Shown: positions 1 through 47,535 of the stretch, one piece after another
How positions within the stretch are numbered: position 1 is the stretch's first letter
Layout: each line of letters opens with the position of its first letter
Assembly: GCA_964535425.1 (NCBI GenBank)
Contig: CAZHSZ010000001.1
Span: 32,489 to 80,023 of the forward strand
Source: an uncultured Candidatus Saccharibacteria bacterium
GTDB lineage: Bacteria; Patescibacteriota; Minisyncoccia; Phycocordibacterales; Phycocordibacteraceae
Length of the DNA stretch: 47,535 nt
Direction of reading: 5' to 3'
The notes under the pieces: model-generated
The model's database searches: none
The model's input: the letters and a program-made list of their open reading frames with translations, nothing else
Told to the model about the DNA's origin: nothing
Position numbers and translations under genes: made by a program

Positions 1-42
1 TTATTTCCCGAAGGACCGCACCGGCGCGCATACCTCGCCGAG

Positions 43-789
43 GTGAAGGAATTAAGCGAAGACCAAGGGGTGATGGAAAGCCAGAAGGTCGGCATAGATA
101 TCGCGTACCGTCTCAAGGATTCCGGGCTGTATCCGTCTCCCTCCGATGAGTATCCGAGTGATTCCTTTGCCGGTTACTTCAGGGAAGTTATTCCAAGCGA
201 GGGGCATGATTTGGGACGGTATCTCAAAAAGGTATTTAAAAACGGAGGGGCGATTGGCATTGAATTCGGCGGACAGGGAAAACGGCTGTTCATGGATTTG
301 AACGAAAAGTACCCAGGGTTGTTCTCTGAGTTCTTCGGCATAGCGCTCGGCGAATACGAGGAGGATAAAAAACCGGCAGGCCATACCTTTATCGCAGGCG
401 ATTTGACAGTACCAGAGACCTATCGCGCACTTGAAGAAAAACTAGGAGGTCGGAAGGCGAATTTCATAGTCGAACGCATGGTTCGAGGACTCAGTTATGT
501 TCCGTTTCTTGAGCCCGCACGGATGGCGGAAATCTTAGGGAAATGGTACGAACTTTTAGATACTGACGGCATACTGCTTCTCGAAATACCATCACTGCTT
601 CGGCCGTTGCAGGAAGCATGGGTGGCCCATTTACGCAGCGTCGCCCCTAAGACGCTTGAAGTATCCTCAGTTCACGATGCAAACGGTGAAGACGGGCTAC
701 TGCTTATACGCAAACTCCCCGGCGCGCCCGAATCATTACCCCTGCTTGATATCCAGACCGTAAAGCGTCTACCGAGGGAGTATTTCTAG
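43..789 (+). CDS. Rossmann-fold SAM-dependent methyltransferase-like protein (function uncertain)
   Basis: 248-aa ORF. Gly-rich motif-I-like IGIEFGGQG plus later strands FIAGDL and GILLLEIP, as in class I methyltransferases. The frame is open back to window base 1, so the true start may lie upstream of the window or at ATG 73. Confidence 0.5.
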   Translation: MKELSEDQGVMESQKVGIDIAYRLKDSGLYPSPSDEYPSDSFAGYFREVIPSEGHDLGRYLKKVFKNGGAIGIEFGGQGKRLFMDLNEKYPGLFSEFFGIALGEYEEDKKPAGHTFIAGDLTVPETYRALEEKLGGRKANFIVERMVRGLSYVPFLEPARMAEILGKWYELLDTDGILLLEIPSLLRPLQEAWVAHLRSVAPKTLEVSSVHDANGEDGLLLIRKLPGAPESLPLLDIQTVKRLPREYF

Positions 790-1397
790 GCGCTATCGCG
801 CGCCCGCCAGAGAATGCGGGATGCGGTCGTCCGATGGGGCGACCATTTTGCCGAAATCGCTTCAAGCTCCGCGTGCGTAGGGTTTTTAATACCATACAAG
901 GTTTCAATGGAGCGGATGAGGCCGAGATCGCCTTTGGAGAAGATATCGGGGTGGCCAAGCCCGAACATAAGGAACATCTCGGAGGTCCATGGACCGATGC
1001 CCCATACTTTCGTGAGTGTTTGCGTCGCCGTTTCAGGCGATTCTTTTTTTAACGGACCGAGCTTCAATCCTTTCTTCATCGCGTTCGCGAGCTCTTTGAG
1101 CGTTTTCGCCTTTGCGGCGGAGAGTCCTGCCTTGCGCAAGCGGGGGAGCGAGGCCTTCTGAATGCTTTCGGGCGTTACCGTCCCACCGCACACCTCTTTT
1201 ACGCGGCCCCAGATGGTGTCGGAGGCTTTTACTGAAAGCTGCTGGCTCACCACCGATTCGGCAAGAGAGGCGAAGAGGCGGACTTCGCCCTTCGTTTCCT
1301 TGCGTGCAGTCAAGGACGCGCGGACGCGTTTCGCCGCCGTATGGAGAATGGGGTCGGCTTTTTTGAAATGCGCAAATGCGTTCTCGAGGTCCGTCAT
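786..1397 (-). CDS. HhH-GPD superfamily DNA glycosylase (AlkA / 3-methyladenine glycosylase II-like)
   Basis: Helix-hairpin-helix plus Gly/Pro loop plus Asp region LTKVWGIGPWTSEMFLMFGLGHPDIFSKGDLGL. Track ORF (to 1577) trimmed to ATG 1397 (MTDLENAF...) because the upstream 60 codons look non-coding and overlap the divergent gene. Confidence 0.75.
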   Translation of the reverse strand: MTDLENAFAHFKKADPILHTAAKRVRASLTARKETKGEVRLFASLAESVVSQQLSVKASDTIWGRVKEVCGGTVTPESIQKASLPRLRKAGLSAAKAKTLKELANAMKKGLKLGPLKKESPETATQTLTKVWGIGPWTSEMFLMFGLGHPDIFSKGDLGLIRSIETLYGIKNPTHAELEAISAKWSPHRTTASRILWRARDSA

Positions 1398-1473
1398 AGG
1401 GGAATTGTACGCGGGTCTTCTACTGTCCACAAAGGGCCTGTATCGAAGCGTAGGGAACGGTATACTAGTACTA

Positions 1474-1674
1474 ATGATTCGCCTTATCGTGTGGATAGTT
1501 ATTGGGCTTTTGGCCCTGTCGTTTTTCGGCATATCGCTCCGCGCCATCGCGGGCTCACCGACGAACCAGGACAACATCGCGTTCCTCCTAAGCGTGCTTA
1601 AAGACGGCTGGAACTATATAAGCGCATGGCTGCATAGCATTCTGGCTATGTTCCCAAACTATAAGGGAGAATAA
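1474..1674 (+). CDS. Small membrane protein (66 aa), unknown function
   Basis: Internal ATG of track ORF 1162..1674. Product MIRLIVWIVIGLLALSFFGISL... has one clear TM helix. -10-like TATACT (1461-1466) lies 7 nt before the ATG. Confidence 0.4.
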   Translation: MIRLIVWIVIGLLALSFFGISLRAIAGSPTNQDNIAFLLSVLKDGWNYISAWLHSILAMFPNYKGE

Positions 1675-1805
1675 GTATGTTTAAAAAACCCAGCTACTTC
1701 GTTGCGGGTCCCAACTCCTCGCTTCGCCGTAGCTTCAGTACGTCTACACTCGTCGTTTCCCCGCGCCTCGTATCTGGGCTTTTTACTCACACTTACTAAG
1801 AAATT

Positions 1806-2066
1806 ATGGAAGAACGCAAAGCGGTCCCGGTCACTATCCCTTCTGACACGCGACCGGCATTTGCAAATGCCACCCAAGTCACCGTATCGGACGATGCGGT
1901 CGTCGTGCAGTTCGCCTACGTGCGTCCGCGTGCCGCCTCCGGCCAATTGATTTCAGAGGTTGTGCTTTCCCCGAAGCACGCAATTGATTTCAGCCGCTCG
2001 CTTGATGCGACAATAAAAAAGCATTTTACGCGCCATTTGGACGCCGGAACTGAAACGACAGCATAG
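1806..2066 (+). CDS. DUF3467-like small protein
   Basis: 86 aa. Pattern FANATQVTVSDDAVVVQF...SEVVLSPKHAIDFSRSLDATIKKH resembles my recollection of the DUF3467 family (YAN..V.HS.EEF.LDF....V.R...SP.HAKR....L..NI..YE). Confidence 0.6.
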   Translation: MEERKAVPVTIPSDTRPAFANATQVTVSDDAVVVQFAYVRPRAASGQLISEVVLSPKHAIDFSRSLDATIKKHFTRHLDAGTETTA

Positions 2067-2149
2067 ATAGTGGGGAGAGGCGCCTGTCATATGAGTCTTA
2101 GGTGCTAGAATTTTACCGTATTCTGTATCCGGGCAGATACGTGAACGCA

Positions 2150-2899
2150 ATGAACCTATTTTCTTTACACAAAAACGATACGAGAATTCCTCAGGTCTTT
2201 TCGAATGCGACAATTCTGCCGAATCGGTACTCGTTTCGTTTGGTAAAACGCGTTCGCGCCCGAGAAGTCGTATCCCCACACATTGCGTACGACACGCCAC
2301 TTGAAAATACTCCTGTTTCTGAACCGGTGGTCGCGGAAGATATGGATGTTTCAGAGACGACTGCGTATGAGCGATTTGAACCTACGGAAAACGCTTTGGA
2401 CGATCGCAAAAGGAACTTCCTTAAGCTTGCGAGCCTGGTAGGGCTCGGCGTAGTTGCCGCTTCCGCACTGCCGGAAAAGGCGCAGGCGTACGTTATGGGC
2501 AGTAGTCCTACGAGTGGGGTAGTTGGCGTAAAGAATTCCGGGAACACCCGCATAAACCCCGCTACCGAAGACACGCTTCAGCTTTTGCTCGCCGGAAACG
2601 CCGTACTTAAAAAGACCGTTAGTCTTTCCTCATCGGGAACCGTGCATACGCCCGCTTCCGGAAAAAAGGTTCGCATTTACAATACGAAATTCTCGCTCGA
2701 CGCCACGATGACGAGCGTATCGTTTAGATTTACGTCGGGAGGGACCGATTTTGAAAAATACGTAGCGCCGCGCACGGGCGGTTTGTACGGTACGAATAAT
2801 CATCCTAACTTCAAGGAAGGCGGCACGGATGAGGCGGTATACTGCGCGATAAGCGGTACGGGGAATGTGCAGATAAACATCGATTACCTCGAGGTATAA
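2150..2899 (+). CDS. Putative Tat-exported protein (KR-type twin-arginine-like signal), beta-rich mature domain, unknown function
   Basis: The GTG at 2102 lies inside the promoter-like TGcTAGAAT (2103-2111), so ATG 2150 is the first usable in-frame start. Internal ATG 2342 gives MDVSETTAYERFEPTENALDDRKRNFLKLASLVGLGVVAASALPEKAQA, a textbook-positioned Tat signal (RNFLK motif, h-region, AQA cleavage site). I favour 2342 biologically and report the longer model for safety. Confidence 0.6.
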   Translation: MNLFSLHKNDTRIPQVFSNATILPNRYSFRLVKRVRAREVVSPHIAYDTPLENTPVSEPVVAEDMDVSETTAYERFEPTENALDDRKRNFLKLASLVGLGVVAASALPEKAQAYVMGSSPTSGVVGVKNSGNTRINPATEDTLQLLLAGNAVLKKTVSLSSSGTVHTPASGKKVRIYNTKFSLDATMTSVSFRFTSGGTDFEKYVAPRTGGLYGTNNHPNFKEGGTDEAVYCAISGTGNVQINIDYLEV

Positions 2900-2911
2900 T
2901 ACGATTGATAT

Positions 2912-5344
2912 ATGGCAACACGCGCAGTCGAGCACTTGTTCACCGGAGCCACCACTCCCTACACTTCGTACGACTCAACGAAGACCGTCCTCGGCGACCT
3001 TATCAAGCAGTACACGGGCGCGGGCGCTGAAGATAAGTATGCAGGCCCTATCCGCACCGGTCGTGATAGCGGTTTGACGACCACCTATGCGCTTGCGCGA
3101 CCTAACGAAACCTCGACCGCCGTTCCGGGAGTATTCCCTCATGTCGTGCGCTGGGCAGCAAAGAGCGGATACTACTCGACCGGTACGGTCGCAGTCTCCG
3201 CAACCGCAGTCACCGGTACCTCTACCGACTTTCTCGCTTCCGGTACGCCCGTTGGCGCCCGCATCGGCTTCGGCTCGACGAATCCGGCGTCCATTACGAC
3301 GTGGTACACCATAACGGCAATTGCGTCCGCCACCTCTCTCACCCTGCAGTCAAGCGCGGGCACGGTGGCGGGCGGCACCGCGTATGTCATCGATAAAACC
3401 TATAACCGCGATTGGGTGTTTCTAGCCGACAACGCCGCTGCCGCCGCAACGCGTCGCATAACCCTCTTCGAGTTCAACCGTGAGGATTCGGTCTTTACCT
3501 GGAAAGGATTCATCACGCAGACCTATCCGGCCGCGACCAACCACACCATCCGCGGTATGCGCGCGGTGTACGCAACCTACACCACCGGCACGGTCGCCGT
3601 ATCGGCCGCAACCGTAACCGGTACCTCAACTACCTGGAACACCGACCGTATATTCATAGGCTCGAGAATCGGATTCGGTTCCACCGACCCAACGCAAATA
3701 AGCACGTGGTACTACATAAATGCCGTGGGGTCCGATACCTCCATTACCATTCAGACGAACATAACCGCTTCCGGTACCGGAGGTACGGCGGCGAACATAA
3801 CCATCGCTTCGGGTACTGCGTACGTTATCGAAGACCTTCGCATACTTAATGCGAATACGAACGCCACGACTACGAACGGCGGCCTCTTTATGACCGCCGG
3901 TGTCTCCTATAACGACTTCGTGTCGACCGGTACGACCATAGCTGCCGCGGTGTCGACCGACAAGGTAAAGGCAAACTACTGGCTCGCGGACGCATCTACC
4001 GTGACCAACACTATCGCCGACGGGTGCGCGCTCGACGACCGCGACAGCTTCACTCAGCAATTTTGTTACGTGCTCGACAACACGGCGACACCGAAGGTAT
4101 ATAAATACAATTTCAGGAAAGCGCTCACGCTCGCTTCGGGGAAAGACACCACCTGTCTAGTGCTTACTACGGGAACCCAGGCGCTTACCGGTACCGTCTC
4201 CCAAAACAACAACGGCCGCATCGGTACCTTGGCTTCGGGCGGGGGAGTGAAGGCACTCTATTTCGCAACGACTACCCGCATCTACCGAGCGCCCGTCTCC
4301 GGTATCGTCGGAGGATCCTCTTCATGGGCGGCCGACAGCATGGTGGAAATACCCACGGGCGGCACCTCAACGTACACCGCCTCATCGGCACTAACCTCGG
4401 TTGAAATTTCCGACCAGATTGACCGCCTGCTTATTACAAACACGGGCGGCGGCGCAACCACTTGTAACCGCGCGTATATCACCCAATACAACACCATATC
4501 GACTCCGTTCGATCTTCCGTTTATGATCGATTCGCGCCAAATCGACCAATCCATCGCGGACAACAACGCCTGCCCGCATCCGAGTCCGGCTGGCGCGGCT
4601 ATTTCTACTTGGTCCGAAGCGGGTATCGCCTACATCGTCCGTGCTGGTACCACCTCGGCTACAAACCTTATGTACGCGGTGCCTATCGGTGCGGACTGGG
4701 ATTTCGCCTCCGGTACGGTAAAACAGCGTCTTATCACTCCATCGCTCGCCACTCCAAACGCGATTAAACTAAAGCGTGCGGTCGCAACGAATGAGGATTA
4801 TATGGGTGGCGGTTCACTGCGCTTACCGACCGAACCCTACCGCATGTATTACCGCACCGCGGGCATCAGCGACGATTCTGGTAGCTGGACGTTGATTGAC
4901 CGCACCGGCGACCTGACCACCGCGACCGCAGGCACCGAGATACAATTCATGTTCGAGTTCCGCACCGCAGGAACGTTTTGCCTGCCGAGTCGCATCTTCA
5001 GCGTCTCGTGCCTCTACGAGGACAACACCACCGACAGCCACTACCAGCCATCGGTCGCATTTTCTTCAACGACCAATAAGCGATTCGCGTGGCGCTTCTC
5101 GACCGCATTCGGCTCTACCGTGCCGCGTCTCAAGGTAACCCTTTATGACGCGGTGACCGACGGCGTACTTGCGACCGACGACACAACAACGCTTGCCGGT
5201 ACCTGGGAAAAATCCACAAATGACGGAAGTAGCTGGGGCGCCTACGATTCGAGCGACGTTACGAACGAAACGACCTATATACGCTTCACTCCCGCATCAC
5301 TTGCCGACAACATCAAGGTACGTGCCTTGCTTACTCAGTATTAG
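2912..5344 (+). CDS. Large (810 aa) Thr/Ser/Gly/Ala-rich beta-type protein, no signal peptide or TM, unknown function
   Basis: Uninterrupted 810-codon ORF 12 nt after the previous gene. Internal duplicated module (aa 88-160 and 222-306). No recognisable catalytic motif. A perfect TATAAT (2895-2900) lies 11 nt upstream of the ATG. Confidence 0.7.
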   Translation: MATRAVEHLFTGATTPYTSYDSTKTVLGDLIKQYTGAGAEDKYAGPIRTGRDSGLTTTYALARPNETSTAVPGVFPHVVRWAAKSGYYSTGTVAVSATAVTGTSTDFLASGTPVGARIGFGSTNPASITTWYTITAIASATSLTLQSSAGTVAGGTAYVIDKTYNRDWVFLADNAAAAATRRITLFEFNREDSVFTWKGFITQTYPAATNHTIRGMRAVYATYTTGTVAVSAATVTGTSTTWNTDRIFIGSRIGFGSTDPTQISTWYYINAVGSDTSITIQTNITASGTGGTAANITIASGTAYVIEDLRILNANTNATTTNGGLFMTAGVSYNDFVSTGTTIAAAVSTDKVKANYWLADASTVTNTIADGCALDDRDSFTQQFCYVLDNTATPKVYKYNFRKALTLASGKDTTCLVLTTGTQALTGTVSQNNNGRIGTLASGGGVKALYFATTTRIYRAPVSGIVGGSSSWAADSMVEIPTGGTSTYTASSALTSVEISDQIDRLLITNTGGGATTCNRAYITQYNTISTPFDLPFMIDSRQIDQSIADNNACPHPSPAGAAISTWSEAGIAYIVRAGTTSATNLMYAVPIGADWDFASGTVKQRLITPSLATPNAIKLKRAVATNEDYMGGGSLRLPTEPYRMYYRTAGISDDSGSWTLIDRTGDLTTATAGTEIQFMFEFRTAGTFCLPSRIFSVSCLYEDNTTDSHYQPSVAFSSTTNKRFAWRFSTAFGSTVPRLKVTLYDAVTDGVLATDDTTTLAGTWEKSTNDGSSWGAYDSSDVTNETTYIRFTPASLADNIKVRALLTQY

Positions 5345-5347
5345 CCT

Positions 5348-5980
5348 ATGGTTACCGTTACAGAAAACATGGATATTGCCGGAGATCCGAATCTCACCGT
5401 ATATTCGCCCGCGGGCGAGTACGCGGATACCGACTTGATTTTATGCGCGGATAAAAAAAATCCCGGACTCCCAATCGTCCAGCTTCAAGCCCAGTATCTC
5501 AGGTACGGACCGATTGTGTATCAGTACAACGCTCCGGAAGAACTCGGCGGTGCGCTCTTCGCACTTGACCCCGACTCAACGCACGACGCCGTTCTTTTAT
5601 ACAAGGAAGAGGAGGCGCGCAGAGCGGCACGAATGGGAGGGACGCTTACCCCTTCAGACCCCGTTCCGAGCCCTGATTCGAATGCTGACGCATCTCCCAC
5701 ACCAGAGGCCGAAGAAGAGGATGTAAAGTTTTTCAAGGAACAAGACGCGCAGGGAACTGCTACCAGTACGCCGGAAGTACCGACCACCGACCCTGAAATT
5801 CCCGTCATAGATGCGGGCGAAACTCTCGGCGTATCTACCTCTACCGACTCCGCCATTCCTGTTCCCGAACCAGAAATCCCGACCATCCAGCTTGAAACTT
5901 CAACGACGACTCCAATCGCGCAGCCTGAAGTACCTTCCGTATCAGTACCTGACACTACAGCTACGACCACGCCGGAGTAA
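5348..5980 (+). CDS. Hypothetical protein: globular N-terminal half plus acidic Pro/Thr/Glu-rich tail
   Basis: 210 aa, starting 3 nt after the 810-aa gene stop. The tail contains reiterated PE(V/I)P motifs (PEVPTTDPEIPVID, PEPEIPTIQ, QPEVPSVSVP) and is probably disordered. Confidence 0.55.
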   Translation: MVTVTENMDIAGDPNLTVYSPAGEYADTDLILCADKKNPGLPIVQLQAQYLRYGPIVYQYNAPEELGGALFALDPDSTHDAVLLYKEEEARRAARMGGTLTPSDPVPSPDSNADASPTPEAEEEDVKFFKEQDAQGTATSTPEVPTTDPEIPVIDAGETLGVSTSTDSAIPVPEPEIPTIQLETSTTTPIAQPEVPSVSVPDTTATTTPE

Positions 5981-5987
5981 TGCATCC

Positions 5988-6173
5988 ATGGCTCTTACGG
6001 ACATAGATTTCCAAGAAGGGGAGGGGCAGGATTTCATCGTCGAGCTTGCCCTTGGAGCCCTTGGTACTCCTGCGGACATTCTCACAGAGTCTGCGGAATC
6101 GCAGTACCCCGTGCTTGAGGCACCGCTCGTTACCGGAGGCGGAGGCGACGAAATCTTCATTCTGAACGATTAA
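5988..6173 (+). CDS. Small (61 aa) highly acidic hypothetical protein
   Basis: Internal ATG of track ORF 5811..6173, 7 nt after the previous stop. Product MALTDIDFQEGEGQDFIVELALGALGTPADILTESAESQYPVLEAPLVTGGGGDEIFILND. Supported mainly by operon spacing. Confidence 0.4.
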   Translation: MALTDIDFQEGEGQDFIVELALGALGTPADILTESAESQYPVLEAPLVTGGGGDEIFILND

Positions 6174-6209
6174 AAGCTGCTCCTGCGATCTCTCTGGTAT
6201 CCTGTAGGA

Positions 6210-6941
6210 ATGGGGAATTTTGCCAGCTTTGCCGAAACCTACGGCCCATATCTGGAAGAAATACGAAAACGACTCTATCGTCTTGCTATTGTCTTTACCG
6301 GAGCATTTATACTCGGCTTGTTTTCGACCAATATTTTTCTACCGTTTTTCGTGCATTTTCTCTCGATAGAAAACGTCACTATTGTCGCTACTTCACCCTT
6401 CCAACTCCTTGAGCTTGCGATGAGTGCCGGGTTTTTCTCCGCAATCGTGATTACGATACCGTTCGCCTTTCAACAAGCCTATGCATTTCTCAGGGACGGG
6501 CTGCTCCCGCGCGAGCGCCGTATGATCTTCCTGCTGATTCCGCTCTCCCTGTTCTTGTTTTTTCTCGGATTTTCCTACGGATTCGCAGTGATGTACTACG
6601 CCATAGGATTTATCGCAAATGTAAACGCCGGGTTCGGGATTACGAATCTATGGAGCGTTACGCAGTTCCTTTCACAAATCCTCATTACTTCAGCGTTATT
6701 GGGCTGCATTTTCGAGTTTCCAGTCGTTCTTTCGGCTCTTATCCGCTTACGCGTATGCTCCGTGGGTTTTCTGCGCCGAAACCGCCGCATCGCCTATGCC
6801 GGTATATTCATTTTTGTCGCTTTACTTCCCCCTACCGACGGGCTATCCTTCCTAGTGATGTCCCTTCCGCTCATACTTATGTACGAGTTGACCATTTTGG
6901 CTAACTCGTTTCGAGGGCGGAAAGAACTCTTAGAAACATAA
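6210..6941 (+). CDS. tatC: Sec-independent (twin-arginine) translocase subunit TatC
   Basis: 243 aa, polytopic (about 6 TM). N-terminal EEIRKRLYRLAIVFTGAFILG... and overall layout are typical for TatC. Directly followed by a tatA-like gene. Confidence 0.85.
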   Translation: MGNFASFAETYGPYLEEIRKRLYRLAIVFTGAFILGLFSTNIFLPFFVHFLSIENVTIVATSPFQLLELAMSAGFFSAIVITIPFAFQQAYAFLRDGLLPRERRMIFLLIPLSLFLFFLGFSYGFAVMYYAIGFIANVNAGFGITNLWSVTQFLSQILITSALLGCIFEFPVVLSALIRLRVCSVGFLRRNRRIAYAGIFIFVALLPPTDGLSFLVMSLPLILMYELTILANSFRGRKELLET

Positions 6942-6953
6942 TTTTTAGCACCT

Positions 6954-7112
6954 ATGTTTGGACTCGGCTCAAACGAACTCATCATCATTGCGGTCATTCT
7001 CGTGCTCTTGTTCGGCGCGACGCGTATTCCGGCTCTCACGAGGGGAATCGCTGACGCCATCCGCACGCTCCGCGGTGCGTTCAAGGACGAGGACAAGAAC
7101 AAAAAGGTCTAA
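6954..7112 (+). CDS. tatA: Twin-arginine translocase subunit TatA/E
   Basis: Not in the ORF track (52 aa). MFGLGSNELIIIAVILVLLFGATRIPALTRGIADAIRTLRGAFKDEDKNKKV has the canonical TatA layout: N-terminal TM, the hinge segment LLFGATRIP (canonical form LLFG..K.P), then an amphipathic helix. It starts 12 nt after tatC. Confidence 0.8.
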   Translation: MFGLGSNELIIIAVILVLLFGATRIPALTRGIADAIRTLRGAFKDEDKNKKV

Positions 7113-7130
7113 CTATTTCCTCGCTGAAAA

Positions 7131-7164
7131 ACACCGGCAACGCGCGCGTTGCCGGTGTTTTTCT
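7131..7164 (+). terminator. Rho-independent terminator closing the tat operon
   Basis: Stem acaccggcaac / gttgccggtgt with a GC-rich loop, followed by tttttc. This is the first strong terminator downstream of the promoter at 2103. Confidence 0.7.
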
Positions 7165-7241
7165 ATGGGGAAAGCGGGTAAAAAGGAGTCCTTCAAATGC
7201 TACGATAGTACTTGGGTTCTCTCGGGCGTTTTGCGCGCAGT

Positions 7242-10200
7242 ATGCATACTCTATTTACCTATTTTTCATCCTTCGTACGGAGCACGCCGGCGCGTATCGC
7301 CCTGTTGGCGCTTGCCGTTTTTTCATTCGCCACGTCGGCGTACGCTGAATACCGCCAGTTCCTACCCGGCGACGATATATACATCGGCGAATTCGTATTT
7401 GACGATGATTTTCAAGCCACCACGACTGCAGGATGTACGCTCACCGTGTACGATCCTTCCGGCACCCTTGTGGTAAACGCCGCCCCGATGACGGTTCCGG
7501 ATGCGAACAGCTACTACGTCTATTCTTTTACTCCGACCAATACCCCGGGGATTTGGCCGGCATATATAACCTGCGGTTCGGCACTAAATGGCAGCCTCGT
7601 GCGCATGGAGAAGACGTTTGAAATAACCGACCGCATCGTTTCCTCGTCGTCCGTTGCAGCACTCGTAAACGCGAACACTAATACCGCAATCGCGACCGCT
7701 TCCTCATCTCTCGCTTCGACACTTCCAAATTCCATTTGGGCGTTCTCCGGAAGAACCCTCACTTCTTTCGGAACGCTCGTTTCGGATATATGGACGAACG
7801 GAACGCGCTCGCTCACCACCTTCGGCACGCTTGCCGCAGACATATGGGCTTCCGGCACACGGACACTCACCGGCTTCGGCACGCTCGCGGCCGATGTCTG
7901 GACGAATGGCACCCGTACGCTCACGGGCGCAGGACTCACAAGCGGAAGTCTCGCAACGCTTAGCGATGTACAGAACGCTTCTTCATCCATCGCCGCGGTC
8001 GTGAATGCGAATACGAATAGCACGGTAAACACTGCTTCTTCCTCTCTTGCCGCAGTCATAAACGGAAACACGAATACGACGGTGCAGACCGCTTCCTCGT
8101 CTCTTGCGGCAGTCATAAACGCGAACACAAACGCAACCGTGCTTACCGCGTCCACGTCGCTCGGCCTTTCGCTGAGCGGAATCGCTTCATCGATAACCGC
8201 GCTTCCGGCAGCCGTCTGGAACGTCGCGACGACAACCATGACGACGCCGGGCACTATCGGCTACGTGCTCGCGAACAACATCGATATCGCTATTTCAGCA
8301 GTATCTGGCGGGGGCGGGGGACTCACCGCGGCTGATGTCTGGGCGTACGGCACCCGCTCACTCACGAGCGCGAGCCTCACCTCCGGAACGCTTGCCACTC
8401 TGCTAGACGTACAGACCGCCTCAAGCTCCGTCGTCGCGCTCGTAAACGCGAACACTAATAGCGCAACCTCCGGAATCACGAGCGCCGTAAACAGCAATAC
8501 GGACGCAACCGTGCTTGCCGCCTCTTCCTCGCTTGCCACCTCCATTCCCGTCAATGTCTGGAATTCTTCCGTGCGAACCCTCTCATCGTTCGGTACGCTC
8601 GTAAGCGATATCTGGTCCGCGGGAAGCCGGACACTCACCGGCTTCGGCACCTTGGCCGCAGACGTATGGACGAACGGCACCAGGACGCTCACCGGCGCAG
8701 GACTCTCTGCAGGATCTCTTGCGCTTCAGTCTGACGTAACGACAGCTTCCTCTTCTCTTGGCAGCGCGATTACGAACAGCCAGACCGCGATAAACGGCAA
8801 TACTGATACGCGCGTCGGTATAGCGTCGAGCTCGATTGCCGCGGTAGTGAACGCGAATACGAATGCGGCCGTACTCGCTGCATCCACCTCTCTTGGTACC
8901 GCAATCTCGAACAGCCAGACCGCTATCAATGCAAACACGGATAGCAGGGTAGGCACCGCCTCGTCATCCCTTGCTGCGGTCATAAACGCAAACACAAATA
9001 CGACGGTACAGACTGCGTCCTCCTCTCTTGCTGCAGTCATCAATGCGAATACGAACGCAGCCGTGCTAACCGCATCCACCTCGCTTGGGTCAACGCTTTC
9101 AAGCATCACTGCCTCTATAGCGCTCATACCCTCTAACGTCTGGGCGGCAGGAAGCCGCACACTCACCGGCTTCGGCACCTTGGCCGCAGATGTATGGACA
9201 AACGGTACGCGCACTCTGACCGGCGCCGGACTTTCCTCGGGCTCTCTCGCTACACTCTCTGACGTGCAGACGGCCTCTTCTTCGATTGCGGCTGTCGTAA
9301 ATGCGAATACCGATACCCGGGTAACGACCGCTTCTTCATCCCTTGCGACTTCGATACCAATCAACGTATGGAATTCTTCAGTACGAACCCTTTCCTCATT
9401 CGGCACGCTCGCAAGCGATGTCTGGAGTGCAGCGACACGCACCCTTACCGGCGCAGGGCTCACAACGGGAAGTCTCGCAACGCTTAGCGATGTTCAAACC
9501 GCTACCTCGTCTCTCGGCTCGGCAATCACCAACAGCCAGACCGCTATCAATGCGAATACGGATACTCGTGTCGGTATCGCAACCAGTTCGCTCGCCGCGG
9601 TCGTAAACGCGAACACCAACGCTACCGTGCTTACTGCCTCGACCTCGCTCGGCTCGACCCTTTCCTCAATCGCCTCCTCAATCACTTCCATACCAGCTAA
9701 CGTATGGGCGGCTGGCACTCGAACCCTCACCGGCTTTGGTACGCTCGCCGCAGACGTATGGACAAACGGTACGCGCACTCTGACCGGCGCCTCGCTTTCA
9801 AGCGGTTCGCTCGCACTCCAGTCGGACGTCACGACAGCTTCAAGTTCGCTCGGGTCAGCTATCACCGCAAGCCAGACGGCGATAAACAGCAATACCGATA
9901 CGCGCGTCGGCATTGCCTCAAGCTCAATCGCTGCGGTCGTGAACGCCAATACCGATAGCAGGGTAACGGTCGCCACTTCTTCCTTGGCTGCTGTGATAAA
10001 CACAAATACGAATAGTGCTGTACTGACCGCTTCCACCTCGCTCGGCTCATCCATAAGCGCGCTCCCAGCGGCAGTCTGGAACGTCGCGACGACGACCATG
10101 ACGACCGTCGGTTCGATCGGAAAAGTGCTCGCTACCAATATCGATACCGTCCTCTCGACGATCGGCGGCGGCTCACTCACCCCTGCCGACATATGGGCAT

Positions 10201-11507
10201 ATGGCACCCGCTCACTCACGAGCGCTGCGCTTAACTCAGGAGCGCTTGCGACCAACGTTGATATCAATAACGCCACGACGAGTGTGAACACGACGATCAG
10301 CACGGCCTCGTCATCCCTTGCCACCGTCATAAACGCCAACACGAACGCAACCGTTCTCACCGCATCCACATCCCTTGCGTCCGGCATCGCAAGCGGATTC
10401 GCCTCGGTGCCGGCGAACGTCTGGGCGTATTCTTCCCGTACGCTTACGGCGTTCGGCACGCTCGCTACCGACGTGTGGAGCGCGGCAACCCGTACCTTGA
10501 CCGGGGCAGGGCTTACAAGCGGAAGCCTTGCAACCCAAACTGACATACAGAATGCGACCACTTCGCTCGCGGCCGCGATTGCAACAAAAGCGACTCTGGT
10601 AAACCAGCAGGCAGGATGGACGGTGCGCCAGTCGGACTTCGGCAGCGTGCTTGCGGGCTCAACTTTCAGGACAAAAGTCACCGTCCTGAACTACCAGAGT
10701 GCGCCGACGACCCCGTTTGCAACTCCGACCGTCACGGTATACGACGCGTCGCGAAACGTAGTCGCAAGCGGAGTCGCGATGACCGCACTCTCTACCGGCG
10801 TGTACGAGTATACGTACTCGGTGGCGTCGCTTGCCGTGCAAGGACAGTGGGAGGCGGTCGTCTCGACGCAGGTTGAATCAGGAAAGACCATTACGACAAA
10901 CGACTACTTCGAAGTTGCGGGCTCGCCGGCGCAGGTGCTAATCCAAAGCATGGGCTCTTTGGCAACGCCAAACATTACGGCGAATGTGCGCATCACGAAC
11001 GAAGGCCTGGCTGACTACGAATACCAGTACGAATGGTGCGTTGTTTCCGATATCAACAACCCTTGCGGCGGCGGAAACGATACGTACTATGCGTCGGCCG
11101 CTAAGCTCATAAACGCCGGAGACAACTTCGATACTGTTCTTTCCGCTACTGTTCCTACCGAAGGTATCTACTACTTCAAGACCGTCGTTTACTTCGGCAC
11201 CGAGTCCTCAGGCGCTTCCCGCCAGTTCACCACAAGCCTCTACGTTCCTCCGACACCGCCCACCGGCGGCGGTCATGGGGGCGGGGGAGGAGGCGGGAGC
11301 GGAAGCTCGGGTAGCGACAGCGGTTCATGCGGCATCGCAGACATAAACTGCGACGGCAAGGTAAGCGCGGTGGACTTCTCCATCATGCTTGCGTACTGGA
11401 AGACGTTCTCGCCGTTCGCGAACGCCCGCGTGGACCTGAACTTGGACAAGAAAGTCGATGCGGTCGACTTCTCAATACTCCTTTATCACTGGGGTAAACG
11501 CTACTAA
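7242..11507 (+). CDS. Giant secreted repeat-fibre protein with C-terminal dockerin module
   Basis: Track ORF starts at TTG 7212. ATG 7242 gives the Sec-type signal MHTLFTYFSSFVRSTPARIALLALAVFSFATSAYA. Layout: Ig-like domain, about 950 aa of two interleaved short repeat families, second Ig-like domain, another beta domain, Gly/Ser linker, dockerin. TGcTACGAT -10 at 7198-7206. Confidence 0.85.
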   Translation: MHTLFTYFSSFVRSTPARIALLALAVFSFATSAYAEYRQFLPGDDIYIGEFVFDDDFQATTTAGCTLTVYDPSGTLVVNAAPMTVPDANSYYVYSFTPTNTPGIWPAYITCGSALNGSLVRMEKTFEITDRIVSSSSVAALVNANTNTAIATASSSLASTLPNSIWAFSGRTLTSFGTLVSDIWTNGTRSLTTFGTLAADIWASGTRTLTGFGTLAADVWTNGTRTLTGAGLTSGSLATLSDVQNASSSIAAVVNANTNSTVNTASSSLAAVINGNTNTTVQTASSSLAAVINANTNATVLTASTSLGLSLSGIASSITALPAAVWNVATTTMTTPGTIGYVLANNIDIAISAVSGGGGGLTAADVWAYGTRSLTSASLTSGTLATLLDVQTASSSVVALVNANTNSATSGITSAVNSNTDATVLAASSSLATSIPVNVWNSSVRTLSSFGTLVSDIWSAGSRTLTGFGTLAADVWTNGTRTLTGAGLSAGSLALQSDVTTASSSLGSAITNSQTAINGNTDTRVGIASSSIAAVVNANTNAAVLAASTSLGTAISNSQTAINANTDSRVGTASSSLAAVINANTNTTVQTASSSLAAVINANTNAAVLTASTSLGSTLSSITASIALIPSNVWAAGSRTLTGFGTLAADVWTNGTRTLTGAGLSSGSLATLSDVQTASSSIAAVVNANTDTRVTTASSSLATSIPINVWNSSVRTLSSFGTLASDVWSAATRTLTGAGLTTGSLATLSDVQTATSSLGSAITNSQTAINANTDTRVGIATSSLAAVVNANTNATVLTASTSLGSTLSSIASSITSIPANVWAAGTRTLTGFGTLAADVWTNGTRTLTGASLSSGSLALQSDVTTASSSLGSAITASQTAINSNTDTRVGIASSSIAAVVNANTDSRVTVATSSLAAVINTNTNSAVLTASTSLGSSISALPAAVWNVATTTMTTVGSIGKVLATNIDTVLSTIGGGSLTPADIWAYGTRSLTSAALNSGALATNVDINNATTSVNTTISTASSSLATVINANTNATVLTASTSLASGIASGFASVPANVWAYSSRTLTAFGTLATDVWSAATRTLTGAGLTSGSLATQTDIQNATTSLAAAIATKATLVNQQAGWTVRQSDFGSVLAGSTFRTKVTVLNYQSAPTTPFATPTVTVYDASRNVVASGVAMTALSTGVYEYTYSVASLAVQGQWEAVVSTQVESGKTITTNDYFEVAGSPAQVLIQSMGSLATPNITANVRITNEGLADYEYQYEWCVVSDINNPCGGGNDTYYASAAKLINAGDNFDTVLSATVPTEGIYYFKTVVYFGTESSGASRQFTTSLYVPPTPPTGGGHGGGGGGGSGSSGSDSGSCGIADINCDGKVSAVDFSIMLAYWKTFSPFANARVDLNLDKKVDAVDFSILLYHWGKRY
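7640..10590 (+). repeat. Coding tandem/interspersed repeat array inside the giant gene
   Basis: About 19 copies of a 16-18 aa motif x(V/I)Wxx(G/S)(T/S)R(T/S)LTxFGTLAx. About 18 copies of a 19-aa motif (V/I)N(A/G/S/T)NT(N/D)xxVxxAS(S/T)SLAA. Some DNA blocks recur identically, e.g. gtatggacaaacggtacgcgcactctgaccggcgcc at about 9191 and about 9753. Confidence 0.9.
11328..11504 (+). other. Dockerin (type I-like) module of the giant protein
   Basis: Two EF-hand-like Ca-binding segments, DINCDGKVSAVDFSIML and DLNLDKKVDAVDFSILL (D-x-N-x-D...D spacing), each followed by a helix. Preceded by the PPTPPTGGGHGGGGGGGSGSSGSDSGS linker. Confidence 0.8.
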
Positions 11508-11510
11508 TTT

Positions 11511-12356
11511 ATGAAAAATTTTAAAACGTTCACGCTGGCTTTTCTTCTCTTTACGGTAGCTGTGCCCATTCATGCGGCGGAACTTTCGATTGAGGCGCCG
11601 CTTGGGGGTGTAGGCTCGCCTATACTACTCCCGGTAGTATTCACTGCCGGCGATGAGTCTGTGAACGTCGTGGAGGGTTCCATTACCATTCCTGAGGGAA
11701 TGGTTGTCGAGCGGCTGGATACCTCGGGTTCCGCGTTTCCCTTGTTCGCCTCGGGACCAACCTATATGCCTTCGTCCCGTACGGTCGAGTTCACCGCAGG
11801 AAGCGAGAGCAACATTGGCGCGCACGAGGTCGCGCTCGTATTCGTGATACAGGCGCGTGCCGAAAAGGAAGCAATGTATGAAGTTTCTCCGGGAACAATA
11901 GCCGCGTACGCGAGCGACGGAGCTGGTACGAAAATTGCCGTAGCCGCACACCCGACACAAGTCAGCGTGGGAGCAAAAGGGAGCGTGCAGGTAGATGCGT
12001 TCCCGAAGGGTGCTCCTCAAACGCTTCTTGCAGAGATAGGGAAGGAAGATTCTCTGTTTGAAGGGAAGTGGTTCCTTACCTTCTTCGGAGGCGCACAGGG
12101 CGCTCCCGTAGCGCGCTATGAGATACGTGAAGGCTGGTGGCGCTTCCCGGTATCAGCGGACCGCTATTACGTCTTGAAAGACCAGGCGCGCCGTACGACG
12201 CTGTTCGTTACTGCAATCGATACGAACGGTAATCGCACGAACATACTCGTACCTGCAGCATACCCTTGGGCCGAGCGTGCCGTACTCTTTGCTATCGCGC
12301 TCATAGCCGCCGTTGCCGCGTATCTTCTTATGCGCCGTCTGCGCAAATACAAATAA
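11511..12356 (+). CDS. Membrane-anchored surface protein with cohesin-like N-terminal domain
   Basis: 281 aa. Sec signal MKNFKTFTLAFLLFTVAVPIHA. Beta-sandwich-like region LSIEAPLGGVGSPILLPVVFTAGDESVNVVEGSITIPEGMVVERLD.... C-terminal TM plus basic tail AVLFAIALIAAVAAYLLMRRLRKYK. The cohesin assignment is weaker than for the next gene. Confidence 0.55.
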   Translation: MKNFKTFTLAFLLFTVAVPIHAAELSIEAPLGGVGSPILLPVVFTAGDESVNVVEGSITIPEGMVVERLDTSGSAFPLFASGPTYMPSSRTVEFTAGSESNIGAHEVALVFVIQARAEKEAMYEVSPGTIAAYASDGAGTKIAVAAHPTQVSVGAKGSVQVDAFPKGAPQTLLAEIGKEDSLFEGKWFLTFFGGAQGAPVARYEIREGWWRFPVSADRYYVLKDQARRTTLFVTAIDTNGNRTNILVPAAYPWAERAVLFAIALIAAVAAYLLMRRLRKYK

Positions 12357-12357
12357 T

Positions 12358-13830
12358 ATGAAACTTCGCCGAAGCATCGTTTTTGCGTTTGCACTCCTTA
12401 TCGGGGCTCTGCCGGGCATTGCGTCCGCAGCCACGCTTTCAGTGTCGCCTGCCGCAACGTCGGTCCACGCGGGCGACATCGTCACCATACGCCTCGTCGC
12501 AAACACCCAAGGGACAGCGATAAACCAGGGAGAGGGTACGCTTCGATTCCCGACCGATATGCTCGACGTCATCTCTACGAGCAAGTCGGGCTCCATATTC
12601 ACCCTCTGGGTGGAAGAACCCACATATTCAAATACTGCCGGCACGATGCATTTTGACGGCGGCGTCCCGACGCCAGGCTTTAACGGCTCTGCCGGCACTA
12701 TCCTCTCAGTCACTTTTCATGCGAAGAAATCCGGCACTGCAACGCTTACGCTTTCTGACGCCGCGCTTCGCGCAAACGACGGACTCGGCACGGATGTCTT
12801 GAATTACGCAGGCGGCGGCCAGATAACCATTACCGAATCGGCACCTGCACCCGCTCCAACACCAACCACTCCACCCACTACCAGCACGACTCCGGAGACC
12901 TCTTCCGGCTCAAGCAAAGACGGAGCAATACTCAGCCTCACTTCAAATACGCACAGCGACCAGAACGCGTGGTATCAGGCGAACAATCCGCTCATGAGCT
13001 GGCAGCTGCCTGCGGGAGCTACAGCAATCCAGACAATTCTCGATGCGGACCCGAACGCCGTACCGACCGTAACCTATAAGCCGGCAATTACCGAGAAACG
13101 TATTGCGAACCTTGAAGACGGCATCTGGTACTTCAACATCCGCGCGCGCATTGGCACCCTATGGGGTCCGGTCTCAAGTTACGCGCTCCGTGTCGATACG
13201 AAGGCACCGGAGCTCGCAAAGGCTTCTTTTGACTATGACGCCGCAAGCCAGCGCGTCGTCATCTCCAGCATCTCGGCTACGGACCAAACCTCCGGCATAG
13301 CCCGCTACGAAATTTCGATTGACGGCGGGGAAGCGGCTGCCATTTCCGCTGAGGAGGCTCTAGGTGGCACTTACGCGTTTAGCTACGCGAAAGCTGGCAT
13401 CCATACGCTTGTACTCCGCGCATTTGACGCTTCGGGCAATTACGCGGAAACCGCGGGCACAATAAACATCCCGACGCCGCTTGCTGACCAAACGCTCTGG
13501 AACATAGGCGGGTTCAATATAACGTTTGCATGGTTCATCATCCTCATCCTCCTCATCTCGCTTCTCTCGCTTGTCGCGGCGGCGACCGCTTGGTACAAGC
13601 TCTATAGGCTTCGCGCAGGCGCGAAGGACCGCACCGAAAAGCGCGACAAGCTCCTGCATCGCTCGCTCCGCATCTACAAGGAAGACCTTGAGCGCCACCT
13701 CCGGACCCTTGAGCGCGCAGGCCAGAAGCGTGAACTCACGGATGAAGAAGCCGACATAAACGAAGACCTCAAAAAGAATGTCGACGACCTCGAGCGCTAC
13801 CTCGCCAAGGAGTTCAAAAAATTCGATTAG
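12358..13830 (+). CDS. Cohesin-domain surface protein with Pro/Thr linker, Ig-like domains, TM anchor and cytoplasmic coiled-coil tail
   Basis: Start moved to ATG 12358 (MKLRRSIVFAFALLIGALPGIASA), 1 nt after the previous stop. Cohesin-like LSVSPAATSVHAGDIVTIRLVANTQGTAINQGEGTLRFPTDMLDVISTS...GTILSVTFHAKKSGTATLTLSDAAL. Linker APAPAPTPTTPPTTSTTPE. TM FAWFIILILLISLLSLVAAATAWY. Confidence 0.75.
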   Translation: MKLRRSIVFAFALLIGALPGIASAATLSVSPAATSVHAGDIVTIRLVANTQGTAINQGEGTLRFPTDMLDVISTSKSGSIFTLWVEEPTYSNTAGTMHFDGGVPTPGFNGSAGTILSVTFHAKKSGTATLTLSDAALRANDGLGTDVLNYAGGGQITITESAPAPAPTPTTPPTTSTTPETSSGSSKDGAILSLTSNTHSDQNAWYQANNPLMSWQLPAGATAIQTILDADPNAVPTVTYKPAITEKRIANLEDGIWYFNIRARIGTLWGPVSSYALRVDTKAPELAKASFDYDAASQRVVISSISATDQTSGIARYEISIDGGEAAAISAEEALGGTYAFSYAKAGIHTLVLRAFDASGNYAETAGTINIPTPLADQTLWNIGGFNITFAWFIILILLISLLSLVAAATAWYKLYRLRAGAKDRTEKRDKLLHRSLRIYKEDLERHLRTLERAGQKRELTDEEADINEDLKKNVDDLERYLAKEFKKFD

Positions 13831-13847
13831 ACAGGGAAGTCGGATAC

Positions 13848-13874
13848 GAAAAACGCTTCCGGAAAACGGAAGCG
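13848..13874 (-). terminator. Minus-strand intrinsic terminator (possibly also serving the + strand cohesin operon)
   Basis: Stem cgcttccg / cggaagcg. On the minus strand it is followed by TTTTTC; on the plus strand no U-tract follows. Confidence 0.5.
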
Positions 13875-13998
13875 TGAAGGTGTGACGCAGAGAATCCAAA
13901 AGGAGCAAAAAAACGAGACTCCAAATTAAAGAACCGACTCCGGGCTCTTAGCTGTAGGGTTCTCCCAAATGAACCGCCCTGGCTAATCTCCGCGTCAC
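13848..13998 (-). ncRNA. Candidate sRNA B (about 150 nt), unknown family
   Basis: Minus-strand promoter-like TTGACC-N17-TACGGT just upstream. The 5' segment GTGACGC (13998-13992) pairs with GCGTCAC (13888-13882) immediately before the terminator hairpin. No coding potential. Confidence 0.25.
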
Positions 13999-14112
13999 AT
14001 AACTACCGTACGTGACCCTTTGATACGGGTCAATCATTCCACTCTCTCCCTACTCCCCCGCGAGATAAAAAACGGCCCACTCTAAGGCTTTCTAGGTAAT
14101 CTCGGGAACCCG

Positions 14113-14280
14113 AGAAAAGAAAACCGTCCGCAATCCTTAAGGATTCGGACGGAATAGAAGTAGCGCGGGGTTGGACTATTGGGGCGAATCATTCATATCT
14201 CTATTCATGGGAATCGGGGTCACACGAACAGAAACTGCCATGAGGCAAAATGACGCGCTTGTCTCACCAACCCCGCACTA
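14113..14280 (-). ncRNA. Candidate sRNA A (about 170 nt), unknown family
   Basis: Minus-strand TTGACA (14312-14307) plus TG-TATAAG (14292-14287). The RNA would start at a 10-bp helix, GCGGGGTTGG (14276-14267) / CCAACCCCGC (14174-14165), enclosing about 90 nt. It would end at the hairpin ccgtccgaatcc/ggattgcggacgg followed by TTTTCTTTTCTC. Confidence 0.3.
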
Positions 14281-14507
14281 AGACACCTTATACAAGTAAA
14301 AATAGCTGTCAACGAGCGTATATAAGGGTTTTAACGGCATGCCACTTCCCCGATTTTTACCGAAAGCGGGGAAGTGGTCTCGGGTTTTGTTTTTTGTAGT
14401 ATTGAAAAATACGCAGGATATATAAACGGAAGAGCAATTAAAGCCTATACGCCGTAAAAGAAGATTGGGCGACGCAGGGAAGGGACCCGCGTCGTCCAAT
14501 CTTCGTT

Positions 14508-14564
14508 ATCTTTTACGACATACTTAGTCCTAGCTCTGCCTAGGCTAAGTATGTCGTAAAAGAT
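14508..14564. repeat. Perfect 20-nt inverted repeat (25-bp hairpin with inner extension)
   Basis: atcttttacgacatacttag (14508-14527) and ctaagtatgtcgtaaaagat (14545-14564) are exact reverse complements. Inner cctag/ctagg extends the stem around a 6-nt loop. Confidence 0.9.
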
Positions 14565-14771
14565 ATATTGTGCGACGCGTACCTATTCTGACCGGAGCAC
14601 TCTCGGAGCCTGAAAATGATGAATACGAAACCGCTCCTTCTCCCCTCTTTTCCACCTACCACTACGACTTTTACCGGCTCGAACTTTATGCGGGTATACG
14701 GGAATAAAAATGTAGAAAAAACTTTTTTGACCCCTTCCCCGAAAATCCGAAAATGGCGGTGGGGAGGGGCT

Positions 14772-14808
14772 AAAACGACAAAAGCAAAAGAGCCGGTTTT
14801 GCCGACTC
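14772..14808 (-). terminator. Intrinsic terminator of the LOG/exonuclease operon
   Basis: Minus strand: GAGUCGG-CAAAA-CCGGCUC followed by TTTTGCTTTTGTCGTTTT, about 30 nt after the LOG stop. Confidence 0.55.
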
Positions 14809-14837
14809 CCCTACTCTTTTGCCCTGTTAACGATTAT

Positions 14838-15581
14838 TTAGCATTCTACATTTTTAATAATGTAGTCATAAGCTTCGTCTACTGTATCGACGAGATGGTA
14901 GAGCTCAAGGTCGCCTTCGTCCACCGCGTGGTAGCGCTCGTAGAAGTCTTCGCGGAAGTGGGTCAGGAGCGGGGTCCAGTACTCCTTGCCAAACAGCACG
15001 ATAGGTACGCGCTTTATCTTCTTCGTCTGCACGAGCGTAAGGATTTCGAAGAACTCGTCCATGGTGCCGAAGCCTCCCGGGAAGTAGATGTAGACCTCGG
15101 ACGCGAACGTGAGCATGACTTTGCGCACGAAGAAGTGGTCGAAGAAATGCTGCTCGGTTACGTAGCGGTTCGTAGGCTGGTTGTTGTCGAGACGAATGTT
15201 GAGCCCGACGGATGCGCCGCCCGCCTCATACGCGCCTTTGTTGGCCGCCTCCATGATGCCGGTAGAGCCGCCGGTGATGACGGCGAAGCCTTGCTTCGCG
15301 AGCTTCCCTGCCAGATCAGTTGCGTTCTGGTAGATGCTCGGGTCAAAGGAGGTGCGGGTCGTGCCGAAGAAGGTAGCGGCAAGCGTGTACTTCTGGATGA
15401 GCTCGAAGCCTTCTACAAACTCCGACATGATTTTGAACACGCGCCACGGCTCAAGCTCGCGCGGCTTGCAGACGAGCGGTTCGACGCTCTCAGGCACTGA
15501 GCCCTTCCCCGCCTCCACCATTTTTGCGAGGTGCTGCCCCATCACTTCGTGCGCGTTTCCGTTCGTTATTTCATCAGCCAT
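14838..15581 (-). CDS. LOG family protein (TIGR00730-type Rossmann fold, cytokinin riboside 5'-monophosphate phosphoribohydrolase-like)
   Basis: 247 aa with GGSTGIMEAANKGA and the signature PGGFGTMDEFFE. Confidence 0.85.
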   Translation of the reverse strand: MADEITNGNAHEVMGQHLAKMVEAGKGSVPESVEPLVCKPRELEPWRVFKIMSEFVEGFELIQKYTLAATFFGTTRTSFDPSIYQNATDLAGKLAKQGFAVITGGSTGIMEAANKGAYEAGGASVGLNIRLDNNQPTNRYVTEQHFFDHFFVRKVMLTFASEVYIYFPGGFGTMDEFFEILTLVQTKKIKRVPIVLFGKEYWTPLLTHFREDFYERYHAVDEGDLELYHLVDTVDEAYDYIIKNVEC

Positions 15582-16162
15582 GGTATGTCGTATTCAAGGT
15601 ACTCCGGTAATAGTTTCTTAGTATACGCTATGCGGGAAATGACCTCGGCGTGGCATAACGCTCCCGTGAGCCCGTTGTGCGGCTTTTCTTCTTCTGGAAG
15701 CCCGCAGTACGAGAGCGCGTAGGTCATAGATATGGAAGAGTGGCCGCGCTCAGTCGGAGGGATATGCCCTTTCAGGGTCATATGGAGCCAGACGAGCGTA
15801 TGCACATCAAGGGTTCGCTTCGCAAACGGAAACGCGATGCCCGCACGCTTTGCGGCGGAGGTAAGAAATGCATGGTCAAAGGAAACGTTCTGCGCCGCGA
15901 GCGTATGATCCCCTTCTACTGACTCGGCCCACGCGAAAAAGGCAGCGATGAGCTCTGCTTCGCTTTTCTTCGTCGCATCCCGCGCATCTTCCTCTGAGAA
16001 GCCGTTTATCGCGCTTGCTTCCACCTCTATCTTTGCTCCGTCCCACACCCGGCATTCGTCATAGAACTGATTCGAGGGGTTACTCAAATCAAGCGCCCCT
16101 ATAGAGAGGATGGAGTGCTGGTCCGGATTCGTGCCCGAAGCTTCTACGTCGAGGACTATCAT
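15566..16162 (-). CDS. DEDD-type 3'-5' exonuclease (DnaQ/RNase T-like)
   Basis: 198 aa. Exo I motif VLDVEASG, later NVSFDHAFL (Exo II-like) and an H-containing C-terminal motif. Overlaps the LOG start by 16 nt. Confidence 0.7.
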   Translation of the reverse strand: MIVLDVEASGTNPDQHSILSIGALDLSNPSNQFYDECRVWDGAKIEVEASAINGFSEEDARDATKKSEAELIAAFFAWAESVEGDHTLAAQNVSFDHAFLTSAAKRAGIAFPFAKRTLDVHTLVWLHMTLKGHIPPTERGHSSISMTYALSYCGLPEEEKPHNGLTGALCHAEVISRIAYTKKLLPEYLEYDIPWLMK

Positions 16163-16228
16163 ACCCTCCAGTTTACCGTATCCAGCGCTCTCGCAAACTA
16201 CCCCTACCCTTCAGGGTACAATGAGCCT

Positions 16229-17068
16229 ATGTGGTTATATTTTGCCATTGGAGCCGGCCTTCTCTTTACCTGCTCCACTCTTCTCAATCGGCGAATCCTT
16301 AAGACCGGGAGCGATCCGTGGGTTCTATCTTTCTACTTCAGCGCAATCGGAGCGGTTATTAGCCTTCCGTTCATGCTGTCCAATTTCAAAGCACCAGATA
16401 CATGGTCGCTATGGCTCGTCATGCTTCTTACCGCATGTCTGGTTGTGTTCCATAATTTCCTCAATTACACAGCGCTGAAGCATATAAGCGCTTCCGTACA
16501 TGGTACGTTTTATAAGCTCCGGCTTGTGTGGGTATTCCTCATCGGGATTTTCCTTGCGCTTGAATCGTGGCAGGCACTTACTGTGCTCGGTGTCGCACTG
16601 ACGGTTGCTGCCGGAGTGCTTCTTGTATGGAAAAAGGGTGAGCGTTTTTCCATGACTGGCGTTGCATTCGTAATCGGTTCGAGCCTGGTGAATGCAATCG
16701 CCTTTACCCTCTTTAAATTTCTTTTCGGTTCTTTTAATGTCGAGACCCTTACGTTTCTCACGTTTTTTATCCCGGCAATCATAAATGCTCTGGTGATTCC
16801 TAAATTTCCCCAGCGAGTGAAAGAGTTTGGAAGCAAAAACTGGCTCGTGATAGTGACGGCCTGCTCCTTTGGTGCATTTGCAAACCTCGCCATCAATACA
16901 GCTATAAACCTCGGTCAAGTCACGAGCGTACTCGTTATTGTGGAAGTCTTCCTTATCTTAGTTTTGGCAGGTGAACATCTTTTTCTCAAGGAGCGCGCCG
17001 GGATGCTAAAAAAGACTGTAGCAGTGTTACTCGCCGTTATTGGTGCAATCTGCATTCTTATTCGCTAG
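16229..17068 (+). CDS. EamA/DMT-family transporter
   Basis: Start moved to ATG 16229 (MWLYFAIGAGLLF...). About 10 TM helices in two similar halves, typical for drug/metabolite transporter (EamA) proteins. TACAAT lies 6 nt upstream. Visibly lower GC than neighbouring genes. Confidence 0.75.
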   Translation: MWLYFAIGAGLLFTCSTLLNRRILKTGSDPWVLSFYFSAIGAVISLPFMLSNFKAPDTWSLWLVMLLTACLVVFHNFLNYTALKHISASVHGTFYKLRLVWVFLIGIFLALESWQALTVLGVALTVAAGVLLVWKKGERFSMTGVAFVIGSSLVNAIAFTLFKFLFGSFNVETLTFLTFFIPAIINALVIPKFPQRVKEFGSKNWLVIVTACSFGAFANLAINTAINLGQVTSVLVIVEVFLILVLAGEHLFLKERAGMLKKTVAVLLAVIGAICILIR

Positions 17069-17096
17069 TCGAGATGAAGGTGAGGTTCAGAATAAA

Positions 17097-17663
17097 TTAC
17101 TTGTTCAATACGGTATATTCCGCCAATTCTGCTGGCTTAAAGGTTTCGTAATATTCCAAATCGTTTTTTCTCCAGACTCCGTCCCATAGCTCGTCAGTAG
17201 GATTACCATATTCTTCCCGATCTCTCTTTTTGCCGCGTGCAATTGCCTCCTCTATTGGACAGTCGACCCATATCTTAACGGTAAAGTATTTCGCTAATTC
17301 CGGTCGAAAAAGACCCACGCCTTCGATGATAAGTATTCCGTTATTTTGGATCTCGCGAGTTTCAGAAATCATTTCGTCTTTTGCATTGAAGTGTTCGTAC
17401 CGAATAGCCTTATCCTTACGGAGGAAAGGAATACAAATCTCCTTTTCGAGCCGGGCATAATCCATGATATTCCAAAGCGAATATGAAGTATCGAAGGCCC
17501 CTTTCTTTTGGAAAGAATCAACGCCGACGACGGGCGCGTTGAGCAATTCTCCAAGTTTTTTCGCTATAGATGACTTACCGGAGCCGCCAAAACCAGATAC
17601 TCCAATTAGAGTTGGCTTTGAAAGCTGTTTTAACGTATCTACGAGACTAGTATCTATCTGCAT
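17097..17663 (-). CDS. P-loop nucleoside/nucleotide kinase-like protein (uridine-kinase-like fold)
   Basis: 188 aa. Walker A GVSGFGGSGKSS. Size and layout resemble small P-loop kinases. Visibly AT-richer than the surrounding sequence. Confidence 0.65.
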   Translation of the reverse strand: MQIDTSLVDTLKQLSKPTLIGVSGFGGSGKSSIAKKLGELLNAPVVGVDSFQKKGAFDTSYSLWNIMDYARLEKEICIPFLRKDKAIRYEHFNAKDEMISETREIQNNGILIIEGVGLFRPELAKYFTVKIWVDCPIEEAIARGKKRDREEYGNPTDELWDGVWRKNDLEYYETFKPAELAEYTVLNK

Positions 17664-17703
17664 CCGAAAAGACTATCACGAGCAGTAGTTTGAAATTCAA
17701 AAA

Positions 17704-18165
17704 CTACAGACCTTTGCAGGTAGAGGACGGGCCGAAGCCTGCTGCTTCGGCCTCCTCCTTGGTATTGAAATAGATTTTGTTCTCTTCCTTTATGCGGTTT
17801 GCGGTACCGCAGGACGGAAGGTAGTACTTAGTGCCATTTTTCGATGCCACGTACTTCCCCGTTTCAGCGGTGGCTGTGCCCGTTTTCTCCTGCTTGGCGG
17901 GAGGCGTATAGGTCTTTGATACCGTGCCTGATTTCGGGCTTTTAGGGATGGGGGCGAGGGCAGCTGCGGCCGATATATCAGCCCCCGGGGCTACCTGCTG
18001 TATCTCCACCCCTCCCCTCTCCCGGGCCATATCCTGGCCCGTAAGTACACCGAGCCCGTAGCTTGCCGAGGACGCCAGAAGCACTACCAGGGCCGTTAAA
18101 AGGCCGTCCGGGAGCTTCCCGGGGCCTATCTTGCCCACCTCAGCCGTATGGGGTATAATCGCCAT
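17704..18165 (-). CDS. Membrane-anchored protein with C-terminal Cys-containing Ada-like ('sunset'-type) domain
   Basis: 153 aa. N-terminal [23 protein letters not shown]-terminus [49 protein letters not shown] matches the Y(H/Y)xPxC....I...N...F.S..EA...G(Y/F)xP...C pattern I recall from small secreted or anchored bacterial proteins. Confidence 0.55.
18131..18159 (+). promoter_or_regulatory. rpmA promoter (TTGCCC-N17-TATAAT)
   Basis: -35 at 18131-18136, 17-nt spacer, perfect -10 at 18154-18159. Lies inside the 5' coding end of the divergent gene. About 20-nt leader without a Shine-Dalgarno sequence. Confidence 0.5.
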
Positions 18166-18185
18166 ACCGAAAACATCATACCACT

Positions 18186-18458
18186 ATGGCATCAACGAAA
18201 GCTGGAGGTTCAGCCAAAAACCTAAATGACTCAAACCCTAAATATCTCGGGGTAAAGCTCGGTGACGGCGCTGCCGCACGCGCAGGCATGGTTATCGTCC
18301 GCCAGCGCGGCACGAAGATTATGGCCGGCACGAATGTCCGCGTCGGAAAGGACCACACCCTTTATGCCGCGACCGGAGGCAAGGTATCATTCACCGAACG
18401 CCGCAAGACCGGCTTTGATGGCCGCACTACCCGCCGCAAGGTTGTAAGCGTTATCTAA
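18186..18458 (+). CDS. rpmA: 50S ribosomal protein bL27
   Basis: [24 protein letters not shown]...[25 protein letters not shown] is collinear with bacterial L27. Confidence 0.95.
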
Positions 18459-18474
18459 TAACGCAAGACAAAAG

Positions 18475-18506
18475 AAAAAGCCCCGCGAGAGCGGGGCTTT
18501 TCTTTT
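18475..18506. terminator. Bidirectional-type intrinsic terminator after rpmA
   Basis: aaaaaGCCCCGC-gaga-GCGGGGCttttcttttg: a GC stem with GNRA loop flanked by an A-tract and a T-tract. Confidence 0.7.
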
Positions 18507-18607
18507 GTCTTTTCTTAAACGGGGTCCCCATTCCTATGGGGGAGCGAGCGGCCGATTGCGTACGTGAAGCTGTCTTCAGCTGAACAAAAGCAATCGGGCA
18601 AGCGAGC

Positions 18608-19033
18608 TTATTCTGCGACGATTTCGATGCTGAACTTGCCGAACTGCTCTCCTACCGCAACCGCTACTTCATGCTCGCCAAGTTCCTTGAACGGCTTTTC
18701 GATGCGGATAGCGTCTACCGGGAGGTTCGCCTTTTCAGCGATTTCAGCTGCGTCTACCGCGTCATAGAGATGACCCTTTTCGTTTGCCTTCTTTACGAAG
18801 GTTACCTTGCCTTCCGCGAGTGCCGCGAGGCGTTCCTCGACAATCTTCGCCGAGAGTGCGCGCTGCTCGTCCGCACGCTTTGCGTGGATCTCTGCATGCT
18901 TCATGGCTGCCGGAGTAGCTGGAACCGCGTGTCCGCGAGGAATAAGGAGGTTCAGGGCGTGTCCGTCCTTCACGTCTACGACGGTATGCGCGCGGCCCGT
19001 GCCCTTGATGTCTTTCGTAAGTATTACTTTCAT
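18608..19033 (-). CDS. rplI: 50S ribosomal protein bL9
   Basis: MKVILTKDIKGTGRAHTVVDVKDGHALNLLIPRGHAVPAT... is a typical L9 N-domain, followed by a long helix and a C-domain. Confidence 0.95.
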   Translation of the reverse strand: MKVILTKDIKGTGRAHTVVDVKDGHALNLLIPRGHAVPATPAAMKHAEIHAKRADEQRALSAKIVEERLAALAEGKVTFVKKANEKGHLYDAVDAAEIAEKANLPVDAIRIEKPFKELGEHEVAVAVGEQFGKFSIEIVAE

Positions 19034-19072
19034 AGTCCGCCTATCCTACCCTTTTTACCCCCTACAGGCAAC

Positions 19073-20341
19073 CTACTTTCCGGTTACCAAGAATTGTATT
19101 GCGCGGGCTTTTTGCGGATCTTTTCCTGCCGCAAAGTCCTCCTGCGTGCGTTCTACCTTGATATCCGGAGTAAGCCCGCCGTCTGAGATGGAGCGGCCAG
19201 ATGGGGTGAGCCAGCGCGCGACCGTCACTTTGAGGGAGCCGCCACCGATGTCCACAAGCTCTTGCACGGAGCCCTTTCCGAAGGAGCGGGTACCGATGAG
19301 GGTCGCGACCTTGTTGTCCTGGAGCGCGCCTGAAAGGATTTCGGAAGCGGATGCCGAACCCTGGTCGATGAGGATAGCGACCTGCGTGCCTTCCGGAATA
19401 TGGGTGCCACCCTTGGTGCGATGCACGATATTTTCCTGATGGCCCTTGTAGTCCTCGGTCACGACCGTCGTGCCTTCCGGGAGGAAGTTTGAGGCGATGC
19501 GCACGGCCGCTTCAAGATAGCCGCCCGGATTGCCGCGAAGGTCGATGAGGAGCTTCTTTGAGCCTGAGGCGCGGAAGTCAGCGAGTGCCGCATTTACCTG
19601 GGACGCGGAGTTTGCGGTGAAGGTGTAGAGCGCGATGACGTATACGCCGCTTTCCTGGTCGATGCCGTTCGTGATGTTCGGGACGTTTATCACGTCGCGC
19701 ACGACCGTGATTTCGGAGACCTCTCCGGCGCGGAATATGCGGAACTTCACCGGCGTGCCCTTTTCCCCGCGTATGAGCTTTACCGCTTCGTCCGTCGACA
19801 TGCCTTCCGTCGACTTCTCATCAATCGAGATAATCTGGTCTCCTGGACGGATGCCCGCCTTTTCCGCAGGCGTGTCTTTCAAAGGCGCAATGACCGTAAG
19901 CACCCCTTCCTTGTTTACGCCGATTTCCATACCCACTCCCGTGAAGTTGCCAGCAATGTCTTCCGCGAAAATCTTCGCCTGTTCCGGCGGCATAAACACC
20001 GTGTACGGATCGCCAAACGCCTTCGTCATTCCCTGGATGGCGCCCCAGATTTTTTCTTCGGACTTAGGCGCGGACGTAGTGCCGTGCGTTTGCACGAAAC
20101 GCTGATTTAGCGTATTCCATGCCTTCCAAAAATCACCGAGGTCGGCGGTGGCATCGGGAGTGGCATCGAGCCCGTCGGAAAGAAACGGCGCGCGCGCAAG
20201 CAAATCCTTTCCATCGGCGCCCACCAAAAATCCGCTGCCGAACGAGAGCACTGCAACGAGCGCGAAAAGCACCGCAAGGCGCGCAAGTCCCATAAATTTT
20301 TTCCGCTCTTCAGGAGCGGCTTCGGCGTCAAAATCCTCCAT
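19073..20341 (-). CDS. S41 family C-terminal processing peptidase (CtpA/Prc-like) with PDZ domain
   Basis: Track ORF (to 20728) trimmed to ATG 20341 (MEDFDAEAAPEERKKFMGLARLAVLF...), which is preceded by TGcTAGAAT plus 8 nt. PDZ segment GIRPGDQIISIDEKSTEGMS. Catalytic region LIDQGSASASEILSGAL. Confidence 0.85.
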   Translation of the reverse strand: MEDFDAEAAPEERKKFMGLARLAVLFALVAVLSFGSGFLVGADGKDLLARAPFLSDGLDATPDATADLGDFWKAWNTLNQRFVQTHGTTSAPKSEEKIWGAIQGMTKAFGDPYTVFMPPEQAKIFAEDIAGNFTGVGMEIGVNKEGVLTVIAPLKDTPAEKAGIRPGDQIISIDEKSTEGMSTDEAVKLIRGEKGTPVKFRIFRAGEVSEITVVRDVINVPNITNGIDQESGVYVIALYTFTANSASQVNAALADFRASGSKKLLIDLRGNPGGYLEAAVRIASNFLPEGTTVVTEDYKGHQENIVHRTKGGTHIPEGTQVAILIDQGSASASEILSGALQDNKVATLIGTRSFGKGSVQELVDIGGGSLKVTVARWLTPSGRSISDGGLTPDIKVERTQEDFAAGKDPQKARAIQFLVTGK

Positions 20342-20428
20342 TACCCGAAATTCTAGCATGCACCGCTCAATACCTTCGTGTGGAATACGTGCAGAACTAC
20401 GCGCATTCGCACGGTATACTTCAAGCAA

Positions 20429-21343
20429 ATGATAACCAGGCATGAACGCGCAGGCGTCATATGGGTCGACCTCGAGTCGCCTACCCGCGAAGAGCTTCGC
20501 TCGGTCGTTGAGGAATTTTCCATAGACTCCCAAGTAGAGGAGGAAATCATCGCGCCCACCCCGTATCCGCTCTTCGTCGCCTCCCCTGAATACGCCTATC
20601 TCATCCTCCACTTCCCTACGGCGGAAATTTCCGGCGGCGCGCGCAATCAGGAGATAGATATCATTGTTGGAAAGAACTTCCTCGTGACGGCACGCTATGA
20701 GGTCGTCGGTACCATTCTCTCTCTGCACAAGGCGTTCGAGGCTGAAGAACTTCTCGGTATCCCGAACGATGGTGGAGCGCCCGTGCTCCTCGAGCGCCTC
20801 TTGCGTCGCCTCTACAGCTCAATGGGCGAAGAGACCGAACGCGTCGCCCGCTCCTTGGAGCGCATCGAGCAGGACATCTTCTCCGGCAAAGAACGTAAGA
20901 CCGTGCGGGCCATTTCGGAAGCCGGCCGCATCCTGCTTCGTTTTGAGACCACACTTACCCGCCACACCGAAGCCTTGACCGCATTTCTCGAAGAGCTTCA
21001 GACCACTGCATTCTTTGGAAAGAAGTTTGCGAAGCAGGCATCGCGCATCGAGGCAGAGCGCTCGCACGCCGCATCCCTCGTGATGTCGTTTCGCGCCGTC
21101 GCACGCGAGCTTCGTACCACGAACGACTCACTCCTTTCCTCTTCTCAGAACGAAGTTATGAAGGTCTTCACCTTTATGAGCGTCGCCTTTCTCCCGCTCA
21201 CCCTTATCGCCGCGCTCTTCGGCATGCACGCAAAGCATGCACCGATACTCGGCCACGAACACGACTTCTGGATAATCATCCTTTTCATGCTGGCTATTGA
21301 GATGCTCCTCATCCTCTATATGCGTTTGAAAAAATGGATTTGA
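20429..21343 (+). CDS. corA: CorA-family divalent cation transporter (non-canonical GMH in place of GMN)
   Basis: Start moved to ATG 20429 (MITRHERAGVIWVDLESPTREEL...). Two C-terminal TM helices with FGMHA where CorA normally has YGMNF. Confidence 0.8.
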   Translation: MITRHERAGVIWVDLESPTREELRSVVEEFSIDSQVEEEIIAPTPYPLFVASPEYAYLILHFPTAEISGGARNQEIDIIVGKNFLVTARYEVVGTILSLHKAFEAEELLGIPNDGGAPVLLERLLRRLYSSMGEETERVARSLERIEQDIFSGKERKTVRAISEAGRILLRFETTLTRHTEALTAFLEELQTTAFFGKKFAKQASRIEAERSHAASLVMSFRAVARELRTTNDSLLSSSQNEVMKVFTFMSVAFLPLTLIAALFGMHAKHAPILGHEHDFWIIILFMLAIEMLLILYMRLKKWI

Positions 21344-21365
21344 GTGAAATGGTAAAGTAAGCCCT

Positions 21366-22799
21366 ATGTGGCCCTTCGGTAATAGCAAAAAGCGCATCCC
21401 ACTCCCCTCCTTTACGAACACCCTCACGGGTACGAAGGAACTTTTCGTACCGCGAAAGCTCGGCAAGGCGACCCTTTACTCCTGCGGACCGACCGTCTAC
21501 GGCCCCGTGCAAATCGGAAACCTCCGCTCGTTTGTACTTGCAGACCTCGCCGCCCGAACCCTCCACCTTGCCGGATACAAGGTGAAGCGCGTGATGAACA
21601 TTACGGACGTCGGGCATATGGTGGGCGACGTCGACGAAGGCGAAGACAAGATGGCTGTGGGCGCTAAGCGCGAGCAGACGACGCCTGAAGCTATCGCGGA
21701 GCGCTATGCGACACTCTTCCTTGAAGACATCCAAAAGCTTGGCATCGATACCTCGCTCCTTACGTTCCCGAAAGCGACGACCTATATAAAGGAAGACGTC
21801 GAGATGATTCGGAAGCTCGAGCGCAAAGGATTCACCTACCGTACTTCGGAAGGCATTTATTTCGATACCAAGAAGTTCCCGTCCTATGGAAAGCTCGGCA
21901 ATATGGACAAGGCCACACTTCGCGCAGGCGCCCGCGTCGATATGGGCGAGAAGCGTTCGCCCTCGGACTTCGTGCTCTGGCGAAACGCCAAGGAAAACGA
22001 TTTGCAGAAGTGGGAGTCGCCGTGGGGCCCGGGAAATCCTGGCTGGAGCATCGAGTGTTCCGTCATGAGCTCGGCGCTCTTGGGTGAACAGATAGACATG
22101 CACACGGGCGGCGAAGATCTCGCATCAATCCACCACAACAATGAAATCGCGCAGTCGGAAGCGGCATCAGGCAAGCATCCGTTCGTACGCTACTGGCTCC
22201 ACGGCGCATTCCTTACGATAGGCGGCGAGAAGCTTTCGAAGTCCGCCGGCAACTCCTTCACGCTCGCCGACATCATTGAACGCGGCATCCATCCGCTCGC
22301 GCTCCGCTATCTTTTCCTCGGGGCGCACTACCGCTCTCCCCTCTCCTTCTCATGGGAAGCGCTACAGGGCGCCGAAGACGCCCTGAAGCGCTTATGGAAA
22401 ATCGCCCGTACGGTGAAAAAAGAATCAGGAGAAAAAGAAGCGAATACCGTGTCGCACCTCGCACTGAAGTCGGCGCTCTTCGACGACATCGGCACCCCGC
22501 AGGCGCTTGCGCTGCTGTGGAGCACGCTTCAGGACAGCACGCTTGATGCGCGCGAGAAGTGGGCTTGGCTCGTGATGGCGGACTCAGTCTTTGGTCTCTC
22601 CCTCACCCACCCTCCGGAGGAGTTTAATCCTCTCCTTATCTTCGATTTGCCAGAAGATGTACAAACCATTGCACAAAACCGCGAAGAAGCTCGTAAAAAC
22701 AAGGATTTTGGCAAATCGGACGAGCTCCGTATCCACCTCAAGGAACGGGGATATCTTGTGGAAGACGGGCCTTCCGGCGCTACATACACAAAGATTTAA
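21366..22799 (+). CDS. cysS: Cysteine--tRNA ligase
   Basis: CGPTVYGPVQIGNLR (HIGH region), PGWSIECSVM, HTGGEDLASIHHNNEIAQSEA, KLSKSAGN (KMSKS). Confidence 0.9.
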   Translation: MWPFGNSKKRIPLPSFTNTLTGTKELFVPRKLGKATLYSCGPTVYGPVQIGNLRSFVLADLAARTLHLAGYKVKRVMNITDVGHMVGDVDEGEDKMAVGAKREQTTPEAIAERYATLFLEDIQKLGIDTSLLTFPKATTYIKEDVEMIRKLERKGFTYRTSEGIYFDTKKFPSYGKLGNMDKATLRAGARVDMGEKRSPSDFVLWRNAKENDLQKWESPWGPGNPGWSIECSVMSSALLGEQIDMHTGGEDLASIHHNNEIAQSEAASGKHPFVRYWLHGAFLTIGGEKLSKSAGNSFTLADIIERGIHPLALRYLFLGAHYRSPLSFSWEALQGAEDALKRLWKIARTVKKESGEKEANTVSHLALKSALFDDIGTPQALALLWSTLQDSTLDAREKWAWLVMADSVFGLSLTHPPEEFNPLLIFDLPEDVQTIAQNREEARKNKDFGKSDELRIHLKERGYLVEDGPSGATYTKI

Positions 22800-22820
22800 T
22801 GATAGTAGAATAGGCCTACC

Positions 22821-24176
22821 ATGGCCGACGGAAGAATCCCTCCCCAGTCCCTTGAGTCCGAACGCGGACTTTTGGGCGCGCTCCTTTTGAAACCGGACGT
22901 CATACACGACGTGGGCGACACGGTGCGCGGCGAATCTTTCTACGCGGAAAAGCACAAAATCATCTATGAGACGATGCGCGAATTGTCCGACAAGGGCGAG
23001 CCTATCGATATTCTCTCCCTTTCAGAACGCTTGCAGGGACTCGGGCACTTGGAGCGCATCGGCGGCCGCGCGTACCTCGCGGAGCTTACGAACTCCGCGC
23101 CATCGGCCGGAAACTATGCGCACTATGCGGACCTCGTTTCAAGGAAGCACCTGATGCGCGCCTTGATTGACGCGTCGCACGCGATTGAGGAATCCGCATA
23201 CGATGAGGCGCGCGACACTATCGAAGTCCTCGACGCTGCGGAGAAAGCCGTGATGTCGATAAGCGACGGCACCGGCTCGCACAAATTCACCGCGATTGGC
23301 GATATGGTGGACGATACCTTCGAGCGCATCGATGCGCTCTCAAAGCGCGAAGACGGCATACGCGGCGTCCCTACCGGCTACACCGCGCTTGATAATATGC
23401 TCTCCGGCCTCCACAAGTCCGACCTCGTCATCCTTGCCGCGCGCCCGTCAGTCGGTAAGACCTCGCTCGCGCTTGATATCGCGCGAAACGCGGCCGTAAA
23501 CCACGGCGTGCCGGTAGGCATCTTCTCCCTTGAAATGAGCTCCGAACAGCTCGTCGACCGTATGCTAGCGGCAGAATCGCGCGTGGACTCCTGGAAAATC
23601 CGCACGGGCGCCGTGAAAGACCAGGACGACTTCGCGGAAATCCGTAACGCGCTCGAGCGCCTCTCGAAAGCACCTATCTATATTGATGACAAGCCGGGCA
23701 ACAACATCCTCGCCATGCGCTCGGTCGCCCGCCGCCTGAAGCGCGAGCACGGCATCGGCCTTATCGTCGTGGACTATCTCCAGCTCATGAACCCCACGAA
23801 TACGAAGGCGTCCGACTCCATGGTGCAGCAGGTCACCGAAATCTCCCGCTCCCTGAAGGGTCTTGCCCGTGAGCTCCAAGTGCCGGTGCTTGCGCTCTCC
23901 CAGCTCTCCCGCGCAGTGGAGCAGCGCGGCGGCAAGCCTCGCCTCTCAGACCTCCGCGACTCCGGTTCTATCGAGCAGGACGCGGACGTGGTGATGTTCA
24001 TCCACCGCGAAGACCGCACGAATCCGGACAGCGATCGCCAGAACATCGCGGAAATTTTGATTGAAAAGCATCGTAACGGCCCGACCGGAAAAGTGGACCT
24101 CTACTTCGATGATAAGCGAACCTCCTTCCAGTCGCTCGATACTAAGGGGTATGGTGACCTCGCAAACGAGTTCTAA
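22821..24176 (+). CDS. dnaB: Replicative DNA helicase DnaB
   Basis: PPQSLESERGLLGALLL N-terminal motif, Walker A ARPSVGKTSLAL, SLEMS, IVVDYLQLM, SQLSRAVEQR. Confidence 0.95.
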   Translation: MADGRIPPQSLESERGLLGALLLKPDVIHDVGDTVRGESFYAEKHKIIYETMRELSDKGEPIDILSLSERLQGLGHLERIGGRAYLAELTNSAPSAGNYAHYADLVSRKHLMRALIDASHAIEESAYDEARDTIEVLDAAEKAVMSISDGTGSHKFTAIGDMVDDTFERIDALSKREDGIRGVPTGYTALDNMLSGLHKSDLVILAARPSVGKTSLALDIARNAAVNHGVPVGIFSLEMSSEQLVDRMLAAESRVDSWKIRTGAVKDQDDFAEIRNALERLSKAPIYIDDKPGNNILAMRSVARRLKREHGIGLIVVDYLQLMNPTNTKASDSMVQQVTEISRSLKGLARELQVPVLALSQLSRAVEQRGGKPRLSDLRDSGSIEQDADVVMFIHREDRTNPDSDRQNIAEILIEKHRNGPTGKVDLYFDDKRTSFQSLDTKGYGDLANEF

Positions 24177-24178
24177 CT

Positions 24179-24781
24179 ATGGCTGACCGTTTAGAAGACT
24201 TGGCGCGCGCATTCGAACGCTTCCCTGGCATAGGCCCGCGTCAGGCGCGCCGCTTCGTATACCATCTGCTTGGCGCCACTCCTTCTGACCGCTCGCGCAT
24301 GGCGGATTTGATTACGAACCTCGCAAGCGATGTGCGCCAGTGCACCGAATGTATGCGCTTTGCTAACGGCGGCGGACTCGTATGCTCGTATTGTGCAGAC
24401 ACTGCGCGCGACGACTCGCAGCTCTTAGTCGTGGAGAAAGACCAGGACCTGCTTGCGCTTGAACGCGCCGGTACCTACCGCGGTCGCTACTTCGTACTCG
24501 GCGGTGTGCTCACCCTCTCAGGTAAGGGCGTGATACGCGAAAAGGAGTTATTGCGTGCGACGGAAAAACGCCTTGCGAAGGGACTCACTGAAATTATCCT
24601 CGCGCTCTCGGCGACAAGCGAAGGCGAGAATACTGTGGACCACCTCCGCCTCATCCTCACTCCGTACCGCGACAAGGTGAAGCTCACCGAGCTTGGGCGT
24701 GGGCTTGCGACCGGTTCAGAGCTTGAGTACTCCGACGCCGAAACTCTCTCGGGCGCACTCCAGAACCGAAAGGAGACGTAA
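24179..24781 (+). CDS. recR: Recombination protein RecR
   Basis: FERFPGIGPRQARRFVYHLL (HhH), Cys4 zinc finger CTECMRF...CSYC, Toprim region. Starts 2 nt after the dnaB stop. Confidence 0.95.
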   Translation: MADRLEDLARAFERFPGIGPRQARRFVYHLLGATPSDRSRMADLITNLASDVRQCTECMRFANGGGLVCSYCADTARDDSQLLVVEKDQDLLALERAGTYRGRYFVLGGVLTLSGKGVIREKELLRATEKRLAKGLTEIILALSATSEGENTVDHLRLILTPYRDKVKLTELGRGLATGSELEYSDAETLSGALQNRKET

Positions 24782-24783
24782 AG

Positions 24784-24813
24784 AAAAACCCCGCGGAGGC
24801 GGGGTTTTTCTTT
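24784..24813. terminator. Bidirectional intrinsic terminator shared by convergent recR and rplU
   Basis: aaaaaCCCCGC-ggag-GCGGGGtttttcttt. Abuts the recR stop (24779-24781) and the rplU stop (24812-24814). Confidence 0.75.
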
Positions 24814-25129
24814 ATGCTACTGCGTCAATCTTTACCTTCACGTACGGCTGCTTGTGGCCGCGGCGCTTCAAGTAGCGGCTCTTCGCCTTGTATTTGACCA
24901 CCTCGATTTTCTTGTGGCGGCCCACCATAGCTACTGTGCCTTTTACGACTGCGCCTTTTACGGAAGGAGTACCAACGTTTACCGTCGTACCATCATCAGT
25001 CATAAGCACCTCGGAGAAAGTCACAGAATCGCCCTTTTTAAGGTCTCCCGGGAGCTTCTCAATAGTCACAACATCGCCCTTGGCGACGACGTACTGCTTT
25101 CCGCCCGTCTTTATTACCGCTAGTTCCAT
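24812..25129 (-). CDS. rplU: 50S ribosomal protein bL21
   Basis: MELAVIKTGGKQYVVAKGDVVTIEKL... matches the L21 N-terminus (MYA(I/V)I.TGGKQ). Track ORF extended to 25189; ATG 25135 (MTMELAV) is an alternative start. Proximal promoter TTGCCT-N17-TACTCT ends 9 nt before ATG 25129. Confidence 0.9.
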   Translation of the reverse strand: MELAVIKTGGKQYVVAKGDVVTIEKLPGDLKKGDSVTFSEVLMTDDGTTVNVGTPSVKGAVVKGTVAMVGRHKKIEVVKYKAKSRYLKRRGHKQPYVKVKIDAVA

Positions 25130-25177
25130 AGTCATCGAAGAGTACCGTAAAAGCCTTATAAAGGCAATATAAAGGCA

Positions 25178-25307
25178 TATAAACAGCAAAGGGACAGGGT
25201 TATTAAGCCTGTCCCAGTGCCGAGACTCGGATCACCTCCTTTCTAGTGGCTGGAAAAGAGAGGCGAACCGCCTCGGCGAAGGTATGCGGCAACCCGCTAC
25301 CTCGGCT
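25178..25307 (-). ncRNA. Candidate ~125-nt RNA (or attenuating leader) carrying a 16-nt perfect complement to the 16S rRNA 3' tail
   Basis: Starts about 7 nt after the consensus promoter. Contains AGAAAGGAGGTGATCC (25244-25229) with no start codon at usable distance. Ends at the hairpin GGGACAGG/CCTGTCCC followed by TTTGCTGTTT. Confidence 0.35.
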
Positions 25308-25313
25308 GTACGT

Positions 25314-25341
25314 ATTATACATACTAGTATCAAAGTGTCAA
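25314..25341 (-). promoter_or_regulatory. Consensus sigma70-type promoter TTGACA-N16-TATAAT
   Basis: Minus strand reads agaggg TTGACA ctttgatactagtatg TATAAT acg. It follows the rmuC stop directly. Confidence 0.7.
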
Positions 25342-25347
25342 CCCTCT

Positions 25348-26403
25348 TTAGTCCTCTTGCGATGAACCTGGTTTGTCGAGCGCCATAGGCTCTATCCCGA
25401 GCTTTTCCCCCGTAATCCGGTAGACATCCTTATCTATCTTCCCGAGCTCCTTGTACCCGCTTGTATAGTGGCTTACAGCTGTACCGAGAGCCGTTCCGAG
25501 CTTCTTGTAGTACTCCTCATAGGAGCCTATATGCTTGCCGAGCTCCCCTACCCGCTTCTGGATTTCCACGGCTTTCTCCTCGATTTGGAGCGCTTTGAGG
25601 CCCTGCATCACGGTCTGGAGGTAGGCCAGGAAGGATGTCGGCGAGACGATGATGACTTTATACTTGGAGGCCGCCCTCTGGATAAGGTTTTCCTCTTCGC
25701 CTGCTCCTACTTGGTTTACGAGAAGGTCGTAGTAGATGCCCTCGGACGGAATGAACATGAATGCGAAGTCCATGGTGTCTTCCTCGGGACGGATGTACTT
25801 CGCCGTTTCCGTAATGCGCATCTTGAGGTCGTTTACGAATGCTTTTTCCAAAGCCGGCTTCTCACTCTCAGGCGCTTGTATGAGGCGGTTGTAGTTTTCC
25901 AGAGAGAACTTGGAGTCTACCGGCACCACTTTCTTGTCGATGAATACGACCGCATCCACGATTTCGCCGTTTTTGAACGGATACTGGATTTGGTAGAGGT
26001 TCGGCGGAAGCACGTTCTTCAATACCGTCTCGAGGTAGTACTCGCCCAAGACGCCGCGCTGCTTCGGATTTTTCAAAATATCCTGAAGGCCCTGGAGCTG
26101 CTTTGCGTACTCGCCCGTCTGGCGGCCGATTTCCTTCACGCTCGTAAGCTCTTCCGTGATTTCCTTGATGAGCTTCGCTGAGTCACTCACTTGGCTCCTC
26201 ATGGTCTCGTGCACCTGCTTTGCGGATTCCATCATGCGGGTATCCAAGGAGCGCTCGAGGTTTTCCATCTGCTTCTGAAGGAGCATCAATCCGCCGGTAT
26301 CGGCCTCTACCGGCTTTTCACTCCGCTTCAGTATGAAATAGAGGCCGATGCCCTGTACGAGCACGAGTCCGAGAACGATGAGTGCGACGGTGAAGATATC
26401 CAT
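25348..26403 (-). CDS. rmuC: DNA recombination protein RmuC
   Basis: 351 aa. N-terminal TM, long coiled-coil, C-terminal region FAFMFIPSEGIYYDLL...VIIVSPTSFLAYLQTV typical for RmuC. Confidence 0.85.
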   Translation of the reverse strand: MDIFTVALIVLGLVLVQGIGLYFILKRSEKPVEADTGGLMLLQKQMENLERSLDTRMMESAKQVHETMRSQVSDSAKLIKEITEELTSVKEIGRQTGEYAKQLQGLQDILKNPKQRGVLGEYYLETVLKNVLPPNLYQIQYPFKNGEIVDAVVFIDKKVVPVDSKFSLENYNRLIQAPESEKPALEKAFVNDLKMRITETAKYIRPEEDTMDFAFMFIPSEGIYYDLLVNQVGAGEEENLIQRAASKYKVIIVSPTSFLAYLQTVMQGLKALQIEEKAVEIQKRVGELGKHIGSYEEYYKKLGTALGTAVSHYTSGYKELGKIDKDVYRITGEKLGIEPMALDKPGSSQED

Positions 26404-26574
26404 TTGCCCTTAGTATACCGTGTTTGTATTTTGCCTATCCCCCGCACTACGCCACCTTTCAGTCAGACCGAAGAAAAGTATTCAGATGCAAGGCACAGAC
26501 GAGAAGCGGAACGAGCCGTATATGGAAATACGGTGAGTGAGCATCGGAGTCTGTAACGACGCAGATGGATGCTT

Positions 26575-29244
26575 TTATACGGTCTGCTTTCGGCGCGCGG
26601 GGCCGATGAAAAATATTTCCTTTGCCACTTCAATAAGCGCCAAGTTCAAGATGCCGGCGAACACGATGATGGAGAGTTCGGAAAGCGTAAGCGGAACTGT
26701 ATGCACGATGTCCTGGAGGAACGGCACGAAAAGCGCAGCAAGCAAAAGACAGAACGAAAGCGCAAAAGAACCGAGGAGCCACGGATTCGAGTTGAACGGC
26801 ATATTCCAGAGCCTCGTACCGAACGACTTCAGCGCAATAGCACCTGCAAACGAGCTTGCCGAGAGCGCGCCGAACATAATGGTGCGCATATGGTCGTCCG
26901 GCGTACCGGAGAGCACGAGGAAGAAGTGGAGGCCGACGAGCATAATGCCGGTCAGTATGCCCACCGACATAATGAGCTTTATCAAATCCTTGGAGAGCAC
27001 CTGCGCAACGTCCGGATGCTTCGGCGAGCGCTTCATCGCGGACGGATAAAGGGGCTCGAAGGCAAGCGCGACGTTCAGCGGACCGCCCTCAATCAGGTTC
27101 GCCCACATTATTTGCGTAGGCAAAAGCGGAATCGGAAGACCGGTGATGAGTGCCGCAATGATGATGAATATCTCGCTGAAGTTAGTGGAAAGAAGGTACG
27201 CAAGTATTTTCTTCACGTTGTCGCGAAGCCGGCGCCCTTCCTTGATGGCATAGGTGACGACCGAGAAGCTGTCGTTCAGGAGTACGAGATCGGACGCCTC
27301 CTTCGCGACGTCCGTGCCGCTCCCGAGTGCCACTCCTATCGCCGCCGCCTCTAAGGCCGGCGCGTCATTCACGCCGTCTCCGGTCATGGCGACCACTTCC
27401 CCAGAAGCGGTCAGCACGCGAGCGATGCGAAGCTTCTCTGACGGCGTCACGCGCGCAAAGACGTTATGGAGGCGTAAAAGGCGCAGGAGCTCATCGTCGG
27501 TCGTGTCCGCGAGCTCCGCTCCCGTGTATGCGCGCGCCGTGTGGCCTGCAATGCCTACCTCGCGCGCAAACCAAAGCGCGGTCTCCGGATTGTCTCCGGT
27601 GAGCATAATGACGCGCGCGCCCGCCTCCTGCATCTCATGGACGGATGCGCGCGCGTCGCTCCGGATAACGTCGGAGAACACCATAAAGCCGAGGAGCTCG
27701 AGCCTGCGCAGCATATCCGGAAGAGCTTCTTCGGAGGGGAACGCTTTCAGGTCCGCGTCCACCTTCGCGACCGCGATGACGCGCTTTCCTTCGCGCGCCG
27801 CGCGTTTCAGGGCATGGTCGAAGAATTCATGGTCTTCCTTGGTAAACGGCGCGGCACCCCCGCGCGCACCCATAGCAGTCACTGCATGCTCGAGGAACAG
27901 TTCCGGCGCGCCGGTGAGATATGCGATATGTTTCCCATCGTCCTTCACGAGCATCCCGCCGAACCTGCGTGCAGAGGAGAAGCTGAGCTCGTCAGCGCGC
28001 GGAGACTCCGTACGTAGCACCCGCTCGGAAAATCCGGCTTCAAGACCCGCAAGCAGTATCGCCTGCTCTATGGGGCGGCCGCGCGCCACGATTTCCTCTC
28101 CCTTCACCTCAGTGGTGTCGACTTCTTCCGTATATCCGTCTGAGGCAAGCACGGCGGCGCGCAGCATGGCGCGCGCATTCGTGCCGTCCGCGTCTTCAGT
28201 CGTACCGGAGAGCGTGATGAAGCCGACAGCCTTCATACGACCCTCGGTTAAAGTCCCCGTCTTGTCGGTGAGAATAATGCTCGTAGCGCCGAGCGTCTCG
28301 GCCGCCAAAAGATTCCGCACCAGCCCGCCCTGTTTCAAGATGCGCTCCATCCCAAGCGCGAGCACCACGGTGACCGCGGCCGGAAGGCCTTCCGGGATTG
28401 CGGCAACCGCAACTGAGATAGCGATGAGGAACGTCTCCCCCACCGTCATGCCGCGAAGAAGCGAGAGCGCGCCGATGACCGCGATGATGCAGGCGACGGA
28501 AATGAGGAGCATGCGGGCGATGTTCTGTATGTCGCGCTGGAGCGGAGTGACGGTGCGCGTGCCCTTGGCGAGCTCCTTCGCAATTTTCCCGAGCTCCGTA
28601 TCCTCCGCAGTCGCTACCACCACCCCGAGCCCGGTGCCGGAAACGGTAAGCGTGCCCGCGTACGCCATGGAGTAGCGCTCCACGAGAGGTGCGTCCATCT
28701 GGCTTGGCTCTGTCTTCTTCTCGACGGGAATCCATTCTCCCGAAAGCGACGCTTCGTTCACCGTGAGCCCGTGCACGGCAATGAGGCGAATATCTGCCGG
28801 CACGCGTACGCCGGTCGTAAGCGCAATCACATCACCCGGCACCACTTCCTCGGACGGAATTTCCTGACGAAGCCCTTCGCGTATCACGACCGCACGCGAT
28901 GCCTCTTCTTTCGAGAGTGCGGCGAATGCGCCGTTCGCCTTCCCTTCCTGGAAAATGCCTATCGCGACATTTACGAGAAGCGCCAAGGCGATGATGAGCG
29001 CATCGCTGTAGTGCGAGATGAAGAGAGTCGCGAGCGCCGCCGCGAGAAGCACGAGCGCAATGGGGCTTTCAAGCTGCCGCAGAAGGCGGCGGAAAAACGA
29101 ATCCGGTTTTGCGCCTTTGAGCTTATTCTTCCCGTCGGACAAGCGAAGCTCGACCTCGCGCAAAGAGAGGCCTTTCTCGGCAGTTATATGGAACGCATCA
29201 AGCGTCTCGTGCGCGGTGAGCGCATGCCACGGGCGCAAATCCAT
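26575..29244 (-). CDS. P-type (P2-like) cation-transporting ATPase
   Basis: Start moved to ATG 29244 (MDLRPWHALTAHETLDAF...), preceded by TGcTATACT plus 7 nt. Motifs DKTGTLT, MLTGDNPETA, TGDGVNDAPAL. About 10 TM helices. Confidence 0.9.
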   Translation of the reverse strand: MDLRPWHALTAHETLDAFHITAEKGLSLREVELRLSDGKNKLKGAKPDSFFRRLLRQLESPIALVLLAAALATLFISHYSDALIIALALLVNVAIGIFQEGKANGAFAALSKEEASRAVVIREGLRQEIPSEEVVPGDVIALTTGVRVPADIRLIAVHGLTVNEASLSGEWIPVEKKTEPSQMDAPLVERYSMAYAGTLTVSGTGLGVVVATAEDTELGKIAKELAKGTRTVTPLQRDIQNIARMLLISVACIIAVIGALSLLRGMTVGETFLIAISVAVAAIPEGLPAAVTVVLALGMERILKQGGLVRNLLAAETLGATSIILTDKTGTLTEGRMKAVGFITLSGTTEDADGTNARAMLRAAVLASDGYTEEVDTTEVKGEEIVARGRPIEQAILLAGLEAGFSERVLRTESPRADELSFSSARRFGGMLVKDDGKHIAYLTGAPELFLEHAVTAMGARGGAAPFTKEDHEFFDHALKRAAREGKRVIAVAKVDADLKAFPSEEALPDMLRRLELLGFMVFSDVIRSDARASVHEMQEAGARVIMLTGDNPETALWFAREVGIAGHTARAYTGAELADTTDDELLRLLRLHNVFARVTPSEKLRIARVLTASGEVVAMTGDGVNDAPALEAAAIGVALGSGTDVAKEASDLVLLNDSFSVVTYAIKEGRRLRDNVKKILAYLLSTNFSEIFIIIAALITGLPIPLLPTQIMWANLIEGGPLNVALAFEPLYPSAMKRSPKHPDVAQVLSKDLIKLIMSVGILTGIMLVGLHFFLVLSGTPDDHMRTIMFGALSASSFAGAIALKSFGTRLWNMPFNSNPWLLGSFALSFCLLLAALFVPFLQDIVHTVPLTLSELSIIVFAGILNLALIEVAKEIFFIGPARRKQTV

Positions 29245-29286
29245 AGGTCTTAGTATAGCAACGGGTTGTGATATTCTGGTGGGTAT

Positions 29287-29730
29287 ATGTCCATACACGA
29301 ATCAATAAAGGCGGGAATCAAGGACGCGATGAAGGCGCGCGACGAGGTAACGCTTCGTACGCTCCGCTCGCTCGTGACCGCGATGACAAACGAAGTGGTC
29401 GCCAAGAAGCGAAAGCCCGACGAATTCCTCACGGACGAAGAGGCGCTCACCGTACTGAAGCGTGCATCCAATCAGCGCAAGGATTCCATCGAGCAGTTTG
29501 AAAACGCAGGGCGCAACGAGCTTGCCGACCCGGAGAAGGCCGAGCTCGCCGTCATCGAGTCCTTCCTCCCGGCGCAACTCTCGCGCGAAGAGATAGAAAA
29601 AGTGGTGAAGGAAAAGAAGGCACAGATGCCGGACGCGAATGTAGGGATGCTTACCGGAGCGATTATGAAGGAACTGAAGGGCCAGGCCGACGGAGCGGTC
29701 GTAAAAGAGGTCATCGAGAGCCTCGCGTAA
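29287..29730 (+). CDS. GatB/YqeY domain protein
   Basis: 147 aa. IKAGIKDAMKARDEVTLRTLRSLVTAMTNEVV... and the C-terminal MLTGAIMKELKGQADGAVVKEVI are typical for the YqeY family. Confidence 0.85.
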   Translation: MSIHESIKAGIKDAMKARDEVTLRTLRSLVTAMTNEVVAKKRKPDEFLTDEEALTVLKRASNQRKDSIEQFENAGRNELADPEKAELAVIESFLPAQLSREEIEKVVKEKKAQMPDANVGMLTGAIMKELKGQADGAVVKEVIESLA

Positions 29731-29748
29731 GAAGCCCCTTACCCTTTC

Positions 29749-32064
29749 CTACGCCGCTTCGGAAAGCGTGTCAGCGCGCGTAGCTTCCACAGTGCCGCCG
29801 CGCATACGGAGCGTCAAGGAAAGCGTCTTGTCGCGGGTAGCGCGCCGGTCGCGCAGAAGCGAGTACGCGTATACCTGTATTCTCTTATTCTCAAAGATGC
29901 GCTCAATGGCTTGCGCGAATTCTCCTGAAAACGATTCAGGCGTGCTGAGGCGAATGGAAAGCGCGGGAACATTCCCCGGATAGAGGGATATTTCCACCGG
30001 AATGTCCTCCTCGGGAGCGCCCGTAAATTTGAATTTGCGGAGCTCGTACGCAAAGAGTGCGGACACGAGGTCTTCCGTATAGCGCACATGACCCGCGGGC
30101 CGCTCCCTCTTCAGAAGCTCGGCATTAAACGGTACGACGATGCCGGGCGCCGCTTCAAGGTCGCGGGAGCCGAGCACCGGCACCATTGGCGGCGCTTCCC
30201 CGCGCGCGGCGAGCGGCACGTAGCCTTTGGGCGCTACAAATTTACGCTCATCAAGCACGGCAGCGGCGGCGGCGGCCGCGCGTGGCGCGTTCACCCCAAT
30301 CGCAACCACGTTCTCGCCGATGCGCTCGAGCACGTCGCGCGTTCCCCGCGGAAGGAGTTCTATCTCTTCCTGGCTTACGCCGAGCGGGTCCGCGACGCCG
30401 ACGAACTGTATGTGCGGCGCGGACCGGAGGCGCGACGCGACCGGCACTTCCGGGTTATTCGGGAGATAGACTCTTTCCACGGCGTCTGTAAGATCGCCAC
30501 CCTCAAGGTAAGACGCGAGCTCGGCGGTCGAGCGCTTGAAGCCGGTACAGGCGATGTATGCATCGGCAGTTATAGGTGCTCCGTTTGAACGTCGTATCGG
30601 TCTTTTATCACCGCCATAGAAGATGAGTGGTTTTCCCGGTTCTCCCGCAAGAGCCCCTCCAGTGAACCCTATATCGTCGACGCGCGCCTGCACAAACTCC
30701 ACGACATCCTTGCGGTTCTGGCGCGCGAGCACGTTCAGAAGCTTCTGGTAACGGGGACGCAGCTTGTCCGTAATCTGCGTTTCAGAGATCAGGTAGATCT
30801 TCTGCACGTTCGAAACCACATCGGCTCCTTCCTCAAACTGCCGGGCGAGGAACTCGATCATGGTGCGCGCCGAATCCTTTGACCCGCCGATGACTATGGT
30901 TTTCGGAGGGCGAAGCGGTTCGCGACGGCGGTCAGCCATCTTCTCAAAGGCCTCAAGGCTCGTCGAAATCAAGGGGAACGCGTTCGGGTCCTGCCGCTCA
31001 AGCACGTCTTTTGCGAGGCCGTCCGGCCGTATCGGGAAGCCGTAGTCAGGCGTGCCGAGCCCGGTCGCGTATATTATCCGGTCGGTGAATATCTGCTTTT
31101 GCTCTGCCGTCCCGTCCGGGAACGAGCGCTCAAGCGTAACGATAGAGAGCCCGCGGCGGCGCGTCGTGTTCGGCTCGATAGAGACGACTCTCGTTTCAAG
31201 GGAAAGATTGCGGAACAGGGTCGCGCCGAGCGTTCCGGCGAGCACCGCCTCGTCCTCATTCGTGATGTAGTCCTTGTTTGAAAACGCTTCCGGGGCGATA
31301 AGGTGTCCGGACGGCTTATTGATGCTGCCGCCGCGAAGCGGGTCTCCGTCGTTTCGCTCCCCGGGAGATACGCTGTTTGGAGTGTACGCGCGCGCTGATA
31401 TGTTGAGATTAGGATCGTAATCCGGAAGCTTATCCGGACCAATCATAGTCCGGCTGTTCATATCCCACGCCGGCCCGTGCGGCGCTGCGAATATGCCGCC
31501 CACCCGCGGCGCCGCATCGACGACGAGCGTTTCCGCCGCAAGCGCAGGGTCTATGCGCGCTGTCTGGCCGAAATACGCAATGCCGTTTACTCCGGCGCCA
31601 ATTTGAAGCGCCGGGATATAGTCTTTGCTTTTTATCCGCTCCCAGGTTGAGTTTGAGAGCGATTCCAGATGGTTCTCCACGAAGTCGTCCGTCTCGCCGA
31701 ACGCTTCCGAAAGTAGCGCCGCGGCGTACGGATTGGTGCGCGAAAGCTTCTCGACCGACCGGTAGTAATCCTCCTCGAGCGGCGTCAAATTACCCTCGTC
31801 ACGCTTAGCGTCCAGCGTATATCTATCGCGCACAAGTGTCCCGTCCTCGTTCTTCCCTACCACGTACCGGCGGAGCCGGCCGCGCAATTCTTCGGACCCT
31901 TCAAGCGAACGGAACAGCACGTAGAGACTTTTAAAGAAATTTTCTTTTATATATTCATACCCGAGCTCGTTCTCGCCGAGGTCGAACCCGACGCGTTCCC
32001 GTATCTCTTCGGCAGTGTCCGAAGGTCGTTCCGGGCGGGGCCTGAAAGCGCTTTCTTTTCCCAT
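29749..32064 (-). CDS. Large (771 aa) two-Rossmann FAD/NAD(P)-binding oxidoreductase-like protein with unique N- and C-terminal domains
   Basis: Start set to ATG 32064 (TGtTATACT plus 7 nt upstream); the track start is GTG 32097. Motifs: dinucleotide-binding LQIGAGVNGIAYFG, IIYATGLG, a second VIGGSKDSARTMIEFL, and YIACTGF. This order matches two-dinucleotide-binding-domain flavoproteins. Confidence 0.65.
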   Translation of the reverse strand: MGKESAFRPRPERPSDTAEEIRERVGFDLGENELGYEYIKENFFKSLYVLFRSLEGSEELRGRLRRYVVGKNEDGTLVRDRYTLDAKRDEGNLTPLEEDYYRSVEKLSRTNPYAAALLSEAFGETDDFVENHLESLSNSTWERIKSKDYIPALQIGAGVNGIAYFGQTARIDPALAAETLVVDAAPRVGGIFAAPHGPAWDMNSRTMIGPDKLPDYDPNLNISARAYTPNSVSPGERNDGDPLRGGSINKPSGHLIAPEAFSNKDYITNEDEAVLAGTLGATLFRNLSLETRVVSIEPNTTRRRGLSIVTLERSFPDGTAEQKQIFTDRIIYATGLGTPDYGFPIRPDGLAKDVLERQDPNAFPLISTSLEAFEKMADRRREPLRPPKTIVIGGSKDSARTMIEFLARQFEEGADVVSNVQKIYLISETQITDKLRPRYQKLLNVLARQNRKDVVEFVQARVDDIGFTGGALAGEPGKPLIFYGGDKRPIRRSNGAPITADAYIACTGFKRSTAELASYLEGGDLTDAVERVYLPNNPEVPVASRLRSAPHIQFVGVADPLGVSQEEIELLPRGTRDVLERIGENVVAIGVNAPRAAAAAAAVLDERKFVAPKGYVPLAARGEAPPMVPVLGSRDLEAAPGIVVPFNAELLKRERPAGHVRYTEDLVSALFAYELRKFKFTGAPEEDIPVEISLYPGNVPALSIRLSTPESFSGEFAQAIERIFENKRIQVYAYSLLRDRRATRDKTLSLTLRMRGGTVEATRADTLSEAA

Positions 32065-32200
32065 GTCCGAAAGTATAACAAAGGAAGGCGCCGCCACCGG
32101 TATCGCAAAAGCGTTAGTCGATGAGTATCTCTACGAGTATTTACTTATTGTATTTTTAGTGTAATAATATATCCGTTAGGCCATTACGGAGGTAATTTAG

Positions 32201-32500
32201 ATGGCGCGTACAGGTAAGAAAATTCCTGCAAAAGGAAAAGTAAGCGGCAGAATTTCTGCCGCGCCTGGCTGGGAAGCCCTCCTCAAACCCCTTCCCAGGA
32301 ACTCAACGTCAGAAGTCCGCGCAAGCTTCGCGGATGCGCTCGATCTTTCGAGGACTGGAAAACGCCGCGTCTTCGCCCGTTACGGGAAGGACGTTGCCGC
32401 GCTCGTGCCGATGAAAGACGCGGCACTGCTCCAGCTTCTCGATGCTCGGAAGCATCGGAAACTTCGCGCCACGCTTTTGGCGGAACTAGAGAAGATGTGA
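32201..32500 (+). CDS. Phd/YefM-like antitoxin-fold protein (orphan)
   Basis: 99 aa. GGAGG 8 nt before the ATG. RRVFARYGKDVAALVPMKDAALLQLL resembles the (T/V)xxGKPVAVLVSxxEYExL core of Phd/YefM antitoxins. No adjacent toxin gene. Confidence 0.45.
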   Translation: MARTGKKIPAKGKVSGRISAAPGWEALLKPLPRNSTSEVRASFADALDLSRTGKRRVFARYGKDVAALVPMKDAALLQLLDARKHRKLRATLLAELEKM

Positions 32501-32519
32501 CCGAAAGGTCGCGTCGCAG

Positions 32520-32557
32520 CGGGTCCGGATGGAAGTTCCATCCGGCCCGTTTTTTTG
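32520..32557 (+). terminator. Intrinsic terminator
   Basis: cgggtccggatgg-aagt-tccatccggcccg followed by ttttttt. Confidence 0.7.
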
Positions 32558-32574
32558 AGTGGTAGAATACGCCC

Positions 32575-32928
32575 ATGAAAACGTATACGGGCGGATGCCA
32601 CTGCGGAGCGTTCCGCTATGAGGCCCAGGTGAATTTGGATAGTGCCATGTCCTGCAATTGCTCGCACTGCGGCAAGAAAGGATTCCTCCTGAAGTTCGTT
32701 CCTGCGGAATTCTTTAAGCTCGTGAAGGGCGACGAGTCCAAGCTCACCGAGTACCAGTTCAACAAAAAGCATATCCGCCACCTCTTCTGCCCTACCTGCG
32801 GAGTGCAAAGCTACGGGCGCGGCAAGGGCGTAAACGGCGCCGAGATGATAGCGCTGAACGTCCGCTGTCTCGATGACGTAGATGCGGACTCCCTACCCAT
32901 AACGAAGTTCGACGGGAAGGCGCTATAG
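32575..32928 (+). CDS. GFA (glutathione-dependent formaldehyde-activating / CENP-V) family protein
   Basis: 117 aa with Cys clusters CHCGAFRYE, CNCSHCGKKG and CPTCG characteristic of the GFA zinc sites. TGgTAGAAT lies 6 nt before the ATG. Confidence 0.85.
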   Translation: MKTYTGGCHCGAFRYEAQVNLDSAMSCNCSHCGKKGFLLKFVPAEFFKLVKGDESKLTEYQFNKKHIRHLFCPTCGVQSYGRGKGVNGAEMIALNVRCLDDVDADSLPITKFDGKAL

Positions 32929-33031
32929 TGTCGTAGTTTTTTATACACAAACGGAAAGTAAGCGTTGAGGACGGGTGTACGATGGAAGAGCCGTCAGGTG
33001 ACGGCTAGTGCGCTAAAAGAGGAGAACCCTC

Positions 33032-33211
33032 ATGCACGATGGACCAGTACGGGAACCGCGCCCGCTTCGTCTTGCGCCCAAAAACGCAACCGATACCCCA
33101 GCCGCTCCCCCACCACCGGGAACGGTAACGGGTTCGGTCGGTTCAGCCATTAAAGCTGAGCGCAGGATCCACGCGGGCGGAAGGCCCGACGTCTACCGGC
33201 CCCGGGACTGA
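33032..33211 (+). CDS. Small (59 aa) Pro/Arg/Gly-rich hypothetical protein
   Basis: Not in the ORF track (<60 aa). GAGGAG 7 nt before the ATG and a strong terminator 26 nt after the stop. The composition looks disordered, so the transcript could instead be non-coding. Confidence 0.3.
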   Translation: MHDGPVREPRPLRLAPKNATDTPAAPPPPGTVTGSVGSAIKAERRIHAGGRPDVYRPRD

Positions 33212-33236
33212 CTTCGGGGAGGTACGGATACTGGAC

Positions 33237-33266
33237 CGGGGCGGCTCTTGAGCCGCCCCGTTTTTT
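33237..33266 (+). terminator. Intrinsic terminator
   Basis: cggggcggct-cttg-agccgccccg (10 bp) followed by tttttt. Convergent with the serine-hydrolase gene. Confidence 0.75.
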
Positions 33267-33281
33267 ATTCTTCCACCGACT

Positions 33282-34298
33282 TTATTGCTTTTTTACATCG
33301 ACTGCCTGATACGCGACTTCCGCTATCTGCTTGATGACGTCGCCGAGTTCATACGGATTATCCCCCTCAGTCATAACGCAGAGCAGGTATGGGGATACTG
33401 CATGGTACACGATGCCGCAGTCGGATAGTTCGATGTCCTGGCCCCCACTCTCCTCGTCTTTAATGCGCAGCCCGAACTTGTTCGCGACCGTAACATCTTT
33501 GGGAGTTCCCGCACGGATAGCGAGGTCATATTCGCTCTCGGAGAGGATTTTGAGCGCTTCATTCGAGCGCTCTCGTCCAAGGAAGGTGCCGTTATAAAGA
33601 ACGCGGAAGAAGAGGCTGTACTGTTTCGCGGAAATCTCATAGACATCCTTCGTGCCGCTGTACGGGTCTACTATGCCGAGTGCCCGGTACGTTTCGAGAA
33701 GCGCATCCTTGTCGACGGTATTTTCAAGTATCGTTTTCGCGCCGTTGTCCGACTGGATGATCATCCCGCGAATGAGGTCGCGCACGCTATAGCTCCGGCC
33801 TTCAACCAGAAGCGGCACTTTCACAAGCGAGTTGCCGGGACCGTCAGACGCATAGGTATAGCGAGTGTCGAGTATTGAAGGCGCGGTCCGCGACTGCCGG
33901 AAATACGCCATCATGATAGGTACTTTGAGAAGGCTTGCGGGCGCGTGGGTTTCGAGCTCTCGCACGCCCGTCCATTCGCCCGAGTCGAGGTCGCGGAAAT
34001 AGACCGAGGCGTTCGCCACGTGTCCCGCCGCCCTCTCTTTATCCAGAATGCCCTCGATGCTGCCCTTCAATGATATGAGCTCGCTCGTTTCAGTATCCTC
34101 ATTCACCTGACATATGAGGAGCGGGCGGATGAATTGGTAGCGTTCGTCGTATTCGCGTACCGATACGTCGTCCACGTCTTTACTTATGAACGAGTGCGTG
34201 AAAAACCCGAGCGAGAAGACCGCTACCAAAACCACCGCTCCGCCCGCGTAACGCGCAGTCTTCCTTGTGGTAAGAAACGCCGGAAGCTTCATACCCAT
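33282..34298 (-). CDS. Class A beta-lactamase-related serine hydrolase (membrane-anchored)
   Basis: Start set to ATG 34298 (MGMKLPAF...; TGcTAGAAT plus 8 nt upstream). Motifs S-x-x-K (ASLLK), SDN (IIQSDNG), K-x-G (NKFG). N-terminal TM. Confidence 0.75.
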   Translation of the reverse strand: MGMKLPAFLTTRKTARYAGGAVVLVAVFSLGFFTHSFISKDVDDVSVREYDERYQFIRPLLICQVNEDTETSELISLKGSIEGILDKERAAGHVANASVYFRDLDSGEWTGVRELETHAPASLLKVPIMMAYFRQSRTAPSILDTRYTYASDGPGNSLVKVPLLVEGRSYSVRDLIRGMIIQSDNGAKTILENTVDKDALLETYRALGIVDPYSGTKDVYEISAKQYSLFFRVLYNGTFLGRERSNEALKILSESEYDLAIRAGTPKDVTVANKFGLRIKDEESGGQDIELSDCGIVYHAVSPYLLCVMTEGDNPYELGDVIKQIAEVAYQAVDVKKQ

Positions 34299-34534
34299 AT
34301 AGGTTGATTCTAGCAAATATAAACCTACTACGGGGAAGTGTCCTGCGAAGACGCAGGCACGCATCGCCTACAAGTTTTGGCTCGTCGTCACTCGCCAAAC
34401 TCGCAGGCCCCGCTCGCGGTTTTTTCTGCTGAAAAAACATCGCTCCGCGCTTCGATTCTCCGACACAGCGTTTCCCAAACGCTGCTTAGGGTCACAACGC
34501 ACGATGCCGCCTTTCGGCGGCATACGTGTCGTTG

Positions 34535-34606
34535 TGACCCTACGGGGAATCGAACCCCGATTTAAAGCTTGAGAAGCTTCCGTCCTAACCGTTAGACGAT
34601 AGGGCC
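34535..34606 (-). tRNA. tRNA-Glu (anticodon CUC), no encoded CCA
   Basis: Hand-folded: acceptor GGCCCTA/TAGGGTC (one G-U pair), D-arm GTCTAACGGTTAGGAC typical of tRNA-Glu, anticodon stem GAAGC/GCTTT with loop TTCTCAA, T-arm CGGGG-TTCGATT-CCCCG, discriminator A. Confidence 0.9.
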
Positions 34607-34706
34607 CTGAATACGTCGGATTATAACCAAAAATCCGAAAAACAAAAGGCGCGCATGGTTTTCTACCATGCGCGCCCCAATTGGTTTTAGCTAGAGAATG
34701 AGGGGG

Positions 34707-35030
34707 TCAGCCGGTGCGTTTTGCGCCGACGGTTTCAGCGAGCGCGACGCGCTTTGGGACGGCCGCCTGCGCGTCGGTGAGCGTTTCGATACGGCAACGG
34801 TCTAGGGTGGGCCCTTGACTGCTTCCGTACCGCAACGCTTGCAGTCCGAGCGTTACTTTGGCTCCGCGCCTCACTCCGATGCGGAACGTCACCGTCGCCC
34901 TGGTGACCGATACGAGCCGGACGCGGGTCTTTCCGTAGAACACTGCCGGATCCCTGTCTCCATTCACATAGATAGGCATTCGTAACCGAGCCTTTTGTTC
35001 GTCTGACGCTTGATTGCGCCATGACCGCAT
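34707..35030 (-). CDS. Hypothetical protein (107 aa)
   Basis: Best-looking frame in this stretch. However, TATAAT (35037-35032) lies only 1 nt from its ATG, so the true start may be ATG 34979 (MPIYVNGD...). An alternative Arg-rich frame, 34735..35022, was judged spurious. Confidence 0.35.
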   Translation of the reverse strand: MRSWRNQASDEQKARLRMPIYVNGDRDPAVFYGKTRVRLVSVTRATVTFRIGVRRGAKVTLGLQALRYGSSQGPTLDRCRIETLTDAQAAVPKRVALAETVGAKRTG

Positions 35031-35139
35031 TATTATACTGAAATTCCTAGTTTTTTCAATTTACCTAAAATCAACGGGCGCGTCATTGCAAAGCAATGGC
35101 GCGCCCGTATCCCGCTACCAAGCGGCCGCGTACCGGGTG

Positions 35140-35376
35140 TTACCGGCGGCGAATGCTTGAGGGGACTTCAATCTCGGAGAGATCGAACGTCAGGGGCATG
35201 TCGTGGACGCCGGAACGGACGACGAGGGTCGCGCACTTCGCGCCGCGGACTTCGGTGAACCCTTGGAACTTGCCTTTGCGGCCGTCCCGAAGTGAAACCA
35301 ATGTCTGTGGCGTGAGGCTCGCGAACCAGCGTTGCGTCGGATTCGGCATTTCACGAACGTATGCAGTCGTAGTCAT
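35140..35376 (-). CDS. Hypothetical protein (78 aa)
   Basis: AGGGGT Shine-Dalgarno-like sequence 6-7 nt before the ATG. Followed by a 16-bp hairpin (35075-35109, one G-U pair). No recognisable motif. Confidence 0.4.
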   Translation of the reverse strand: MTTTAYVREMPNPTQRWFASLTPQTLVSLRDGRKGKFQGFTEVRGAKCATLVVRSGVHDMPLTFDLSEIEVPSSIRRR

Positions 35377-35436
35377 TAGCTACCCCTAGTGAAATCGCCT
35401 TCGTGGTGAAGGCGAAGACGCCATCGTATCAAAATC

Positions 35437-36720
35437 CTAACGCTTTTTCCACTCGCGTTCCTGCCGCACCAAATGCGCCGCATCAGCGGCGTCCGCAAGA
35501 AGCGCCTCCACGACGCGCTCCACGCGAATGGACTGCGAACCCTTTATCAAAATGACGTCCCCCGCTTCAATCATTCCCGAAAGATACTCGGCCGCCGCAT
35601 ACGCGTCATCAAAATGGTGGGCACGATTCTTATTCTTATGGATGCTTAGCGCGGCCTCGGAAAGTTTTTTTGAGCGCGGACCCACCCCGATGACCAGGTC
35701 GGCATGCTTTGCCGCGAGCTTTCCGATGCGCTCGTGCTCTTCAGCCGAGTAGCGGCCAAGCTCGAGCATATCGCCCAAGACCGCGATGCGGCGTTTTGCG
35801 GGTACGAGAGAAAGCGAGCCGAGCGCCTCCTCGACCGCAGCGGGAGACGCGTTATAGGAGTCGTCTATCAGCACTGAGTTTTGTTTTCCTTTCAAGATGC
35901 GGGAACGGCCCGCAGGCGGCACATAGGACTCGAGCGCTTTGAGCGCATCCTTCGTGGTTAGCCCGAGCGAAAGCGCGCACGCTACCGCCGCGGCGGGCGC
36001 ATAGAGCTGCGGGCGGCCGAGCGCGCCGCGTGTCTCGAGCGGATGCGTCGCCTTCCCTATCGTCAGGTTCGCCTGCATGCCAAGCGGAGCCGTGCCCGAC
36101 AAAAGCACTTTTGCTTCGCTAAGCTGTACGTCCGCATCCTTTTCGAAGCCGTAGGTGGTCACCTGCGCAGAGAGACGGGACGCGAGATGCTTCGCGTACC
36201 GGTCGTCGGCGGAAATGATAAGCGGCGCGCCTTGAGGCAGCGCGTATGCGGGCGCGAACTCTTCCTCGCGCACCGCCGCAGCCGACGCGTACGCTTCCAC
36301 ATGCACCGGCACTTCAGGAAGCCTGGTCACCACTACCACGTCGGGCGTTGCGATATTGAGAATCCGTTTCAAGTCGCCCGGACTGTCGGCACCCACCTCA
36401 AGCACGAGGAGCTTCGGATAATGGTTCGGAAGGAATATGAGGGCAAGCGCTTCCCCTATGACGCGCACCCATGCGTAGGGATTCGTCCACGGATTCTTCG
36501 CACCTATGATGGTGAGCGGTACGCCGAATTCGCTGTTATAGCTCTTCTCGCTTTCGCGCAGATGGAACGAGGAACGCAGCGCGGCGGCGACCGCGTCTTT
36601 CGTGGAGGTCTTCCCTACGCTTCCGGTCACCATCACTATCTTCGGGCGGTATTTGAGGAGTATCCCCCGCGCAAGGAGCGCGAGCAGGAATGCGACGATG
36701 CTTTTAAGGAAGTGTTTCAT
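35437..36720 (-). CDS. murF: UDP-N-acetylmuramoyl-tripeptide--D-alanyl-D-alanine ligase
   Basis: Mur ligase P-loop VTGSVGKTSTKD. Central and C-terminal Mur ligase domains (DDSYNASP, VLGDMLELG). Starts directly after the ftsI stop. Confidence 0.9.
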   Translation of the reverse strand: MKHFLKSIVAFLLALLARGILLKYRPKIVMVTGSVGKTSTKDAVAAALRSSFHLRESEKSYNSEFGVPLTIIGAKNPWTNPYAWVRVIGEALALIFLPNHYPKLLVLEVGADSPGDLKRILNIATPDVVVVTRLPEVPVHVEAYASAAAVREEEFAPAYALPQGAPLIISADDRYAKHLASRLSAQVTTYGFEKDADVQLSEAKVLLSGTAPLGMQANLTIGKATHPLETRGALGRPQLYAPAAAVACALSLGLTTKDALKALESYVPPAGRSRILKGKQNSVLIDDSYNASPAAVEEALGSLSLVPAKRRIAVLGDMLELGRYSAEEHERIGKLAAKHADLVIGVGPRSKKLSEAALSIHKNKNRAHHFDDAYAAAEYLSGMIEAGDVILIKGSQSIRVERVVEALLADAADAAHLVRQEREWKKR

Positions 36721-38445
36721 TTAGGGAATGTCTCCGCGGTCAGGGGGAATAGTGTAGTAGTTGATGAGGAAATGCGTCAAATCGAAGAACGGGTGGGTCA
36801 GGGTCTCGGAGGCGTATTGTACTCCTCCCGGCTCTTTCGTATAGAGAAGGATGATGAACTTGGGCGCGTAGGCCGGGAAGTAGCCGAAAAAGGAGTGGAA
36901 GTACTTTCCCGGCGCGTACTTCCCGCCCGGGCCCGCGATTTGCGCCGTTCCGGTCTTTGCGGCAACGCTTATCTCCGGTATGGAGAGCGCGCCTTTGGCG
37001 AGCGACTTGTCGACGACGCTGACGAGCATCGTCGTCGTCTCCTCGACCGCCTTGCTGCTGAAGACGCGCTCGCTCTGTCCCCAGGAAAGCTCCTTCGTGA
37101 TGCCGGACTCAAGCCTGATGGCACGCGCCAGGTGCGGAGTGACGATTTGCCCGCCGTTTGCGAGCGCTCCGAGCGCGCGAATCATCTCAACCGGAGTCTG
37201 CGCGATGCCTTGTCCGTAGGACGCCGTCGCGTATTCGATATCGCGTGGGCTATCGAGGATGTTGTCGATATTTCCGGGAATTTCGCTTGGGAGGTCGATG
37301 CCCGTTTCCGTTCCGAGCCCGAGCTCCTCGAGGTAGTGGCGGAATTTCTCATGGCCGAGCTTTCCCGCGATGTGAGCCGCACCCACGTTAAGCGACTGGG
37401 AGAGCACTTGCTGCATCGGCACGACTCCGCGCGCCTTGCCGTCGTAGTTTGAGAACGTCTTGCCGTTTAAAGTGACTGTGCCCGTGTCGTTATAGGTGGA
37501 CTCCGGAGTGATGACGCCCGCATCAAGCCCCGATACCATCGTGAGCGCCTTTACGATGGAACCGAACTCATACCGGCGTTCGACGAGCGGATTCCCGAAA
37601 TGGTTCGCGTCTTCTTCGCCGAAATTATTCGGATCGAACGTCGGGTAGGTGCCAAGCGCGATGATTTCGCCCGTTTTTGGATCCATGATGATGCCGCTCG
37701 TTTCCGTGCTTCCGTACTGCGCATTCACGTCAGCAAGCACCTGCATCAGTTTCTCCTCCACTACCGGCTCAATCGTCGTGATGACGTCGCCTGCCTGCGC
37801 GCTCCTTCCGTCGGCAACCGCCTCGTCGATGTTCGAGAACAGTTCCGCGAAGAAATTTCCGAAAAGCCCGTCCTTTCCCCGGTCAAGCGCGTCGTTATAG
37901 TAGCGCTCAAGGCCGAACCGGCCGGCAAGCGTATTGTCATTGTCGTAGGCGACAAACCCGATGGTCTGCGCCGCCTTTTCTCCCGCAGGATAGCTCCGCC
38001 ATCGCTCGCGCTCCACGAGCACGCCGCCGATTTTCAGCTCCGCTATCGCCTTTCCCGCGTCTTCCGGCACATGGATTTTTATGACTTCGTACGGGTCGTC
38101 CGATTTCGCCGCCGCTTCGCGAAACTCCGCCTCATCAATCGGCGTAAGTGCATTAATCGCCGCATAGGCGGCATCCGCGTCCTTCAGGTGCTTCGGGTCA
38201 ATCGCGAGGCGGAATCCGGTACCCAAGGTAGCCGCCGATAGGAGTGTTCCGTCCTTGCGCGTGAAGTAGATGCTTCCCCGGTCATAGATGGACTGGCTCG
38301 TGTTCGCGTACTGGCGCTCCGCCTTCAAGGAATACTCCTGCCCGTGCACGAGCTGGAGAAAATACAGCTGGATGATGATGACTGCCGCAAAAAAGAGGAT
38401 GACACCCGAAAAAAGACGGAGCTTCAGTCGGAGTGCGCTTCGCAT
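36721..38445 (-). CDS. ftsI: Penicillin-binding protein (FtsI/PBP3-type D,D-transpeptidase)
   Basis: N-terminal TM. SxxK (GSIVKAL), SxN (SQSLN), KTGT (AAKTGTAQ). Located in the dcw cluster between ftsL and murF. Confidence 0.9.
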   Translation of the reverse strand: MRSALRLKLRLFSGVILFFAAVIIIQLYFLQLVHGQEYSLKAERQYANTSQSIYDRGSIYFTRKDGTLLSAATLGTGFRLAIDPKHLKDADAAYAAINALTPIDEAEFREAAAKSDDPYEVIKIHVPEDAGKAIAELKIGGVLVERERWRSYPAGEKAAQTIGFVAYDNDNTLAGRFGLERYYNDALDRGKDGLFGNFFAELFSNIDEAVADGRSAQAGDVITTIEPVVEEKLMQVLADVNAQYGSTETSGIIMDPKTGEIIALGTYPTFDPNNFGEEDANHFGNPLVERRYEFGSIVKALTMVSGLDAGVITPESTYNDTGTVTLNGKTFSNYDGKARGVVPMQQVLSQSLNVGAAHIAGKLGHEKFRHYLEELGLGTETGIDLPSEIPGNIDNILDSPRDIEYATASYGQGIAQTPVEMIRALGALANGGQIVTPHLARAIRLESGITKELSWGQSERVFSSKAVEETTTMLVSVVDKSLAKGALSIPEISVAAKTGTAQIAGPGGKYAPGKYFHSFFGYFPAYAPKFIILLYTKEPGGVQYASETLTHPFFDLTHFLINYYTIPPDRGDIP

Positions 38446-38448
38446 AGG

Positions 38449-38742
38449 CTAGCGTGTCGTCGAAGGGGCGAACGTGAAGGTCGGCTTGCCGTTTTCCGCT
38501 ACGTATTCGACGCTGAGCGGCTCTCGGTACCCAGCGCTCAGCACATTCGTATCATTTAACTTGGCGATAGCGTCGTAGTACTCGGTCTCAAGTGAAGCGA
38601 TGCGGGACTCCGTATCGCGCATCGACGCGGAGAGCTTCGTTTCAAGGGCCGCAAAGAAAATGGTCGCCATCACGAGCGCGATATACACCGCAAACAGCGT
38701 TGCGCAGGAAAGGCTCAGTACGGGGATAAGGCGGTTAGGCAT
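38449..38742 (-). CDS. ftsL: FtsL-like cell division membrane protein
   Basis: 97 aa. One TM (LSCATLFAVYIALVMATIFFAAL) followed by a coiled-coil. Position between rsmH and ftsI. Overlaps the rsmH stop by 8 nt. Confidence 0.6.
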   Translation of the reverse strand: MPNRLIPVLSLSCATLFAVYIALVMATIFFAALETKLSASMRDTESRIASLETEYYDAIAKLNDTNVLSAGYREPLSVEYVAENGKPTFTFAPSTTR

Positions 38743-39679
38743 AGGCGTAAGGTGAGGCGTGTACGTCGTTCACGCTCGAAGCGTCTTCGGAGCAGCGCTC
38801 GAAAATGCGGAGCTTCGCGCTTCGAGCGCGCGGATTGGCCGTTAGCTCTTCAGGGGAGGGCGCAATCGGCTTTTTGGTTACGAGCGTTCCCTTTCCCGCA
38901 TGCGCGGCGTCCCGAAGCACGGTCTTCACGATGCGGTCTTCGATGCTGTGGAAGGTGATGAGCGCGACACGGCCGCCTGGCGTAAGGCGCGAGAGCACCG
39001 CATCAAGCCCCTCACGGAGCGCGCCGAGCTCGTCGTTCACCGCGATGCGGAGCGCCTGGAAGGTCTTCGTGGCCGGATGGATGCGGCGGTGCTGGTACCA
39101 CGACGGGGTGGAGGCGAGGATGATCTCGACAAGGTCTCCGGTAGTGAGAATGCGCTTCGTTTTTCGCGCCTCCACGATACCGCGAGCGATCTGGCGCGCA
39201 AAACGCTCTTCGCCGAGCGTGAAGAACAAGTCGGCAAGCGCTTCTTCCGAGGCGGTATTCACCATATCGGCCGCCGTCTTCCCTGCTTCAGGGGTACCGT
39301 ACGTCATAAGAAGCGGCTCCTCCGCGCGGAACGAGAATCCGCGTCCGCTTGAGAGATGGAAGGCGCTCCATCCGAGGTCGAAGAGCACTTTCGATACGGA
39401 AGAAATGGCGAGGCGGTCGAGTATGGCGTCTAGATTACGGAAATTGTCTTCGACAAGATGCACTGAGGCGCGCGCGCCTTTGGCAGCCGCTTCCCCGCGC
39501 TCTATCGCGCCGCGGTCGGCATCGATGCCCACCAGTACACCGTTCCCGTCGAGCGCCTCGATAAGCTTCGCAAAATGCCCTGCTCCGCCGATGGTCGCAT
39601 CCACGACAACGTCTCCCGGGACGATGGCGAGACCGTCGATGGCTTCTTCAAGGAGTACGCTGTCGTGCTTGGTTTCCAT
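38735..39679 (-). CDS. rsmH: 16S rRNA (cytosine1402-N4)-methyltransferase RsmH (MraW)
   Basis: HDSVLLEEAIDGL, VVDATIGGAGH, GIDADRGAI, FDLGWSAFHL, ITFHSIEDRIVK: all canonical RsmH motifs. Confidence 0.95.
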   Translation of the reverse strand: METKHDSVLLEEAIDGLAIVPGDVVVDATIGGAGHFAKLIEALDGNGVLVGIDADRGAIERGEAAAKGARASVHLVEDNFRNLDAILDRLAISSVSKVLFDLGWSAFHLSSGRGFSFRAEEPLLMTYGTPEAGKTAADMVNTASEEALADLFFTLGEERFARQIARGIVEARKTKRILTTGDLVEIILASTPSWYQHRRIHPATKTFQALRIAVNDELGALREGLDAVLSRLTPGGRVALITFHSIEDRIVKTVLRDAAHAGKGTLVTKKPIAPSPEELTANPRARSAKLRIFERCSEDASSVNDVHASPYAYA

Positions 39680-39685
39680 AGGCGT

Positions 39686-40108
39686 TTATGCGGCGAGTTT
39701 TTCCGCGAACAGGTCGGCATCCCGCTCGATGGAGGCGGTGTAGGAAGCCCACGCGTCTTCATCCCACACTTCCACGCGGTCAGACACGCCCGCGATGACG
39801 CTTTTCACTTTCAAAGCCGCAAACGACTTCAAGTAGTCGGGGACAAGGATGCGTCCCGCGCTGTCGACTTCAGCTTCAGAGGCGCCCGCAAGCATGAGAC
39901 GTGCGAGTCCGCGGCCTGCCGCGCCTCCGGTTGAGTGCTGCGCTATCTTCGCCGCCTCCTGCTTCCATGCGCTTTTCGGGTATATAAAGAGGCACTTGTC
40001 GAGCCCGCGCGTCACCACGACGGAAGCGCCGAGTTCCTTCCGGAACTTTGCCGGAAGCGAAATGCGATTTTTCGCGTCGAATGTGTGGCGGTACTCTCCG
40101 ATGAACAT
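39686..40108 (-). CDS. mraZ: Division/cell wall cluster transcriptional regulator MraZ
   Basis: Start moved to ATG 40108. MFIGEYRHTFDAKNRISLPAKFRKELG aligns with the canonical MraZ N-terminus (MF.GEY.H..DAKGR...P). A second DxxxR half is present. Confidence 0.9.
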   Translation of the reverse strand: MFIGEYRHTFDAKNRISLPAKFRKELGASVVVTRGLDKCLFIYPKSAWKQEAAKIAQHSTGGAAGRGLARLMLAGASEAEVDSAGRILVPDYLKSFAALKVKSVIAGVSDRVEVWDEDAWASYTASIERDADLFAEKLAA

Positions 40109-40163
40109 AAAAATAGGGATGGGATTCGTGGAACGGATGAGGAAATACGGGGCGAAAACGTAT

Positions 40164-40210
40164 TCCCACTTCATCCCACTTAAAGCTTAGTATATGACAC
40201 TTCTTCCCAC
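40164..40210 (-). promoter_or_regulatory. Putative mraZ promoter (-10 TATACT, 40194-40189) with three GTGGGA direct repeats (MraZ-box-like operator)
   Basis: Minus-strand GTGGGA at 40210-40205, 40179-40174 and 40169-40164. The two downstream copies are exactly 10 nt apart, in the 5' UTR. Confidence 0.5.
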
Positions 40211-41005
40211 TCCCCTACCCGAAGATGTGTTGGAAGTGTGGATAAGGGAGGCCAGTTTCTGCAGGGCAGAAACCGGCCGAACACTTATGCATGATTTGCG
40301 GCGGGTTTTCCCCGCGCCGCGAATCAGGCAAACTTGCGCAAAAGGCTTTGCAGAAAAGGCACCGGAGAGTAGACTAAAACTACGAAGGCTGGAGATTTAC
40401 GGTAGCGCTCCAACACCGTACAAGATTCTGGAGCACTGGCGCGAGTCCCTAGCCGCAAGGCTAGGGACTCGCTTGCATTAGGTCTGCGAGGCACATTCTC
40501 GGGCGCGAATCGACCTAAGATTCAGTCCACCACAGGACACACGACAGATCAGTCAACGAAAGGAAAGAAAAGCTCATTCACGAGCAAAGCAGGCAAGACC
40601 GGAAAGAACAAAACGTTCAAGAGAGCAGAACCGAAAAGCAGAAGACGAATTGGAGTAGTTTGGCATCGACAGATACCTACCGGCACAGCTACGCCGTACT
40701 CTGTAGATTCCTAACCCCTTCGCGTCTTCCGATTTCCGGAAACGCTCTCGCGAACCTAGGTTCACCGTGACTGCAGGCACGAAAGCCTTGCTCGTAGCAC
40801 TGGTCAGAGTCGTATACCCTGTAATGAGAGACGGGACCCTCGGGCACCCGTCTTTCTTATTTGCAGAGCATGCCCAAAAACGCCTCATACTGCGTTGCGC
40901 TTCGTCTCGTAAACACTCACCGTACTATCTTGTACGGCTCGTATTTCCTCGCTCGCGCGCCTTGCCTGAGACGCTTTTGAACACACTCTTTCCCCACCCC
41001 TGGAT

Positions 41006-41034
41006 TTGACACGGTATCTGCGGCTCGCTATCCT
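41006..41034 (+). promoter_or_regulatory. Promoter-like TTGACA-N17-TATCCT
   Basis: -35 at 41006-41011, 17-nt spacer, -10 at 41029-41034. Would give a ~215-nt structured leader for the 108-aa ORF. Confidence 0.45.
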
Positions 41035-41258
41035 CTTTCTTACACATGCAGTCTTGGACCATTAAGCGCAGCACCCTAATTACGGTCGTCCTTCACGGGA
41101 CGGTCGGGGTTTCGCTTAAGGTCTCTTCTGCAAAAATCTAGATACGGAAAAAGACAAGAGAATTTAAGCGAGCTCCCGACCGAAAGGTCAGGAGCTCGTC
41201 CGCTTTTACGCGGGGCACATTGAAACGGCCTACGGGCCCACAACCAGAGGAGCAGCAG

Positions 41259-41585
41259 ATGAGCAAAGCGGATAAGGACTATGTCGTCTTCACGGATGAT
41301 ACGGTCGCAAACGAAACGCTTGCCCTGCTCGAAGAGGAAGGCAAAGTACGCAATGTCATTCGCCTCGTACGGGGCACCGCAATACCTGAAGGTTCGGTCC
41401 ACATCATTCATCGCCAAAACCAAGGCGGGTATGTGGAGGTCCAGCGTTTAGTGAAGCGGGTCGTCGTCTATGTTCGCACTTCAAGCCAGGGAGACATCGG
41501 CCGCCTCAGAAAGGCACGCCGACGCATTCCGACTTTGGTCGACAACCTAGAAGATGTGGATGGCAGACGCTACGCGCTAGCCTAA
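41259..41585 (+). CDS. Hypothetical protein (108 aa)
   Basis: Start moved to ATG 41259 (MSKADKDYVVF...) with GAGGAG 7 nt upstream. Followed by a strong terminator. Confidence 0.55.
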   Translation: MSKADKDYVVFTDDTVANETLALLEEEGKVRNVIRLVRGTAIPEGSVHIIHRQNQGGYVEVQRLVKRVVVYVRTSSQGDIGRLRKARRRIPTLVDNLEDVDGRRYALA

Positions 41586-41608
41586 TCGGGCGCATCCTAC
41601 TCTCAAGT

Positions 41609-41641
41609 GAAACGGGCGGTCTTTCGGACCGCCCGTTTTTC
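41609..41641. terminator. Bidirectional intrinsic terminator between the 108-aa ORF and lysS
   Basis: aaacgggcggtc-tttc-ggaccgcccgttttt, with an A-tract 5' and a T-tract 3'. Confidence 0.75.
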
Positions 41642-41644
41642 TAT

Positions 41645-43225
41645 TTATTTCGACGCTTCTTCGAGTCGTTTCAGCACAAAGTCGTGCGGAAGCACGGAGA
41701 GGAACCACCCTGCCTTCGGGCCCGACTCACGCGCAAGGAAAATCCGATAGAGCGCGCTGAAAAGCTCCTTCGGCTCGATAGGGGTCTCGGTCTTCAATTC
41801 ATGCAAACGATGATGCAATTCTTCCCCGGTCTTCTGGCCTTCCGAAAGGTATGAATGAAGAAGCGTGAGCGCTTTCTTTTGCGTTTCGGAAAGCTCCACC
41901 GCGGGCATCGTATCCTGGAGCGCATAGAGGTAACGCTCGGGCGCATAGGTAGAGAGCCAGTACTTCGCGTACTCCGCGCGCTCGGCAAGCGCACGCAATT
42001 CTTCTTCAGTGAGATTCTCCCCTTTTACGCGTGACGCTTCTTCCACCAGGTCTATGTGCGGCATCTGGGCGACGAACGCCACTTCGGAGAAACGCATCTG
42101 CCACGGCGTAGGCGGTACCGCCTGATGCTCCGGAAGCTGCACGAGCGCGTAGAGGCGCGTGAAGTCGTCCGCAATTCCCTCTTTCACTTTTCCCAAGAGT
42201 TCGTCATACCAGTCATAGAGGCGCGGGACCGAGTCGCCCGACGGGTCCACATCTACCTGTTGGTTTATCTCTTTCCCGAGAAGCGCGAGTCGGAAGATGG
42301 ACGGTGGCAAGAGGTCGCTCATATCTTTAGCGGAAGAGCCGCGACCCTTGGAAGAAGACATTTTCTTCCCGCCTACCAAGAAGAATTCGTAGGGCGCATT
42401 GTACGGTTCCTCGTAATTGAAGACTTCCTTCGCGATGCGCTTTGATACGTCGCGCGAGCCGCCCTTCGTGGAGTGGTCCTTGCCGGCGCCCTCCACGCTC
42501 ACGTTCATCGCTACCCACTTCGCGGCCCAATCGGCTTTCCAGTAGAGCTTTGCCGCGCCCTTAAACGGCGCGATGCGTCCCGTATGGCCGCAGGGCACGC
42601 ACTCATCCGGTGACCGGTCACAGGCATACGCGACGGTTTCGCCGTCGAAGTCGTAGGCGCGCGTCGTCATCATCTTTCCGCATTTCTCGCACACGACCGA
42701 TATAGGAAGCCAGGCATCGTCTTTCACCGAGCCTGAGACTTCCTTCATAATGCGGCGGATGTCGGAGGCGCGTTCGAGTGCCGTCTTTATAAGCGCATCC
42801 ATCTTCCCTGCCGCATACAAATCCTTGTACGCCCAGTAGTATTCCGGCGTGAATCCTATCTTTTTATGTACCGCTTGAAATTCCGCGCCGAAGTATGCCG
42901 CATAGTTTTCATAGCCTGCTTCCGGAGACGGCACGGTGTAGAGCGGCTTCCCGAGATGCTCCTTGTATTTCTCCTGGTCGAGATAGCCCGGGATGGCATC
43001 GAACGGGTCGAAGTCGTTATGCTCCCAGAGGAAGCGATTCGGAATATGGTATTCGTTCAAGACCTCGCTTATAAGGCCGTGTATGGCGACCCCGCGCATA
43101 CTTCCCACATGCACGCGTCCGGAGAGGGTTTTCTCGTCGCGGATAATAAGCGGCGAATCCTTCGTCGCTTTTTTCGCTTCAGGGCGTTCCTGAATTTCCT
43201 TTGCTATTCTGTCTGCCCAAAACAT
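41645..43225 (-). CDS. lysS: Lysine--tRNA ligase, class I type
   Basis: About 526 aa. HIGH-like VHVGSMRG, KMSKS-like KKMSSSKG, Cys cluster CEKCGK...C..C. Length and architecture match class I LysRS, not class II. The track start TTG 43231 is replaced by ATG 43225, which lies 6 nt after TGcTAGGAT. Confidence 0.85.
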   Translation of the reverse strand: MFWADRIAKEIQERPEAKKATKDSPLIIRDEKTLSGRVHVGSMRGVAIHGLISEVLNEYHIPNRFLWEHNDFDPFDAIPGYLDQEKYKEHLGKPLYTVPSPEAGYENYAAYFGAEFQAVHKKIGFTPEYYWAYKDLYAAGKMDALIKTALERASDIRRIMKEVSGSVKDDAWLPISVVCEKCGKMMTTRAYDFDGETVAYACDRSPDECVPCGHTGRIAPFKGAAKLYWKADWAAKWVAMNVSVEGAGKDHSTKGGSRDVSKRIAKEVFNYEEPYNAPYEFFLVGGKKMSSSKGRGSSAKDMSDLLPPSIFRLALLGKEINQQVDVDPSGDSVPRLYDWYDELLGKVKEGIADDFTRLYALVQLPEHQAVPPTPWQMRFSEVAFVAQMPHIDLVEEASRVKGENLTEEELRALAERAEYAKYWLSTYAPERYLYALQDTMPAVELSETQKKALTLLHSYLSEGQKTGEELHHRLHELKTETPIEPKELFSALYRIFLARESGPKAGWFLSVLPHDFVLKRLEEASK

Positions 43226-43381
43226 TCCCAAATCCTAGCACAAAACGGCCGTCTCAGAGAAAGCAGAAAATCGCCCGTATGCGAGGCGCGGAGCTGAGAT
43301 TTTCGCAGACGTACAAAACGTACGGCGGAGAAAATCGGGAGGCTCTGCAACGAAGCAGACGGGCGATTTTGTGTTTTCTAT

Positions 43382-43852
43382 TTAAGCGACTTTTTGGACG
43401 GTGTAGGTCTGCTTTCCGTTCGGAGTTTCAAAAGTGAAGACGTCCCCCTTCTTCTTTCCCATAAGCGCGGCACCGAGCGGAGAGACGTGGGAGAGCTTGT
43501 GCTCGCGCATATCGGCTTCTTCGCTGCCCACTATCTTGTATTCGTGCGCCTCGCCACCCTCTTTCTTTATGGTGACGGAAGAACCGAATCCGACGATATC
43601 CTTCTTCTTGCCGTCGGTCATGATGTGCGCGCGCTTCACCAATTCCTCGAGCTTGCGGATGCGCTCTTCGGTCGCTGCCTGGAGTTCTCGGGCCTCCTGG
43701 TATTCGGCATTTTCAGAGAGGTCGCCGAGGCTGCGTGCGTATTCGAGGTTCTTCGCGATTTCAGCGCGGCGCACCGTCTTCAGCTGTTCAAGCTCCTTCG
43801 CGAGCTCATCGAATTTCTCCTGGCTTAGCACAGTATCCTGCTGATCGGTCAT
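43382..43852 (-). CDS. greA: Transcription elongation factor GreA
   Basis: N-terminal coiled-coil (LEQLKTVRRAEIAKNLEYARSLGDLSENAEYQEARE) and the C-terminal FKBP-like domain (ISHVSPLGAALMGKKKGD). Confidence 0.95.
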   Translation of the reverse strand: MTDQQDTVLSQEKFDELAKELEQLKTVRRAEIAKNLEYARSLGDLSENAEYQEARELQAATEERIRKLEELVKRAHIMTDGKKKDIVGFGSSVTIKKEGGEAHEYKIVGSEEADMREHKLSHVSPLGAALMGKKKGDVFTFETPNGKQTYTVQKVA

Positions 43853-43876
43853 GAAAATGTGGTTAGTAGTTCCCCT

Positions 43877-43904
43877 ATTGTACGGGTCGCAACCGCCCCG
43901 TCAA
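43877..43904 (-). promoter_or_regulatory. greA promoter TTGACG-N16-TACAAT
   Basis: Minus strand reads cTTGACGgggcggttgcgacccgTACAATagggga. Overlaps the mrdA stop codon. About 24-nt leader with AGGGGA. Confidence 0.55.
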
Positions 43905-45583
43905 TCAGGGTTTATCCCGAAGTATTCCGGAGCCGTTTGGCGAAGTTTGCTAAATACCTGGCTCATCACGTAAATGCCTCCGGTTGGGTTCCCCGCCGGC
44001 CCCTTCTCCATTACCACCACCCACGCATACTTCGGTTTGTCATACGGAAAGAAACCGACCGACCAGGAATTGTAGTACTCGTTATGGAGTCCGAGCTGCG
44101 CGGTACCGGTCTTGCCCGCGCCTTTCACATACGAGAGCGGATTCAAGCCCACCGAAGTTCCCTCAAGCACGCCAAGACGCATGCCCTCGCGCGCGATACG
44201 GAGCGCATCCTGGTTGATGACGATGCTTTCGCCCTCTATCGGCTTATCCTTTATCAGCGTTGGCTTCAGGAGTTTTCCGTTGTTCGCGATTGCGGCGACC
44301 GCGCGTATCGCCTCAAGCGGAGTCACCTGCATCGAGTACTGCCCGATGGCGGTATGGTACGTATTGCCGATGCGCCAGTCCTCGTCGTACGTCTCTTTTT
44401 TCCACGCGGGCGTCGGCACGAATCCCGTATTCTCGCCGGATATCTCGATGCCCGTTTTCTTCGTGAATCCGAACGAATCGTACCAGTATTTCAACCGGTC
44501 GATGCCGAGTCCTTTCTGCCCCCCGAACCCACCGCCGATGGTATAGAAATACACGTCGGAAGAAACGGCGATTGCATGGCGCATGTCGGTTGCGCCGTGC
44601 GCTTTCCAGTCCTTGAAGACGGTGGGCTTCGACGGGTCGTACGGATTCGGGATTGAAATGGAGCCGGTCGAGACAATCGCCTTGTCCGCGGAAATAATGC
44701 CGTCGCTATAGGCGCCCGCGGCAATCATCGGCTTCACGATGGAACCCGGCGTATAGAGCCCGGAGACCGGCCGGTCGAGATACGGCTCGCGCGAGTCGGT
44801 TGTGTAGGAGGCGATGATGTCGCGCTCGCTTCCGGAGGAAAGCACGTTCGGATTGTATTCGGGATAGGAGACGAGCGCGTGTATCTCCCCCGTCTCGACA
44901 TCCATCAGAAGTCCGGCGCCGCCCTTGAACGGAATCTTATCGGCAAGCTCCTTGATGGCGCCGTAGAACGCCTCCTGCACGCGCGCATCGATGGAGAGCG
45001 TGAGGGTCTCGCCGTTTTTGGCCGCCACGATGCTACCCTGCGACTCGATGGTGCCGCGCGCATCCTCTTCGATGAGGAGCGTACCGTTTACGCCGGCGAG
45101 CCGCTCGTTAAACGCGCGCTCGACGCCCGCAAGGCCTTCTATTTCCGTATCGTAGTAATTCCCCGCCTTATCCTTTTCCGGATACGAGACGTAGCCGAGG
45201 ATATGGCCGAACCCGGGAGAAATGTATTTTCGGTCCGGATAGCCGTCTTCGCCCGATTCATTCCAGGCAAGCGGAACCCCGTTACGGTCCGTTATCGCGC
45301 CGCGCTCGGCGAATATCACCTCAGGGCGCAGGCGGTTCTTTTCGCTCTGGCGCGCGTAGGATGCGCCTTTCCCTATTTCGAGGTTTGCCGCCTGGGCGAA
45401 GAGCCCGACGAACAGAAGCGAGATGCCAAGCGTAAGTCCGAGGAATGCGGTACGGGATACCGGGCGCTCGAGCCGACCCTCAAGGCGGGCATGGTCGAAG
45501 TCCGGAAGATTCGAAGAATCGAGGAAGATTTCGTCCGGAGCGAGCTCACGTTCGGCTTTTCTGCGCCGCTTTCGAAATAGCAT
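43901..45583 (-). CDS. mrdA: Penicillin-binding protein 2 (elongasome D,D-transpeptidase)
   Basis: Start set to ATG 45583 (MLFRKRRRKAEREL...), overlapping the mreD stop (TGATG). SxxK (GSIVKPM), SxD (SSDVYFY), KTGTAQ. Confidence 0.9.
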   Translation of the reverse strand: MLFRKRRRKAERELAPDEIFLDSSNLPDFDHARLEGRLERPVSRTAFLGLTLGISLLFVGLFAQAANLEIGKGASYARQSEKNRLRPEVIFAERGAITDRNGVPLAWNESGEDGYPDRKYISPGFGHILGYVSYPEKDKAGNYYDTEIEGLAGVERAFNERLAGVNGTLLIEEDARGTIESQGSIVAAKNGETLTLSIDARVQEAFYGAIKELADKIPFKGGAGLLMDVETGEIHALVSYPEYNPNVLSSGSERDIIASYTTDSREPYLDRPVSGLYTPGSIVKPMIAAGAYSDGIISADKAIVSTGSISIPNPYDPSKPTVFKDWKAHGATDMRHAIAVSSDVYFYTIGGGFGGQKGLGIDRLKYWYDSFGFTKKTGIEISGENTGFVPTPAWKKETYDEDWRIGNTYHTAIGQYSMQVTPLEAIRAVAAIANNGKLLKPTLIKDKPIEGESIVINQDALRIAREGMRLGVLEGTSVGLNPLSYVKGAGKTGTAQLGLHNEYYNSWSVGFFPYDKPKYAWVVVMEKGPAGNPTGGIYVMSQVFSKLRQTAPEYFGINPD

Positions 45584-45834
45584 CAGGTAATAATACGCGC
45601 CTTCACGAATTGGCGCACGAGCACGCAGGCGGCGGCGATAAGTACCCCGCACACGGTTCCAAGCGGAAGAAGCGACGATTCAGGGACATAGTAGAGAAGG
45701 TCGACCAGCATTCCCACCAAGAGCGGGACGGCAGGCAGGAAAAACCCTGCCGCCGCGGACAAGAGCAGTGTGAGCGGAAACGGAAAAAAGAACGGCGAGA
45801 GGAACGCGGCGACCGAGAAAACGATGCGCATCAT
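45583..45834 (-). CDS. mreD: Miniature MreD-like membrane protein
   Basis: 83 aa, 2-3 TM helices. Assigned only from its position between mreC and mrdA, with ATGA and TGATG overlaps at its two ends. Confidence 0.45.
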   Translation of the reverse strand: MMRIVFSVAAFLSPFFFPFPLTLLLSAAAGFFLPAVPLLVGMLVDLLYYVPESSLLPLGTVCGVLIAAACVLVRQFVKARIIT

Positions 45835-46586
45835 GGCGAGGGTGAAGCGAGTATGGAAACGGAGGTCATCGTGAACGGATTAGCGAACGGCCGGATGGAG
45901 ACGGTCGCGCGCGGCGAAGACGGCTCGCTCTCGACCTTTACGACGACGCCCACCGGGTACGCGAGCGCGCCTGGAAGATATACCTGGTCGCCTTCGACTA
46001 CACCGGACTCGCGCGCAATATCAGCCTCGAAGGTTCCGGCGCCTGCGCCGCGAAGCGTAATCGGGTGGCGTTTCTCGCCTACCCACCCGTCCGTCGTTCT
46101 GCCCGAAGAGGAGAAGAGTACGACGCGCGCGCTCTCCGCCGCGACGCTCTCCACGACTCCGACCGGAATGTGGCGCGAAAACACGCGCATCCCCTCGTAC
46201 ACCCCATCCTCGCTTCCGGCAGCCACGATGAGCACGTCATAAGGAGCAAGCGGCGGTCGGGCGATGACCCCCGCCTCGATTCCCTGCGCGGAATGGTCGA
46301 TTTCCGCGTTGGCTTTCAAGAGCCGGTTCTCATTCCTGAGCGTCTCGTTTTCCGCCTGAAGCGAGTCGAGACGCGCACGGTTCGCTTCAGCGCTCTCCTC
46401 AAGCGCGGCGGCTCCGGAAAGCGCGTTTCCGAGATGCCACAACGGCGAAAATACCGTCACGAAGAATCCCGGAAACAAAAGGCGGATACCAAGCAGTATG
46501 AAAAGTACGCCTGCCGCGATTGCGGCGGCGATGCCCTGCGCGGGCGTGATGAACCGCTTAGGTTTGCGGAAGTATTGCGTCTTCAT
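45831..46586 (-). CDS. mreC: Rod shape-determining protein MreC
   Basis: N-terminal TM, coiled-coil LDSLQAENETLRNENRLLKA, C-terminal beta domains (GMRVFSRHIPVGVVESV). Overlaps the mreB 3' end. Confidence 0.85.
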   Translation of the reverse strand: MKTQYFRKPKRFITPAQGIAAAIAAGVLFILLGIRLLFPGFFVTVFSPLWHLGNALSGAAALEESAEANRARLDSLQAENETLRNENRLLKANAEIDHSAQGIEAGVIARPPLAPYDVLIVAAGSEDGVYEGMRVFSRHIPVGVVESVAAESARVVLFSSSGRTTDGWVGEKRHPITLRGAGAGTFEADIARESGVVEGDQVYLPGALAYPVGVVVKVESEPSSPRATVSIRPFANPFTMTSVSILASPSP

Positions 46587-47535
46587 GCAGGAATATGCCG
46601 CTCCACACGCGCGGGTCTTCGGTGATGATGCCCGTGCCCCGCACGACTGCGGTCAGAGGGTCGGTAGCGACGAATACCGGTACGCCGAGCATTTTGGAGA
46701 GGAGCTCCGGAAGTCCCCGCAAGAGAGCGCCGCCTCCGAAGACGGTTACGCCGCGCTCAAGCACGTCGGAGAGGAGCTCCGGGGGCGTAGACTCAATGAC
46801 TTCCTTCATCGCCTCCATAAGCTTGTCCAAGGACGGCTGGAGCGCTTCGCGTATATGCGTATCGGTAAGAGTGACTTCGCGCGGAAGGCCGGTTGCAAGG
46901 TCGCGTCCGCGCACCGCCTGAGTAAGCGGCGTTGCAAGCGGAAGCACCGCGCCGATGCCGATTTTCACGTCTTCCGCGGTCTTTTCCCCGATGGCGAGTT
47001 GGAATTCGCTTCGCACGAAGTCGATGATGTTTTCATTAAACCGGTCGCCGGCGACGTGCGAGCTCTTCGACGCAACCGTACCACCAAGCGCGATGACCGC
47101 GATGTCGGTCGTGCCGCCGCCAATATCGAGCACCATGGTGCCGACCGGTTCCGTGACCGGAAGCTTCGCGCCTATCGCCCCCGCCATCGTCTCTTCGACG
47201 ATGAACACCTCACGAGCACCGGAAGCAAGTGCCGCGTCGCGCACCGCGCGGCTCTCCACGTTTGTGACGCCCGTCGGAACGCCCACGACGACGCGCGGCC
47301 CAAAAAGGCGCGTGCGATCTCCCTGCGCTTTGCGGATAAGGTACGCAAGCAGTTCTTCCGTCACTTCAAAATCGGAAATAACGCCGTGGGAGAGCGGGCG
47401 TACGGCGCGTACGTGCGGCGGGGTCTTGCCGAGCATTATCTTCGCTTCCTTGCCTATCGCCACTACTTGTCCGGTCTTGTCGTTCACCGTCACTACCGAC
47501 GGCTCGCTCATCACGATGCCGCGGCCGCGGACATA
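46558..47535 (-). CDS. mreB: Rod shape-determining protein MreB (5' end beyond the window)
   Basis: Collinear with MreB from NEPSVV onward (DIGGGTTDIAVIALGG, GGGALLRGL). The frame stays open to the window edge (YVRGRGIVMSEPSVV), so about 20-30 N-terminal codons are missing. Confidence 0.95.
   Translation of the reverse strand, partial: YVRGRGIVMSEPSVVTVNDKTGQVVAIGKEAKIMLGKTPPHVRAVRPLSHGVISDFEVTEELLAYLIRKAQGDRTRLFGPRVVVGVPTGVTNVESRAVRDAALASGAREVFIVEETMAGAIGAKLPVTEPVGTMVLDIGGGTTDIAVIALGGTVASKSSHVAGDRFNENIIDFVRSEFQLAIGEKTAEDVKIGIGAVLPLATPLTQAVRGRDLATGLPREVTLTDTHIREALQPSLDKLMEAMKEVIESTPPELLSDVLERGVTVFGGGALLRGLPELLSKMLGVPVFVATDPLTAVVRGTGIITEDPRVWSGIFLHEDAILPQT

Follow-up and report, generated by a model that had tools for sequence, protein, structure and literature searches.

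The locus described here couples a Tat translocase to proteins whose closest relatives are phage tail-fibre-module proteins. Much of bacterial diversity belongs to the Patescibacteria, the majority of which seem to live attached to other cells; to our knowledge, almost no attachment molecules are known from members outside the Saccharibacteria. The window is the whole stretch of DNA analysed (47,535 nucleotides), with the following features.

2084..2111, plus strand: promoter-like site, CTGTCA, 16 nt, TAGAAT, with TG upstream (9/12 matches; weak evidence)
2150..2899, plus strand: ORF1, 249 aa; 113-aa presequence and 136-aa mature domain (nt 2489-2896)
2399..2488, plus strand: predicted Tat signal core of ORF1; DDRKRNFLK, moderately hydrophobic h-region, AQA signal-peptidase site
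2912..5344, plus strand: 810-aa protein, 85.9 kDa, all-beta, signal-less; homologous to phage tail-fibre-module proteins
5348..5980, plus strand: 210-aa protein; conserved N-terminal domain of ~85 aa, acidic Pro/Thr-rich tail
5988..6173, plus strand: 61-aa acidic protein, pI 4.05, no Lys or Arg
6210..6941, plus strand: tatC, 243 aa (PF00902, 1.7e-37)
6954..7112, plus strand: tatA, 52 aa (PF02416, 1.3e-10)
~7126..7164, plus strand: intrinsic terminator; 17-bp stem, 4-nt loop, T-run
7212..13830, plus strand: adjacent conserved trio (context); 1431-aa repeat protein, 281-aa and ~490-aa cohesin-like proteins

Six closely packed genes on one strand (2150-7112) stand in the order ORF1, 810-aa gene, 210-aa gene, 61-aa gene, tatC, tatA, and end at a strong terminator. 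The gaps calculated from their coordinates (12, 3, 7, 36, and 12 nt) are identical to those of a preliminary description of this DNA, in which the six had been read as one operon. The extended -10 promoter placed there in front of ORF1 is present as a sequence, but such sites occur in the region at chance level (four found, 4.0 expected from shuffles). The strong terminator placed after tatA stands: hairpin and T-run have a folding energy of -34.9 kcal/mol (z = -7.2 versus shuffles); a simple terminator scan overlooked this hairpin, and folding against shuffles recovered it. The six-gene operon is conserved in ultrasmall Paceibacteria and the locus was found in at least 80 species-level lineages; no earlier description of the operon was found in the literature. 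In the rest of the window, housekeeping genes (CysRS, DnaB, PBP, LysRS) account for the larger ORFs checked.

ORF1 starts at ATG 2150, since its first 34 residues (including NRYSFRLV) are conserved in relatives, with third-position changes in excess; the internal start at ATG 2342 considered earlier is therefore abandoned, and the presequence comes to 113 aa. GTG 2102, a further candidate, was rejected on the same grounds. The presequence consists of the conserved N-terminal NRYSFRLV, a variable linker, the Tat motif (D84-x-x-K87-R88-x-F90-L-K), the h-region, and A-Q-A followed by Tyr; the signal sequence at nt 2402-2488 reads DRKRNFLKLASLVGLGVVAASALPEKAQA. The strict S/T-R-R-x-F-L-K consensus is not matched by this ORF1, Lys replacing the first Arg (D-D-R-K-R-N-F-L-K). 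Across the whole ORF1 family the [KR]-R-x-F-L-K motif, the h-region, and the AxA-type site (small residues at -3 and -1 in 79/79 matched orthologues) are conserved, which bears out the K-R Tat signal and cleavage site first noticed in the single sequence. The mature domain is a jellyroll-type beta-sandwich, also present in a phage protein; ORF1 has a single near-invariant Cys.

The genes named tatC and tatA at the outset are confirmed by their Pfam matches, with profile scores of 129.7 bits (cut-off 25.1) and 40.8 bits (cut-off 21), respectively. There is one TatA-family gene in the operon, and tatB is absent, a profile search of the operon genes giving no tatB-specific match; the translocase thus consists of TatA and TatC alone, as in minimal cargo-dedicated systems, and shares its operon with the putative cargo gene. 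In E. coli TatC, both arginines of the signal and its Phe are bound by E15, F94, and E103 (PMC13323110). Their counterparts E17, F93, and E102 are kept here (F93 and E102 invariant in 32 relatives); E. coli Y100 and H12 are replaced by Leu and Tyr, respectively. Co-occurrence of tatC with ORF1, a point raised in the preliminary description, was found in both directions: tatC lies downstream of ORF1 on the same strand in 48/50 species-representative loci and nearby in the other two, and a search starting from TatC found ORF1 in nine of the ten loci having 10 kb of upstream sequence. ORF1, TatC, and TatA also co-diverge (r = 0.31-0.60). Scanned heuristically for the motif, the window and 80 loci (1.3 Mb, flanks only) gave no other consistent Tat-motif family, and the locus is the only visible home of the Tat system in these lineages. 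Because the motif is conserved, because the Tat-signal HMM TIGR01409 matches 26/35 family members (E <= 0.1; best 6.3e-6), and because tatC is linked so regularly, ORF1 is very likely, as had been proposed, the cognate cargo of a dedicated adjacent TatAC, with export predicted.

For the genes that separate ORF1 from tatC, three in number, searches of Pfam, NCBIfam, and PHROG returned no family. That their products are signal-less, as first described, is supported by the lack of any hydrophobic segment (maximal 19-residue Kyte-Doolittle means 0.95, 0.73, and 1.17 for the 810-, 210-, and 61-aa products), and an in-frame stop just 5' of ATG 2912 leaves no room for a hidden N-terminal extension of the 810-aa protein. 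The core of the latter is of the propeller type, two tail-fibre-like beta domains are inserted in it, and the protein has just one near-invariant Cys; in fold it matches endosialidase tailspikes and tail tubular protein B weakly (TM 0.2-0.28). Full-length homologues (39-54% identity over residues ~5-808, N-terminus included) occur in 64 IMG/VR loci, which belong to real phages: PHROGs for tail-fibre, minor-tail, tail-tube, and terminase proteins are matched by adjoining genes. No Tat genes were found near the homologues in these 64 loci. No homologue was found in 50,697 GenBank phage records, nor is there a full-length PHROG for the family. A 61-like homologue lies immediately 3' of the 810 homologue in 16 viral loci, and a 210-like gene sometimes adjoins 810 homologues in phage contigs. 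By homology, the 810-, 210-, and 61-aa genes are a phage-derived cassette, an origin newly recognised here, which gives context to an unannotated protein family of more than 1,500 members and its phage relatives.

The smaller proteins had been described as acidic and as possible Tat escorts. For the 210-aa protein acidity holds for the C-terminal tail, the first ~85 residues being a conserved domain; the consensus of the 61-aa family is MALTDINFQEGEGQDF...GGNIFIMSE. The escort role is weakened because homologues of both pair with 810 homologues in phages without Tat genes, and on these gene neighbourhoods the two are predicted to partner the 810-aa protein in the first place and not to be specific to Tat. 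Their divergence follows that of ORF1 (r = 0.38 for the 61-aa, 0.34 for the 210-aa protein). Neither a Pfam/NCBIfam cofactor domain nor a conserved Cys or His cluster was found in the operon proteins, in agreement with the preliminary description, in which no redox-cofactor motif was seen.

In related Patescibacteria the ORF1-like gene and tatCA are kept and the middle genes encode other phage-tail-like proteins without signals. Four different cluster types fill the slot between ORF1 and tatC in this way: with a phrog_5417/tail-fibre-like set, or with signal-less proteins of 890-1793 aa that have tail PHROG matches, and in some types also with a signal-less glucosaminidase-like protein. The adjacent trio comprises the 1431-aa repeat protein (Sec-type signal, MG2 domain, C-terminal dockerin) and the two cohesin-like proteins, both of which have a membrane anchor besides their N-terminal signal. 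The envelope neighbourhood suggested earlier is recurrent, a dockerin protein being present in 47/50 and a cohesin-like protein in 42/50 loci, in either orientation.

The composition of the operon suggests a borrowed phage attachment device exported to the bacterial surface. In the reading that we prefer, and to which we give an even chance, a dedicated TatAC, its ORF1 cargo, and a phage-captured 810/210/61 cassette would work together, the cassette being co-exported by hitch-hiking. ORF1 would be made with its 113-aa presequence, TatC would recognise K-R-x-F-L-K, the folded 136-aa jellyroll would cross the membrane, and signal peptidase would cut at A-Q-A|Y; these steps are predicted and well supported by the sequence features above. 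As to the remainder, we infer that the cassette was captured from a phage tail-fibre module, that its proteins fold in the cytoplasm as in a phage-infected cell and, having no signal of their own, may leave as passengers of ORF1, and that at the surface, beside the cohesin/dockerin scaffold, they probably attach to or attack a partner cell. Tat dependence would then be due to the export of pre-folded phage-type proteins, and not to a redox cofactor. As in hitch-hiker export, the signal sits on one protein alone (ORF1) and the putative partners have none; cofactor insertion before export has no counterpart here.

Hitch-hiking of the 810-aa protein with ORF1 is the best reading, putative and plausible, because an 810-like gene follows ORF1 in 75/76 loci, the protein has no signal, its relatives are virion proteins working outside cells, and four cluster types reuse the same slot, always for signal-less phage-tail-like genes. 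It is disfavoured because 810-aa divergence is uncorrelated with that of ORF1, TatC, and TatA (r = 0.03-0.05, Mantel p > 0.25), and because in one genome the cluster runs ORF1-61-tatC-tatA, its 810/210 pair being found 350 kb from there. Phages encode the ORF1-like protein in the head module and the 810-like protein in the tail-fibre module, so that no ancestral ORF1/810 partnership is evident. The independent divergence and the cluster lacking the pair suit a serious, though on balance somewhat improbable, alternative: TatAC may export ORF1 only, with the cassette staying inside (for example folding or modifying ORF1) or leaving otherwise, and the slot being either a site of shared regulation or a hot spot for phage-derived genes. 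Export of ORF1 alone would also fit the company that 61- and 210-like genes keep with 810 homologues in Tat-free phages, and the sizes involved, since passengers of 86 kDa here and of 180-190 kDa in related clusters are at or above the largest Tat cargoes known to us, those of 1693-1793 aa exceeding them. The slot order and reuse and the virion relatives speak against it, as do the glucosaminidase-like slot proteins, signal-less though their substrate lies outside the membrane, and the cassette proteins, which carry no alternative export signal.

The hydrophobic segment of ORF1 could be a Sec signal or an uncleaved anchor, K-R-x-F-L-K being incidental and tatCA serving other substrates; K-R rather than R-R is found in most orthologues (~71/81, 69 plus two variants), ORF1 of the window scores below the TIGR01409 cut-off (15.1 bits, E = 0.022; cut-off 16.7 bits), and the n-region is unusually long, with 86 residues ahead of K-R. 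Against these points, the second Arg is kept in 81/81 and the Phe in 79/81 orthologues, ten of the 81 have R-R, the HMM matches most members compared, and the h-region is moderately hydrophobic (19-residue Kyte-Doolittle mean 1.77, versus 2.3-3.1 for the Sec signals and anchors that neighbouring genes encode); with the near-universal tatC linkage, the co-divergence, and flanks showing no other Tat-motif family, a Sec signal or anchor is very improbable. Least probable of all, and hardly credible, is a prophage remnant with an accidental, functionless tatCA adjacency: phage homologues exist for each of the 810-, 210-, and 61-aa proteins and for the ORF1 jellyroll, but gene order is the same in ~50 species with intact, full-length ORFs, 37/38 cellular 810 sequences form one clade, capsid, portal, terminase, and integrase genes are absent from the window, the larger ORFs checked there are the housekeeping genes named above, and neither flanking phage hallmark genes or att sites nor pseudogenisation in many lineages was seen.

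If the cassette is exported together with ORF1, there would be a cofactor-independent reason to keep Tat in a minimal genome, the hitch-hiker mechanism would be widened to swappable, non-redox, unusually large passengers, and concrete host-recognition candidates would be at hand, testable in the few existing Paceibacteria co-cultures. A broader proposal, possible but unlikely in our view, is that TatAC and the ORF1 carrier form an export route for interchangeable tail-fibre-type cassettes, from 86 to ~190 kDa, that build a phage-derived organelle for host attachment or attack on the cohesin/dockerin scaffold; if true, both this use of the Tat pathway and this kind of phage domestication would be new.

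Among known systems, the cassette resembles proteins that uncultivated tailed phages encode in their tail-fibre modules (IMG/VR, e.g., UViG_3300033121_001732) in the full-length homology of the 810-aa protein, the 61-like gene downstream, and sometimes a 210-like gene alongside; unlike the cellular operon, the phage copies adjoin tail-fibre, tail-tube, and terminase genes, with no Tat genes or ORF1 nearby. The translocase is closest to phoD-tatAd-tatCd of Bacillus subtilis, where a minimal TatAC and the one cargo known for it are co-expressed (PMC6708511). Both have TatA and TatC without TatB, share an operon with a signal-bearing cargo gene, and are apparently dedicated to it. Here, however, the cargo is a small jellyroll in which no enzyme or cofactor motif can be recognised, the order is cargo, tatC, tatA with three signal-less phage-derived genes between cargo and tatC, and the signal, K-R in most cases, has a very long n-region. 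The export model is closest to E. coli hydrogenase-2 HybOC, a case of hitch-hiker co-export (Rodrigue et al. 1999, as cited in PMC6708511), and to PaoABC, a ternary hitch-hiker complex (PMC4273604). In all three the small subunit bears the sole Tat signal and larger neighbours are encoded alongside without one; HybOC and PaoABC, however, are cofactor-bearing redox enzymes whose assembly before export was shown experimentally, whereas here there is no cofactor motif, the putative passengers are swappable phage-type proteins, and the complex itself is putative. A long conserved n-region of the Tat signal recalls hydrogenase small subunits. Natural Lys-Arg Tat signals, with the first Arg replaced by Lys and the second retained, are those of Salmonella TtrB and the plant Rieske protein. 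Tolerance of Lys in the first position fits the TatBC-substrate structure, because the second Arg forms a salt bridge with E103 and the first contacts E15 merely through water (PMC13323110). Unlike in TtrB and the Rieske protein, K-R is the majority state of the whole ORF1 family, R-R being the minority.

The Tat operon comprises six closely packed ORFs on one strand, separated by gaps of 12, 3, 7, 36, and 12 nt; these gaps, given in the preliminary description, were confirmed, and the coordinates are as follows.

2150-2899, + strand: ORF1, 249 aa (ORF call)
2912-5344, + strand: 810-aa protein (ORF call)
5348-5980, + strand: 210-aa protein (ORF call)
5988-6173, + strand: 61-aa protein (ORF call)
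6210-6941, + strand: tatC (PF00902 match, 1.7e-37)
6954-7112, + strand: tatA (PF02416 match, 1.3e-10)

The strong terminator described after tatA was also recovered (17-bp hairpin and T-run; -34.9 kcal/mol; z = -7.2 vs. shuffles), terminator-like sites within the operon being at chance level (9 observed vs. 6.5 expected). The promoter-like site proposed ahead of the operon (2084-2111) is present, but such sites occur in this region at the chance rate. No hydrophobic segment, family match, or conserved Cys cluster was found in the 810-, 210-, and 61-aa products (the cassette). Scans of Pfam, NCBIfam, and PHROG assigned no family to these three or to ORF1, leaving a weak tail-fibre match to an inserted domain of the 810-aa protein and chance-level ArlG and ZirU matches; profile searches of PDB sequences with ORF1, the 810-aa protein, and the N-domain of the 210-aa protein gave no match.

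Elsewhere, the window carries ordinary chromosomal genes (CysRS, DnaB, PBP, class I LysRS, P-type ATPase); its sole tRNA gene is tRNA-Glu (CTC; 34534-34606, - strand), and a 782-aa ORF (29749-32097, - strand) has no Pfam match at 1e-5. Immediately upstream of the operon, an 86-aa ORF (1806-2066, + strand) without family match is kept, at about 80% identity, in L008 and L009 alone, the two closest relatives. A prophage remnant was rejected on conservation of the locus across species, gene content of the window, and the tree of the 810-aa family.

A profile scan with ORF1, one genome per GTDB species, returned 80 loci, all from Patescibacteria-type MAGs. Linkage was counted in the 50 loci with at least 10.4 kb beyond the ORF1 start. 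Co-occurrence of tatC with ORF1 homologues in related genomes was borne out: tatC lies downstream on the same strand in 48/50 loci, elsewhere in the locus in two, and is absent from none. The complete six-gene set is present in 45/50, and in 75 of 76 loci the gene next after ORF1 is 810-like. In the reverse test, metagenome contigs were searched with a TatC profile: nine of ten loci with 10 kb upstream contained ORF1, and the tenth, like the five apparent misses where 5 kb was available upstream, has cluster genes at the contig edge. In a heuristic motif scan of 1.3 Mb (window plus 80 loci), no second consistent Tat-motif family emerged, the leftover matches being TatC's own helices and Sec-type signals. 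As judged from these gene neighbourhoods, linkage of ORF1 with tatCA is near-obligate. Homologue records carry the names Paceibacterota, Parcubacteria, and Patescibacteria; many MAGs of loci L007-L086 are titled 'uncultured Candidatus Saccharibacteria' or 'Gammaproteobacteria', while gene content and named relatives suggest Paceibacteria, so that these record titles appear unreliable.

The proposed adjacency to a dockerin/cohesin locus likewise held as a neighbourhood, with a dockerin protein in 47/50 and a cohesin-like protein in 42/50 loci, downstream of the Tat cluster or upstream in divergent orientation. This neighbourhood (window 7212-13830; also L001, L002, L004, L169, and most of L007-L086) comprises a dockerin-bearing repeat protein, 1431 aa long with MG2 and dockerin domains, and two cohesin-like proteins. 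The 281-aa cohesin-like protein has a C-terminal membrane anchor; the 505-aa one, probably starting at ATG 12361 (MKLRRS...), has a membrane helix around residue 403 and ends in a charged tail. The latter was dismissed as a second Tat substrate via MKLRRSIVF, its homologues showing K-R or lone basic residues, as is typical of Sec signals.

Alignment of 35 ORF1 homologues shows conservation of the motif D-x-x-[KR]-R-x-F-L-K, of an h-region of 20 residues, and of an A-x-A site; R88 and F90 do not vary. Of 81 orthologues (the window's own and 80 species representatives), 69 have K-R, two more have it with Leu in place of Phe, and 10 have R-R; of the 79 matched, 73 have Asp three residues ahead of this pair and all have small residues at -3 and -1 relative to the predicted cleavage site. 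With TIGR01409, the curated Tat-signal model, window ORF1 scores 15.1 bits (cut-off 16.7), and 26 of the 35 family members are matched (best E = 6.3e-6). Hydrophobicity of the h-region is moderate (1.77; Sec signals and anchors of neighbouring genes, 2.3-3.1). In a TatBC-substrate structure, the second Arg forms a salt bridge with TatC E103, the first reaches E15 via water only, and the Phe packs on F94 (PMC13323110). Window TatC has E17, F93, and E102 at the positions of E15, F94, and E103, F93 and E102 being invariant in 32 relatives; together with the published contacts, these retained residues fit a family that accepts Lys at the first position and never at the second. The operon encodes a TatAC pair with intact signal-binding residues and, on ORF1, a conserved Tat-type signal.

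ORF1 family members have in common an N-terminal motif, M-(L)LPxxYSFRLV, ahead of a variable linker; residues 1-34 are kept in the closest relatives despite diverged third codon positions. This pattern places the start at ATG 2150, giving an unusually long presequence of 113 aa; the internal start at 2342 considered in the preliminary description was rejected, as was start model 2102. Basic residues follow the M(L)LPxxYSFRLV motif (window 2150-2251), which lies far upstream of the Tat motif family-wide; a remote relative (P0317) has four tandem copies. One may speculate that the 61-aa protein, which lacks basic residues, binds this motif. In the AlphaFold model of ORF1, confidence is confined to residues ~150-249 (pLDDT about 80). 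This part is modelled as a jellyroll-type sandwich of eight strands, and its structural matches are weak and generic to jellyrolls (Ena pilin, STMV capsid, phage cement protein; E about 1e-3).

The 810-aa model (pLDDT 81.6, pTM 0.80) is all-beta; its best PDB matches are phage endosialidase tailspikes and generic propellers (TM 0.24-0.28), and those in BFVD are uncharacterised Caudovirales proteins, tail tubular protein B, and a tailspike (TM about 0.2). As modelled, the protein is propeller-based with inserted fibre-like domains; the names sialidase and podovirus nozzle were withheld, TM-scores of 0.2-0.28 being too low. The family has two length classes (roughly 800-817 and 884-901 aa). In about ten species (L025, L028, L029, L037, L050, L052, L064, L071, L085, L086) ORF1 and tatC lie ~9.3 kb apart instead of the usual ~4 kb, coordinates that suggest two or three tandem 810-like paralogues.

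Full-length 810 homologues (39-54% identity) were found at 64 loci in IMG/VR, on contigs of GC 0.31 to 0.64, with no ORF1, tatC, or tatA in their flanks; tblastn against 50,697 GenBank phage records found none. Contig L176 carries genes for a tail tube protein (phrog_4542, 1.4e-24) and a large terminase, and in three others (L196, L203, L179) the 810 homologue is immediately preceded by a gene with tail-fibre, minor-tail, or virion-structural PHROG matches (1e-19 to 1e-70); these matches identify the loci as real phages. The L176 terminase (10118-14113) is 1332 aa long and also matches endonuclease and helicase PHROGs, suggesting an intein or fused domain. By HMM search, a 61-aa homologue directly follows the 810 homologue in 16 of the viral loci, and a homologue of the 210-aa N-domain stands beside it in seven. 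In a neighbour-joining tree, indicative only as a midpoint-rooted distance method, 37 of 38 cellular 810 sequences form one clade nested among phage clades. The ORF1 jellyroll itself (49-53% identity) is the C-terminal domain of a 350-aa signal-less protein on two viral contigs, whose neighbour was read by eye as a portal gene; it also ends several signal-less proteins of 314-621 aa, with fibre-like repeats judged by eye in the five that were read. By homology, the 810 family belongs to the phage tail module; it is unannotated, lacks a full-length PHROG, and is common among contigs of uncultivated phages. The ancestry of the cassette is traced to phage. The suggestion that the 210- and 61-aa proteins are Tat escorts is weakened, since phages lacking Tat encode both next to the 810 homologue; the two may serve the 810-aa protein as assembly factors or adaptors.

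For 46 canonical loci, the pairwise divergences of the six proteins were set against one another, a kind of test that gives weak evidence: ORF1, TatC, and TatA co-diverge (r = 0.31-0.60, Mantel p <= 0.0005), as do the 810-, 210-, and 61-aa proteins (r = 0.37-0.47); divergence of the 810-aa protein shows no correlation with that of ORF1, TatC, or TatA (r = 0.03-0.05, p > 0.25), and the 61- and 210-aa proteins correlate with both groups. The pattern may be read as an export module that tracks the organism and a cassette with its own history, possibly bridged by the two small proteins.

A profile search of 1.84 billion representatives gave 362 related clusters. Some of the related proteins share the N-terminal motif, the Tat signal, and a repeated VGVKN..N.RINPATEETL unit, with differing end domains. 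The genes around them are arranged as in the window operon but differ in content; three gene orders were as follows.

307 aa, 1693 aa, 304 aa, tatC, tatA; dockerin and cohesin genes alongside
245 aa, 1793 aa, 307 aa, tatC, tatA
547 aa, 890 aa, 301 aa, tatC

The 1693-aa protein (L169), the only large one examined by sequence, has no signal; the 890- and 1793-aa proteins weakly match tail-protein PHROGs. All three ~300-aa proteins fall just below threshold for a glucosaminidase family (23-29 bits vs. 30.2), and the one read, the 304-aa protein of L169, has no signal and a Pro/Thr-rich tail as in the 210-aa protein. In a further variant, an ORF1 with the same jellyroll is followed by 144-, 248-, 267-, and 269-aa proteins and a 77-aa protein that ends ...GNIFIMSE, as in the 61-aa family; the 144-aa protein has a match to phrog_5417 (2e-21) and weak ones to tail-fibre families. 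That the type-B cluster's four proteins are pieces of the 810-aa protein was rejected (hhalign probability < 1%). One genome has only ORF1-62 aa-tatC-tatA-tatA, with an 810-like/210-like pair of a phage-like branch 350 kb away. Clusters that replace the 810/210 genes and keep an ORF1-like gene and tatCA were seen at L001/L011, L099, L113, L126, L129, L139, L164, and L169-L173.

In the mechanism proposed here, ORF1 would be exported folded and then cleaved; the cassette proteins would fold in the cytoplasm, as in phage infection, leave the cell together with ORF1, and function at the cell surface, next to the dockerin fibre and the cohesin-like proteins anchored in the membrane. In favour of such co-export, several unrelated signal-less proteins of virion type, some wall-hydrolase-like, always fill the slot between ORF1 and tatC, and relatives of the slot proteins work outside cells; against it, the 810-aa protein does not co-diverge with ORF1, one cluster lacks the 810 gene, and some passengers are large.

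For Paceibacteria, published surveys note only the presence of TatA and TatC (PMC9166423), and no description of the ORF1-cassette-tatCA cluster was found in the literature searched. In pairing a minimal TatAC with co-encoded cargo, the operon resembles PhoD-TatAdCd of B. subtilis (PMC6708511), and in its co-export mode it may resemble the hitch-hiker complexes HybOC and PaoABC (PMC4273604). It differs in the absence of a cofactor, in a mostly K-R signal within a 113-aa presequence, in putative passengers that are phage-derived and exchangeable, and in its conservation throughout a class of Patescibacteria.

Follow-up and report, generated by a model that had tools for sequence, protein, structure and literature searches.

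RESULTS

Organization of the locus

The window, i.e., the whole stretch of 47,535 nucleotides that we analyzed, comes from a tiny, uncultivated bacterium of the Parcubacteria type. It contains three consecutive open reading frames on the + strand, which we call G1, G2, and G3 and which are separated by gaps of 3 and 1 nt, as an earlier note on this DNA had described. The 1-nt gap assumes that G3 starts at ATG 12358, within a reading frame that opens at 12313. The reading frame of G1 opens at TTG 7212; we adopted ATG 7242, and its true start is uncertain. The genes and the hairpins that flank them are as follows:

7126..7163, + strand: terminator-like hairpin between tatA and G1 (dG -37.8 kcal/mol, z -8.4)
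7242..11507, + strand: G1, the cargo, a secreted fiber protein of 1421 aa (ORF; Pfam Dockerin_1 and MG2 matches)
11511..12356, + strand: G2, short cohesin anchor of 281 aa (AF2, Foldseek, hydropathy)
12358..13830, + strand: G3, long cohesin anchor of 490 aa (AF2, Foldseek, hydropathy)
13853..13875, no strand assigned: palindromic hairpin that follows the stop codon of G3 by 23 nt (dG -21.5, z -4.95)

The transcription unit of G1, G2, and G3 probably ends at the hairpin downstream of G3, although the role of this hairpin as a terminator is uncertain because the + strand lacks a U-run. Within the window, the HMMs of dockerins and cohesins matched only G1, G2, and G3. The scan of window ORFs of at least 120 aa revealed no glycoside hydrolase, carbohydrate-binding module (CBM), or sortase, in agreement with the earlier note.

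G1, a repetitive fiber ending in a dockerin

The sequence of G1 can be divided into six parts, all on the + strand:

7242..7346, + strand: Sec-type signal peptide, aa 1-35, with cleavage at ...SAYA/EY (sequence)
7347..7661, + strand: N-terminal beta-rich domain, aa 36-140, with motif IGEFVFDDDFQATTT (phmmer)
7662..10511, + strand: repeat stalk, aa 141-1090 (TRF periods of 54 and 57 nt)
10512..11246, + strand: conserved pre-dockerin module of the beta-sandwich type, aa 1091-1335 (MG2; locus survey)
11247..11327, + strand: Pro/Gly/Ser linker PPTPPTGGGHGGGGGGGSGSSGSDSGS (sequence)
11328..11504, + strand: C-terminal dockerin, aa 1363-1421 (Pfam Dockerin_1, family profile)

The hydrophobic N-terminal signal, MHTLFTYFSSFVRSTPARIALLALAVFSFATSAYA, is followed by EY after the cleavage site. 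The beta-rich domain was found by phmmer in 30 loci and is common to the cargo subfamily that adjoins tatCA, a correlation that we read from the table of loci. Thr, Ser, and Ala make up about 50% of the stalk, in which the 18-mer motif [DN][IV]W...[ST]R[ST]L[ST] occurs 14 times and the 19-mer ASSSLAAVINANTN 11 times; nothing in PDB or PHROGs matched it. Pfam MG2 was matched at aa 1138-1218 (37.4 bits versus a cutoff of 32.8), and the 255-aa pre-dockerin module is present in the cargos of 50 loci.

In the dockerin, a DFSI[ML]L helix follows each of the two EF-hand loops, DINCDGKVSAVD and DLNLDKKVDAVD, and the Pfam Dockerin_1 profile matched aa 1366-1413 with 31.8 bits, above the cutoff of 22.9. 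A profile of 30 dockerins of the family matched the solved type I dockerins of Clostridium thermocellum at an E value of 1e-12. Among 76 dockerins of the family, the EF-loop positions D1/N3/D5/D12 are conserved at 89-100%, and both post-loop helices are of the DFSILL type. To judge from its sequence, the C terminus of G1 is thus a bona fide type-I-like dockerin. The description of gene 1 in the earlier note (Sec signal, Gly/Ser linker, C-terminal double EF-hand dockerin) was borne out.

G2 and G3, two paralogous membrane-anchored cohesin proteins

The two proteins downstream share a common layout, also on the + strand:

Within 11511..12356, + strand: G2 signal peptide, aa 1-22
11577-11972, + strand: G2 cohesin, aa 23-154 (AF2, Foldseek)
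12027-12251, + strand: G2 Ig-like domain, aa 173-247
12267-12335, + strand: G2 transmembrane (TM) helix, aa 253-275 (hydropathy), followed by the inside tail RRLRKYK
Within 12358..13830, + strand: G3 signal peptide, aa 1-24
12430-12834, + strand: G3 cohesin, aa 25-159 (AF2, Foldseek)
Within G3, + strand: disordered Pro/Thr linker, aa 160-190
12934-13194, + strand: G3 Ig-like domain 1, aa 193-279
13225-13470, + strand: G3 Big_13/FN3-like domain 2, aa 290-371
13525-13593, + strand: G3 TM helix, aa 390-412 (hydropathy)
13597-13827, + strand: G3 charged helical cytoplasmic tail of 77 aa, aa 414-490 (AF2, hydropathy)

The N-terminal domains of G2 and G3 are homologous (hhalign probability 99.8, E = 2.4e-28), and the two proteins are paralogs with the topology of type-I membrane proteins, as signaled by AxA sites in the signal peptides, TM helices at the C termini, and inside tails with a positive charge. 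Hydropathy and the AlphaFold (AF2) models agree with the earlier note on the signal peptides, on the C-terminal anchors, and on a charged helical tail in G3 only, which includes a conserved R.LT.EE motif.

Pfam Cohesin scored G3 at 15.6 bits over its full length and at 19.1 bits when the domain was searched by itself, both below the cutoff of 24.1, and G2 had no Pfam match at all. G3 had other weak matches in Pfam and NCBIfam and matched the FN3 domain of chitinase A1 at E = 0.007. Across the family, Pfam Cohesin was nonetheless matched by 13 of 27 cohesin domains at E ≤ 0.01 (best, 1.1e-10), the family profile matched the ScaB cohesins of Ruminococcus flavefaciens at E = 8e-5, and the A2 (G2) profile matched an R. 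flavefaciens cohesin at E = 0.013. The monomer models (pLDDT of 90 for G3 and 84.8 for G2) match dozens of solved cohesins in Foldseek, with target-normalized TM-scores of 0.70-0.81 and an rmsd of about 3 Å. These models indicate with high confidence that both N-terminal domains fold as cohesins, even if the copies in the window fall below the Pfam threshold. The earlier proposal that the cohesin is strongest in gene 3 is true for Pfam only; at the level of the fold, both are equally clear.

The cassette is conserved and its cargo varies

The G3 profile has matches in at least 576 species contigs of the GTDB genomes, and matches at E ≤ 1e-30 comprise 4466 clusters (50% identity). When we started from G3, 71 of 84 nonduplicate genome loci had the order dockerin protein, G2, G3, with the dockerin 0-8 aa from the cargo C terminus; among the 13 exceptions, 6 were interrupted by contig ends. 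Starting from the dockerin profile in metagenomes, a cohesin gene lies within 300 nt downstream of the dockerin in 78 of 80 loci, and both G2 and G3 are present in 40 of the 43 with at least 3 kb of downstream DNA. The adjacency, whose survey in related genomes the earlier note had proposed, is therefore reciprocal and near-universal in more than 150 independent loci, with G2 or the dockerin gene missing at a few of them (L016, L070, L075, and L097). This makes the triad a conserved cassette rather than a peculiarity of one locus. Such adjacency shows functional coupling but does not prove direct contact.

The two anchors also occur naturally fused: the top 150 representatives include at least 9 independent G2-G3 fusion proteins of 800-900 aa, in which both cohesins are predicted to lie outside the cell. 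The co-retention of G2 and G3 and their fusions point to an obligate pair and do not support the earlier idea of two alternative anchors that could be swapped. In one clade, G2 has shrunk to a cohesin and a TM helix (~200 aa).

Across loci, the shortest cargo has 247 aa and the longest more than 5800 aa, and lengths vary even among close relatives (1421 aa versus 2101-2140 aa at 44-71% G3 identity). The 13 cargos that we scanned contain only repeat, MG2, FN3, Big_6, and Big_13 modules and no catalytic domain. Our literature searches found no description of this cassette, which fits its previous designation as a candidate for an uncharacterized system.

Dockerins co-vary with both cohesins

Distances between dockerins correlate with those between G3 cohesins (r = 0.57) and G2 cohesins (r = 0.47), versus r = 0.20 for the rest of G3. 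Taking the rest of G3 as an imperfect proxy of phylogeny, partial Mantel r values are 0.56 for the G3 cohesin and 0.44 for the G2 cohesin, and none of 2000 permutations reached either. Much of this signal comes from a single deep divide between dockerins of types A and B; when only type A is considered, the partial r drops to 0.23-0.24, a value still reached by at most 1 of 2000 permutations. Each of the nine variant dockerins (type B) is accompanied by a variant motif in the G3 cohesin. Both halves of the dockerin co-vary equally with both cohesins.

DISCUSSION

A probable two-cohesin socket for dockerin-tipped fibers

We consider it probable that G1, G2, and G3 form a conserved surface-display cassette of Parcubacteria/Patescibacteria, tethering a dockerin-tipped fiber by means of a two-cohesin socket. 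The earlier note had proposed a noncovalent membrane tether for a nonenzymatic fiber. This proposal is supported well but indirectly by the domains and folds that we observed, the synteny at more than 150 loci, the co-variation, and the 13 enzyme-free cargos. These, like the topology signals and the fusions, are observations; the physical binding (its interface, stoichiometry, and Ca2+ dependence included) and the adhesive function are inferences. G1, a nonenzymatic fiber, would be exported by Sec. A distal beta-sandwich domain with no known ligand would form its tip, followed by a stalk of tandem repeats (about 950 aa, rich in Thr, Ser, and Ala) and, at the base, by a conserved beta-sandwich module, from which a flexible Gly/Ser linker leads to the C-terminal type-I-like dockerin. 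G2 and G3, with their signals cleaved, would each present a divergent cohesin to the outside, G2 on one Ig-like spacer and G3 on two. The dockerin, folded around two Ca2+ ions, would plug into these cohesins, and this noncovalent tether to the cytoplasmic membrane would replace a sortase/LPXTG or SLH anchor. G2 and G3 would act as a joint socket and not as alternatives, and the dockerin, being duplicated internally and nearly symmetric, could bind either cohesin or both. Plug and socket would stay constant while the cargo is swapped and resized between species, which fits an adhesin or a fiber for contact with the host or a substrate under diversifying pressure. The recurrence of the cassette in hundreds of related species suggests that this is probably the group's way of hanging nonenzymatic fibers on the surface. 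The system is not a cellulosome. It would be a membrane-anchored two-cohesin socket for dockerin-tipped fibers that is widespread in Patescibacteria.

Alternative explanations

The same anchoring could serve a structural coat or spacer (S-layer-like, glycocalyx-like, or an envelope ruler) instead of an adhesin. We find this unlikely, even if the cassette behaves as a near-core, single-copy locus across very many species, the cargos are made of stalk-type modules without a recognizable ligand-binding domain, and the Thr/Ser-rich stalk could be glycosylated: there is no sign of self-assembly, and the huge differences in cargo length and domains between close relatives are less typical of lattice-forming coats than of adhesins and proteins that interact with the host. 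It is rather improbable that G2 and G3 are a post-Sec device in which the membrane-proximal cohesin of G2 catches the C-terminal dockerin as it emerges and hands it over to the taller G3, or that they signal occupancy through the G3 tail. The dockerin is always at the extreme C terminus, the last part to leave the translocon, and the cohesins differ in height, given the additional spacer and the disordered 30-aa linker of G3. Yet, this difference is not constant, as the clade with the shrunken G2 attests, and the G2-G3 fusions and the equal co-variation of the dockerin halves fit sequential and simultaneous binding alike. As for signaling, G3 alone has a cytoplasmic helical tail with a conserved motif, but this tail has no signaling domain or known partner. 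Finally, dockerin and cohesins might never meet, the former being a Ca2+-stabilized cap, the latter binding something else, e.g., host glycans or peptidoglycan, and the genes being neighbors by co-regulation. Non-cellulosomal dockerins of unknown function are common, the cohesins of the window are below the Pfam threshold, and cohesin-like folds occur without a known dockerin partner, e.g., the CLIPPER domain of fibrillar adhesins (a Foldseek match). Against this, the adjacency is reciprocal and near-exclusive, the co-variation is specific to dockerin and cohesin, their motifs switch together in every variant case, and no region of G3 is more conserved than the cohesin, although it is the most exposed. 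We regard the absence of contact as very improbable.

The fiber system could also be a functional part of the upstream Tat operon, with Tat exporting G1 or its anchors; the earlier note had suggested that system and operon possibly act together. tatC and tatA lie directly upstream of G1 on the same strand, and in 15-17 of 43 loci the cargo gene is likewise preceded by tatCA. These loci all share one cargo N-domain subfamily, though, and Tat genes are missing beside cassettes whose cargo is of another type. The G1 signal lacks a twin-arginine motif, which is not conserved across cargo N termini or G1 orthologues either, and RR-type motifs occur in 0 of 70 G2 and 2 of 70 G3 signal peptides. Between tatA and G1 stands a strong hairpin whose perfect stem of 17 bp and loop of 4 nt are preceded by A5 and followed by U5; it is conserved in structure, with hairpins of different sequence at the equivalent position in two other loci (L001 and L003). 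The likely Tat substrate, from its signal sequence, is the upstream protein p265, whose [KR]RxFLK Tat-type signal is conserved in 11 of 11 homologues. Tat as the export route for G1 or its anchors is largely refuted, and a joint function with the operon is extremely unlikely.

Relation to known systems

Several known systems come close to the two-cohesin socket that we favor. The ScaE cohesin of R. flavefaciens reportedly anchors the X-dockerin proteins ScaB and CttA. The likeness is that a noncatalytic adhesion protein (CttA) is held at the cell surface by its C-terminal dockerin, which a single cell-bound cohesin receives; at the sequence level, the G2/G3 family also finds its best PDB matches in R. 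flavefaciens cohesins (5m2o and 5aoz; E = 8e-5). However, ScaE is covalently linked to peptidoglycan by sortase (LPXTG) and serves an enzyme-carrying cellulosome, whereas G2 and G3 have TM helices and neither enzymes nor CBMs; the cassette also differs in its two paralogous cohesin proteins, its dockerin without an X-module, and its cargo encoded by the adjacent gene. In C. thermocellum, OlpA and OlpC (type I cohesin plus SLH) and SdbA, OlpB, and Orf2p (type II cohesin plus SLH) likewise capture dockerin-bearing proteins with one or few envelope-fixed cohesins. The OlpA/OlpC cohesin-dockerin complexes are among the closest structural matches of G2 and G3 (3ul4 and 4dh2; target TM-scores of 0.70-0.75), and the dockerins of the family are most similar to the type I dockerins of this species. 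These anchors, in contrast, bind the cell wall by SLH, have glycoside hydrolases or the CipA scaffoldin as partners, and lack a cargo-anchor-anchor cassette.

Cohesin-dockerin modules also serve outside plant cell wall degradation, e.g., the cohesin of Archaeoglobus fulgidus (2xdh; target TM-score of 0.76) and the GH84C cohesin-FN3 and toxin complexes of Clostridium perfringens (2w1n and 2vo8). The top Foldseek match of both G2 and G3 is 2w1n, a cohesin followed by an FN3/Ig domain. Yet, these modules are soluble or enzyme-borne, without a TM-anchored paralogous pair, a three-gene cassette, or a giant fiber. Host-dependent nanobacteria also have large extracellular dockerin proteins that have been proposed to act at the host interface: in Omnitrophota, giant proteins of the "Dockerin-type" (bioRxiv 10.1101/2023.11.21.568195), and in the saccharibacterium Southlakia epibionticum, SEML1_0315, an essential protein with a dockerin domain (PMC10633639). 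These reports describe no cognate cohesin partner or anchor; SEML1_0315 adjoins a hydrolase and a tRNA gene instead of cohesin genes, and the Omnitrophota proteins have internal dockerin-like repeats, whereas G1 has one terminal dockerin. In its overall plan, G1 resembles the sortase/LPXTG fibrillar adhesins of Gram-positive bacteria, with a signal peptide, a distal domain, a long repetitive stalk whose length varies strongly between relatives, and a C-terminal anchoring module. The difference lies in the attachment: instead of an LPXTG sorting signal received by peptidoglycan, G1 has a dockerin, noncovalent and presumably Ca2+ dependent, whose receptor would be a pair of membrane proteins.

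Gene organization and the fibre protein

The three genes of the cassette lie in a row. A cargo protein ending in a dockerin (G1) is followed by a short (G2) and a long (G3) cohesin protein anchored by transmembrane (TM) helices:

7212 (TTG) or 7242 (ATG) to 11507, forward strand: G1, open reading frame, 1,421 aa counted from the ATG at 7242
11511 to 12356, forward strand: G2, open reading frame
12358 (ATG) to 13830, forward strand: G3, open reading frame

The gaps of 3 nt (G1/G2) and 1 nt (G2/G3) described in the earlier note are borne out by these coordinates. A mini-ORF of three codons, ATG 7197 to TAG 7208, lies directly before the G1 ORF and is preceded by a good AGGAG at 8 nt; either TTG 7212 or ATG 7242 may therefore be the start of G1. 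Over about 1 kb past G3 (13831 to 14837), we found neither a convincing ORF nor a tRNA, and Rfam gave no match at the gathering threshold; this stretch contains hairpins at 13853 to 13875 and 14780 to 14818.

G1 has the N-terminal secretion signal and the repetitive stalk that characterize fibrillar adhesins. Its Sec-type signal peptide (…FATSAYA↓EY) precedes an N-terminal domain (aa 36 to 140), a candidate adhesive domain that is kept in 30 loci and has no match in Pfam, NCBIfam, PDB, or PHROGs. The stalk comprises about 950 aa rich in Thr, Ser, and Ala, in tandem units of 54 and 57 nt (18 and 19 residues), with 14 occurrences of [DN][IV]W…[ST]R[ST]L[ST] and 11 of ASSSLAAVINANTN. The 19-residue period may point to a coiled-coil fibre, in which case each fibre would have three dockerins. 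After it come a basal beta-sandwich region matching Pfam MG2 (37.4 bits, cut-off 32.8), a Pro/Gly/Ser linker, and the dockerin. The cargos of 50 loci share this basal module, which takes up about 250 aa ahead of the dockerin.

The dockerin noted earlier passes the curated threshold of Pfam Dockerin_1 (PF00404), which matches aa 1366 to 1413, in the C-terminal 59 aa, at 31.8 bits (cut-off 22.9); orthologous cargos score 27 to 38 bits. Dockerins are defined structurally by tandem segments of about 22 residues, each having a Ca2+ loop with Asp or Asn at positions 1, 3, 5, 9, and 12 and then a helix. G1 has this arrangement, with two duplicated segments whose EF-hand loops, DINCDGKVSAVD and DLNLDKKVDAVD, are canonical. 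Among 76 distinct dockerins of the family, D1, N3, D5, and D12 of the loop are conserved at 89 to 100%, and a nearly invariant DFSI[LM]L helix follows each of the two loops, so that the dockerin is internally almost symmetric. When compared with PDB, a profile of 30 family dockerins (A3) matched the type I dockerins of Clostridium thermocellum CelS (2mte and 1daq, E 1e-12) and a dozen further cellulosomal dockerins. Judged by these profiles, the C terminus of G1 is a real dockerin, type I-like.

Divergent cohesins in the two anchors

The cohesins that the earlier note placed in G2 and G3 are only partly confirmed by Pfam. The Cohesin model (PF00963, cut-off 24.1) gives 15.6 bits for the whole of G3 and 19.1 bits for its domain alone, both below threshold, and does not match G2; 13 of 27 cohesin domains of the family match at E <= 0.01 (best, 1.1e-10). 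Hence, the family is a divergent cohesin branch whose copies in the window fall just below the threshold. The N-domains of G2 and G3 are mutually homologous (hhalign probability 99.8, E 2.4e-28). Searching PDB with the single sequences of G1, G2, and G3 yielded nothing beyond noise (antibody light chains and, via the Gly-rich linker, a nuclear-envelope protein). In NCBIfam, the sole match of G3 was to an OmpL47-type Ig domain, below threshold. A profile of full-length G3 found the FN3 domain of chitinase A1 and no cohesin in PDB, so that an alignment of the cohesin domain alone was required. This alignment (A4, 27 G2- and G3-type domains) matched the ScaB cohesins of Ruminococcus flavefaciens at E 8e-5; the G2 family profile matched them at E 0.013.

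The AlphaFold (AF2) monomer models have an overall pLDDT of 90 for G3 and 84.8 for G2, with values above 90 over G3 aa 30 to 160 and of 86 to 94 over G2 aa 23 to 154. Both N-domains are modeled with the fold that defines this module, a jelly-roll (flattened beta-sandwich) that spans about 140 residues and can be superimposed on solved cohesins. Foldseek aligned them with dozens of type I, II, and III cohesins in PDB (target-normalised TM-score 0.70 to 0.81, rmsd 2.5 to 3.6 Å). The top match was in both cases the Clostridium perfringens cohesin-FN3 construct 2w1n, and the non-cellulosomal cohesin of Archaeoglobus fulgidus (2xdh) was also matched. The cohesin is the most conserved region of G3 (mean top-residue frequency 0.65 vs 0.40 to 0.54 elsewhere). 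Invariant in the cohesin family are N35, S58, W63, P67, and G80 and the motifs NDGxGT and SxF.LW. We conclude from sequence and model fold that these N-domains are divergent yet genuine cohesins, for which dockerin binding through the 8-3-6-5 sheet would be expected. The two proteins have the following layout:

G2: signal peptide; cohesin, aa 23 to 154; Ig-like domain, aa 173 to 247; TM helix, aa 253 to 275; tail RRLRKYK
G3, outer part: signal peptide; cohesin, aa 25 to 159; disordered Pro/Thr linker (pLDDT < 50); Ig/FN3-like domains, aa 193 to 279 and 290 to 371
G3, inner part: TM helix, aa 390 to 412; charged helical cytoplasmic tail, 77 aa

The G3 domain at aa 290 to 371 resembles Big_13, OmpL47, and chitinase FN3 domains. 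Since the second domain of G2 matches the second Ig domain of G3, G2 is a shortened paralogue of G3. The AxA signal peptides and the C-terminal TM helices followed by basic residues predict a topology in which both cohesins are outside the cell.

Conservation of the cassette

The close relatives L001 and L003 have an identical gene order, with a dockerin-ended cargo of 2,101 or 2,140 aa, and more distant relatives retain the triad with cargos of 347, 5,194, and 5,857 aa. We surveyed the family from both sides, each time taking the best-scoring 80 loci of a search and not a random sample. On the G3 side, we used our own HMMs of the dockerin, G2, and G3 to scan these loci, those found earlier, and the window. 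Of 84 non-duplicate loci, 71 have the order dockerin protein, G2-like, G3-like, with the dockerin 0 to 8 aa from the C terminus of the cargo, and 6 of the 13 loci without a full triad are cut by contig ends. On the dockerin side, where the best 80 of 438 relatives found in metagenome contigs with the dockerin profile were examined, a cohesin gene starts at most 300 nt downstream of the dockerin in 78 loci; one of the two exceptions has merely 32 nt of downstream DNA. Both G2 and G3 are present in 40 of the 43 dockerin-side loci having at least 3 kb downstream. The earlier note would have given up its reading if the cognate cohesin lay elsewhere in the genome and the adjacency were not conserved; the two-way adjacency therefore answers this in the negative. 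The triad is a conserved cassette.

The family is large. The G3 profile matched at least 576 contigs among the GTDB species representatives. A profile search of 1.84 billion representatives at 50% identity gave 4,466 proteins at E <= 1e-30, mostly full-length, single-stretch, and G3-like. Among the matches listed, the metagenome-assembled genomes carry labels, assigned by their depositors, that are of Patescibacteria/Parcubacteria type or generic.

Some loci depart from the simple arrangement. Two tandem G3 paralogues occur in L016, L021, and L047; L016 also has two tatA genes and no dockerin gene within reach. Two loci encode a 250-aa protein just 3' of the cassette (L076:13473-14225 and L080:5206-5964) with an N-terminal hydrophobic segment, a family cohesin, and a divergent dockerin (DIDGDGKV...FNNDGRMNFIDFSIILA). 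From their sequences, these small proteins look like adaptors able to chain cohesin-dockerin links. An apparent dockerin-G2 fusion in L086 was rejected, since it arises from a stretch masked with N.

Co-variation of dockerin and cohesins

Pairwise distances in 70 complete triads suggest that dockerin and cohesins have changed together. Dockerin distances correlate with those of the G3 cohesin (r 0.57) and the G2 cohesin (r 0.47), and only at 0.20 with the rest of G3 (Ig domains, TM, and tail). With the rest of G3 as an imperfect control for phylogeny, the partial Mantel r is 0.56 for the G3 cohesin and 0.44 for the G2 cohesin, values reached in 0 of 2,000 permutations. Type B dockerins (…VNL.DFSI.AYWY…WTG; for example in L004, L059, and L078), of which there are nine, without exception adjoin a G3 cohesin bearing the motifs LANDGxGT and F[ES]G[IVA][VI][LP]NPG, and type A dockerins pair with the cohesin motifs R.NDGLGT and FNGG.P.PG. 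Within type A alone, the partial r falls to 0.23 to 0.24 (reached by at most 1 of 2,000 permutations), so that a single deep split between A and B accounts for much of the signal. Each dockerin half co-varies to the same degree with the G2 and the G3 cohesin, with no preference of either half for one of them. Adjacency and co-variation thus point, indirectly, to a dockerin plug and a cohesin socket that belong together, with the dockerin as the probable, putatively Ca2+-dependent ligand of the cohesins.

G2 and G3 as a pair

The earlier note read G2 and G3 as alternative anchors. Against this stand the retention of both genes nearly everywhere and natural G2-G3 fusions of 800 to 900 aa, of which there are at least nine among the top 150 database representatives (P0274, P0280, P0295, P0276, P0277, P0283, P0296, P0303, and P0386). 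The fusions are laid out as signal peptide, cohesin, Ig, TM, KKK, hydrophobic segment, cohesin, Ig, Ig, TM, and tail. The short Lys-rich loop joining the TM helix of G2 to the signal-like segment of G3 predicts that both cohesins stay outside. By gene content and fusions, G2 and G3 are a pair rather than alternatives.

G2 occurs in two size classes, of about 200 aa (cohesin and TM only) and about 300 aa (cohesin, Ig, and TM). The set contrasted with the other loci for this feature comprises L006, L011 to L013, L015, L019, L020, L022, L030, L035, L048, L049, L052, L054, and L063. The short class is mostly found with giant, FN3-rich cargos (more than 2,000 to 5,800 aa), in which 6 to 8 extra residues follow the dockerin.

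A broader reading, which we consider unlikely when taken as a whole, would make the cassette the general organelle with which Parcubacteria-type Patescibacteria display surface proteins and attach to hosts. In it, G2 and G3 would form an obligate heteromeric membrane socket of two cohesins, clamping both faces of one symmetric dockerin simultaneously. Through the conserved G3 tail, the base of the fibre would be linked to a partner inside the cell that senses force or determines where the fibre sits, and species would swap or resize the cargo on the constant plug to track their hosts. If true, the simultaneous two-face clamp would be a binding mode absent from classical cellulosomal type I pairs.

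Nature of the cargo

Two other origins for such genes were considered, a cellulosome and a phage tail fibre or prophage. None of the 13 cargos scanned has a catalytic domain: besides the dockerin they contain only repeats and MG2-like, FN3, Big_6, and Big_13 modules, with arrays of the last three in cargos other than G1. Weak matches of DUF7032, DUF6271, and MC5 in giant cargos were treated as artefacts of repeat composition, having zero significant stretches. The 47.5-kb window has no GH, CE, PL, CBM, SLH, or sortase, in agreement with the absence of glycoside hydrolases, CBMs, and sortases reported from the sequence alone. G2 and G3 have one cohesin each, lack CBM, SLH, and LPXTG, and end in TM helices. 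Cargos without enzymes and the absence of a multi-cohesin CBM scaffoldin attached by SLH or sortase lead us to reject the cellulosome. The phage reading was dropped too, as neither G1, G2, and G3 nor the proteins encoded upstream (p810, p210, p61, and p265) match PHROGs, and the neighbors are housekeeping genes, including dnaB, recR, cysS, lysS, mraZ-rsmH-PBP-mur, mreBC, and an S41 protease. The window also has a 782-aa ORF without Pfam match (29749 to 32097, reverse strand), which adjoins a P-type cation ATPase (26575 to 29298, reverse strand).

By analogy, the system may work like a fibrillar adhesin in which a dockerin takes the place of the LPXTG anchor and a dedicated membrane receptor is predicted to hold it. 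Complete cargos range from 247 to 2,194 aa, truncated ones exceed 3,300 aa, and called genes reach 5,857 aa. We infer adhesion by the cargo from its architecture and this extreme variability.

The neighboring Tat genes

The genes upstream of G1 are as follows:

2102 to 2899, forward strand: p265, with a KRNFLK motif at nt 2408 to 2425, directly upstream of p810
2912 to 5344, forward strand: p810
5348 to 5980, forward strand: p210, acidic, Pro/Thr-rich
5988 to 6173, forward strand: p61, acidic 61-aa protein
6210 to 6941: tatC, upstream of G1
6954 to 7112: tatA, upstream of G1

The pair tatC/tatA lies upstream of the cargo in 15 to 17 of 43 loci; as read from our table, those cargos share the N-domain of G1. 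The earlier note had suggested that the fibre might act with this Tat operon, a link that the signals of the three proteins do not support. The G1 signal lacks the RR of the twin-arginine motif (S/T-R-R-x-F-L-K), which is not conserved among orthologous cargos, and an RRxhh/RR-type motif is found in 0 of 70 G2 and 2 of 70 G3 signal peptides; the signals are Sec-type. Furthermore, a terminator-like hairpin separates tatA from G1 (7126 to 7163; 17-bp perfect stem flanked by A5 and U5, dG -37.8, z -8.4). Hairpins of this kind lie in the same gap in L001 (about 2727 to 2757) and L003 (about 2672 to 2710), conserved in structure and different in sequence.

The Tat genes probably serve p265 instead. 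After a long N-terminal extension, p265 has a Tat-type signal made up of KRNFLK, the hydrophobic stretch LASLVGLGVVAASAL, and then KAQA↓Y. Because [KR]RxFL[KR] is found at the same position in 11 of 11 homologues of the examined loci (9 KR, 2 RR), p265, which has no Pfam match, is the probable substrate of the adjacent TatC/TatA. The order p810, p210, 61-aa protein, tatC, tatA is invariable. The p810 family has more than 1,557 homologues, with 60 to 84% identity even where G3 identity is only 44%. p810 has no signal peptide, no Pfam or PHROGs match, and no match of its profile in PDB; its export as a signal-less Tat "hitchhiker" of p265 is conceivable. We regard the Tat unit as a neighboring system, possibly functionally related, and not as the export route of the fibre.

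Significance and comparison with known systems

The Parcubacteria/Paceibacteria account for a large part of the diversity among uncultivated bacteria, and a life attached to other cells is presumed for them; very little is known about how they attach. The cassette would offer a concrete candidate for the attachment apparatus of Parcubacteria and a marker of each species' surface fibre in metagenomes. It combines a constant plug and socket with a hypervariable cargo, and hundreds of species have it (at least 576 contigs of genomes; about 4,466 protein clusters at 50% identity). Two cohesins and one 60-aa dockerin would suffice for a small recombinant test that requires no cultivation. The cassette would also extend cohesin-dockerin biology to a TM-anchored, always-paired receptor, to giant non-enzymatic cargos, and to a lineage without a cellulolytic lifestyle. 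It is predicted to supply protein-assembly engineering with a new orthogonal, apparently highly conserved specificity group with two co-varying subtypes. No account of the cassette turned up in full-text searches that combined either module with the names of the lineage (CPR, Parcubacteria, or Patescibacteria). Dockerin-type giant proteins have been reported in Omnitrophota (bioRxiv 10.1101/2023.11.21.568195), and a saccharibacterium has one essential dockerin-domain protein whose neighbors are not cohesins (PMC10633639).

The nearest analogue in logic is ScaE of R. flavefaciens, a wall-anchored cohesin that holds the adhesin CttA via an X-dockerin; the OlpA/OlpC and SdbA anchors of C. thermocellum are also close. 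Use of the two modules outside cellulolysis is exemplified by the non-cellulosomal pairs of A. fulgidus and C. perfringens. In contrast to the SLH and sortase anchors of the analogous systems, those in the window are TM helices. The always-paired, paralogous two-cohesin receptor and the strict order cargo, anchor, anchor also set the cassette apart. Finally, its cargos differ from theirs in being exclusively non-enzymatic, hypervariable, and often giant, and it occurs in the Patescibacteria.

Follow-up and report, generated by a model that had tools for sequence, protein, structure and literature searches.

A consensus-promoted structured RNA between rmuC and rplU of a CPR bacterium: a possible ORF-less descendant of a small membrane-peptide gene

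Introduction

In a window of 47,535 nucleotides (the whole stretch of DNA analysed here), the minus strand between the stop codon of rmuC and the start of rplU combines a consensus promoter, a 16-nt string exactly complementary to the canonical 16S rRNA 3' tail, and a terminator-like hairpin, with no start codon to follow the string. The question raised by this locus is what such an RNA would be for in a genome whose own mRNAs make so little use of the Shine-Dalgarno (SD) sequence. A preliminary description of the same DNA, drawn from the letters and their open reading frames, offered two answers, namely a stand-alone RNA of ~125 nt whose 'super-SD' could bind 30S subunits or the 16S tail, and an autoregulatory leader or attenuator of the ribosomal protein bL21 encoded by rplU. 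Comparison with related loci leads us to favour, on balance, a different origin for this RNA, in which the SD-like string is one arm of a helix inherited from a gene for a small membrane peptide.

Translation in this organism had been described as mostly leaderless and SD-free, a description that broadly holds. Among the 44 long ORFs of the window a -10-like hexamer placed 7-11 nt upstream of the start codon is the rule, and a strong, well-placed SD precedes a single one of them (AGGAGG-N7-ATG, gene 1577-786). This gene, a helix-hairpin-helix (HhH) gene in locus L081 and small ORFs in loci L087, L088 and L098 form a group of SD-led genes with canonical spacing, and their existence in the clade argues that its anti-SD is functional. 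The relatives compared through L21 are Paceibacterota, Minisyncoccia and Parcubacteria MAGs, and an anti-SD motif has been detected in only 48% of Parcubacteria 16S genes (PMC9297842). Neither the window nor any of the loci compared contains rRNA or a 16S 3' end, and we infer complementarity of the 16-mer to the host's own 16S tail.

A probable independent transcription unit

Promoter, 16-mer, lack of a start codon, sequestering hairpin, terminator and rplU promoter are all found where the preliminary description had placed them (Table 1). The promoter was also rightly called the best in the window, since an exact TTGACA-N16-18-TATAAT occurs only once in these 47.5 kb and appeared in none of 100 dinucleotide-preserving shuffles, and 25341-25314 is the sole 12/12 site in 20-30 kb. 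Transcription is predicted from the promoter spacing to start at ~25307, and the resulting RNA would extend to 25181, a length of 127 nt (about 125 nt) folding at minimum free energy into three hairpins. The z-score of this fold is -6.2 for the RNA by itself and -4.8 for a leader continued through the rplU ATG. The hairpin closing the unit was missed by a simple terminator scan, its loop being 9 nt long and its U-tract interrupted, and L087 and L088 have a hairpin and tail homologous to it.

Table 1. Features of the rmuC-rplU interval, in the order of minus-strand transcription
Feature	Coordinates	Strand	Basis and details
Sigma-70 promoter TTGACA-N16-TATAAT	25314..25341	-	12/12 consensus; adjoins rmuC stop codon; -35 TTGACA 25341-25336, 16-nt spacer, -10 TATAAT 25319-25314
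5' hairpin H1, GAGGUAGCGG..CCGCAUACCUUC	25279..25303	-	Minimum-free-energy fold; holds weak candidate start site GAGG-N7-UUG (UUG 25292-25290)
Long hairpin H2, 22 bp	25219..25277	-	Fold, z = -6.2; 5' arm GCCGAGGCGGUUCGCCUCUCUUUU (25277-25254), loop 25253-25244, 3' arm GAAAGGAGGUGAUCCGAGUCUCGGC (25243-25219); matches fold-back helix of L087/L088 mRNAs
Alternative small hairpin GAGGCGGUUCGCCUC then UCUUUUCC	25260..25274	-	Terminator-like scan match; constrained fold
SD-like 16-mer AGAAAGGAGGUGAUCC	25229..25244	-	Exact complement of canonical Bacillus-type 16S 3' tail
Terminator-like hairpin GGGACAGG-CUUAAUAAC-CCUGUCCC with U-rich tract UUUGCUGUUU	25181..25215	-	3' end of unit; stem GGGACAGG/CCTGTCCC 25215-25191, then TTTGCTGTTT 25190-25181
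rplU promoter TTGCCT-N17-TACTCT	25127..25167	-	TTGCCT 25167-25162, TACTCT 25144-25139, ATG 25129; downstream boundary of unit, outside element

Only 14 nt separate the end of the U-tract from the -35 hexamer of rplU, whose -10 hexamer in turn lies 9 nt before the ATG, so that a near-leaderless rplU mRNA is predicted; relatives keep this promoter arrangement whether the unit upstream is present, missing or replaced. The window element thus displays the marks of an independent sRNA gene, i.e., a promoter and a terminator of its own and no convincing ORF. Because it holds the only 12/12 promoter of the window, terminates 14 nt before the rplU -35 and is followed by a conserved rplU promoter, its status as a separate unit, with a consensus promoter and an intrinsic-type terminator, is supported as to anatomy, and we infer that an RNA of ~125 nt is actually made. 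Neither the rest of the window nor the CPR loci yielded a further copy of the element.

A perfect SD complement locked in a hairpin

The 16-mer itself (AGAAAGGAGGTGATCC) is unique in the window even when up to three mismatches are allowed, and by our own arithmetic an exact 16-mer is expected by chance ~2e-5 times per window of this size. It matches the complement of the canonical tail GGAUCACCUCCUUUCU at 16 of 16 positions, this canonical end being of the Bacillus type and possibly not that of the host. No ATG, GTG or TTG lies 3-13 nt 3' of the string, and a tiny ORF following the SD was rejected for want of a start codon, an AUC being present only 2 nt away. Other identities were also considered and rejected, a 16S gene fragment on the plus strand because the flanks are unlike h45, and a tRNA-like, SRP or 6S RNA because Rfam gave no match. 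At gathering threshold the Rfam scan of the whole window returned only a tRNA-Glu (34535-34606), while cmscan at E <= 10 over 24700-25500 returned terminator look-alikes at chance level and no RF00559, so that the Rfam comparison proposed earlier, with the L21 leader model included, yields nothing over the element.

Folding at minimum free energy places the 16-mer opposite the pyrimidine tract CGCCUCUCUUUU, to which it is paired; the string constitutes most of the 3' arm of H2 and has an unpaired probability of <=0.08 at 14 of its 16 positions (about 0). Opening the string costs +13.9 kcal/mol (about +14), a price that is not covered by pairing of the 7-nt SD core (-10.7 kcal/mol) but is covered by the full 16-bp duplex with GGAUCACCUCCUUUCU (-28.4 kcal/mol). 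When the 16-mer is held open in the fold, the 5' arm refolds as the hairpin GAGGCGGUUCGCCUC (25274-25260), a candidate for a weak early terminator or for a metastable state during transcription; since the 5' arm of H2 is transcribed first, there may be a brief co-transcriptional window in which the 16-mer is free. The string is located 63 nt from the 5' end of the RNA, and what follows it is the terminator and no gene.

Constraint on the RNA and turnover of the slot

Two closely related contigs, L082 and L083, differ from the window by 8-10 substitutions per 100 nt in rmuC, but over the 161-nt promoter-to-terminator unit L082 has three differences and L083 one; the terminator loop accounts for all of these but one, which is located at the predicted start. 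Five further contigs (L182-L186) have a unit identical to that of the window, and the nine other contigs carrying a window-type RNA (eight complete, one partial) are either identical or differ at the start or terminator loop only. At the rmuC rate ~11 differences would be expected in the 127-nt RNA, and two or fewer have a Poisson probability of ~1e-3, a value computed on comparisons that are non-independent. So large a deficit of differences relative to rmuC argues for purifying selection or a recent sweep acting on the RNA, and the window-type RNA is probably functional. The data include no diverged homologue of it, and near-identical copies give no covariation.

Contigs with an L21 identical to that of the window fall into two classes, both of which keep the rplU promoter: those carrying the element (L082, L083, L084, L086 and L182-L186) and those carrying a gene on the opposite strand. 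In L081 and L085, where L21 is identical and the flanks are ~92-93% identical to the window, the element is absent and the space between the rmuC stop and the rplU -35 is occupied by a 112-aa opposite-strand gene with its own AGGAGG, whose product contains an HhH domain resembling the C-terminal domain of RNA polymerase alpha (Pfam E = 2.5e-10). The slot of L187 is likewise filled by an oppositely oriented gene, the element is absent or replaced in L092 and L001-L009, it is absent from the closest GTDB species found by L21 search (<=71% L21 identity), and other, more distant relatives have an unrelated slot sequence or nothing. Conservation upstream of rplU, a check proposed in the preliminary description, takes a divided form, near-invariance among the element-bearing strains and absence from the close relatives L081/L085, an outcome that this description had named as a refutation.

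Relatives at somewhat larger distance carry small ORFs in the slot. In L087 (L21 89% identical) and L088-L090 (88%) a 12/12 TTGACA-N16-TATAAT again adjoins the rmuC stop. Downstream of it come GCGGAGG-N6-ATG and an ORF of 49 or 47 aa, encoding peptides that begin MRDPRK and consist of a charged N-terminus and a single hydrophobic helix. In L098/L099 (82%) the promoter is weaker and GAAAGGAGG-N5-ATG leads into a hydrophobic peptide 41-42 aa long, in a reading frame that has stayed intact despite many substitutions. A conserved small ORF with a valid start, which the preliminary description had named as a refutation if found after the SD-like string, is present in relatives but located upstream of that string. 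In L094-L097 and L190 the promoter is followed by 150-190 nt without a credible ORF, and the outer terminator stem is built there from a purine run (GGAAGGAGGG or GGAGAGGG) and its partner CCCUCCUUUUCC or CCCUCUUUUUCC. Promoter-plus-terminator units of one kind or another abut the rplU promoter in many relatives. A homologue search with the 47-aa peptide gave no candidates, Pfam and PADLOC searches of the relatives' peptides gave nothing significant, the Rfam scan over the L088 cassette gave no match, and the window itself contains no convincing paralogous SD-led small hydrophobic ORF.

Shared fold-back partners and a proposed origin

The interiors of the window unit and L088 cannot be aligned, and their resemblance resides in separate blocks. 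One of these, GAAAGGAGGTGAT, is identical at 13 of 13 positions to a segment of L088 located 3' of the ORF stop (local alignment, E = 0.004); GTGATCCGAG is identical (10/10) to codons 2-5 of the L087/L088 ORF; TCTCGGCA is identical (8/8) to the segment just before the L087/L088 terminator; and the terminator tail GTCCCTTTGCT is common to the window and both cassettes. Taken individually, the blocks have E-values of 0.07-4, except for the 13-mer and the rplU promoter region (window against L088).

The L087/L088 ORF opens with ATG-CGT-GAT-CCG-AGA, and in the minimum-free-energy fold of the L088 mRNA the early codons (CCGAGA..CACUCUC) pair with the 3' segment GGAGGUGAU..UCUCGG preceding the terminator, while in that of L087 CCGAG..AGUCCCCA pairs with UGGGUACU..UCUCGG. 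Energies of the 5'/3' duplexes in L087 and L088 are -24 and -25 kcal/mol, compared to -12 +/- 3 kcal/mol for shuffled partners (P about 0.002-0.004). Partners cross-combined between these two sequences pair about as well as the cognate ones, so that the fold-back is supported by energy without clean covariation. In the window CCGAG-N8-CCUCUC and GGAGGUGAU-N5-UCUCGG are separated by a 10-nt loop only. L087 has no SD-like string, and the string is thus non-essential to the cassette.

On this evidence we consider it somewhat probable that the independent constitutive unit descends, in reduced form and stripped of its ORF, from a small membrane-peptide gene that is specific to the lineage and fills the rmuC-rplU slot of related Paceibacteria. 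The ancestor would have been an L088-like mRNA with an SD, a small ORF and a 3' segment closing back on the first codons. Loss of the ORF body would have spared both fold-back partners and the terminator, leaving a loop of just 10 nt between the partners and converting the former long-range helix into H2, a very stable 22-bp local hairpin, and the 16-mer would represent the 3' partner of the helix, built from the SD-like string of the cassette together with UGAUCC. Since the interior is unalignable and most of the shared blocks are short, deletion of the ORF body is put forward as a reconstruction. As to the present role, our best guess is a structured RNA that normally keeps its SD-like arm masked, the surviving regulatory or structural shell of what was once a toxin-like mRNA, acting neither as a ribosome decoy nor as a regulator of rplU. 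The term 'toxin-like' is applied to the relatives' peptides by analogy only, because no antisense promoter was found and they match no known family. Strong conservation and a perfect promoter are unexpected in a mere relic, and count against regarding the RNA as one.

Alternative explanations

The reading closest to the preliminary description, of a functional sRNA acting on the 30S subunit or the 16S 3' tail, either as a decoy masking the anti-SD or as a self-stabiliser of the STAB-SD type, strikes us as unlikely. As a decoy it would disfavour the few SD-led mRNAs (e.g., foreign or toxin mRNAs) of a mostly leaderless genome, and a good deal is consistent with it: a complement to the canonical tail far beyond chance, the consensus promoter, a 16-bp duplex outweighing the cost of opening, the possibility that the 5' arm folds on itself first and leaves the 16-mer briefly free, constraint on the RNA, the finding that GAAAGGAGGTGAT is the best-conserved block outside the promoters between the window and L088, and, in STAB-SD, a precedent for an untranslated SD that binds 30S subunits (PMC4113751). 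Against this, the 16-mer is paired at equilibrium and its SD core cannot pay for opening; the string is accounted for by descent from a cassette in which its neighbour is a real ORF; it has been lost from L087, and the close strains L081 and L085 lack the entire unit; and the limited occurrence of the anti-SD motif among Parcubacteria 16S genes (PMC9297842) further reduces its appeal. What stands of the stand-alone super-SD RNA is therefore its anatomy, i.e., promoter, terminator and near-invariance, and what lacks support is binding of the 30S subunit or 16S tail, the super-SD being fully paired within a 22-bp hairpin and, together with the adjacent TCTCGGCA, an inherited part of a small-ORF cassette. 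It also appears improbable that a small protein is still encoded, a 29-aa peptide MPHTFAEAVRLSFPATRKEVIRVSALGQA running from UUG 25292 to UAA 25203 for which the 16-mer would be mere codons. A GAGG lies 7 nt before this frame, which the predicted transcript contains uninterrupted up to a double stop (TAATAA) located in the terminator loop and which shows a single difference in L082, a conservative Ala-to-Val change in the last codon, and the same slot encodes peptides in relatives. However, its UUG start and 4-nt SD are both buried in H1, and the peptide is non-hydrophobic, unrelated to the relatives' peptides and without a Pfam match.

Opposite-strand transcription would create a different regulator, a plus-strand RNA over 25229-25244 carrying GGAUCACCUCCUUUCU as an anti-SD mimic and repressing, as a type I antitoxin does, SD-led mRNAs such as those of paralogous peptide genes. 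Convergent overlapping RNAs are a feature of the par/Fst type I systems. Such RNAs are frequent in type I systems (PMC6733600), the hairpins fold on both strands, and a weak plus-strand TTATAA-N16-TATAAA lies in the AT-rich rplU promoter region, but even a relaxed scan yields no plus-strand promoter and L087, L088 and L098 show no conserved one, a plus-strand terminator is missing, and the orientation of the U-tract fits the minus strand, so that we hold this antisense arrangement to be quite improbable. Least in its favour has the proposal of a bL21 leader or attenuator, by which transcripts from the distal promoter would read through the hairpin under L21 control, and which we judge very improbable. 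It draws on the position directly upstream of rplU, on an interrupted U-tract that makes some read-through plausible, and on the many relatives in which a promoter-plus-terminator unit abuts the rplU promoter. Yet neither the Rfam L21 leader nor any r-protein leader matches, the slot sequence is unconserved among relatives whose L21 is 83-100% identical, a gene of opposite orientation replaces the unit in L081, L085 and L187, and rplU has a conserved promoter of its own and no SD with which a leadered mRNA would be translated. The autoregulatory leader suggested in the preliminary description is accordingly set aside, strains with identical L21 carrying a different gene in its place.

Comparison with known systems

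Descent from a small membrane-peptide gene, the reading preferred here, invites comparison with type I toxin-antitoxin systems, whose toxin mRNAs are kept inert by long-distance 5'-3' interactions and embedded anti-SD hairpins (PMC6733600). Like hok and the Helicobacter aapA1/aapA3 genes (PMC6733600), the L087/L088 cassettes combine a strong constitutive promoter with a 40-50 aa hydrophobic peptide of a single helix, their 3' end is predicted to pair with the translation-initiation region, and mRNAs of this type embed SD-like and anti-SD-like segments; in the window the helix survives as a local hairpin. There are also differences. No antisense promoter driving an antitoxin was found in the window, nor is one conserved in L087, L088 and L098, although a weak or unconventional promoter may exist; the relatives' peptides match no known toxin family and are putative toxins by analogy; the window copy lacks the small hydrophobic toxin ORF that L087, L088, L098 and L099 possess; and the 3' partner is here a purine-rich, SD-like segment and its target are codons, while the known systems oppose an anti-SD to the SD.

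In the STAB-SD of Bacillus thuringiensis cry3A (PMC4113751) a perfect SD of the GAAAGGAGG type, complementary to the 16S end and with no start codon after it, offers an obvious parallel to the window string, and the 30S subunit bound there protects the downstream coding RNA from RNase J1 (PMC4113751). The STAB-SD is, however, single-stranded and near the 5' end of a long mRNA, while the window string is hairpin-locked and 63 nt in, so that the window RNA is neither accessible to the 30S subunit at that site nor followed by a coding region. Resemblance to the L21 leader (RF00559) and other r-protein leaders is confined to being a structured RNA directly upstream of rplU, as there is no covariance-model match, a terminator and the rplU promoter intervene, and the element is not conserved with L21. 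Finally, the SD-sequestering hairpins of riboswitches and thermosensors share with the window RNA an anti-SD pyrimidine tract paired with a strong SD and an alternative upstream hairpin, but such platforms differ from the window RNA, which has no start codon or ORF downstream of its SD.

Similar arrangements after unrelated genes

A metagenome scan with the pattern AAGGAGGTGAT-N3-8-TCTCGGCA returned 78 loci, and four contigs were found in IMG/VR. Many of the matches are ordinary coding sequence or true SDs. In several unrelated groups, the motif is preceded or interrupted by a stop codon and the SD-like string is followed after 3-6 nt by (A)TCTCGGCA and an immediate GC hairpin; this succession of SD-like string, ATCTCGGCA and hairpin after stop codons is the arrangement of the window and L088. 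The groups comprise ~25 contigs downstream of YadA-like trimeric-autotransporter genes with Proteobacteria-type proteins (one of them viral), six contigs in which the module follows a 74-aa lipoprotein-like ORF, L114, where it is preceded by an Arg-rich ORF of 27 aa that has a GAAAGGAGG SD of its own, the viral contig L179, and L173, where it comes after a 32-aa basic ORF. Spacer length varies, which speaks against a reading frame common to the loci; neither the hairpin nor the 'A' before TCTCGGCA belonged to the search pattern, so that they were not imposed by it. Across ten module-bearing loci Rfam has no family over the module, its sole match being a C4 antisense RNA in L106 away from the module, and the YadA-associated module had no blastn match among annotated phages and plasmids.

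Recurrence of the module may be enrichment through the common SD motif, or it may denote a real 3' module. A more ambitious interpretation would have the succession of SD-like AAGGAGGUGAU(C), 3-6 nt, (A)UCUCGGCA and hairpin be a widespread 3' RNA module acting via the 16S anti-SD, e.g., as a trap for ribosomes that have read through or terminated, or as an anti-ASD sRNA derived from a 3' end, of which the window RNA would be a free-standing version. A preprint argues that rRNA-mRNA pairing near stop codons is selected for as an aid to termination (bioRxiv 10.1101/2020.07.24.220731), and the contexts number at least five that are unrelated (a CPR lineage, YadA-like adhesins, a 74-aa lipoprotein-like gene, small basic ORFs and IMG/VR contigs), but we give this interpretation little chance. 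Were it true, the window RNA would be highly expressed and, in a mostly leaderless Parcubacteria genome, would selectively titrate the anti-SD, or mask it, to the detriment of SD-led mRNAs of foreign or toxin genes, a new way of biasing translation between leaderless and SD-led mRNAs. The context for this question of CPR translation is set by the report that about half of Parcubacteria have no anti-SD motif (PMC9297842).

Conclusions

The hypervariable rmuC-rplU slot offers a view of gene turnover in a CPR genome, since among close relatives it holds a membrane-peptide gene, an HhH gene, ORF-less RNAs or nothing. In the window, a small-protein gene has apparently collapsed into a structured RNA that is still strongly promoted. 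The locus also advises caution, in that a perfect SD complement should not be taken for a ribosome decoy without comparative context.

Turnover of the rmuC-rplU slot

Judged by comparing the window with three relatives (L081, L085 and L187), the intergenic slot between rmuC and rplU is hypervariable. In strains ~92-93% identical to the window, with identical L21, the window's unit is replaced by an opposite-strand gene of 112-113 aa that encodes an RNA-polymerase-alpha-CTD-like helix-hairpin-helix domain and is led by a strong AGGAGG Shine-Dalgarno (SD) sequence. The L187 slot holds an additional, second gene (146-aa) and also a separate non-coding unit of about 230 nt with promoter plus terminator. 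Homologous units without an ORF occupy the slot in two further relatives (L094 and L190), their outer terminator stem pairing a purine run (GGAAGGAGGG or GGAGAGGG) with CCCUCCUUUUCC or CCCUCUUUUUCC; L190 carries three more CCUCC-type (anti-SD-like) motifs.

The RmuC encoded beside the slot matches the PADLOC RmuC-domain model of RTasRmuC, a defence-associated reverse-transcriptase system (E = 1e-18). Since there is no reverse transcriptase next to the window's RmuC gene, this match probably reflects merely the common RmuC domain.

A recurrent SD-like module

One module turns up repeatedly in metagenome and IMG/VR contigs, directly after the stop codons of genes unrelated to each other. It consists of AAGGAGGTGAT(C), a spacer of 3-6 nt and (A)TCTCGGCA, with a GC hairpin following at once. 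Among the genes upstream are YadA-like adhesins, an ORF for a lipoprotein-like product of 74 aa, and small ORFs whose products are basic or rich in Arg. Rfam holds no family matching the module, and annotated phages and plasmids gave no match to it. On two contigs (L108 and L126) a YadA-like gene and the module are followed, about 150-230 nt past the module, by a partial tRNA 3' end (GGGGTTCAATTCCCTACCCATCA), which suggests the presence of integrated elements and their att sites on these contigs. L106 contains a C4 antisense RNA (Rfam RF01695) as well.

Coordinates of the features compared
Feature	Contig	Position
Slot compared	window	25170-25347
Slot compared	L081	5493-6007
ORF-less unit in slot	L094	1770-1990
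ORF-less unit in slot	L190	75-300
RmuC	window	25348-26403
Module	L100, L106, L108, L118, L142 and about 20 similar	
Module	L117 group	
Module	L114	11299
Module	L179	8314
Module	L173	927
16-bp perfect-palindrome hairpin (TAAAGAAAAACCCCGC..GCGGGGTTTTTCTTTA)	window	24779-24814
Intergenic gap, about 786 nt	window	13831-14615
Genes with a -10-like hexamer, examples	window	2912, 6210, 17663, 18165, 19033, 21366, 22821, 26403
Gene with AGGAGG-N7-ATG	window	1577-786

Other features and translation starts

The palindrome hairpin separates two convergent genes, rplU and recR. It is a terminator for both directions and accounts for the weak Rfam look-alike matches (RsmY, Leu leader and others). The intergenic gap showed no long ORF by a crude gene call and no Rfam match.

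Canonical AGGAGG-N7-ATG is rare in the window. Most of its genes have a -10-like hexamer 7-11 nt upstream of the start codon, often preceded by GG (GGTAnnnT), which implies mRNAs that are leaderless or nearly so.
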